Shown here piece after piece: positions 1 through 37,251 of a DNA stretch of 37,251 nt. Made by a program: the position numbers and the translations under genes. A model generated the notes under the pieces. The model was not told where the DNA came from, searched no databases, and worked only from the letters and a program-made list of their open reading frames with translations. The stretch comes from an uncultured Candidatus Peregrinibacteria bacterium (GTDB lineage: Bacteria; Patescibacteriota; Gracilibacteria; UBA1369; LOWO2-01-FULL-3), in assembly GCA_903847465.1 (NCBI GenBank), contig CAINDQ010000146.1:1-37251 (forward strand). The letters are read 5' to 3'. The number at the start of each line of letters is the position of its first letter. Within the stretch, counting starts at the first letter, position 1.

Positions 1-1450
1 TCGACCACCTAGCATCGTCATGAATATTCATTCTTACATTTGAGCCTACGGCCCCAAGCACCGAACCATGTAGGTCTTTTTCTGAAGCAGACTCGGTCCA
101 GCTACCATCTCCATGATCTTCGTCTTCTTCATCGCCTGAATCACCTCCGACCAAACGTAGTCCTTGAGCGTGCAAAGCTGCTTTTGCGGTAGAAAACCTA
201 TCGTGCACCACCGGCTTAACCTCCTCCGTATGAATCGGCAACCCCACCATAAATGATCCAATCACAACGATTCCAACCTTCTGCAATTCTTTCACAATTC
301 TTTCCACATCTTCTGGTGTTGCTCCTGCCCTCTTGTTGAACACATCAACCTTGGATTCAATACCCATCCACACAGTCATAAGTCCACCCCTTACCAATTC
401 ACGGAAATCTCCATGCTCTTGTAAATATTTGTGCAGTCCGGCTATATCTCCAAAAACCATAAACCGAATATCTCGGCCGGATTCTTTTATTAACTCACAA
501 AGTTTTACCATTTTATCCATCGGTCTCGTAAAATTTTCATCCAAAATCGTCACATTAAGCCCTGGCATCGTGTCATCAGGTTCACCTCTCGAATCCATAT
601 AACGACAAAGTTCTTCAAAAACTTCTTCAGCCGTTTTCAAAAAATCCAACTTCGCTCCACCCATCATTTTGGCAGTATTGCAAAAATAACATCTGTTCGG
701 ACATCCAACCGAAACTACAAGTGAAGCCGAATCTTTCGGAAGACTGCTAAGTCCCAACTTTTCAACCACAAATCTCCCCAGCGCAGTTTTAGGCTGAACT
801 ATTATATGTGGAGCAGGATGAGAAATTTTTGGGCCATCCGGATCCAAATCTTCAGGAGCAAGCCCAATCGTTTTCAAATAAATTTCAAAATCTCTTATTC
901 CTTCACCTCTATAAGCAGGCATATCATTTTCTTCAAGACCTTTCCTTTCTTCCGGAGTATGCCACAGCACCTCTCCATCTTTAGGCTTAATCATTCCCGC
1001 CAATTTTCCAGCAGCAGCTCCGTAATTTCCAAAAACAACTTGCACCTGTCTATTTTTGCTCCTCGCTCGCACTTTTTCCGCAAATTCCGTAGCCTTCATT
1101 ATCAAAGGCTCAGACCCAATCGAAATTCCCACCACGTCATACCAATTCCCCGCAACCATTTCCAAGACATCCGCTTCCTCCGGAAAATCCAAAACTTCCA
1201 CTTTCGCATCCGGCACATCCACTGCCAGATTTTGCTGCATCACCGCCATTCCAGCATGCACCTGCTCGTCCATCGGATTGAACATATACTTAAAAACCGC
1301 ATCCACTTTTGCACGAACAGCTTCCGGAATCGGCAAACTATCATTTAAAACAGGTCCCTGTGGGGCCTGTGCAAAATTCATCGCAAATGGAGAAGTGCTA
1401 GCGCCGGGTACACCGGTGAGCAAAATTCTCGGATTCTCTCTTTCACTCAT
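1..1450 (-). CDS. Cobalamin-binding-domain radical SAM protein (3' end runs off the window; absent from the ORF track)
   Basis: Manual translation from ATG at 1450 is open to position 1 (MSERENPRILLTG...). B12-binding-like segment YDVVGISI...VVFGNYGA, CxxxCxxC motif SVGCPNRCYFC (~679-711), then ILDENF, VWMGIES and GSFMVGLP, typical of B12-radical SAM barrels. Confidence 0.9.
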   Translation of the reverse strand, partial: MSERENPRILLTGVPGASTSPFAMNFAQAPQGPVLNDSLPIPEAVRAKVDAVFKYMFNPMDEQVHAGMAVMQQNLAVDVPDAKVEVLDFPEEADVLEMVAGNWYDVVGISIGSEPLIMKATEFAEKVRARSKNRQVQVVFGNYGAAAGKLAGMIKPKDGEVLWHTPEERKGLEENDMPAYRGEGIRDFEIYLKTIGLAPEDLDPDGPKISHPAPHIIVQPKTALGRFVVEKLGLSSLPKDSASLVVSVGCPNRCYFCNTAKMMGGAKLDFLKTAEEVFEELCRYMDSRGEPDDTMPGLNVTILDENFTRPMDKMVKLCELIKESGRDIRFMVFGDIAGLHKYLQEHGDFRELVRGGLMTVWMGIESKVDVFNKRAGATPEDVERIVKELQKVGIVVIGSFMVGLPIHTEEVKPVVHDRFSTAKAALHAQGLRLVGGDSGDEEDEDHGDGSWTESASEKDLHGSVLGAVGSNVRMNIHDDARWS

Positions 1451-1470
1451 ATACAAAATAATAGGCGGTC

Positions 1471-1500
1471 ATAATACAAGACATCCCCCGTTTTAGTCAA
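1471..1500 (-). promoter_or_regulatory. Putative sigma70 promoter for the B12-radical SAM gene
   Basis: TTGACT-18 bp-TATTAT on the minus strand, 20 nt upstream of ATG 1450. Confidence 0.55.
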
Positions 1501-1508
1501 AACCTTAT

Positions 1509-2063
1509 TTACAAAGCCCTTCCCTTCCGAATAGTCTCATCCAGATTTCTTTGCCACTCCTCGTTGTCTCTAAGTCCAAGCCTTCTCCTTACATCCTTAA
1601 TACGTTCTATCAATTCTGCGTTTTCAGCAATCGAAAGAAACTCCGGACAAGATACTGCTATCGGCATTTTTGCGTCCAAAGTAAAAGGAAACAATCTGCA
1701 GGTCAAAGGCTTCCCTCTCCTACCATCTACCTGCAACTTACAACCACCATCAACATTCAAACAATCACTGATCACAACTTTTTTCTTCGGAATAACTAAT
1801 CCCGTTTCTCCAGTTTCTTCCCATTCCACAGTCCTCATGTCCACTCCAAGTCTAGACAAAGGTGGCACCGCAATTCTCTCCTGCACCCCAAATTCTGCCG
1901 CATTCAAAAGCGTAGTGGTATAAATAGTTCCTGTCGGTTCATGAAATTTAGGCCCACAACAAGGATCTACACATGCACCCTTTTTACAAGCCGCCATCTC
2001 TCCATCTCCCGCGAGAGCATATGTCTCTAAAATAACTTTTTGTTCATCAGGTCTTCCTCTCAT
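1509..2063 (-). CDS. YkgJ-like (CxxCxxCC-type) cysteine-cluster Fe-S/Zn protein
   Basis: 184 aa; ACKKGACVDPCCG ... DCLNVDGGCKL ... KPLTCRLFPF ... SCP matches the family Cys pattern. ATG lies 1 nt after the stop of the upstream radical SAM gene. Confidence 0.75.
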   Translation of the reverse strand: MRGRPDEQKVILETYALAGDGEMAACKKGACVDPCCGPKFHEPTGTIYTTTLLNAAEFGVQERIAVPPLSRLGVDMRTVEWEETGETGLVIPKKKVVISDCLNVDGGCKLQVDGRRGKPLTCRLFPFTLDAKMPIAVSCPEFLSIAENAELIERIKDVRRRLGLRDNEEWQRNLDETIRKGRAL

Positions 2064-2064
2064 T

Positions 2065-3525
2065 TTATCTATCTGTTAACAATTTTTCATACTCTTGAAC
2101 CTCTCTATAAATCCTTCTTATCAATTGTTTATAAGTTCCAGTTTCATTAGCAGACCAATCCATTAAAAGCCTTCCTTCGGGGTAAAATCGGCCATAATCC
2201 CCCTCCACAAAAAGTTTCATATTATCAAGCAACTCCCTGACAATTTTTTTATAAAAAGCCGCTTCTCTTTCATCTTTCGGCATTTCAAAATTTGCACTCC
2301 TCAAAGCTTTCATTATCTTCTCCCAATTATCCTCCATGGCAAAACTATAACTACATCCTTTCCCTAAATTTTCTGCGACAGAATACAAATAAGCAACTAA
2401 ATGTCTCAGGGCTGTGACAGTTTTGAAATTATGACCATCGTCCAAATCATAATAATACGATTCCGGATTGTATATTCTCGGCCCATTCATCATCATTCCA
2501 CCCATCGTAAAGTTTGGAAATGGCATACTCGTATAAACGCGTTTCACTTCAGAAAGAGGTTTTATATTTCCCTCGTTTGGATACAAGTCGGAAGAAATAT
2601 GATACTCGGAAATCATCGCACCATCTGGACTCAAAATTGTTTCATCTTCACAAGCAAATCCCGCCGCTAAAGTACCCGGAACATGCAGCTTCCCAATACC
2701 AACCTCACGCACAGGCTTGATCAGCATTCTTCCGGAATAATTCATTCTATGCTCCTCACTTATCCAATCCAAAATTCCATTTTGCGTTAACCTTTCCCTG
2801 TTTTGACCACTCAAAGATAATTGCATTTTTAATTTCCTAAAATCCCCACCCATCAAAGCTTTAAAGACTTCTTCCCCACCAGGAGGACAACTAGATAAAA
2901 TATTTATCTCCGTATAATCAGGATTATTTTCTAAAAAAGTTACCAATTCCAAAATCCAAGGATAATCACACGGATCCGAAGCGTCATACAAAGTGATTTT
3001 TCCAAAAGTTGGATGAAACTGATTGAGAAAAGCCATCAACGATTCAGGCTCCAAAACTTGCCTATTATTTTTACCATAAGGCTTCGCACTAGCGGCGCAA
3101 AATTTACAATTTCCCCTACAAAAACTCGACAACTGTACAATCTTTAACCCCATCCCAAAAGCATGCAACTCTCTCTCAGGTATCCCTGCCAAAAGAGCCC
3201 TTACGTCCACCTCCTCCACGCCAAATTGCAAAGTATCCAAAAGTCTTTGCTGAATAAGTTGCAAGTCCTCAGGCAATCCTTCTCGCGGAGCGAAGTCTCT
3301 AGCACAATCATCGATCATGTCCCCATATAATTCCTCTCGTACTTCAAGAGCCTCATCCCAACCAGCGGCATCATGAGGATCAGGCACGCCATTTTCCGCT
3401 TCAGACAAGCCCTCTTCGATTCCAGGCACGCCATCCTCCGCTTCAGACAAGCCACCTTCGATTCCAGGCACGCCATCCTCCACTTCCGGCAAGCCACCTT
3501 CTTTTGTTGTTTTTCCAGCCATCAT
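2065..3525 (-). CDS. Divergent radical SAM protein with acidic N-terminal tandem repeat
   Basis: 486 aa; QLSSFCRGNCKFC is CxxxCxxC; YDASDP sits where GGEP is expected; N-terminus has about 3 copies of EGGLSEAEDGVPGI. Confidence 0.8.
   Translation of the reverse strand: MMAGKTTKEGGLPEVEDGVPGIEGGLSEAEDGVPGIEEGLSEAENGVPDPHDAAGWDEALEVREELYGDMIDDCARDFAPREGLPEDLQLIQQRLLDTLQFGVEEVDVRALLAGIPERELHAFGMGLKIVQLSSFCRGNCKFCAASAKPYGKNNRQVLEPESLMAFLNQFHPTFGKITLYDASDPCDYPWILELVTFLENNPDYTEINILSSCPPGGEEVFKALMGGDFRKLKMQLSLSGQNRERLTQNGILDWISEEHRMNYSGRMLIKPVREVGIGKLHVPGTLAAGFACEDETILSPDGAMISEYHISSDLYPNEGNIKPLSEVKRVYTSMPFPNFTMGGMMMNGPRIYNPESYYYDLDDGHNFKTVTALRHLVAYLYSVAENLGKGCSYSFAMEDNWEKIMKALRSANFEMPKDEREAAFYKKIVRELLDNMKLFVEGDYGRFYPEGRLLMDWSANETGTYKQLIRRIYREVQEYEKLLTDR
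3381..3501. repeat. 42-bp in-frame tandem repeat, ~2.9 copies
   Basis: Units start at 3381, 3423 and 3465 (consensus caggcacgccatcctccgcttcagacaagccaccttcgattc) with few substitutions. Confidence 0.95.
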
Positions 3526-3544
3526 TCAAATATTACAGACGGCT

Positions 3545-3573
3545 ATTGTACAAGACAAAACAGCGTCTGTCAA
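3545..3573 (-). promoter_or_regulatory. Sigma70 promoter for the 3525-1509 operon
   Basis: TTGACA-17 bp-TACAAT, 19 nt upstream of ATG 3525. Confidence 0.7.
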
Positions 3574-3603
3574 CCCGCAACGATCGCCTTAACTCCGAGC
3601 TCT

Positions 3604-4104
3604 CTACAGCCAATCATCAACGAACTTATCAAACCAATTTTTCGCCTCATTTTTCGGCCAATCCGTAAATGTTTGGGGCTTCATTTGGTTCGAAGAAGCT
3701 TCCTTTACCGCATGAGGACGCCGAGCCTTATTATCCGCCGCCCATTCATTCAGATGAGCCACTTCCTTTTCAATCAAATTCGGATCGCTAATATAGGCAT
3801 ATACGAATCTAAACATTGGTCCATGATCTCCGCGCAAATTTTCCTCGACAGCATCTTTTGCCACAAGAGCCTTTAAATCCTGTAAAGCTGTTATTGCTCC
3901 AGTATAATCATATGCCCACTGCAAAATCCTCATCATCGGCATACAAGAACCTTCCCCAGAAATAGAGGGCATTCCCGGTTCAGACGGAAAACTGCCGTTG
4001 AAATTCTTCGACGCATTCCTTCCCTTATTCAACTCGGCTATAAAAGCGTCGATGATCTGCGGAGTCACTTTCCTCTCGGGAGATTTTTCTACACGCTCAG
4101 CCAT
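3604..4104 (-). CDS. Hypothetical protein
   Basis: 166-aa ORF with ATG start and its own upstream promoter; no family recognised. Confidence 0.75.
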   Translation of the reverse strand: MAERVEKSPERKVTPQIIDAFIAELNKGRNASKNFNGSFPSEPGMPSISGEGSCMPMMRILQWAYDYTGAITALQDLKALVAKDAVEENLRGDHGPMFRFVYAYISDPNLIEKEVAHLNEWAADNKARRPHAVKEASSNQMKPQTFTDWPKNEAKNWFDKFVDDWL

Positions 4105-4132
4105 AGATTGATTGTTAAGTAGTAAGTACTTA

Positions 4133-4160
4133 ATTGTACTACCGCCAAATTACAAGTCAA
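4133..4160 (-). promoter_or_regulatory. Putative sigma70 promoter for 3604-4104
   Basis: TTGACT-16 bp-TACAAT on the minus strand. Confidence 0.5.
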
Positions 4161-4176
4161 CGGCTTTCCTCTACGC

Positions 4177-4214
4177 AAAAGAAGCGTGAGAGGCATTCAC
4201 CCCTTCCACGCTTC
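4177..4214 (-). terminator. Intrinsic terminator downstream of the 6S-like RNA
   Basis: Stem gaagcgtg (4181-4188)/cacgcttc (4207-4214) with extended inner pairing, followed by TTTT on the minus strand. Confidence 0.65.
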
Positions 4215-4252
4215 ATACAGAAGCGAGATTTTAATTATCGTTGGAAACGATA

Positions 4253-4405
4253 ATGCTCTGTTGAGTCGTCGATGTCCACTACTTGACCCCCAGTGTGACC
4301 AAGTGGGTGCTCGCACTCTCCAGGAAAACCCGGAAAGAATGTAAAGCTCCCTTAGGTGTGTTGATAGAGAGAGTAATTGAGACTCTAACTTACACAATAG
4401 AGCAT
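4253..4405 (-). ncRNA. ssrS: Probable 6S RNA (long irregular hairpin with central bubble)
   Basis: Manual fold: 5' AUGCUCU pairs with 3' AGAGCAU; apical arm ACCUAAGGGAGCUUUACAUUCUUUCCGGG-UUUU-CCUGGAGAGUGCGAGCACCCACUUGGU; pyrimidine-rich weakly paired centre about nt 35-48; most G-U pairs favour the minus strand; flanked by promoter and terminator. Family assignment is by architecture only. Confidence 0.65.
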
Positions 4406-4409
4406 CTAC

Positions 4410-4438
4410 ATGTTAGTATTTCGCCAACCTTTTGTAAA
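4410..4438 (-). promoter_or_regulatory. Promoter of the 6S-like RNA
   Basis: TTTACA-17 bp-TAACAT ending about 5 nt before the 5' strand of the terminal stem. Confidence 0.6.
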
Positions 4439-4512
4439 GGGCTTGGGAAAGCCATATGGTGAGTGTCGGCACCACTAGAAATCGCATTATCATTTGGAAT
4501 TTACCACTACCC

Positions 4513-5148
4513 CTAGGTACCCAAGAGCAAAACCATTGCGATCAAATCATGCAAATACGTCATCACGTAGCCAAAAATCGAGAATCCAATCAAATCTCCC
4601 AGAATAAAAGCATCAATCAAAATTATCGCAACAAAATATTTCACGCCATTATGCAGATATTCCGCATATTGCCTATGCCATCTCTGCGGAACGATCAACC
4701 CAATAATCTTCGAACCATCAAGTGGTGGAAACGGAAATAGATTAAAAATTCCCAGATAAATACTGACATGAAAAGTCATCACAAAAAATAAAGTAAGAAA
4801 TTCCGGCATCACGCCTCCTAGATACTTCCATGGCAACGCCACAGCAAACGCCAAAACAAAATTCGACATCGGACCAGCCAGCGCAGTCAACGCATTGTCA
4901 CGAACTGGGTGTTTGAAATTTGCCGGATTCACAGGAACTGGCTTTCCCCAGCCAATAGTTCGCGTCAGCAAAAAAATCACACTACCAATTGGATCAAGGT
5001 GTTTTATTGGATTTAGAGTCATTCGCCCTGCCAGTTTTGCCGTTGGATCACCAAGGTAATACGCCGCAAGCGCATGAGAGGCCTCGTGAATAGTTAGAGT
5101 GAAAACCAATGCCAGAATGAAAGCTAAAAACTGAATCAATTCGCCCAT
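4513..5148 (-). CDS. Site-2 protease (peptidase M50 family)
   Basis: HEASH zinc motif, ALAGPMSN and FNLFPFPPLDG; hydrophobic. Confidence 0.95.
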   Translation of the reverse strand: MGELIQFLAFILALVFTLTIHEASHALAAYYLGDPTAKLAGRMTLNPIKHLDPIGSVIFLLTRTIGWGKPVPVNPANFKHPVRDNALTALAGPMSNFVLAFAVALPWKYLGGVMPEFLTLFFVMTFHVSIYLGIFNLFPFPPLDGSKIIGLIVPQRWHRQYAEYLHNGVKYFVAIILIDAFILGDLIGFSIFGYVMTYLHDLIAMVLLLGT

Positions 5149-5250
5149 AATCTTTTATTTATTTTGTGCGAAAACAATGCCACAAAAAGACTCTCTCTAC
5201 AAGTTTCGAAACTTTCGTGCTATAAGTATTTTCGCATACGGTTTATATAC

Positions 5251-5338
5251 GGAGAGATCGCATAGTGGTCGAGTGCGCACGCTTGGAAAGCGTGTAGGTG
5301 TCACAGCCTCGGGGGTTCGAATCCCCCTCTCTCCGCCA
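5251..5338 (+). tRNA. tRNA-Ser(GGA)
   Basis: Acceptor GGAGAGA/TCTCTCC, anticodon arm cacgc-ttGGAaa-gcgtg, long variable arm, GGTTCGAATCC T-arm, encoded 3' GCCA. Confidence 0.98.
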
Positions 5339-5347
5339 TTAAGTAGC

Positions 5348-5463
5348 GAGATTTCCGGTCCGGAGCGCAGGCAAACTCGCACGTTTGCCGGAGCATAGGA
5401 CTTTGCTCAAGGAAAATGCTTCGCGAACAGCGAAAATTTTCCGTAGAGCAAAGAGGAAATCCC
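5348..5463 (+). other. Structured intergenic element, copy A (three-way junction)
   Basis: Outer stem gatttcc/ggaaatc; arm 1 gtcc-GGAGCGCA-ggcaaac..gtttgcc-GGAGCATA-ggac; arm 2 ctttgctc/gagcaaag, ggaaaat/attttcc, ttcgc/gcgaa. Confidence 0.7.
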
Positions 5464-5476
5464 TATTGAACACAAC

Positions 5477-5782
5477 ATGACAAAACTCGACAAATCTTTC
5501 GTAGAATTCATCCTTGAACAAATCCAAGACGCTGGATATATTTCCCATAAATACATGTTTGGCGGATGCGCAGTTTATTGCGACGATAAAGTCGTCGCGC
5601 TCATTTGTGATAATCAGCTTTATATAAAACCAACCATGTCTGGCAGAAAATTCATCAAAAATCCCCGAGAGTTTCCTCCCTATCCAAGCGCAAAAAACTA
5701 CTTTTTGATTGAAGACGAAATCGAGAATAGAGAATGGCTTTGCGAACTAGTCCGAATAACCGCTGAAGAATTGAAAAAATAA
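5477..5782 (+). CDS. TfoX/Sxy N-terminal domain protein
   Basis: 101 aa; KYMFGGCAVYCDDKVVALICDNQLYIK and PPYPSAKNYFLI are characteristic. Confidence 0.9.
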   Translation: MTKLDKSFVEFILEQIQDAGYISHKYMFGGCAVYCDDKVVALICDNQLYIKPTMSGRKFIKNPREFPPYPSAKNYFLIEDEIENREWLCELVRITAEELKK

Positions 5783-5800
5783 CGAAATTGAAAACATGAG

Positions 5801-5814
5801 CCCCTCTCTCCCCA
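5801..5814 (+). repeat. Partial duplicate of the tRNA-Ser 3' end (att-like scar)
   Basis: cccctctctcc-cca versus tRNA cccctctctccgcca (5324-5338): 11 bp identical, then a 1-nt gap. Confidence 0.45.
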
Positions 5815-5957
5815 TGGTGAATTTGTAAAAAAGTAAAATTTCCAAATTTTCTGATTTTTTTACTTTTTGAATTTTTGAATTTTTTACAGTTTCGCGAAAA
5901 GAAGTCCGACCCTCTCGGCCGTCTCAGTCACACCAGCCACCCAGCCCTCAGCCGCCC

Positions 5958-6485
5958 TTAATAAACCAAAATCCTCCCAATCCCTCTCTCTTTATCTCTA
6001 GGAATAATTTTCCTCGGTTTCAAATCCCCAATCGCAAAAACATAAGAAACCACTCTCGTTCCACCTTTGATTCGCTTTTCAAAAAACCCCTGAAGTTTTT
6101 TCAAACTATGAGTCATCATATAACAAACAATCACATCCGCATCTTTTACGTCCTTACTTTTGAAATTCGCTCGAACCATTTTTCCTTTCCACCCAAACAA
6201 CCACTGCTTCATTTTTGCCAATAAAAAAACTCCCGGATCAACTTCATATCCAATCGCATGAGCCCCATAATCCTTTTCCGCATAGTGCAAAAAACGGCCA
6301 TCTCCAGCCCCTAAATCATACAAGATTTCGCCTTTTTTAATTTTGGCATGTTTCAAAACTTCATGCACAGCGACAATTGGTGTCGGCACAAAAGGCGCCA
6401 CCCCGAAAAAAGCGAGGTAACAATTTACGCAAAGATACACCACCACCACGCACATCACCGCTAAAGAAATAATTCCAAAAATCAT
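5958..6485 (-). CDS. Membrane-anchored class I SAM-dependent methyltransferase (FAM173-like)
   Basis: N-terminal TM helix, APFVPTP, motif I LYDLGAGDGR, GYEVDP, TRVVSYVF. Confidence 0.88.
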   Translation of the reverse strand: MIFGIISLAVMCVVVVYLCVNCYLAFFGVAPFVPTPIVAVHEVLKHAKIKKGEILYDLGAGDGRFLHYAEKDYGAHAIGYEVDPGVFLLAKMKQWLFGWKGKMVRANFKSKDVKDADVIVCYMMTHSLKKLQGFFEKRIKGGTRVVSYVFAIGDLKPRKIIPRDKERGIGRILVY

Positions 6486-6491
6486 AAAACC

Positions 6492-6500
6492 ATTGTATCA
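6492..6500 (-). promoter_or_regulatory. Extended -10 promoter, probable leaderless mRNA
   Basis: TGA-TACAAT followed by 6 nt then ATG 6485. Confidence 0.55.
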
Positions 6501-6564
6501 ACAAACTATTTATTTTTCCATCTCCGTGCTAATATTCTCCTGTATATCTTAACCCCTCTATCCT

Positions 6565-6810
6565 ATGTTAAAACCAACTGCGTTTGGCGTCACCCTGGGA
6601 TTCTTCGGCTTCATTATCTGCGGAGGCTTTATGGTGGCCTCTATCCTCACTGGATTCGGAAAACCTCTTCTTGATCTTCTCGGCCCTCTACACCCATGGT
6701 ACTCATTTAGTTATATCGGTGCATTGTGGATGGCAGTCTTCCACTTCATCGCTCTATATATTTTGGGCGGATTGTTTGTTGTTGTTTACAACGGGTTAGC
6801 AAAGAAGTAG
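6565..6810 (+). CDS. Small two-TM membrane protein (DUF5676/putative holin-like type)
   Basis: 81 aa; AFG near the N-terminus, LHPWYSFSYIG loop, and GGLFVVVYN end. Confidence 0.65.
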   Translation: MLKPTAFGVTLGFFGFIICGGFMVASILTGFGKPLLDLLGPLHPWYSFSYIGALWMAVFHFIALYILGGLFVVVYNGLAKK

Positions 6811-6849
6811 AAATTGCCTCAACTTTTGTATTTTCTAAAACCAAGCCAT

Positions 6850-7704
6850 ATGAACAAGAAATTTTTTGTGGGAATTCTGCTGTCTTCATTAGTGTTTACG
6901 CTGACAGCATGCTCGATCGTTGTTGCGCCAGTCGTGCCAGAACCAGTTGTTGAAAAACCAATCTCTACCGACTTAATAAAAGTCACTACTCCAACCCCAA
7001 ATTTATCAGTCACAAGTCCGCTTGAAATAAGCGGCGAAGCAAAAGGTCCTTGGTTTTTTGAAGGATCAGCGCCTGTGAAATTATTGGATGCTAATAGCAA
7101 AGTCCTTGCTGAAGGAATCGCTCAGGCCCAAGGAGATTGGATGACTGAAAATTTCGTTCCATTTACCGCCTCACTGACATTCTCGACCCCAACTACAAGC
7201 ACAGGAACCCTTGTTCTTTCCAAAGATAATCCATCGGGCTTACCTGCAAACGATAAATCCGTAAGCATTCCAGTAAAATTTACAACCACCAACGAAACAG
7301 AAGCTTTTGTAGAAACCATGACTGTAAAAGTTTTCTTCAGTAACACCAAACTCGATCCAGAAATGCAGTTTTGCAACAAAACTTATCCGATAAACAGAAT
7401 TATTCCAAAAACAACGGGGGTTGCAAGAGCTGCTGTAGAAGCCTTGCTTAAAGGAATTTCGAAAGCAGAAGAAGACGCTGGATACGTTGACCAAATCAAC
7501 GCCGGCGTAAAAATCCAAAGCCTCTCAATTAAAAACGGAATAGCCTACATCGACTTCAACCAAGCACTTCAAGAAAAAGTTGGCGGATCATGTAAAGTCG
7601 GAGCAATAAGCTCTCAAATCACCGAAACGCTAAAACAATTTTCCACAATAAAAAGCGTCGTCATTTCTATAGACGGCGATTCTGAAACAAGTTTACAACC
7701 ATAG
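6850..7704 (+). CDS. Lipoprotein with Gmad2 Ig-like and GerMN domains
   Basis: Start moved to ATG 6850 (MNKKFF..., lipobox LTAC); GEAKGPWFFEG...DWMTENFVPF...KDNPSGLP (Gmad2); GGSCKVGAISSQITETLKQFSTIKSV (GerMN). Confidence 0.88.
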   Translation: MNKKFFVGILLSSLVFTLTACSIVVAPVVPEPVVEKPISTDLIKVTTPTPNLSVTSPLEISGEAKGPWFFEGSAPVKLLDANSKVLAEGIAQAQGDWMTENFVPFTASLTFSTPTTSTGTLVLSKDNPSGLPANDKSVSIPVKFTTTNETEAFVETMTVKVFFSNTKLDPEMQFCNKTYPINRIIPKTTGVARAAVEALLKGISKAEEDAGYVDQINAGVKIQSLSIKNGIAYIDFNQALQEKVGGSCKVGAISSQITETLKQFSTIKSVVISIDGDSETSLQP

Positions 7705-7709
7705 ATTTC

Positions 7710-8954
7710 ATGGAGCAGTTATTAAATCACTGGGGATATTACCTTTTATTGCTAGCATCATTATTTGAAACAGCGCCTCTTGTCGGCATGTTGATCCCCG
7801 GACAAACCCTCGTTATTGCGGGAGGATTTTTTGTGAAATTAGGAATTCTCCATTTTGCTCCTTTGATTTTTATCGTATCTATAGGCGCAATTCTAGGCGA
7901 CACCATCGGTTATTTAATCGGTCGCAAATATGGCTATCGCTTCATCGCTAAATATGGAAAATATTTTTTCCTCAAAGAAAGCAATTTTGAAAAAGTTCAA
8001 AAACTAATGCACGGCCATACCGGAAAATCATTGATTATTGGCAGATTTAATTCCATCACCCGCGCTATCGCTCCACTCATTGCCGGCTCATCAAAAGTCG
8101 ATGCAAAGAAATTCTTCCTCTACAATATAGTAGGCGGAATTCTCTGGGCATTCGCCTTTGTAATGCTCGGCTATATCTTTGGTCAAAGCTACGAAATAGC
8201 CTCAAAATACGTCGGATCCCTCTTTTTCATCGCCGTTATTTTAAGTGTCATCATTGTTTACATTTATCGCTTCATCAACAAACAACAGCATCTTTTCAAA
8301 AAATATCACCTATACGCACTCTCCATTTGTATCATTTCTTTATATGCATTTTCGGAGATAGCGGACGAAGTTTTTGAAAAAGGATTCATTGTAAATATCG
8401 ACCAATGGGTTAACACAAATGTTCAACTTTTATGGAATCCCCTGCTTAACGCAATCATGATTTTCATCACAAATATTGGAGGCCTGATAAACATCATCAC
8501 TCTCTCCATCGCTTTATTTGCAGGCCTCATGATGGCAAAGAAAAAATACAACGCTGCACTTCTTTTACTCGGCATGGGTGGCGGCATTTTGACCGTAGAA
8601 ATAATAAAATCCATCGGCGAAAGACTTCGTCCGGACAACTCTCTAATCCAAGTTTCCGACTATAGTTTCCCAAGCGGACACACCACTATGTCCACAATTT
8701 TCTTTTCACTTCTTCTCTATTCTTTCAAGGACGATATCAAAAATCCAATCCTGAAAAAACTATTCATCTTTGGCTGTATTGCCCTATTTGTTTTGATAGG
8801 ATTCAGTCGCATTTATCTAAACGTTCATTGGTTCAGCGACGTCATGGCGGGCTTTTCTTTGGGCTTATTCTGGCTCACTTTGCTAATTTTGATCTTTAAA
8901 GTTACAATATTCCTCGCAAAGTTACGTAAAAAAGATCTGCCTAAAAAATCATGA
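7710..8954 (+). CDS. DedA-PAP2 fusion (undecaprenyl-phosphate recycling)
   Basis: DedA motifs LIPG, GDTIGYLIGR, GRF; PAP2 motifs KSIGERLRP, SFPSGH, SRIYLNVHWFSD. Confidence 0.93.
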   Translation: MEQLLNHWGYYLLLLASLFETAPLVGMLIPGQTLVIAGGFFVKLGILHFAPLIFIVSIGAILGDTIGYLIGRKYGYRFIAKYGKYFFLKESNFEKVQKLMHGHTGKSLIIGRFNSITRAIAPLIAGSSKVDAKKFFLYNIVGGILWAFAFVMLGYIFGQSYEIASKYVGSLFFIAVILSVIIVYIYRFINKQQHLFKKYHLYALSICIISLYAFSEIADEVFEKGFIVNIDQWVNTNVQLLWNPLLNAIMIFITNIGGLINIITLSIALFAGLMMAKKKYNAALLLLGMGGGILTVEIIKSIGERLRPDNSLIQVSDYSFPSGHTTMSTIFFSLLLYSFKDDIKNPILKKLFIFGCIALFVLIGFSRIYLNVHWFSDVMAGFSLGLFWLTLLILIFKVTIFLAKLRKKDLPKKS

Positions 8955-9523
8955 ATAAAGAAAATAAGGAACTTTTAAATTTCTTCTTTGAACTAGGCCA
9001 GCTCCGCAGAATTAAGCATGAAGGATGGCGCACAATCGGAATCACTCATCCTGAAAGTGTCGCCGACCACAGTCTTCGCGCCGCTCAGATTGGCTTCTTT
9101 CTGGCAAAACTAGAACATTACAAAAACCCTGAAGAAATCTCCACGATGCTGGTTTTTCATGACGTAGCAGAATGCCGCGTGGGAGATATTCACAAAATTG
9201 CCAACAGGTATATCAAGGTAGACGAAAGCCAAGCGGTAAAAGATCAGCTCTCAAAACTGCCTGAATTCAGCAAAGAAATTTATAGATTTTGGGAAGAAAC
9301 AGAAATGCAAAAAACCGTAGCAGGATGCATCGCAAAAGACGCCGACCTGCTCGAACAAGCCATCACCGCTAAAGAATATATTGAAAAAGGACACAAATTC
9401 GCTCAAGATTGGATAAACAATATTGCCAAATTGATAAAAACCAAGTCAGCAAAAAAATTACTAAAAGATCTCGCCAAATCAAATTCGAACGACTGGTGGC
9501 AAGGCATCAAAAAAATATTTTAA
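8951..9523 (+). CDS. HD-domain hydrolase (YfbR/HDDC2-like 5'-nucleotidase)
   Basis: EGW, ESVADHS, FHDVAECRVGDI, KDADLLE; ATGA overlap with the upstream gene. Confidence 0.9.
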   Translation: MNKENKELLNFFFELGQLRRIKHEGWRTIGITHPESVADHSLRAAQIGFFLAKLEHYKNPEEISTMLVFHDVAECRVGDIHKIANRYIKVDESQAVKDQLSKLPEFSKEIYRFWEETEMQKTVAGCIAKDADLLEQAITAKEYIEKGHKFAQDWINNIAKLIKTKSAKKLLKDLAKSNSNDWWQGIKKIF

Positions 9524-9543
9524 TTAATAACTTTTAAAAAATT

Positions 9544-10272
9544 ATGGCTCTCAAAAAAAACAACATAGCGATGGGGCTTATCCTCCTCATCACTCTCTCT
9601 GCAGGCATTATTATCGGCTCCTACATCCCAAAAATTGAAACAGTTTTGGAAAAAAGAGAAGTTGCCGAGAAGGAAGCAAAAATTATGGAACAATTAAAAA
9701 AAGACCGTGTCCTAAATGAAAAAGATTTCTCGATTGGTATGCCAGCTGGATGGGCTGGAATAAATCCAATGCCAGGAACTTCCGCTACAATTGCCTACAT
9801 CAACGAACAAATTACTGACCCAGCTTTGAATAAAATCAACTTCAGAAGTTACTACGCTATTACCTACGACACCCTAAACAAAAGAACTCTGTTAGGATAT
9901 AACGTTTATCTAAAAAACACTCTAGCAAAACTGCTCCCTGGAATAAAAATAACAAAAGAAACCAGCGAAAAAATAAATGGCAAAGATGCTCGCTTCATTG
10001 AAGCGGCAGTCATGCAACGTGGTACAAACTTCAACGTACTTGTTGCTACAATCCTAGGAAACAAAGATGACGTTTGGACTCTTTCTTTCAATATTGGCGC
10101 AGTAAACTGGGAGGCTTACAAAGATATGTTGTATAGCATTGCCAGAACTTTTACTCTAAAAACAGCTGAAGAGATTGCTGCTGCTGAAGCTGCAAAAGCC
10201 GTACCAACAACAGCACCAGGCTCGCCAACCGCACCACCGCCAACTACTACCGCCCCAAATGCGCAAAAGTAA
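9544..10272 (+). CDS. Membrane-anchored PsbP/DcrB-like protein with Pro/Thr/Ala-rich tail
   Basis: N-terminal TM; FSIGMPAGW, KINGKDA, IARTF pattern; tail PTTAPGSPTAPPPTTTAP. Confidence 0.6.
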   Translation: MALKKNNIAMGLILLITLSAGIIIGSYIPKIETVLEKREVAEKEAKIMEQLKKDRVLNEKDFSIGMPAGWAGINPMPGTSATIAYINEQITDPALNKINFRSYYAITYDTLNKRTLLGYNVYLKNTLAKLLPGIKITKETSEKINGKDARFIEAAVMQRGTNFNVLVATILGNKDDVWTLSFNIGAVNWEAYKDMLYSIARTFTLKTAEEIAAAEAAKAVPTTAPGSPTAPPPTTTAPNAQK

Positions 10273-10729
10273 TCCAGACACAATTTCTCTTTCCAAAAAC
10301 AAGAAAGCTTTTCACGACTACGAAATTCTGGAAGCCTTTGAAGCAGGGATTGTTTTGACTGGCGAAGAAGTGAAATCGATTCGAGATAGTCAGATGAATC
10401 TCAAGGGCTCATATGTAGAAGTCACAAATGAAACCGCTTTTTTGAATGAAGCGCACGTTTCTCGTTACAAATTCTCTTCAAGCAAAGAATACAATCCAAC
10501 TCGCCGCCGCAAACTCCTCCTCCACAAAAAACAAACTCTCAAAATAGACAGCGCCATTAGCCAAAAAGGAGTCACTGCAATCCCCCTCGAAGTCTATTTG
10601 AAAAAAGGCCTAATCAAAGTTTCTGTCGGAATCTGTCGTGGTAAAAAACTTTACGACAAACGCGACAGCCTCAAAAAGCGCGACCAAAAACGCGACATCG
10701 ACAGCGCCATAAAAGAGCTAAGGGACTAG
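10259..10729 (+). CDS. smpB: SsrA-binding protein SmpB
   Basis: NKKAFHDY, EAGIVLTGEEVKSIR, RRKLLLHK, GKKLYDKR. Start moved to ATG 10259, which overlaps the upstream gene by 14 nt. Confidence 0.97.
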   Translation: MRKSNPDTISLSKNKKAFHDYEILEAFEAGIVLTGEEVKSIRDSQMNLKGSYVEVTNETAFLNEAHVSRYKFSSSKEYNPTRRRKLLLHKKQTLKIDSAISQKGVTAIPLEVYLKKGLIKVSVGICRGKKLYDKRDSLKKRDQKRDIDSAIKELRD

Positions 10730-10800
10730 CAAAACATCCTCCCCTTTCCTTATTTAGCGTTTTTCTTTATAATGACCCCCTATCTTGATTTTACAAATAT

Positions 10801-11553
10801 ATGCACAACACTTACACAAAATTGATCGCGGGTATTCAAAAATATTTCAGGCTTGCCGGAATTGATAAAGCCGTCATCGGCGTAAGTGGTGGAGTTGACT
10901 CCGCCCTTTGCTTGAAACTTGTCGTCGACGCCCTTGGTCCAGAAAGAGTCACAGGACTTTTGATGCCGGAAAAAGGCATTTCTTCAGAGGAAAACATCTC
11001 TCATGCCAAAACTTTGTGTGAATTTATGAAGGTCGAGTACCACACCATTTTCATCAACAAATTTCTGACTGACTATGTCACTCTTCCTTGGCAACCAAAT
11101 GAACTTGCTCAGATAAATATGAAGGCTCGTATCAGAATGATTTTGCTTTATAACTTCGCAAACACAAACAACACTCTCGTAATCGGCACTTCAAACAAAA
11201 CGGAATTAGCGCTTGGCTATGGCACAAAATACGGCGATCTCGGCGCGGACATTGAGATTATCGGAGACTTACTTAAAGAAGAAGTTTATGCGCTAGCAGA
11301 ATATGTTGGTCTTCCTGATGAATTTTTGACGAAGGCTCCGTCAGCAGAACTTTATGCCGGCCAGACTGATGAAGAAGAGCTCGGTTTAACTTACAAAGAA
11401 ATCGATCCAGTTCTCAAACATCTCGAGAAAGGATTAGCGAAAGAAGAAATTATCAGTAAAGGAATCAACCCAAATTCTGTCCTCAAAATATTCAGACTGA
11501 TGGAATTAAATAGACACAAGCTTGTTCCTCCATATATAATTCTGCTGAAATAA
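10801..11553 (+). CDS. nadE: NH3-dependent NAD(+) synthetase
   Basis: SGGVDS, NMKARIRM, GTSNKTE, GYGTKYGD, KAPSAEL..GQTDEEELG; no glutaminase domain. Confidence 0.95.
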   Translation: MHNTYTKLIAGIQKYFRLAGIDKAVIGVSGGVDSALCLKLVVDALGPERVTGLLMPEKGISSEENISHAKTLCEFMKVEYHTIFINKFLTDYVTLPWQPNELAQINMKARIRMILLYNFANTNNTLVIGTSNKTELALGYGTKYGDLGADIEIIGDLLKEEVYALAEYVGLPDEFLTKAPSAELYAGQTDEEELGLTYKEIDPVLKHLEKGLAKEEIISKGINPNSVLKIFRLMELNRHKLVPPYIILLK

Positions 11554-11562
11554 TTTTGCACT

Positions 11563-12129
11563 ATGCAATCAGCCTTATTTTTAGGAAGATTTCAACCGTT
11601 TCACAAGGGACATTTGAGCGTGATCAAAAAAATTCTCAAAACAAACGAGAGAGTTATTATTGCAATTGGCAGTGCCGAACAAAACTATCTTCCTCAGAAT
11701 CCTTTCACTGCGGCCGAGAGATTTCAAATGATCGAAGAAAGCCTGAAGGAAGCCAAAATCCCTTGCGACAAATATTGCATAATTCCAGTCAGAAATATTT
11801 TCAATTATGCACTTTGGGTCAATCATGTGAACACATACGTTCCTCCATACACGCGCGTTTACACCGGTTCGAAATTAATCAGAGCATGCTACGAAGGAAA
11901 ATATTTTAGACAAACAGAGAAAGTTCCGTACGCTCCGGAGATTATTCGCCTAAAAAGAATTTTACCAATCAGTGCCACAAAAATTCGCACAGCAATTTTG
12001 AAAAATAAACCATGGAAACACTTAGTTCCCAAAGCTGTTGTTCAAAAAATAGAAAAATGGAAAGCTGTTGATAGAATAAAAACAATCAAGGATACTATCG
12101 ACACTACAAAGTTCAACAGCGCTTACTAA
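11563..12129 (+). CDS. nadM: Nicotinamide-nucleotide adenylyltransferase, archaeal/NadM type
   Basis: GRFQPFHKGH, IGSA, NPFTAAER, LWVNHV, ISATKIR, WKHLVP. Confidence 0.9.
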   Translation: MQSALFLGRFQPFHKGHLSVIKKILKTNERVIIAIGSAEQNYLPQNPFTAAERFQMIEESLKEAKIPCDKYCIIPVRNIFNYALWVNHVNTYVPPYTRVYTGSKLIRACYEGKYFRQTEKVPYAPEIIRLKRILPISATKIRTAILKNKPWKHLVPKAVVQKIEKWKAVDRIKTIKDTIDTTKFNSAY

Positions 12130-12140
12130 AAAATCTCACC

Positions 12141-13550
12141 ATGATCAATCCACACATATTTCGTGCTTATGATATTCGCGGTATCGCCGATTCCGAAGGA
12201 TCCGACAAACCTGCCGACTTAACAGAAGAATCCGTCTATTTAATTGGAAAAGGTACCGGAACATACTTGAAAGCCAAATACAATACAGCAAACATGGCTG
12301 TAGGACGCGACAATCGCCTAACCGGCGAAAAATTACAAAGAGCTTTTACGAAAGGTGTTTCCGAGGCTGGAATCGACGTTGTCGACGTCGGACTAGCAAT
12401 TTCACCAATGATATATTGGGCCTCTTGCGCTCTTGATTTTGACTCCGCCACAAACATCACGGCTAGTCATAATCCAAAAGAATACAACGGAATTAAAACT
12501 GTTACCAAAAATGCTCACTCAATTTGCGGTGATGAGTTGCAAGAAATTAAAAAAATAATTGAATCAGAAAAATTAGTCACATCAGAAAAACTTGGAACAA
12601 TTTCTCAACAAAACATTCGCCCAGATTATCTCGAAGACTTAAAATCTCGTTTCCAAATTTCTCGAAAATTAAAAATAGTTGTCGACACCGGAAATGGAAC
12701 TGCCGGCATTTTTGCTCCAGAATTTTTACGTTCACTTGGACACGAAGTTGTCGAATTATATACAGAGCTCGACGGCACTTTCCCTAATCACGAAGCCAAT
12801 CCTGAGGAGCTCCACAACATGCAAGATTTGATTAAAAAAGTGCTCGAAGAACACGCTGATTTCGGAATTGGATTCGATGGCGACGGCGATCGTGTTGGTG
12901 TTGTGAATGAAAAAGGGCACATGTATTCTTCCGATTTTATGTTACTGCTTTTGGCAAAAGATTTACTCACTCGCGTAAAAAATCCAAAGATTGTTTTTGA
13001 TATAAAAGTTTCTCAGGCAATCATAAATCGCATGCAAGAACTCGGCGCCGAACCAGTGATGAGTAAGACTGGCCACAGCTTTATTGAGGCCAAAATGAAA
13101 GAATTAAAAGCTCCTTTGGCTGGAGAAGTATCGGGACATTTGTTTTTCGGAGAGAATTATTATGGCTTTGACGACGCGTTATTGGCCGCTGGAAAAATCG
13201 CCCAAATCATTTCGAATTCAGAGACTCCTCTTTCTGAAATGTTCAATGATTTACCAAAAGTTTTCACCACTCCCGAATTCAAAGCTCATTGTCCTGACGA
13301 CAAAAAATTTGAAATAATAAAAAATCTCCAGGATCATTTTACAAAACTTTATCCATGCATCACCATTGATGGCGTCCGTATAAACTTCGACGAAAATTCT
13401 TGGGGAGCCATTCGTGCCTCAAACACAAGCCCAAACTTGACTCTCCGTTTTGAGGCGGATACAAATAATCGCCTGAATGAGATTCAAGCGATTATGGTTT
13501 CTGAATTGAATAAATATCCTGACGTCAGCCTCGACTGGTACAAATCCTAA
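12141..13550 (+). CDS. Phosphomannomutase/phosphoglucomutase
   Basis: FRAYDIRG, TASHNP, FDGDGDR, GEVSGH, IRASNT. Confidence 0.96.
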   Translation: MINPHIFRAYDIRGIADSEGSDKPADLTEESVYLIGKGTGTYLKAKYNTANMAVGRDNRLTGEKLQRAFTKGVSEAGIDVVDVGLAISPMIYWASCALDFDSATNITASHNPKEYNGIKTVTKNAHSICGDELQEIKKIIESEKLVTSEKLGTISQQNIRPDYLEDLKSRFQISRKLKIVVDTGNGTAGIFAPEFLRSLGHEVVELYTELDGTFPNHEANPEELHNMQDLIKKVLEEHADFGIGFDGDGDRVGVVNEKGHMYSSDFMLLLLAKDLLTRVKNPKIVFDIKVSQAIINRMQELGAEPVMSKTGHSFIEAKMKELKAPLAGEVSGHLFFGENYYGFDDALLAAGKIAQIISNSETPLSEMFNDLPKVFTTPEFKAHCPDDKKFEIIKNLQDHFTKLYPCITIDGVRINFDENSWGAIRASNTSPNLTLRFEADTNNRLNEIQAIMVSELNKYPDVSLDWYKS

Positions 13551-16500
13551 TTCCCTTCTGCGTTCAACATCGCCGACGTGATTGGTGAATAATACAGATA
13601 GAACGGTTTGCTTGAACGAGAGAGTAGAGATTCTGTTCCTACGTCTGCCGGTCTACCAGAACGCAAATCTCCCATTTTAGGCACCTCTACAACTTCAGTT
13701 GATGAAGTAGCCACTTTCACAGTAATCAACCCCACCGCCGCCTGTATTCCGTCACATTTCGACAAGTCTGGATTTCTCACACACGGCTGATCTCCATAGC
13801 TCTCATTTGAGACAGGCTCTCCGCAAACATCCGCGTTGATATCGTTTGAAAGCATCAATTGTTCATCTACGGTCAAACACTTTCCGCAGGCTAAATCCAC
13901 GACAAGCCCAACCGGACAGTTATCGATATTGACGCCTTCGGAGTCCTTAACAGCAGTGTCAAACACTCCACCTCTATACAATCTAAACGCATTCCAGTCG
14001 TAATACATTGAGCTTAGAATACTATCTACGGCCTCGTAAGCACCATTCAAATGACGCCCTTTATCAACCAGACTCGAAATTCCCATACTGGTCTTTGCGG
14101 AAACAGCTCCCTTCATAAACAACTGCGAACTCTCTTGATGACTTCCGCTATAGAAAGCATTGAGATTTTTTAATTCGGGACTATTATCCTTTAGTTGACT
14201 AAAAACATTGTTAGAGTCCGTAACCATCGGGAAGGGCAACATGGATCCATCCGCCACAATCGCCACGTTAGAAAGAGTCGTTACATCGTCGGCAATGTAT
14301 ACATTTCCACCAACGTTTTTACCGGTATTATCCTTTGCACTCAAAGCCACTATCACGAGTTGGCTTTTCCCGTTAAAAGCCTCGTCTTCATCGTAAACAT
14401 TTTTATTTATCAACACGTTTCCCCCCTCCACCACCAAAATCCTTTTTCCAATATATTCAAACGCTGATTCGGATGGCAATACTCTCGACTCTATTGTTGA
14501 CTCTATTTTTCCAAGCACCACGTCCACTCCATAGAAATAATCTGCCTTCTCTTCTCCTACAAGGATTGCCAGTTTGTAACGACTGCTGGAGCAACCCGTG
14601 CCACCCATAACGCTCATATCCTCTTTAATTATGCATTTTTGTGTGTCATCACCGCTTACAATATCCTGTTTTGTCATTGTTTCCATATCCTTCCCTCCCT
14701 TCACATATTTCGTCACCTGTCGATGAGCGGTATCTCTAACGATATTGGAGACCTGACTTCCTGAAGGAGACAAATTATCGGTAACATCTGCAGAGAACAC
14801 CATCGCTGAATAAATCGTCCCATGAATAATCGCCGCAAAGTTATCCAAAACTCCACGTTCTATTCTAGGAAGTTTGTTTGAATAATACTTGATCTCTTTG
14901 TCCTCAATATTGTAACTAATCGTACTATTCAAAGTTGGCGAATCAATTTTGGTGCAAATGGCCTGTGGAACAGCTGGAGTCCCTGGCAATTGAGGCGTTA
15001 TTTTTAAAGTAGAAGTTGTCCCTACAAACTTCAATGGAACATCGCTTCCATTTACGCCCATGCCTTTACTAACTTTGCAAGGTGATACCGCTGAAGGAAT
15101 AAGATTTGTGGAGTCACAGCTAGGTTGAGCAATTAAATCATTGGTGGCCTCTAACAAAAATCCGAATTTTTTGCCAGCGGTCTCGACATTCTGATCACAA
15201 CTGATATCAGCCTTGCCGCTATACCCAAGCGTCAACTCAACTTTTGGATTTGCTTTATCAAAAAGCTTACTCGAGTTTCTACTAAGTCCTACATTTACGT
15301 TCACGGGGATATCTCTATATCCCGCTATTGCATCTTTTAGATCTGTAGTTTCTAGTTTTGACACCTCCAACCATGGCTTAAATTTAAAATAGGCTGGAGC
15401 ATCATACGGAGTAACGCTTCCGCCAACAGTATCCGCATCCTGCCCTGGCGCCCCAGGAGTAATTACCTCGTACAAAATTCTTTCCAACTTTAAATCGTTT
15501 CGTGCCGCAAACGTTTTCCCAAAAAATTTCTCATTATCAAACACAGAGTTAAATCCCGTCACATCATTTAGAATAGTTTGAATTATAGATACATTTCCAG
15601 CAGTTGTTGGCGCGCAAGACTTAATTTTTTTCTCATCCGTTAATTTGTAATGCCCAGTCTCGCCGCTAACCTTCTCAATCCATTTGTTCGGTTCATTTAA
15701 ATTCGCAGAAGTTATTGAAATCGTCGTCGGTTTAAAGGCAACACCTCCTCCGCTACCAACCTCTGTAAACGGACTTTCGCCAGCAAAAGGCTCCCCTACC
15801 GAAGGACTTGTTTGATCAATCTTCACCGTATCCGTCCACACAAACTCCAAATTAATAGTTTCATTGGTTAGATCTTTTGGATCACCAGCGGCATTCCTTA
15901 AAAATAATTCCATCCCATACCCATCACTACAATCCGCAACAGGAAAATATGGTAAACTTTCTGAATCCACAAAGGTAGGTTCAGGAGAAAACTCTACACA
16001 AAGATCCCCACCCGAAACAAGTTTGCAATAAAGAGGGTCATTTTTGCAAAGTAGATCATTTGTATATTCAGGTAGAACACAACATGCTACGTCATCGATA
16101 GGTGGTAAACACTGAGGGACTTCGCAAACAGGAGAGTCAGTTAGATATCCTTCTCCAGCCTCACAACAATAACATGCTGCATTTGTAGGATCCGCCAACT
16201 GAGCCGCATTACACCCACCACACGCTAAAGGCTCGCAAATCTCTGGCGTTGGCTCAAGACAACAAGGCCAACCAGCCGTATCAATATTACAAAGAGAATC
16301 CTCTGTCGGAATCTCGATTGTTCCGCCTGTAAAATCCAAATAAACTCCAGCCTGCGTCCAGCCATAACCAGAAAGACTCCATCTGTTAGTGCCCGCCTGT
16401 TTAGTTGCTATAACTCCATAGTCTCCAGAGACTCCAGCCCCATTATCGTATTCTCCACTAAAAGAAATGTATCCAAAAGCAGGATTCCAGGCTTCTCCCG

Positions 16501-17656
16501 TAAGCTTTCTAGTGTCGTCAGTAGCCTCGCCCACTTTTACCCCATAATTATATATTCCGCACTCTATTCCCAAATTATTGCCTTGAGTGCTCACGTTATC
16601 TCCATCACAAAACAAAGATATAAATCCAAGATTTGTATTCCAAACATAGCCTTTCAAAGGATTGCTGTTGCCCACTTTTGTGGTAACACAAGCTGACTGC
16701 TCCTTTGCAGGAGCATATCCCGTCCCCTGCCCGATAATAGACAAATCTACTGTCTTCGAAGGAGTTCCTATTTTGTCCCAATCAACGTCCTCGTGCGAAC
16801 TAAAATTTGAAATTCCATGATCTTTTTGAGCCTCTGCAGCTTTGCTGGTTTCCCCCGCGATTCCGCCAATACATGCCCCCGCACCATCTGTCGAAGTTAC
16901 TATAGCTCTACTAATTTCTACTCCATTATCGAGTAAAACCGCTTCTATTGTTTTACTTGCTCCAAGCTTAAAAGAGGTCGTCGCCGTTACCGTTTTTTTA
17001 CCCTCTCCAACCTTAAAATTTACCGGAGAATAAGTTAGAGGAACAACATCGTAATCGTTCGCAACAAATTTAGGAGAATATGAACTTATAGCCGCACTTC
17101 CTTCAAATCTCAATCCATACGATTTTGCCTGCGTTGCCTTGGCTCCATTCGGGAATTGAATTGAAAAAGTCACGTCTTTCCCAGGAATAACCATTGCAGA
17201 AGAAGCTGAAATGGTTGGAGTCAGGACAACTGGGGCTGCTACCGTAATCGTCTGAGATGAAGGCGTATCGAGCATAACCTGAGTAGGATCTGCAGAATAA
17301 CCCGCTATTTGAAGAGTAATTGTATTTGGTCCTGAATAATTAGCAGGAATCGAAAATTGAGCTGATCCACTTGGGTCACCCTCAGGTATATTTATTGGAT
17401 CAGCGGTCAAGGAATAATCAGTAGTGCCTATTACGCCTATATCTGCATCAATATAATCATCCGAATATTGCGGAACCGCGGTTACGGTTACTGTTATTGG
17501 CACGCCTGGAGTAATCGTGTTTGAACTAACGCCTAGTGTCAACCAATGATGTGGCTGAGGTGCACGCGCCATCGCACTTCCGCCCCAAATTGCGCTCGCC
17601 AACACAGCAAAAATCATCATCCTCGCCACGTAAGATAAAACGTTTTTCTTATACAT
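13547..17656 (-). CDS. Large secreted/surface protein with Ig-like N-terminus, GxxW repeats and Cys-rich segments
   Basis: Likely start ATG 17656 (MYKKNVLSY... signal peptide); repeats GYVWNTNLGFISL, GEAWNPAFGYISF, GYGWTQAGVYLDF; 16 Cys in 98 aa at 15998-16291. Confidence 0.8.
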   Translation of the reverse strand: MYKKNVLSYVARMMIFAVLASAIWGGSAMARAPQPHHWLTLGVSSNTITPGVPITVTVTAVPQYSDDYIDADIGVIGTTDYSLTADPINIPEGDPSGSAQFSIPANYSGPNTITLQIAGYSADPTQVMLDTPSSQTITVAAPVVLTPTISASSAMVIPGKDVTFSIQFPNGAKATQAKSYGLRFEGSAAISSYSPKFVANDYDVVPLTYSPVNFKVGEGKKTVTATTSFKLGASKTIEAVLLDNGVEISRAIVTSTDGAGACIGGIAGETSKAAEAQKDHGISNFSSHEDVDWDKIGTPSKTVDLSIIGQGTGYAPAKEQSACVTTKVGNSNPLKGYVWNTNLGFISLFCDGDNVSTQGNNLGIECGIYNYGVKVGEATDDTRKLTGEAWNPAFGYISFSGEYDNGAGVSGDYGVIATKQAGTNRWSLSGYGWTQAGVYLDFTGGTIEIPTEDSLCNIDTAGWPCCLEPTPEICEPLACGGCNAAQLADPTNAACYCCEAGEGYLTDSPVCEVPQCLPPIDDVACCVLPEYTNDLLCKNDPLYCKLVSGGDLCVEFSPEPTFVDSESLPYFPVADCSDGYGMELFLRNAAGDPKDLTNETINLEFVWTDTVKIDQTSPSVGEPFAGESPFTEVGSGGGVAFKPTTISITSANLNEPNKWIEKVSGETGHYKLTDEKKIKSCAPTTAGNVSIIQTILNDVTGFNSVFDNEKFFGKTFAARNDLKLERILYEVITPGAPGQDADTVGGSVTPYDAPAYFKFKPWLEVSKLETTDLKDAIAGYRDIPVNVNVGLSRNSSKLFDKANPKVELTLGYSGKADISCDQNVETAGKKFGFLLEATNDLIAQPSCDSTNLIPSAVSPCKVSKGMGVNGSDVPLKFVGTTSTLKITPQLPGTPAVPQAICTKIDSPTLNSTISYNIEDKEIKYYSNKLPRIERGVLDNFAAIIHGTIYSAMVFSADVTDNLSPSGSQVSNIVRDTAHRQVTKYVKGGKDMETMTKQDIVSGDDTQKCIIKEDMSVMGGTGCSSSRYKLAILVGEEKADYFYGVDVVLGKIESTIESRVLPSESAFEYIGKRILVVEGGNVLINKNVYDEDEAFNGKSQLVIVALSAKDNTGKNVGGNVYIADDVTTLSNVAIVADGSMLPFPMVTDSNNVFSQLKDNSPELKNLNAFYSGSHQESSQLFMKGAVSAKTSMGISSLVDKGRHLNGAYEAVDSILSSMYYDWNAFRLYRGGVFDTAVKDSEGVNIDNCPVGLVVDLACGKCLTVDEQLMLSNDINADVCGEPVSNESYGDQPCVRNPDLSKCDGIQAAVGLITVKVATSSTEVVEVPKMGDLRSGRPADVGTESLLSRSSKPFYLYYSPITSAMLNAEGN

Positions 17657-17743
17657 AGAAAATTCATTAGGAATAAGAGTATTAACTAGCTTTAAATCTA
17701 GCACAAAGTTAGGAAAGAACAAATGTTTTCTCTCCTCAACTTT

Positions 17744-20071
17744 CTACTCCTCTTCTCCCTCTTTTTTTCCGTCTGCACCGACCGTGAATTTTTCGCCACT
17801 TTTATTCTCCACAATTATTCCTTTGCCATCTTTAGTGTTTTCCAGAGGTCTGTCCCATGTTGCAAATTTGCATTTTGGATATTTATTGCAGCCCCAGAAT
17901 ACTCTTCCGCCCTTTCTGGTTCGTCTTTCTACTAATTGGCCACTTCCACATTTTGGACATTTTACGCCAGAAAATACCGTTATGGAAACAATATTTTTGC
18001 AAGTTGGATAATTTCCACACCCTAAGAATGGTCCGTATTTTCCATTTTTTATTTCCATAGCTCCTCCGCATTTTTCGCATTTTTTATCTTTGAATTTCTT
18101 TTTCAATTCCTGAACTTCTTTGGATTCCAATTGTTGTTCGTGAGTTTGTTCACCCTCGTCTTTCCCCATATGCCCACCTTCACCATTCTTCAAAGGCTTT
18201 GCGTTTTTACATGTTGGATAATTACTGCATGACAAAAATTTTCCAAATCTTCCCAATTTAATAATCATTTTTGATCCGCATTTGTCACAAATTTCCGTAC
18301 TCTCTTCGTTCACGATATCTGATTTTTTTAAAGTCTTGTCTTTTTCAATCACATTCTTGTTAAACGGCACGTAGAAGTCACGAATTACAGGCACCCATTT
18401 CCTTTTTCCCTCCTCAATTTCATCTAACTTCGCTTCCATTTCCGCAGTAAATTGATAATCCACAATGTCCTTAAAATTCGCCACCAAAACATCCGTCACC
18501 ACCATTGCCACATCGGTCGGTTTCAAAGCTTTTCCATCTTTTTCAATGTATCCACGAGTCATGATTGTTGAAATTGTTGGCGCATAAGTAGACGGTCTAC
18601 CAATGCCTTCACTCTCCAATTTTTTCACCAATGACGCCTCCGTATATCTTGCTGGTGGTTTTGTAAAATGTTGCTCATCTACCAATTTTTCCAAAGAAAC
18701 TTTTTCGCCTTCAGCAAGCGCTGGCAAGAATTTTTCACCGTCTTGTTTTTCTTCTTCTTCCAAATCTTTTCCTTCCATATATACCTCCATAAATCCTGGA
18801 AATTTTACGGTTTGTCCTGTCGCCACAAATGTCGCAACAGACTCTTTTTCCCTTGCAGCCGTGATTTCAGCGGCCACTCTTTCCAAAATTGCCTCCTTCA
18901 TCTGACAAGCAATTGTTCTTTTCCAAACTAAATCATAAATTCTCGCCTGATCTTTTGTTAAGAATTTTTCAGCTTGATCAGGATGCAAAGTTAAATCGAC
19001 CGGACGAATAGCTTCATGCGCTTCTTGCGCCCCTTTTCTTCCTTTATATTTTCGCGGAGTATCCAACACAAATTCTTTTCCAAAATGTTTTCCAATTACT
19101 TCTTTCGCCACACCCAAAGCAAAATCAGACAAATTCACACTATCAGTTCTCATGTAAGTAATAAGACCTGTTTCGCCACTTCCAGTATCCACACCTTCAT
19201 AAAGTTGCTGAGCAATCATCATCGTTTTCTTCACAGAGAAGCCAAGTTTTCGAGATGCTTCCTGTTGAAGAGTAGAAGTAATGAATGGTGCAGCTGGACT
19301 TTTTACTACCTGTTTTTGTTCAATGTTTGTAATTTCATAATTCGATCCTTCTAGATTTTTCAAAATATCTTTCGCCTGTTTTTCATTTTTAATTTCAACC
19401 TTTTCTTTTTTATAATCACGCAAAGAAGCTTCGAAACTCTTCTGCAATTTGCTTAATTTTTTATCTTCTTTTTCGAATAAACCGGTAATGCTCCAGTATT
19501 CATCAGTTTTGAATGCTTGAATTTCGCGTTCTCTTTCTACTACAAGACGCACCGCCACACTCTGCACACGTCCTGCGGAAAGCCCGTATCTCACCTTCTT
19601 CCATAATAAAGGAGAAAGTTCATAACCCACCAACCTATCCAAAACTCTACGCGCTTGTTGGGCGTCTACAAGATTTTGATCAATATCGCGAGGATGTTGC
19701 AAAGCTTCCTTAATAGCCTTTTCGGTAATCTCATGAAAAGCGATTCTCTTTGCTGGAATTTTCGACTTAGCAACTTTTAAAACCTCCATTAAATGCCATC
19801 CAATAGCCTCTCCTTCGCGGTCCTCATCAGTCGCGATCCAAAGTTTTTTTGCTTTCTTAAGTTCGTCCTGCAGTTGCTTCACCACTTTCTTTTTATCCAC
19901 CGAAATCAGATAGCTGGGTTTGAAATCGTTTTCAATTTCGATACCCATCTTTGATTTAGGCAAATCACAAACGTGCCCCATCGAAGCAAGCACTTTATAA
20001 TCTTTTCCCAAGAATCTCGAAATGGTCTTCGCTTTTGCAGGAGACTCCACTATTACTAAATTTTCAGACAT
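17744..20071 (-). CDS. topA: DNA topoisomerase I
   Basis: LVIVESPAKAKTI, ATDEDREGE, SAGRVQS, catalytic ITYMRTD, three C4 zinc ribbons. Confidence 0.98.
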   Translation of the reverse strand: MSENLVIVESPAKAKTISRFLGKDYKVLASMGHVCDLPKSKMGIEIENDFKPSYLISVDKKKVVKQLQDELKKAKKLWIATDEDREGEAIGWHLMEVLKVAKSKIPAKRIAFHEITEKAIKEALQHPRDIDQNLVDAQQARRVLDRLVGYELSPLLWKKVRYGLSAGRVQSVAVRLVVEREREIQAFKTDEYWSITGLFEKEDKKLSKLQKSFEASLRDYKKEKVEIKNEKQAKDILKNLEGSNYEITNIEQKQVVKSPAAPFITSTLQQEASRKLGFSVKKTMMIAQQLYEGVDTGSGETGLITYMRTDSVNLSDFALGVAKEVIGKHFGKEFVLDTPRKYKGRKGAQEAHEAIRPVDLTLHPDQAEKFLTKDQARIYDLVWKRTIACQMKEAILERVAAEITAAREKESVATFVATGQTVKFPGFMEVYMEGKDLEEEEKQDGEKFLPALAEGEKVSLEKLVDEQHFTKPPARYTEASLVKKLESEGIGRPSTYAPTISTIMTRGYIEKDGKALKPTDVAMVVTDVLVANFKDIVDYQFTAEMEAKLDEIEEGKRKWVPVIRDFYVPFNKNVIEKDKTLKKSDIVNEESTEICDKCGSKMIIKLGRFGKFLSCSNYPTCKNAKPLKNGEGGHMGKDEGEQTHEQQLESKEVQELKKKFKDKKCEKCGGAMEIKNGKYGPFLGCGNYPTCKNIVSITVFSGVKCPKCGSGQLVERRTRKGGRVFWGCNKYPKCKFATWDRPLENTKDGKGIIVENKSGEKFTVGADGKKEGEEE

Positions 20072-20303
20072 AAAAATAATTTAAAAGTTGTATGAATTTT
20101 TACCACACCATTGTTATCGCCTTTTAAGCGCTTGTCAAAAATATTTTTTCTAACATAAAGAAAACGGCTTGTAGATAACGAAACATATTAAAATCGTTTG
20201 CAACAAAATTTGAGAACGGCTTAAACAAGCCAAAAAACAATATTTTTTCCATCAAAAAGGGCTAGTTTTCCCTGTATTAAGCGATTGTCAAGTTTTAAAT
20301 CGC

Positions 20304-20331
20304 TTGATTTCAAAAAACAAAGCCATATAAT
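20304..20331 (+). promoter_or_regulatory. Putative hup promoter
   Basis: TTGATT-16 bp-TATAAT about 100 nt upstream of hup. Confidence 0.45.
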
Positions 20332-20433
20332 GCACGTAGGCTTTTCGAGAAATAGGGGAAATTTCTCATTCTAATCAGGAAAATTCAAATTTATTATTCT
20401 CTATTTAAATTATTTCCTTAACCCACGTCTATT

Positions 20434-20709
20434 ATGACAAAGCAAGATTTAGTGGCTACAGCAGCACAAGCAGCTGGAGTTACAAAGAAAGCTGCAGGTG
20501 AGGTTCTAGAATCAGTTCTAGGATCAGTTACAAAGAGCCTTAAAAAAGGTGAAAACGTAACAATCACAGGTTTCGGCACATTCCGCATTTCAAAGAGAGC
20601 GGCTCGCACAGGTGTAAACCCAAGAAACCCAAGTCAGAAAATCAAGATCCCAGCAATGAAGCTTCCAGCTTTCAAGGCAGGAAAATCATTGAAGGATGCT
20701 GTTAGATAG
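20434..20709 (+). CDS. hup: DNA-binding protein HU
   Basis: MTKQDL, GFGTF, RAARTGVNP, PAFKAGKSLKDAV. Confidence 0.97.
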   Translation: MTKQDLVATAAQAAGVTKKAAGEVLESVLGSVTKSLKKGENVTITGFGTFRISKRAARTGVNPRNPSQKIKIPAMKLPAFKAGKSLKDAVR

Positions 20710-20726
20710 TCTGATACATTCTTTCG

Positions 20727-20760
20727 AAAAGGCCCTTTGATTTATCAAGGGGCTTTTTTT
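20727..20760 (+). terminator. Intrinsic terminator after hup
   Basis: aaaa-ggccctttga-ttta-tcaaggggct-tttttt. Confidence 0.88.
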
Positions 20761-20761
20761 G

Positions 20762-20913
20762 TGAAGCGGAGAGGTAGGCGTTCCGAAGCGAACCCGCCGT
20801 AGGTGGGGAAGCGCAGGACTTTTTTCGCTGAAAGTTGCGACGGTCAGGAGCAAAACTTTCGAGAAAAAAGAGCCGGACCCCGTTGAAGCGGAGAGGTAGG
20901 CGTTCCCCGTTGA
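20762..20913. repeat. 23-bp direct repeat flanking element B
   Basis: tgaagcggagaggtaggcgttcc at 20762-20784 and 20884-20906; ccccgttga at 20878-20886 and 20905-20913. Confidence 0.9.
20763..20886 (+). other. Structured intergenic element, copy B
   Basis: Arm 1 ttcc-GAAGCGAA-cccgcc(gta)ggtggg-GAAGCGCA-ggac; arm 2 cttttttc/gaaaaaag and gaaagtt/aactttc; same layout as 5348-5463. Confidence 0.65.
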
Positions 20914-20920
20914 GAGTTTT

Positions 20921-21340
20921 CTATTTATTCCCAAACAACACGTACTTCCTCATGAAAAAGTTCCACAAATACACAATCGTAGCCGCCATCACCTTCGAAA
21001 ACATATAATAGATATGCAATCTTTCCGTAAAGAACCAAAGCCCCATTTCCGTTAAGGCAAGTCCAGCAACGCCGATCAAACAATAAATAATAAATTCCAC
21101 CTTCACGTTCTTTATAGATCTTTTTTTGAATGCCCAATTCACGCTGAGCAAATAACTAATAACGAGTCCAAACAAAAAAGCGATTGCCGCTGAATACAAA
21201 TAATATATCTTTGCAAATTCTGTTAGTGAAAATAATATCGTGAAATCCACAATCGTAGTCGTAAATCCAACTACCGCATATCTAAAGAATTCAAAATAAA
21301 ATCCCTCCCCGTCCGTCAATTTTCTAAAAAGTTTTCTCAT
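20921..21340 (-). CDS. GtrA-family flippase
   Basis: FFRYAVVG...VD, SYLLSVNWAF, LWNFFMRKYVLF; four TM helices. Start moved to ATG 21340. Confidence 0.92.
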   Translation of the reverse strand: MRKLFRKLTDGEGFYFEFFRYAVVGFTTTIVDFTILFSLTEFAKIYYLYSAAIAFLFGLVISYLLSVNWAFKKRSIKNVKVEFIIYCLIGVAGLALTEMGLWFFTERLHIYYMFSKVMAATIVYLWNFFMRKYVLFGNK

Positions 21341-21346
21341 ACAGGC

Positions 21347-21375
21347 AGAATACGAATATCCATGAACTAAGTCAA
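21347..21375 (-). promoter_or_regulatory. Sigma70 promoter giving a leaderless gtrA mRNA
   Basis: TTGACT-17 bp-TATTCT-6 nt-ATG 21340. Confidence 0.6.
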
Positions 21376-21435
21376 CACCGCTTCCAAAGACTTGCAAAGA
21401 ATGTTACATTTAGCCAAAATAACCGCCAACAAAAC

Positions 21436-22995
21436 TTGTTTAAAAAAATATTACCGTACAAAAAACTTTTACTAGAGAGCCTCTTTTTTATCGCAATTTT
21501 AGGCTTATTCCTGTTCATAAGTACAAAACTACTCCTCGGCCCTTACAACTTTTCCAGAGCAATAAACATCTATGACGAAGGTGTTCTTCTGACTGGCGCA
21601 AAAAGATTCGCCCAAGGGGAAATTCCATACAAAGATTTTTGGACTATATACACTCCGCTCAATTGTCTTTCATTAGGATGGATTTTTAAAATTTTTGGCC
21701 AAAGCGTCTACATCGAAAGATTATTCAACCTTATAATTTCACTAGCTGGATTATCCGCTATTTACGCCTTGCTCCGAACAAAAACCAAGTTCGTTTATGC
21801 CGGAATAGCTTGTTTGTTTTTTGCTTTCCTTGCCAGTCCAATAAAAATCACTCACCTTTTTATTTTCTCAGCTCTTATTGCAATTTTTTATCTCGTCGAA
21901 AATCGAAACAGCAAATTAACACCAATAATATGCGGCGCAATCTGCGGACTAGGATTTATAAACCGATTTGATTTTGGAGGATTGATGGGCGCCATCTCTG
22001 TAATTTCATTCCTCTTAATATACAAAAGTGATTACAAACAATTCTTTAAACAAATCCTTAGATTCTCTCTTGGATTTTTTGTAATTATTCTGCCTGTAAT
22101 TTTATGGCTTGTTAACGAAGGCGCCTTGAAAGACATGATTGAACAAACAATTCTTTATCCATTCCTCGGCAACTATTCCGCCATGAGAACATTGCCGTTC
22201 CCAGAAATAAGCGCAGGAGCAGGCCGTCTCAAAGACACTATCTATAATTTCTTCAACCTATTCTTTCCAGTATTGATAATTGCTTTTTCATTGCTGAAAT
22301 TATTTATTTCGAAGAAAAAAGAATCCATTCAAACAATCCTTATAATCCTCGTCGTTATTGGCACGATTCCTTATTTGTTCTCGCGAAGCGACGCCCCACA
22401 TTTTAATTTTATAAACATCTTGGCTCTGACTTTATTTTTTTATACAGTTTTTTCCATCAAGAATTTCAAATTCAAACATTTTGCGATTAGCTTATTAATT
22501 CCTCTATTTCTGATCAGTCGCCCACTACTTACTCAAATCCGAGAAACCCAAAATTTCAACAACCTACCATCAAAAGAGTATTCATTTTATTCAGAACCAT
22601 TGGCAAAAACAGCCCAAAACGACACCTTGGAAAAAGTTTACGAATACATAAAAACAAACACCAAGCCAAGCGATCCTATTTACATAGGCCTATATGATCA
22701 CACTAGAATATTCACCAACAATGCTTTGTTATATTTCCTTCTGCCAAACAAAATCGCCACGAAATACCACGAACTGCACCCAGGAATAACGAACACAACG
22801 GAGGTTCAAAAAACAATGATCCAGGAACTTCGCCAAGCAAAATATATTATTTTATGGGATAATTTTTTGTGCGAAAAGAATGAAAGCTGTAAATCGAGCG
22901 AAGCCAAATCGCTAGATGAATATATAAAGAACAATTATTTGGAAATCGCTCAATTCCCTGGATACAAAATATTAAAAAAATCAGCCAACCCTTAA
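21436..22995 (+). CDS. Polytopic GT-C (ArnT/PMT-like) glycosyltransferase
   Basis: TTG start; YDEG after TM1, GEIPYKDFWTIYTP, many TM helices and a soluble C-terminal domain. Confidence 0.8.
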   Translation: MFKKILPYKKLLLESLFFIAILGLFLFISTKLLLGPYNFSRAINIYDEGVLLTGAKRFAQGEIPYKDFWTIYTPLNCLSLGWIFKIFGQSVYIERLFNLIISLAGLSAIYALLRTKTKFVYAGIACLFFAFLASPIKITHLFIFSALIAIFYLVENRNSKLTPIICGAICGLGFINRFDFGGLMGAISVISFLLIYKSDYKQFFKQILRFSLGFFVIILPVILWLVNEGALKDMIEQTILYPFLGNYSAMRTLPFPEISAGAGRLKDTIYNFFNLFFPVLIIAFSLLKLFISKKKESIQTILIILVVIGTIPYLFSRSDAPHFNFINILALTLFFYTVFSIKNFKFKHFAISLLIPLFLISRPLLTQIRETQNFNNLPSKEYSFYSEPLAKTAQNDTLEKVYEYIKTNTKPSDPIYIGLYDHTRIFTNNALLYFLLPNKIATKYHELHPGITNTTEVQKTMIQELRQAKYIILWDNFLCEKNESCKSSEAKSLDEYIKNNYLEIAQFPGYKILKKSANP

Positions 22996-24179
22996 TGCTC
23001 AAGCGCGCCATCACCAAACTCAAATCTTCCGACAAATCCAAGCAATTTATAAAGTATTGTCTTGTTGGAGGAGTGAACACTTTTATAGATATCGGCGCCC
23101 TATATGTCTTTGTTGAATATTTGAAAATTGACGTAATCACGGCCTCTGTATTCTCTTTTATCATTGCTGTGGCAAATAGTTTCTTGATGAATAAATTGTG
23201 GACTTTCAGAAACAAATCCACCAATTATCGCAAACAATTTATAAAATTTTTCATCGTTTCGGTTATCGGGTTAGGCGTGAATACGATTTTCATGTTTACA
23301 TTGGTCAACCTCTTGAGTATCTGGTACATCCTTTCAAAAGTAATAACTTCTTTCGTAGTCCTGACTTGGAATTTCTTGGTGAACAAATTTTGGACCTTTC
23401 GACTTTTCCAACAAAACATAGAAATTCTCAAAAATTTCGAGAAAGATTTATCTATTATCGTTCCAGCTTATAACGAAGAAAAAAGAATAGGAAAAACAAT
23501 ATTGGCAATCTCCGACTATATAACAACCCGAAAAATTAAGGCCGAAATTATCGTGGTTGACGACGGAAGCAAAGATAAGACCGCACAAGTCGTAAACAAT
23601 CTTTCAAAGAAAATCACCAATCTTCGCCTAGTTTCGTATCAACCAAATAGAGGAAAAGGATTTGCTGTTAAAAAAGGAGTTGAAGAAAGTAGAAGTAAAT
23701 TAATCCTTTTTACAGATGCGGATGGCTCCACGCCCATCGAAGAATATGAAAATTTAAAAAATTCGTTAGACAAAACTTCCTCCGATATTGCGATAGGATC
23801 ACGCTATATGGCCGAAAGTAATGTAAAAATAAAACAGCCATTCTCAAGAATTATGATCGGCAGAGTCGGCAACTTCTTGATAAGAATTTTCTTGATAGAA
23901 AATATTCGAGACACTCAATGCGGATTTAAGTTGTTCAAACACACCGCCGCCAAAAACATTTTCCATTTCCAAAAAGTAAAACGCTTTGCCTTCGACATGG
24001 AAGCTTTAACCATCGCCAACCATCTAGGCTATAAAATTGTCGAAATCCCCGTAACATGGAGCGATTCAACCGATTCTAGGCTCCGTCCAGTCAGAGATTC
24101 GATCCGAACACTAAAAGATTTGATTTTCATCAAACTAAACCTCCTTTCAGGGCGTTATCGTCAAGAAAAAACAAAATAA
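22995..24179 (+). CDS. GtrA-GT2 fusion (polyprenyl-phosphate glycosyltransferase, Alg5-like)
   Basis: N-terminal GtrA (QFIKYCLVG...WNFLVNKFWTF); GT2 motifs IVPAYNE, VDDGSKD, NRGKG, FTDADG, DTQCGFKLF, FDME. Confidence 0.92.
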   Translation: MLKRAITKLKSSDKSKQFIKYCLVGGVNTFIDIGALYVFVEYLKIDVITASVFSFIIAVANSFLMNKLWTFRNKSTNYRKQFIKFFIVSVIGLGVNTIFMFTLVNLLSIWYILSKVITSFVVLTWNFLVNKFWTFRLFQQNIEILKNFEKDLSIIVPAYNEEKRIGKTILAISDYITTRKIKAEIIVVDDGSKDKTAQVVNNLSKKITNLRLVSYQPNRGKGFAVKKGVEESRSKLILFTDADGSTPIEEYENLKNSLDKTSSDIAIGSRYMAESNVKIKQPFSRIMIGRVGNFLIRIFLIENIRDTQCGFKLFKHTAAKNIFHFQKVKRFAFDMEALTIANHLGYKIVEIPVTWSDSTDSRLRPVRDSIRTLKDLIFIKLNLLSGRYRQEKTK

Positions 24180-24283
24180 AATCTCCGCCCAACTTCTCAA
24201 TCAAGCCTCTTTTTTTATCTTCTTGAAAAAAAGCAAGAAAACCTTTAAATTAAGCCAGTATAAACAGTGATTTTGTCGCACAA

Positions 24284-25327
24284 ATGGAACAAACCTTAAA
24301 AAATCTAGAAGCTCAAGCCCTGAAGGACCTCGAAAAAGTCACTAGTATGCCCGAACTCGAAACTTTGGAATTGCAATATTTAGGCAGAAAAGACGGCTCA
24401 GTTACAAACATAATGAAAAGCCTGAAAGACCTTCCGGCAAGCCAAAAACCCATCATCGGACCGCTCGCAAACAAAACCAAAACCATTATTGAATATGCTT
24501 TCGAAAACAAAAGAAAATCATTCGAAGAAGCCGATCTGACCAAACAGCTTTCCAAAGAATTTTTTGACACCACAATTCCTTCAAAGATCAGAGAAATTGG
24601 CCATATTCATCCCCTTTCTCAGGTTCAAGAAGAAGTCGAAAGAATCTTCTCCCAGATGGGTTTTTCGATCATGGACGGCCCTGAAGTCGAATCCGAATAT
24701 TACAATTTTGAAAGCTTAAACGTTCCAAAAGATCATCCAGCTCGCGATATGCAGGACACTTTTTTCATTCAAGAAAAAGATGATCCAAAACACGGCCGAA
24801 TGGTTCTCCGCACACAGACTTCTCCAGTTCAGGTCCGCACTATGGAAAAATATGGCGCGCCTCTTCGCGTGATTGTGCCAGGAAGAACGTTTCGTTACGA
24901 AGCAACTGATGCTAGTCACGACACCACTTTTTACCAAGTAGAAGGCTTATTAATAGACAAAGATATTTCTCTCGCTCATTTGAAAGGAATTATGAAAGAA
25001 TTTTTAAGTCGCCTATTCGGCAAAGACGTCGTTGTGAGATTTCGACCGGGATATTTTCCATTCGTAGAACCGGGATTGGAACTCGATTTCTCGTGCCTGC
25101 TATGCGACGGAAAAGGTTGTCGTGTTTGCAAACACTCTGGCTGGGTAGAATTTATGGGCGCAGGAATGGTTCATGAAAACGTTTTGAAAGCCGGAGGAGT
25201 TGATTCGAAAATTTATCAAGGTTGGGCCTTCGGTTTTGGGCTTACTCGTCTCGTTATGATGAAATACAAAATTGACGATATTCGTCTGTTACTTGGTGGA
25301 GATTTAAGATTTAATAAACAATTCTAA
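24284..25327 (+). CDS. pheS: Phenylalanine-tRNA ligase alpha subunit
   Basis: GHIHP, HPARDMQDTF, LRTQTS, FYQVEG, YFPFVEP, AFGFGLTR. Confidence 0.99.
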   Translation: MEQTLKNLEAQALKDLEKVTSMPELETLELQYLGRKDGSVTNIMKSLKDLPASQKPIIGPLANKTKTIIEYAFENKRKSFEEADLTKQLSKEFFDTTIPSKIREIGHIHPLSQVQEEVERIFSQMGFSIMDGPEVESEYYNFESLNVPKDHPARDMQDTFFIQEKDDPKHGRMVLRTQTSPVQVRTMEKYGAPLRVIVPGRTFRYEATDASHDTTFYQVEGLLIDKDISLAHLKGIMKEFLSRLFGKDVVVRFRPGYFPFVEPGLELDFSCLLCDGKGCRVCKHSGWVEFMGAGMVHENVLKAGGVDSKIYQGWAFGFGLTRLVMMKYKIDDIRLLLGGDLRFNKQF

Positions 25328-28072
25328 ATGTTAGTTTCCTTAAATTGGTTAAAAGATTTCGTTGATATAAATGTGAATTCTGAAAAGAGTTTCTTCAACA
25401 AGGTTGTCGTAGGGTTTGTTGAGAAAATGGATAAACATCCAAACGCAGACAGATTGAATGTTGCTGAAGTAAATATTGGCAATGAAACAGTACAAATAGT
25501 TTGCGGAGGAGTAAATTTAAAAGAAAAAGTTTATGTGGCGGTCGCCCTCCCAGGCTCAGTCCTTCCTGGAAATTTTGAAATTAAAAAATCTGTTATCCGT
25601 GGAATAGAATCAAATGGAATGATCTGTCATTTGTCAGAATTAGGTTTGGCCGAAGATGACGGAAAACACGAAATCAGCATCATTGCAAAAACTACTCCCG
25701 GCACTCCATTCGTAAAAACACTGAAAGTAAAAGGAATGAGTCCGGAAGAATTACAGGAGTTACTCACTATAAAAACCGCCGAGGTTGAAAAAATAGAAAG
25801 AGAAGACAAGCATCTTCAACACGTAGTAACTGGCAAACTCATTGATTTTGAAAAAATTCCAAACACAAAATTTCACCACAAAGGATCTATCGATATTGGT
25901 GGAAAAATAATTCAACTAGTCTTTGGATCTGTTCATGTTGCTGAAAAAGGCTGGATTTTGCCTATTGCTTTACCAGGCGCTAAATTGCCTGGCGGAGAAA
26001 TCAAGGAAGCCAAAATTCAAGGTGTCCTTTCTCAAGGTATGATTTGTGCTGATGACGAACTCGGTATTCAAAATAGCCCAAGTGGTCTTACTGTTTTCCC
26101 AGAAGGCACTCCTCTTGGCAAACCTATCTCGGAAATTTTAAAATTGGATGACACTATTATTGAATTCGACAATAAATCTTTGACACATCGCCCTGACCTT
26201 TGGGGCCATTATGGAATCGCCAGAGAAATCGCCGCATTAACAGATACAAAACTAAAACCATATGCTCCGAAAGTCGTCATTCCAAAAAACGGAGAATCGG
26301 CAAAAGTAGAAGTAAAAGATTTTGATTTATGCAAAAGATTTTGCTCTTTGGTTATAAACAATATCAAGGTTGAAGAATCCCCTCTTTGGATGAAGAAGCG
26401 CTTAAAAGCGACCGGACATGGTGCGCACAACAATATCGTTGACGTCACGAATTACGTAATGACCGAGCTTGGACAGCCAATGCACGCCTTCGACAAAGAA
26501 TATATAAAGAAAGGTATTGTGGTTCGCAGAGCCCAAAAAGGCGAAAAAATCACTTCCTTGGATGGCAAAGAAAGAATTTTGACCGAAGAAATGGGTGTTG
26601 TCGCTGATCACGAAAGAGCTGTTGCTGTTGCCGGAATAATTGGCGGAGAAAATAGTGAAATAAACGAAAAAACAACTTCGATTATTCTCGAAGCCGCAAC
26701 CTGGAACCCTTCGATTATCAGAAGAACTTCGACAAAATTAGGCATTCGCACAGAAGCCGTTCAAAGGTTTGAGAAATCCCTAGATCCAGCTTGGGGAGAA
26801 TTGGCAATTCTAAAAGCTGCTGAATTAATTCTAAAACTATGTCCGTCCGCAAAAATTGCCGGACCAATGACTGATATAAAAAAATCTACAGATAAGCCGG
26901 TGATTATCGCCTTCGACACAAATAAAGCCCAATCAAAAATTGGCACAGAGATAAGCCAACTCGAAATGAAAAAGATTTTGGAAAAACTCGAATTCAAGGC
27001 AACCGTAAAAAGCAAAGGTGTCCTCACTGTCGAAGTCCCAAGTTTTAGAGCAACTAAAGATGTTCATAACGAAAATGATCTCGTGGAAGAAATTGCCAGA
27101 ATGTATGGCTACGATAATATTCCAGTTCTCCTTCCAACTCTTCCCACAAAACTTCCGATCGAAAACCTTGAGCGTTTCAAAAAACATCGCACTCGTGAAT
27201 TATTCTCATACGCACTTGGTTTTGATGAAATATACAACTACTCATTTTATGGCTTAAAAGAGTTGAAAAATTGTGGCATGCTCGAAACCAACCACATTAA
27301 ATTATTAAATTATTTATCCGAAGAACAAACTCATCTTCGCATTTCCTTAATTCCAAATTTAATAAAAAATCTTCAACTCAACGCTAAATATTTAGACGCT
27401 GTAAAAATTTACGAGATCGGCCGAACATACCAAGAAATAGGTCAGTTCATGCCTCTTGAAGAAAAGAAAATTGGCGGAGCTATTCTTTCCAAAGGAAAAT
27501 CAGACCAACCATTTTACGAAGCAAAAGGAGCAGCTGAGTCCTTCTTCCAAAAATTCAATATCACAGTCGCTGTCGCAAAAGGCATCACGGATCTTCCTTA
27601 TGCTCATCCGATAAAATCCGTTTCCTATCTTGCGACAAACGGCGAAACTTTGGCAAAAGTTTTCATGCTCCACCCTGGAGTCGTAAAAAATCATGACTTA
27701 GAAAAATACTCCATCGCTATGTTTGAAATAAATTTCAGCGAAGCTTTGAAGTTTGAAAAAGTAGAGAAGTTTTGCAAAAAACTCCCTCGCTTCCCAAATA
27801 TAGAAATAGACATCTCTGTCTTAATCGAAAACACCGTTGAGGTAGAAACAATCAAAAAAGCCATCCTCGATTCAGACAAAACCCTCGTAAAATCAGCCGA
27901 ATTATTTGATATTTATGAAGGCTCTAATTTGGAAAAAAACAAAAAAGCGATCGCCTACAAAGTCACTCTCCAGTCTGACGAAAAAACTCTCACCGACGAA
28001 GAAATGGCTCAAGTTCAACAAAAAATCTTCTCAAATTTAGAAAAACTCGGGGGCACAATAAGAGGTAAATAA
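25328..28072 (+). CDS. pheT: Phenylalanine-tRNA ligase beta subunit with duplicated OB-fold
   Basis: MLVSLNWL, RPDLWGHYGIARE, NNIVDVTNY, DLVEEIARMYGY and C-terminal FDX-ACB domain; 914 aa. Confidence 0.98.
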   Translation: MLVSLNWLKDFVDINVNSEKSFFNKVVVGFVEKMDKHPNADRLNVAEVNIGNETVQIVCGGVNLKEKVYVAVALPGSVLPGNFEIKKSVIRGIESNGMICHLSELGLAEDDGKHEISIIAKTTPGTPFVKTLKVKGMSPEELQELLTIKTAEVEKIEREDKHLQHVVTGKLIDFEKIPNTKFHHKGSIDIGGKIIQLVFGSVHVAEKGWILPIALPGAKLPGGEIKEAKIQGVLSQGMICADDELGIQNSPSGLTVFPEGTPLGKPISEILKLDDTIIEFDNKSLTHRPDLWGHYGIAREIAALTDTKLKPYAPKVVIPKNGESAKVEVKDFDLCKRFCSLVINNIKVEESPLWMKKRLKATGHGAHNNIVDVTNYVMTELGQPMHAFDKEYIKKGIVVRRAQKGEKITSLDGKERILTEEMGVVADHERAVAVAGIIGGENSEINEKTTSIILEAATWNPSIIRRTSTKLGIRTEAVQRFEKSLDPAWGELAILKAAELILKLCPSAKIAGPMTDIKKSTDKPVIIAFDTNKAQSKIGTEISQLEMKKILEKLEFKATVKSKGVLTVEVPSFRATKDVHNENDLVEEIARMYGYDNIPVLLPTLPTKLPIENLERFKKHRTRELFSYALGFDEIYNYSFYGLKELKNCGMLETNHIKLLNYLSEEQTHLRISLIPNLIKNLQLNAKYLDAVKIYEIGRTYQEIGQFMPLEEKKIGGAILSKGKSDQPFYEAKGAAESFFQKFNITVAVAKGITDLPYAHPIKSVSYLATNGETLAKVFMLHPGVVKNHDLEKYSIAMFEINFSEALKFEKVEKFCKKLPRFPNIEIDISVLIENTVEVETIKKAILDSDKTLVKSAELFDIYEGSNLEKNKKAIAYKVTLQSDEKTLTDEEMAQVQQKIFSNLEKLGGTIRGK

Positions 28073-28076
28073 AAAA

Positions 28077-30254
28077 CTACTTTCCCTCATCGGCTCCTTC
28101 GCCACCAATTTTTGGCAATTCTATTTCTCCCAAAATGGCAATTCTGTTGCCAGGAGTTGGAGGCATCAACAACGGTGATCCACTATCCAGATCGTCAATC
28201 AATTTTAATTCAATCCCTAGAGTATCTTTTAACATCGCCTGAACAGATAAAATTTCACCTGCCTCTCGAGATGCTCTTGTCGACTGATAAGCCTCGGAGA
28301 CATCTTCTTCGTCAAAAGACGGGGTATGATATTCAATAACGGTATTTGCTAAGCGGCTTCTACACAAACCAATCGTCTCTCCCGCATCTTCGTCTGCTTT
28401 GCCCTCGACATAAGAATCCGGAATCAAACTTGCTATTACTAATTTCCTCACGTCTTGTGGGGAGAAAGGTAAATTATCCACATTTATTTCGGTAGCTAAA
28501 GCTATGCTTTTTAAATGCCTCTCTAATCTAAGAACTACCTGTTTATAATCCTTGGGAGCCAATTGTTTAAACGGATAAACGTCGCGGAGCTTGCATATTC
28601 TATCTGGTAATTCAACGTAACCGCTTGGCATCCTTACGGATCTTGGTTTCGCATAATGCCTCATTCTCTCCATAAGATCGCGAGGCTCAGTCAACAAGGC
28701 TTCACTAAACTCCTGACCTGTAACACCTAAGTCAACTTTTTTCCATGGGTTTGGCGAGACAGGATCGCCGGGAGTCCCCATTGGGGCAAGAGTATCATTG
28801 TAGGTACGGTCTGGTCGATCAAGCTGCACTTCGAGAGTCCCGTCCACCAAAATTCTACCACGATTTACCCTTGGTACAGCTTCTGGGAATTCTGTTCTCA
28901 AAAATTCTGTATCTGGAATAACCGGACAAGGAGAAACGCGATCAAATTCAAGATTTCTCGCCGCTCTACCAATATTCGCATACAAACGAGGTTGCTCAAC
29001 CGTTCCTCTTAATTTATCCAAAACCCAATTTTCGAATTTGTAATCCTGTTTTAAAATTTTTAGAGTTCTGTCCCATATTTCAAAAGCTATTCCTTTATAC
29101 ACCAAACTGTCAGGATTGTTGTCCCCTTGTATAGAAATTGCTACCCTTTTGCCAAGTTTCAATGCCGGAAGCAATTCAGCTAGTGTGGCCGCACAAGATC
29201 GCGCACTCATCTCTACGACCGAGTTCCTCAAAGCATCCCTTTTTTCCGAATAAGACCTAAGAATTTTGTCTTCTGGGGTTAAAGTTTCCTCTATCTCCGC
29301 CCCCGTCAAACCAGCCTTTTCGCCATCAGTTATCTTGCATTTCATTCTAACAATAAGCCCTTCTTTAATTCTTTTTAAACGAGCATCCCAAACGCTCTGC
29401 GGCTCAGCCAGTCTTTGTTCGGGAGTGGTCAACCCTTCGTCTTTTTGCTTCTTTTGGCCCACATGCTGAAGCAGTCCATTTGGCCCAACAATTTTTTCTT
29501 GATATTCAGGGCTATTCTCTACCGCTCTGAGCTCTCCGAGAAGTTCTTTCGCTTTAATTCCAAAAAGACCTTTGGCTCTTGCCGAATCCACAGACAAAAC
29601 AAATAATGGAATAACATCTAATATCATCAACTCGTTTATTTTTCTTATTCTCTTTAATTGAGCAGAACTTACTTGCCATTCACCATTCCCTGTTTTTTCG
29701 AATCGAGATTCTCTCTGTGTCGAAACACCAACCTCTTCCGAAGCTTTAGGAACTTTGGAAGCCCTAACCCCATGACTAATACCAACCAACCTAGACCTTC
29801 CCTCGGTCAATTCGCAAAGCTTCTCGGCGGCTTCTGTAAAAATTCCCACATCCACCGGTTCCTTATCAACACCTGTCGTCATATATCTTCTAAATAGATC
29901 CACTAACCTTATTCGCACACTGCGACGTGCGTCAAAAATTTCCTGAGTAATATTCGCCTCAAATCTTTCTATCGTAAGAGAGTATATTTCCGAACAGTCT
30001 CCCTCGAAAGCACCACAACTAATACACCCGTTTCTACATCCTTTTCCTATTTCCACCATGTCTATGTAAGTCGTATCAGGCACTAAACTTGCATTAACAG
30101 GCACCCCCGCCGAAGCCTCAGTCTGAGACTCAGCAACAACCTGAGCGCCTCCAGGCCTATTTGAGCCCTCTGCCGGAAACGCAGAATCACCACCAATTTC
30201 AGCTGGTTTTACAACGCCCTGATTCCCAATTTCTGGTCCTTGACCTGAGCCCAC
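28077..30254 (-). CDS. Large divergent radical SAM-like protein
   Basis: 725 aa, GTG start; VEIGKGCRNGCISCG is CxxxCxxC; TGVDKEP at the GGEP position; LSVDS strand; NIGRA. Confidence 0.7.
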   Translation of the reverse strand: MGSGQGPEIGNQGVVKPAEIGGDSAFPAEGSNRPGGAQVVAESQTEASAGVPVNASLVPDTTYIDMVEIGKGCRNGCISCGAFEGDCSEIYSLTIERFEANITQEIFDARRSVRIRLVDLFRRYMTTGVDKEPVDVGIFTEAAEKLCELTEGRSRLVGISHGVRASKVPKASEEVGVSTQRESRFEKTGNGEWQVSSAQLKRIRKINELMILDVIPLFVLSVDSARAKGLFGIKAKELLGELRAVENSPEYQEKIVGPNGLLQHVGQKKQKDEGLTTPEQRLAEPQSVWDARLKRIKEGLIVRMKCKITDGEKAGLTGAEIEETLTPEDKILRSYSEKRDALRNSVVEMSARSCAATLAELLPALKLGKRVAISIQGDNNPDSLVYKGIAFEIWDRTLKILKQDYKFENWVLDKLRGTVEQPRLYANIGRAARNLEFDRVSPCPVIPDTEFLRTEFPEAVPRVNRGRILVDGTLEVQLDRPDRTYNDTLAPMGTPGDPVSPNPWKKVDLGVTGQEFSEALLTEPRDLMERMRHYAKPRSVRMPSGYVELPDRICKLRDVYPFKQLAPKDYKQVVLRLERHLKSIALATEINVDNLPFSPQDVRKLVIASLIPDSYVEGKADEDAGETIGLCRSRLANTVIEYHTPSFDEEDVSEAYQSTRASREAGEILSVQAMLKDTLGIELKLIDDLDSGSPLLMPPTPGNRIAILGEIELPKIGGEGADEGK

Positions 30255-30289
30255 AGGCTAGATTTGTTAGTTGACTTATAAGGTAGGAG

Positions 30290-30319
30290 ATTATAGAACA
30301 CCCATTCCTTATCCGTCAA
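30290..30319 (-). promoter_or_regulatory. Putative promoter for 28077-30254
   Basis: TTGACG-18 bp-TATAAT on the minus strand. Confidence 0.55.
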
Positions 30320-30344
30320 GGCATTCTACAGCCAAAACCCCTCT

Positions 30345-32252
30345 ATGGTTCATACGCACGAAACCCCTCTTTTCTTGACAAAAAATCAGAAAACTTCGAT
30401 GATGAATTGGGCTTTACGTAAAATTATGGGAAATTTGCTGTCCAAAATAGATGCGGAGCTGCTTCAGTTCGTTGGCGAAACGGATTTTGAAATATTGAAA
30501 GATTTGTCCACCGCAGACAAGGAGATGATTATAAAATCAGCTCCAACAATCGCTCTCGCAAATTCTACCGAGCAGTTCTTTTGGCTTGGAGATAAGGATC
30601 ACAACACTATTTACATCAATGATGTTTATCGCAAAATGACCGGCTATACTCTGGAAGAAATGGTCACCGGTAAATACAAAAGCGACCACGCCTTCACTAA
30701 AAAAAGTCAGCAAATCATCGCAAAACATCACAAACTTCGAACCAAAGGTCTTTCCTCTCAGTATGAAGCTGACGTCTTAACCAAAGATGGCAAACTCATT
30801 CCTGTCATAATCCATGGGGTGCCAACAGAAAGTGGTGGCACGATTGGACTTTTCAGTAATTTGCTGGTCATGGACAAGCTAGATCGCCAAGATCAGCTTT
30901 TATTAGACATTATAGGCTACGAAGACTTTAAAGTGATCAAAAAGCACACTAAAAAAGATGACCAAGAACAAATCGTTGAAGTCGCCAACACTATCAGAAT
31001 CGCAAACGCCATGAATCAGGCTTGTTGGCTTGGAAACAATCGTCATGAAACAATTTATTGCAATCACGTCTATCGCGAATTAACCGAATATTCTCTCGAG
31101 GAATGCTTAGGACAACAAAGCGACTTCTGTTTTGACGAAGAAAGTAAAAAAAGCATAGCGGAGCATCACAAACTCAGAACAAAAGGAGTTTCTTCTCAAT
31201 ACGAAGCCTCTTATGTCAGTAAAACAGGTAAAAAAATACCAGTTTTGGTTATTGGCTCCCCTACTAGAACGGGTGGTACCTTTGGGATCCACGTCAATAT
31301 GACGGAAATTAAAGAGTTATCGACCAATAAGCAAATTACTGATCAAATCATCCGTAATTCTTACGAAGCGATTGTTGTTTTGGATAAAAATCAACATATC
31401 AAACTTTGGAACCAAGGAGCCGCCAGAATTTTTGGATACGAAGAAGAGGAGGTTTTGAACAAAAGTATTAACGTGGTAATTCCAAACAATAAAATGGAGG
31501 AAAGCGACGACTTGATAGACATGGTGACAGAAAAAAAATTCATTAGGAATATTGAAACCCAAAGGTTAACAAAAACCAATCAGTTGATAGACGTTTCCAT
31601 TTCGCTCACAAAAGTTATCAGCCAAAATAATAAATTTATCGGATACTTGGTTATTTATCGCGACATTTCTCAGCAGAAAAAAACCAATGTTGAATTGCAA
31701 AAACGTTTCGAAACCATCCAAGACGCCTACAAAGAACTTGGCTTACAAAAGCGCCAAATCGACTACCTTTACGAGATTTCCAACGCTGCCGCGTCCTCTG
31801 CCTCATTATCTTCTCTCTCAAATCTTATCGTCAGCGCCGTCTGTATGCTTACGAAATGTGACGGCACAGTACTCCGCTTGTTCGATCCAAAAAAATCTTC
31901 TCTAGTTCTAGAATCATGCATCGGCGTCAGTCAAAAATGGCTCACCAAAAATCAGATTCCTTTTGAGAATAGTTTGGGTGAAGAGTCCGTCCACACCGGT
32001 CGCCCACTCCTCATCGACAACATCCAATCTTCTCAAAAACACAAAGGGGTAAAGCTTTTAAAACAACACAAATTTACGACCCTGATTCTTCTTCCACTCC
32101 TCCTCCCAGGAAAAATTATTGGCACAATCAGTCTGTATTCCACCGACCCTGCTAAATTCCGATTTATCGAAACCGATTTCTTGGAAAACTTTGCAAAACA
32201 ATGTGCCCTCGCTCTCTACGTAAAAACCTTGACAGAAAGCGCAAAGAAATAA
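30345..32252 (+). CDS. PAS-PAS-PAS-GAF sensor protein with no output domain (start may be 30399 or 30426)
   Basis: PAS signatures IYINDVYRKMTGYTLEE, IYCNHVYRELTEYSLEE, LWNQGAARIFGYEEEEV...RDISQQK; coiled coil; terminal GAF (LLPL..GKIIGTISLY...FLENFAKQCALAL). Confidence 0.9.
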   Translation: MVHTHETPLFLTKNQKTSMMNWALRKIMGNLLSKIDAELLQFVGETDFEILKDLSTADKEMIIKSAPTIALANSTEQFFWLGDKDHNTIYINDVYRKMTGYTLEEMVTGKYKSDHAFTKKSQQIIAKHHKLRTKGLSSQYEADVLTKDGKLIPVIIHGVPTESGGTIGLFSNLLVMDKLDRQDQLLLDIIGYEDFKVIKKHTKKDDQEQIVEVANTIRIANAMNQACWLGNNRHETIYCNHVYRELTEYSLEECLGQQSDFCFDEESKKSIAEHHKLRTKGVSSQYEASYVSKTGKKIPVLVIGSPTRTGGTFGIHVNMTEIKELSTNKQITDQIIRNSYEAIVVLDKNQHIKLWNQGAARIFGYEEEEVLNKSINVVIPNNKMEESDDLIDMVTEKKFIRNIETQRLTKTNQLIDVSISLTKVISQNNKFIGYLVIYRDISQQKKTNVELQKRFETIQDAYKELGLQKRQIDYLYEISNAAASSASLSSLSNLIVSAVCMLTKCDGTVLRLFDPKKSSLVLESCIGVSQKWLTKNQIPFENSLGEESVHTGRPLLIDNIQSSQKHKGVKLLKQHKFTTLILLPLLLPGKIIGTISLYSTDPAKFRFIETDFLENFAKQCALALYVKTLTESAKK

Positions 32253-32337
32253 CGCCAATTTCGCTTCCAGCCTTTACCAAATCGCTTTTTTTTAGTATGA
32301 TCAGATTCGCAAATTAACCAAAAAAACCATAAACATC

Positions 32338-35052
32338 ATGTTGTTAAAAAAATTTCTTCCACATAAGGAATCTGGACTGTTTAAAAAAGTACTTAACTGG
32401 GCTGTTATTGGCCTAGTTGGACTTATGCTTTTTAGTTTTATTTTTGGAATTGGAGCGGTTGCCATTTTATCTATAGGCCTCCCTGACGTTTCCAATATCG
32501 AAGCTCTTACCGCCGCCCAATCTACTCAAATTTTCGATCGTGATGGCGGACTTATTTATACGATTCACGGCTCCGAAAATAGAGAGTTTGTCGCCTATGA
32601 TCAAATCTCTACAAGCTTGGTAAACGCTACAGTTTCTATTGAAGATGACAAGTTTTGGCAACATGGAGGCTTCGACATTTTTGCTCTCGGAAAAGCGGCT
32701 TTGCACGAAGTTTTTGGTATCGGCGCACAACGTGGAGGCTCAACGATTACTCAGCAATATATCAAGAATACTTTTCTTTCACCTGAACGAAGTTATTTGA
32801 GAAAAATCAAGGAACTTATTCTTGCTGTCAGACTCGAAAATGCCTATTCAAAACAACAAATTTTGGAACTTTATTTGAACCGAATCCCTTACGGAAACAA
32901 TGCTTTTGGTAGCCAAAAAGCGGCTCAAATTTATTTTGGAAAAACTGCAAAAGATTTGGACTTGGCGGAAAGCGCCATCTTGGCCTCCCTTCCTCAAGCC
33001 CCAAGTTTTTACAATCCTTACGGTGAAAATAAAAGCTCTCATTTACTAAAAGAATTTTCTCAAAACGAAATTTTTTATCGAAAAATTAGCAGCGAAGCGG
33101 ATCTCGAGGCAAGCGAATATGTTCGTGGATTAATAGGCAAACATGTTCAAATTTCCGCAGACAAAGAAATCTATCTGCAAGGCCGTACCGACCTAGTTTT
33201 GAAACGCATGTACGAACTTGGCTACATCACCACAGAACAAAGACAGCAGGCCTTAAACGAACTCCAGTTAACCACTTTCAACGAATACCACGAGTCTATA
33301 AAGGCTCCGCATTTCGTTTTCTATATCAAGCAAATTCTCGAAGACAAATATGGCAAAGATATTGTTGAACGCGGAGGTTTGAAAGTTTACACAACCTTGG
33401 ATCCAAAACTTCAAGAATATTCCGAACAAGTCATTGATGCGCAAGGAGAAAATACTCAAACAAAATATAAAACCAACAACGCCGCCGCAATGACCATCGA
33501 CACAAAAACAGGTCAAATTTTGGCGATGGTTGGTTCCAGAGATTACTTTAACGAAGACATTGATGGAAACGTAAACGTACTCTTCCGTCCACGCCAACCA
33601 GGTTCTTCTTTCAAGCCGATCGTCTACGCAAGAGCTTTTGAAGAAGGCTACGGCCCAGGAAGCGTAGTCTATGACGTCCCAACAAAAATAGGCGCAGATC
33701 GTCCATCCAATTTTGATGGCAAATGGCTAGGTCAAGTCAACCTCAGAACCGCCCTTGGAAAATCCCGAAACATTCCCGCAATAAAAGCTTATTTCTTAGC
33801 AAAAGAACAAGACTCAATTATAGATTTTGCCGTAAAACTTGGCATAACCGTGCTCGATAAAAGCCGCAGTTATGGCTACCCATTGGCTATCGGCGCAGGA
33901 GAAATTCCGCCTGTGGAAATGCTTACCGCTTATGCTACTTTCGCAAACAATGGCCTTCGTCCTGAAATTTCAGGAATCCTGAAAGTGGTTAATTCCAACG
34001 GAGACATTCTCGAAGAATGGAGACAAAAAGAACTTGTATCCGCTTTGGATCCGCAGATTGCTTATTTAATAAACAGCATTCTTTCTGATCAAAACGCTTC
34101 AGTCGGCCCAGCCTTGTATGTTTCAGGAAAAACTAATGCCGCAAAAACAGGAACAAGTACAAAAGAAAACAAGAAGGACGCTCGCGAACAAGGACAATAT
34201 ACGGTTGCTCCGAGTGACTGTTGGACAATTGGATATACGCCAGAAATTGCCACTGTTGTTTGGGCTGGAAATACAGACGGATCGGGTCTTGGCTACACAG
34301 CTGATGGTTACAATATCGCCGCTCCAATTTTCACAAAAATAATGACCAAGGCTTTGGAAAATATTCCAAACATGCCATTCCCTGAACCAGAAGGAATTAA
34401 GCATATTGAAATTAGCAAAGCTTCGGGCCTTCTTCCTGGACCAGACACTCCTCCGGAGATGATTGTCTCAGAAGTTTTCGCTTCGTCAGGCATTCCAACT
34501 CAACAAGAATCACTTTTTTACAAAGTTAAAATTGATAAAGTTTCTGGAAAATTGGCCACAGAATTTACGCCTCCAGACGCAGTAGAAGAGGTCACTTACC
34601 AAAATTATAGCGATATCGCCGACCTTTTTAACTGGAACCAAGAAATAAAAGATTACTTCTCTTCCTTGGACCCAGCCACTCATCCGGAATTACAACAAGG
34701 CACTGTCCGCTTTGGCGCACCTCCTACAGAATATGACGACGTGCACACCGCTCAAACAGCAAATAATTTACCTTCCATTACAATTACAACCCCTTCCTCT
34801 AATTCTTCCGTCCCAAAAGGACCAACTGAAATAGACATAGAGGTAGAAGCTAAAAATGGCATAAAAGTAGTGGAATATTACTTGGACGACAAAGAAGTCT
34901 ACTCTACTTCAACCGAGCCATACACGGGGCGCATCAATATTTCCAAGTTTTTGGAAGACGGCTCAAGCCACCTAATCGTTGCAAAAATCGTCGATTCTAT
35001 GGGATATAGCGCCCAGTCGGCTATCGAGATCAGAGTGGTGGCAGAAGAGTAG
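32338..35052 (+). CDS. Class A penicillin-binding protein (PBP1A family) with C-terminal Ig-like domain
   Basis: Transglycosylase EDDKF, GGSTITQQ, LYLN; transpeptidase SSFK, SRN, KTGT. Confidence 0.96.
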   Translation: MLLKKFLPHKESGLFKKVLNWAVIGLVGLMLFSFIFGIGAVAILSIGLPDVSNIEALTAAQSTQIFDRDGGLIYTIHGSENREFVAYDQISTSLVNATVSIEDDKFWQHGGFDIFALGKAALHEVFGIGAQRGGSTITQQYIKNTFLSPERSYLRKIKELILAVRLENAYSKQQILELYLNRIPYGNNAFGSQKAAQIYFGKTAKDLDLAESAILASLPQAPSFYNPYGENKSSHLLKEFSQNEIFYRKISSEADLEASEYVRGLIGKHVQISADKEIYLQGRTDLVLKRMYELGYITTEQRQQALNELQLTTFNEYHESIKAPHFVFYIKQILEDKYGKDIVERGGLKVYTTLDPKLQEYSEQVIDAQGENTQTKYKTNNAAAMTIDTKTGQILAMVGSRDYFNEDIDGNVNVLFRPRQPGSSFKPIVYARAFEEGYGPGSVVYDVPTKIGADRPSNFDGKWLGQVNLRTALGKSRNIPAIKAYFLAKEQDSIIDFAVKLGITVLDKSRSYGYPLAIGAGEIPPVEMLTAYATFANNGLRPEISGILKVVNSNGDILEEWRQKELVSALDPQIAYLINSILSDQNASVGPALYVSGKTNAAKTGTSTKENKKDAREQGQYTVAPSDCWTIGYTPEIATVVWAGNTDGSGLGYTADGYNIAAPIFTKIMTKALENIPNMPFPEPEGIKHIEISKASGLLPGPDTPPEMIVSEVFASSGIPTQQESLFYKVKIDKVSGKLATEFTPPDAVEEVTYQNYSDIADLFNWNQEIKDYFSSLDPATHPELQQGTVRFGAPPTEYDDVHTAQTANNLPSITITTPSSNSSVPKGPTEIDIEVEAKNGIKVVEYYLDDKEVYSTSTEPYTGRINISKFLEDGSSHLIVAKIVDSMGYSAQSAIEIRVVAEE

Positions 35053-35087
35053 CCACGAGAGGTAGCGGGCTTGTGAAAATCATTTTT

Positions 35088-35122
35088 GGCGTCTTGCTAA
35101 TGACGCCTTTTTGTGTTAAAAT
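35088..35122 (+). terminator. Terminator after the PBP gene overlapping a promoter for the next gene
   Basis: ggcgtc/gacgcc stem plus TTTTT; overlapping TTGCTA-17 bp-TAAAAT with TGn extension. Confidence 0.5.
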
Positions 35123-35125
35123 GAT

Positions 35126-36157
35126 ATGAACATAAAAACAAACATGAATTACTCTAACGAAAAACTCGAACAGCTCCGTCACCGCTGGACCACGACGCAA
35201 GGAAAGAAGCTAATCAAGATTATTAAAAATTCTCGATGCTACTTGAGCCCAGCTATTTTTCACGAAAAAATCCACAACCTTCCTGGAATCAACGACGAAG
35301 AGGTTTTGTACGGGATTGATTTGCGCGGAATAAATCTTTCCGGCTTTGATTTCCGTATTCCGATTCAAGATGGAGACGAAGGATTTTCTGAAGAGCTAGC
35401 CATCCTTTCCGGCGTTCATTTTGAAGGCGCAATTTTGAAACATTGCAATTTTTTGGACGGAAAAATTCACGAATGTCTTTTTGAAAATGCAGACATCACT
35501 CATTCCACTTTTCAAAATGCAAGCATAAATGATTGCTCTTTTAGAGAGGCGGATTTGATCGGTGTAAATTTTACCGGCACCAGATTTGCCAATTGCAACT
35601 TCACAGATGCGACAATAAAAGATGTCCTCTTAGGCTCTACTTTGGTCGACCAAAAGACAAATTTCGGGCGCATTCTGAAATCAGAAAAAGACGAAAATTA
35701 TCACTTTGCTTCAATCGAATACAAGCAATTGAAAGAAATGTATAAAAATTCCAGCCTTCACGAAATAGCAGACACATGCCATTACAAAGAGATGGTTTCC
35801 AGAAGAAAAATTACGAAACTTATCCACCCATCAAGATGGGCAAATTATATTTTCGGAGATCTTTTATGTAAATACGGAACATCTTTCGTGAGAGTATTTT
35901 TGTCTGGACTAGTCGTTATTGTTTTTTGCGCACTTCTTTATTTTGAATACGAAAGTTTGCAATACAGAATAGAAGGAGCGATGATTTCTTTTTGGGATTC
36001 TCTTTATTTTAGCGTCGTTACTTTTACCACGCTTGGTTACGGAGATTACCATGTTGTTGGGATGATGCGCTTCGTTGCCGGACTAGAAAGTTTTATTGGT
36101 GCGGCGTTAATGTCTCTATTTACAGTAGTAATTGCACGAAGAATTATTCGTGATTAA
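35126..36157 (+). CDS. Pentapeptide-repeat protein fused to a two-TM potassium-channel domain
   Basis: A(D/S/T)(I/L)xxxxF pentapeptides; YFSVVTFTTLGYGD pore filter; start may be ATG 35144. Confidence 0.9.
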   Translation: MNIKTNMNYSNEKLEQLRHRWTTTQGKKLIKIIKNSRCYLSPAIFHEKIHNLPGINDEEVLYGIDLRGINLSGFDFRIPIQDGDEGFSEELAILSGVHFEGAILKHCNFLDGKIHECLFENADITHSTFQNASINDCSFREADLIGVNFTGTRFANCNFTDATIKDVLLGSTLVDQKTNFGRILKSEKDENYHFASIEYKQLKEMYKNSSLHEIADTCHYKEMVSRRKITKLIHPSRWANYIFGDLLCKYGTSFVRVFLSGLVVIVFCALLYFEYESLQYRIEGAMISFWDSLYFSVVTFTTLGYGDYHVVGMMRFVAGLESFIGAALMSLFTVVIARRIIRD

Positions 36158-36166
36158 TCTAAGTAC

Positions 36167-36175
36167 TGGTATAAT
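36167..36175 (+). promoter_or_regulatory. Extended -10 promoter, probable leaderless mRNA
   Basis: TGG-TATAAT then 6 nt then ATG 36182. Confidence 0.6.
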
Positions 36176-36181
36176 CTGCTC

Positions 36182-36742
36182 ATGAAAAAAGTTGTAGCAG
36201 GTTTATTGAAAGATCTTCGGGAAACTATTGATGTTTATTGGAACGTTGGGCCAGAGGTCGGACAATTTTTGAATTTACTGACAAAAGAATTTGGTTGCAA
36301 AACTGTTTTAGAAATTGGGACTTCAAATGGTTACTCGGGCATTTGGATAGCTGAAGCCTTGGCCAAAAACAAGGGTCGTCTTTTCACGATTGAATCGAAT
36401 AAAAAAAAGCGTTTTGGGTTGGCCACTGAAAATTTCGATAAAGCAAAACTGCAAAAAAACATTACTCAAATTCTCGGACATGCTCCTGAAGCAATTCCCA
36501 AAACTCCAAAATTTTTTGATTTAATTTTGCTCGACGCAACAAAATACGAACACATCGATTATTTAAAAGCCGTTATTCCTCGAACAAAAAAAGGGTCAAT
36601 AATAATTGCCGATAACATAGTCTCTCATCGCCAAGAACTTCAAGATTTTTTAACAAAAGCTTTGTCGCTAAAAAACTTCAAATGCTTTGAATATAATATT
36701 GGAAAGGGTCTTCTCTTGATGATTAGGATAAATAACTCTTAA
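36182..36742 (+). CDS. O-methyltransferase family 3 (YrrM/TrmR-like)
   Basis: VLEIGTSNGYSGIW, FDLILLDATK, IIIADN. Confidence 0.9.
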   Translation: MKKVVAGLLKDLRETIDVYWNVGPEVGQFLNLLTKEFGCKTVLEIGTSNGYSGIWIAEALAKNKGRLFTIESNKKKRFGLATENFDKAKLQKNITQILGHAPEAIPKTPKFFDLILLDATKYEHIDYLKAVIPRTKKGSIIIADNIVSHRQELQDFLTKALSLKNFKCFEYNIGKGLLLMIRINNS

Positions 36743-37251
36743 CCTTGCCTATTGCCTTCCCTCTATGACTGATTTTATTCTTCTCCTCGGAGGAGATTTC
36801 GGCATACGCTTTATCCATTCCGTCAGGAATAAAACACGAACTCAGTGGCAAGCCTGATAAAATCGGGGCAAGTAATTTTTCGCTTATTCTGCCCAATGTT
36901 TCGCCCTCAAAATATTCCAAAACTCCATTTTTTTCATCAATCAGGCACGCACTGCAAACAAATTTTGCGCCCCTGTTTTCCGGCAAAACATCCTTCATTC
37001 TTTCCAGAAAATATTCAATCCACTCCTTGTCGGAAGCATTTTCTCCAGCACCCCATCTTCTCGTTTTAACCCCAAGCTCGCCCATTAGTGCGTCCACCAT
37101 AATTCCTGAATCCTCGGCCAAAGTAAGCATCCCTGTTTTATCGTAAAAATACTTTGCTTTCTTATAAGCATTCTCTGAAAAAGTTTCTCCATCCTCGACA
37201 AAATCATCCGAAGAGATATTCAGATCTCCCAGAAAAACTAGTTCAAAATCA
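36723..37251 (-). CDS. rdgB: Non-canonical purine NTP pyrophosphatase, HAM1/RdgB family (5' end off the window)
   Basis: Frame is open to the window edge: VEDGETFSENAYKKAK, AEDSGI.VDAL, EKNKISHRGKA. Confidence 0.93.
   Translation of the reverse strand, partial: DFELVFLGDLNISSDDFVEDGETFSENAYKKAKYFYDKTGMLTLAEDSGIMVDALMGELGVKTRRWGAGENASDKEWIEYFLERMKDVLPENRGAKFVCSACLIDEKNGVLEYFEGETLGRISEKLLAPILSGLPLSSCFIPDGMDKAYAEISSEEKNKISHRGKAIGKVKSYLS

Follow-up and report, generated by a model that had tools for sequence, protein, structure and literature searches.

Two stretches of the window (the whole 37,251-nt piece of DNA that was analysed), one behind a tRNA-Ser gene and the other behind hup, raise the question of whether they are copies of a single structured element and, if so, what kind of element this is. 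Both have the same order of motifs: (G/T)TCC, GRAGCnnA, a hairpin, a second GRAGCnnA, GGAC, a long hairpin of the form CTTT.../...AAAG and a closing stem. That the two stretches are one element, as the preliminary description had proposed, is borne out by this shared order, which can be read directly, and by the same three-way junction being the minimum-energy fold of each. The bounds given earlier (5348-5463 and 20763-20886) were revised to 5341-5469 for copy A and 20764-20886 for copy B, since the closing helix extends through the conserved AGUAGCGAG on the 5' side and CCCUAUUGA on the 3' side. Copy B begins directly after the hairpin and T run of the putative hup terminator. A short duplication had also been reported at copy B (20884-20912); the duplicated sequence is present on the plus strand, but it consists of a 5' arm joined to a 3' arm and is probably a second tandem copy that has collapsed and lost its core. 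Similar relics occur at two other loci (L010 and L019). Coordinates are collected in Table 1.

Table 1. Positions of the two copies, their helices and the features around them in the window.
Feature	Position	Strand	Evidence or remark
tRNA-Ser (GGA), CCA encoded; 2-3 nt before copy A	5251..5338	+	ARAGORN, Rfam tRNA
Copy A, complete element	5341..5469	+	covariance-model match 5339-5472, 113 bits, z -5.92
Copy A, P1 5' strand: AGUAG outer, G-c-G-A-G conserved middle, GAUUUCC inner	5342..5356	+	
Copy A, P2 hairpin: base GUCC/GGAC, GC/GC step between two 3x3 GNA/GNA loops, 7-bp apical stem	5358..5401	+	
Copy A, P3 long hairpin: 7-8 bp basal, small internal loop, 7-bp stem, apical hairpin	5402..5453	+	
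Copy A, P1 3' strand: GGAAAU, CCC, UAUU	5455..5467	+	
TfoX_N-domain ORF; ATG 8 nt past copy A	5477..5782	+	context
hup (HU) gene, upstream of copy B	20434..20709	+	context
Putative intrinsic terminator after hup: GC-rich hairpin and T run	20729..20761	+	by-eye sequence reading
Copy B, complete element	20764..20886	+	covariance-model match 20762-20889, 132 bits
Mini-copy: 5' arm (UGAAGCGGAGAGGUAGGCGUUCC) fused directly to 3' arm (CCGUUGA)	20884..20912	+	

The element spans 120-155 nt and forms a three-way junction out of a long closing helix (P1), a hairpin (P2) and a long hairpin (P3). The middle of P1 is conserved as GcGAG/CCC, and in P2 two GNA/GNA loops flank a GC/GC step. The ends of the element, AGUAGCGAG and CCCUAUU, pair imperfectly as the outer part of P1 and behave more like a covarying helix than like fixed repeats. 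The junction was the minimum-energy structure in 9/10 copies folded (z between -1.67 and -5.92). For copy A alone z was -5.92, and 0/200 shuffles folded as well. For copy B, z was -2.42 alone (1/200 shuffles as good) and -0.78 with flanks (42/200 as good), so that its folding energy is by itself unremarkable. The case for the element therefore comes from the family, namely from 13 copies in the genome (E <= 2e-15) and from covariation over 39 copies. In the 39-copy alignment both sides change in 32 of 39 pairs (302 cells) and 92.8% of cells are paired; 0/500 shuffles matched this result, and slid alignments reached at most 53.4% paired and 107 cells. Independent alignment with MAFFT and RNAalifold of 23 copies, chosen for diversity out of about 73, returned the same junction with compensatory change in 24 of 29 pairs. 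The compensatory stems first read from the two window copies are borne out in both alignments, in support of the proposed structural selection.

The 13 full copies were found with a covariance model built from three copies, in the genome to which the window belongs (G000; 1.39 Mb, 95.85% complete); the search found more in related genomes. The element is present in 12 of the 24 genomes of the family, in 38/151 sampled genomes of the order and in 24/151 of the class, and in 0/143 genomes from other classes of the phylum, with between 1 and at least 22 copies per carrying genome. Pairwise identity among the G000 copies has a median of 0.53 (minimum 0.40, maximum 0.91); they are old and divergent, unlike the products of a recent burst. 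Pattern searches were less productive: on genome contigs the sequence pattern was too narrow and returned 1 record, and in metagenomes it returned 20 loci, just two of them true copies by the covariance model. At gathering scores, Rfam 15 matched tRNA alone in the whole window. At E up to 10 it gave nothing credible covering the element in positions 5200-5600, and at E up to 1 it had no match to a copy on another contig (C159); hence no Rfam family matches at gathering or permissive thresholds. Literature searches found no account of such an element. We read it as a new family of structured repeats that are interspersed and non-coding and that occur, among the genomes searched, in one CPR class only. 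The preliminary description had called it a candidate new RNA motif or REP/MITE-like element, and the additional copies, the strong covariation and the lack of an Rfam 15 match all uphold that proposal. The family is well supported, class-wide and absent from Rfam, and the covariance model can be used to annotate it in CPR genomes.

Conservation within the element is not confined to the helices. Throughout the class, the sequences of loops, bulges and junction strands are conserved as well, and the apical hairpins differ among copies on a constant core. These features would suit a family of trans-acting small RNAs, in which copies are excised from tRNA or mRNA precursors as a stable RNA of about 130 nt, with a conserved protein probably binding both the GcGAG/CCC helix and the GNAGCGNA loops, which have twofold symmetry; the symmetry of P2 would also suit a dimeric binder. 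However, no partner protein was found, and the genes neighbouring the copies are unrelated housekeeping genes. A bacterial Y RNA, a candidate prompted by GGUCCGAAG, was rejected, as TROVE (Ro, PF05731) and RtcB (PF01139) had 0 matches in G000 and no Rfam Y RNA was matched. Upstream of copies without a co-oriented gene, no conserved promoter was seen in two genomes of another order (G250 and G267), and a patchy distribution with decay relics is unlike an essential RNA gene. We consider a small RNA family distinctly improbable.

Which strand folds can be judged from the wobble pairs. In paired cells, G-U outnumbers A-C by 88 to 28 in a 60-copy alignment, by 40 to 7 in G250 and by 36 to 11 in G267, which indicates that one particular strand folds, and the sense strand was more stable than the antisense strand in 76/80 copies. 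The plus-strand preference suggested earlier for copy B holds (sense -47.1 versus antisense -34.2 kcal/mol); copy A folds nearly equally on both strands (-54.6 versus -53.3 kcal/mol). The sense fold is also preserved at copies that abut divergent gene starts.

The position of the element relative to genes is precise. In G000, 8 of the 13 copies begin 1-2 nt past the CCA of a same-strand tRNA, and a ninth sits behind a degenerate tRNA-Gly-like 3' end. Among relatives, at least 16/52 and 19/80 copies in two copy sets lie behind a tRNA 3' end, and 7/52 and 7/80 begin at the stop codon that ends a long ORF on the same strand, ftsZ being one such ORF in two genera. The gap between gene end and element start is 0-4 nt, and the element is always co-oriented with tRNA 3' ends (8/8 in G000 and 19/19 in the 80-copy set). 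On the other side of copy A, the ATG of the TfoX_N ORF follows so closely that a promoter of its own would not fit in the gap. An intrinsic terminator was rejected as an explanation, since a T run (at least 4 T in the last 5 nt plus 15 nt downstream) is found at only 21 of 131 distinct copies.

The reading that we favour, and to which we give about an even chance, is that the element is a REP/ERIC/BOX-like repeat, non-autonomous and slow to spread. In this organism it lodges exactly downstream of tRNA genes and stop codons and would be transcribed as the 3' trailer of these genes. Like BOX and ERIC repeats it is multi-copy, intergenic, clade-restricted, structured and variable among close relatives. 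Each copy would be co-transcribed with its upstream gene, and the fold may be kept because only folded copies propagate, for its effects on the upstream RNA, or for both reasons. A compact fold 3-4 nt past the CCA would leave a short single-stranded linker at which an endonuclease could free the tRNA, and the same fold might shield the upstream RNA against 3' exonucleases.

Such effects could also be the element's purpose. It might be a host-functional, cis-acting RNA that, as a 3' trailer, sets or shields the 3' terminus of the RNA upstream, aiding tRNA release without RNase Z and stabilizing mRNAs, and which in another order would also serve as a 5' leader that pairs with the first bases of tRNA-Leu. 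The short gap and constant orientation fit this proposal, as does the order within arrays, where the intact copy adjoins the tRNA and relics lie farther downstream. Intact copies with compensatory changes are also shared, site for site, between genera and families (at tRNA-Ser-GGA, tRNA-Arg-CCT, ftsZ and the L015/L033 site between genera), so that on this evidence a host function is no worse a fit than a selfish repeat. RNase Z was not found above cut-off in any of 41 relatives (41/41), and the host tRNAs encode CCA. At three loci (L159, L166 and L168) the first 13 nt of a tRNA-Leu double as the 3' arm of the element, and the 5' arm has been altered to pair with them. Nevertheless, the element can be dispensed with: it is missing from half of the genomes of the family, and these are likewise without RNase Z, its presence varies among congeners, and in G000 just 8 of 43 tRNA genes with an encoded CCA carry it. 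The scarcity of T runs means that it would not act as an intrinsic terminator. In other lineages many copies lie head to head with a divergent gene. The element's 5' end directly adjoins the ATG of an oppositely directed ORF in 9/19 copies in G250 and 6/14 in G267, and the 5' end of a divergent tRNA in 13/80 copies, positions at which sense-strand transcription is hard to explain. Within 200-nt flanks, the downstream side of the copies in G250 and G267 showed no clear gene context, which may be blurred if these genomes read TGA as sense. On balance we regard a host function as unlikely. Far less probable is a new type of self-cleaving ribozyme, in which cleavage at the 5' edge of the element would release the tRNA or mRNA upstream. 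The 5' edge does lie precisely at gene ends, the conserved nucleotides are concentrated in the junction and internal loops, and RNase Z was not found in the lineage. However, the element resembles no Rfam ribozyme family even at E up to 10, element-less relatives equally lack RNase Z, and copies facing gene 5' ends have nothing to release.

Comparison of sites between genomes revealed gain, loss and decay. At the hup site, the element is found in G000 only among the congeners compared; the uvrB/DUF2207 site carries a copy in G000 and none in a related genome (G002), and the aroE site holds one copy in G000 and two in another (G001). At uvrB/DUF2207, the one filled/empty pair, no target-site duplication was seen besides the element's own arm, the flanks being only about 79% identical. 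Copies form tandem arrays, truncated relics are stacked downstream of full copies, and mosaic copies occur: copy A and a copy on contig C15 are near-identical in their 5' half and differ in P3. Remnants of tRNA 3' ends lie beside copies at L038, L019, L035, L040 and C159:440, with inserts of 0.1-0.3 kb that hold no gene. An att site of a tRNA-integrating element was rejected on account of these short, gene-free inserts and because the one tyrosine recombinase of G000 is not near any copy. Elsewhere in G000, no remnants of the eight host tRNA 3' ends were found (at most 3 mismatches over 18 nt). A new kind of mobility can be envisaged, in which a folded strand of RNA or DNA sets its 5' end base-precisely at tRNA or ORF ends and spreads without a known transposase, HUH enzyme or reverse transcriptase. 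We think such a boundary-seeking element improbable; if it were real, it would imply an unrecognised mobilising enzyme in CPR bacteria, or a housekeeping enzyme of tRNA processing or recombination co-opted for the task.

The search for mobile-element enzymes covered six families. The link to HUH/RAYT transposases or reverse transcriptases raised in the preliminary description did not hold, as both Y1_Tnp/RAYT (PF01797), which does match in control genomes, and RVT_1 (PF00078) had 0 matches in G000. The lack of PF00078 also led us to reject a retroelement or SINE-like copy. TnpB was above cut-off only in a genome without the element (G003), and rve had no match in the copy-rich genomes G000, G001, G002 and G004. 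The single tyrosine recombinase of G000 lies away from every copy. An autonomous MITE parent was not found either: in G000 there are no stray 5' or 3' arms bracketing a larger segment, and the copy-rich genomes have neither rve nor TnpB. Carriage by phages or plasmids was rejected, since viral contigs gave 0 matches to two element patterns and phage and plasmid records gave no blastn match.

These negative results bear on the proposal that the folded molecule is a DNA strand, recognised by an enzyme specific for single strands (HUH-type, or a recombinase that acts on folded DNA). The element would then spread through single-stranded DNA at replication forks, in the manner of REP/RAYT or the ends of IS200/IS605. 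Folded DNA tolerates G-T pairs just as RNA does, and the strand bias would therefore fit this proposal as well, and copies abutting divergent gene starts would be hard to transcribe in the sense direction. The conserved 5' motif contains GTAG, which is a hallmark of REP. In a further copy-rich genome (G004) the strand of the copies is uniform within each contig (C2, 4/4 plus; C3, 5/5 plus; C6, 2/2 minus). However, those copies also follow co-oriented genes, and the bias therefore cannot tell replication from transcription. With no Y1_Tnp match in G000, TnpB found in no element-carrying genome, the lone tyrosine recombinase distant from the copies and no matches among viral contigs or phage and plasmid records, a folded DNA strand appears quite unlikely.

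Taken as a repeat of the REP/ERIC/BOX kind, the element can be compared with several known families. REP and BIME sequences are extragenic, multi-copy, often tandem, fold on one strand and can stabilise upstream mRNA. The element shares with them its extragenic multi-copy state, a one-strand fold, tandem copies and GTAG at the 5' side. However, REPs are palindromic hairpins of 20-40 nt; membership of the REP/RAYT group was rejected because the element is a junction of 120-155 nt and Y1_Tnp has no match in G000. ERIC/IRU and Correia (NEMIS) elements are imperfect palindromes of about 100-150 nt that lie in transcribed intergenic regions of genomes lacking a cognate transposase; folded as RNA, they alter the processing or stability of neighbouring genes. 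They are two-armed hairpins with terminal inverted repeats, in Correia with a TA duplication, whereas the element is branched, keeps its loops conserved, shows no target duplication that could be read and is strongly tied to tRNA genes. Retrotransposons such as the Dictyostelium TRE and yeast Ty3 are guided by Pol III factors to sites beside tRNA genes. The likeness to these is by analogy only, in that repeats gather next to tRNA genes in a genome densely packed with genes, with the same 'safe haven' logic; no reverse transcriptase was found here, and the element is base-precise at mature tRNA ends. In Croucher et al. (2011; PMC3049150), the BOX, RUP and SPRITE repeats of S. pneumoniae are described as small, intergenic and interspersed, with extensive secondary structure and a narrow clade; they are co-transcribed with their neighbours, transpose slowly and are judged more likely parasitic than host-specialised. 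BOX as described there is modular, as is the element, but the element is a three-way junction and not a chain of modules. The element has no sequence relation to those repeats, and it differs in lying exactly at gene boundaries, above all at tRNA ends. BOX, RUP and SPRITE occupy one or two species, whereas the element is conserved across a whole class.

The single-base precision with which the element adjoins tRNA ends, in a lineage in which RNase Z was not found, offers a concrete substrate for studies of tRNA maturation in CPR bacteria. If the element is mobile, it would be a repeat family with no mobilising enzyme known, in bacteria whose genomes are among the smallest and most compact, and it would bear on the question of how selfish DNA can persist where streamlining is strong. 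A search for RNA runs containing this DNA listed none. Four DNA runs were compared with the window and contained paralogous copies and contig breaks only, with no usable empty site among them. In the source-like run, contigs end at 5338 and at 20848/20857, and the element accounts for some of the contig breaks in these assemblies.

Direct reading of the sequence bore out the preliminary description of two related stretches, copy A behind tRNA-Ser (GGA) and copy B behind hup, and each of them, when folded alone, formed the same three-way junction. The make-up proposed for the two stretches stood, but the closing helix, P1, proved longer than had been seen. In its outer part AGUAG pairs with CUAUU (copy A) or AGCGG with CCGUU (copy B); a conserved middle, in which G-c-G-A-G faces C-C-C, leads to 6-7 variable inner base pairs. 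Of the two hairpins of the junction, P2 has a base of the form (G/U)UCC/GGA(C), a GC/GC step between two 3x3 loops of GNA/GNA form and a variable apical hairpin, and P3 is long. The fold energy of copy A was exceptional (z -5.92; 0/200 shuffles) and that of copy B modest (z -2.42 alone, z -0.78 with flanks), so structural selection could not be claimed from these two copies alone.

Bounds of the two copies, and loci of two genomes of another order (G250, G267) with the AGYACAGGRAWGCTC extension
Feature	Position or loci	Strand	Basis
Copy A, true bounds	5341-5469	+	folding
Copy B, true bounds	20764-20886	+	folding
G250/G267 loci with extension	L135, L138, L145, L149-L151, L153, L160		3' flanks

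A motif scan found a third copy in the window's own genome (1.39 Mb in 159 contigs, 95.85% complete, 39.7% G+C), and a covariance model of the three detected 13 full copies there at E <= 2e-15. No Rfam family matches the element. It was present in 15 of 41 genomes of a first set of relatives (the window's genome counted) and in 12 of the 24 other genomes of the family, with 19 and 22 matches in two congeners. Wider searches with a second model, derived from 39 copies, located the element in 38/151 genomes of the order and 24/151 of the class; 21 candidates per genome were scored, and a per-genome count of 20 means at least 20. A phylum-wide sample of 150 other genomes, 143 of them outside the class, held no element. 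The only named public record to contain a copy bears the title uncultured Candidatus Peribacteria bacterium; the hosts are therefore Peregrinibacteria-type CPR bacteria, and their genomes measure about 1 Mb.

Covariation, the lack of which would have counted against the preliminary description, was found in these copies. In the 39-copy alignment, which was fitted to the model and thus leans towards structure, 92.8% of cells were paired and 32 of 39 pairs showed two-sided change (302 cells). None of 500 shuffles matched these values, and sliding the partners by 1-3 columns left 33-53% of cells paired and at most 107 compensated. Independent alignment and folding with MAFFT and RNAalifold, using 23 copies picked for diversity among about 73, recovered P1, P2 and basal P3; 24/29 pairs showed compensatory change. 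G-U pairs outnumbered A-C pairs in each lineage (88:28 in a 60-copy alignment, 40:7 in G250, 36:11 in G267), and the sense strand gave the more stable fold in 76 of 80 copies. The structure is under selection, on one strand. Conserved in the consensus of 58 distinct copies are A-gu-n-G-c-GAG, cG-n-uCC-g-n-AG-cg, g-n-ag-cG-n-AGGa, a junction Ag and CCC-ua-UU-ga.

We then considered placement. In the window's genome the model start lies 1-2 nt beyond the CCA of a same-strand tRNA in 8 of 13 copies (Arg-TCT, Lys-TTT, Arg-GCG, Leu-TAG, Arg-TCG, Thr-GGT, Glu-TTC and Ser-GGA, or 8 of the 43 CCA-encoding tRNA genes), and a ninth copy follows a degenerate tRNA-Gly-like 3' end. Among the 52 copies of the first locus set, at least 16 adjoin a tRNA 3' end and 7 begin at the stop codon of an ORF with more than 100 open codons, the stop being the UAA or UAG of uAAGUAGCGAG within the first 3-8 nt of the element; ftsZ, in two genera, is among the ORFs so joined. 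Convergent ORFs in this set often stop within the reverse complement of CCCUAUUGA. A further 80 copies, which are the better-scoring matches of eight genomes and not a random sample, adjoin a tRNA 3' end (19), an ORF stop (7) or the 5' end of a divergent tRNA (13). The ATG of a divergent ORF falls within 0-4 nt of 9/19 copies in G250 and 6/14 in G267, compared with at most 1 in shifted controls. Three copies (L159, L166, L168) share 13 nt with the start of a co-oriented tRNA-Leu, and their 5' arm is altered such that it pairs with those nucleotides. Almost everywhere, therefore, the element abuts a gene boundary with its 5' end, and the type of boundary varies with lineage. The neighbouring genes are unrelated housekeeping genes.

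Several further features were observed around these sites. The AGYACAGGRAWGCTC extension is conserved directly 3' of about one third of the G250 and G267 copies. In the window's genome, all that follows tRNA-Ser-GCT is a short relic of the element's 5' arm (AATAATGGCGAGAAATG; C97:20890-20914), and a second, unrelated repeat (TTAGGAAAAACTTTAGGAA) stands directly after the CCA of tRNA-Leu-GAG and tRNA-Thr-CGT (C63:1295-1320, C79:3411-3435). A seven-tRNA cluster (C103:581-1869), in which 6-7 genes lack the encoded CCA that the other 43 possess, may have a phage origin or be a contaminant introduced by binning.

Within the genome, copies differ widely in sequence (identity 0.40 to 0.91, median 0.53) and are mosaic: copy A has its 5' half in common with the C15 copy but a different P3 hairpin. 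Tandem arrays are common in relatives. The preliminary description had proposed seeking empty sites: the uvrB/DUF2207 site is filled in the window's genome, empty in the congener G002, whose two stop codons overlap there, and taken by an unrelated ORF in the congener G001. The aroE site holds one copy in the window's genome against two in G001, and copy B at hup is absent from both congeners. A GtrA-like membrane ORF (window 20921-21397, minus strand) separates copy B from the next gene; G001 has no such ORF there, and its hup is about 80 nt from the next gene. Truncated relics stand downstream of full copies, as 3' fragments (two behind C33:2661, others behind C15, C132, L014, L027 and L039), 5' arms (L017, L022, L029, L031, L043) or mini-copies joining 5' arm to 3' arm (window 20884-20912, L010, L019), of which that at L019 is a deletion between two GGCG repeats. 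Fragments of tRNA 3' ends accompany some copies (L035, L038, L019, L040, C159:440).

The suggested link to HUH/RAYT transposases or reverse transcriptases was not upheld, as Y1_Tnp and RVT_1 had no match in the window's genome. Neither had TROVE or RtcB, and its one tyrosine recombinase is distant from all copies. TnpB and rve did not track the element across 41 genomes, and searches of viral contigs and of phage and plasmid records yielded no copy of it. None of the 41 relatives gave an RNase Z match above the NCBIfam cut-off, and only weak metallo-beta-lactamase matches were seen; the best partial matches were in G021 and G023, both without the element, and G038. A T run follows only 21 of 131 copies.

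The family behaves like the small structured repeats interspersed in other bacterial genomes (REP, ERIC, BOX), being clade-restricted, patchy, variable in copy number, intergenic, modular and slow to turn over, with no enzyme of its own found. Unlike these, its fold is branched and sequence-conserved, it is conserved across a whole class, and it is placed base-precisely at tRNA and ORF ends. In the window's organism we take the element to form a transcribed 3' trailer. Its long persistence at matching sites in different genera makes a host function in 3'-end formation a real possibility, and there is room for a DNA-level mechanism because copies face divergent gene starts in another order. Finally, contigs of a source-like sequencing run stop at 5338, the tRNA/element border, and at 20848-20857, within copy B; the repeat therefore seems to break short-read assemblies.
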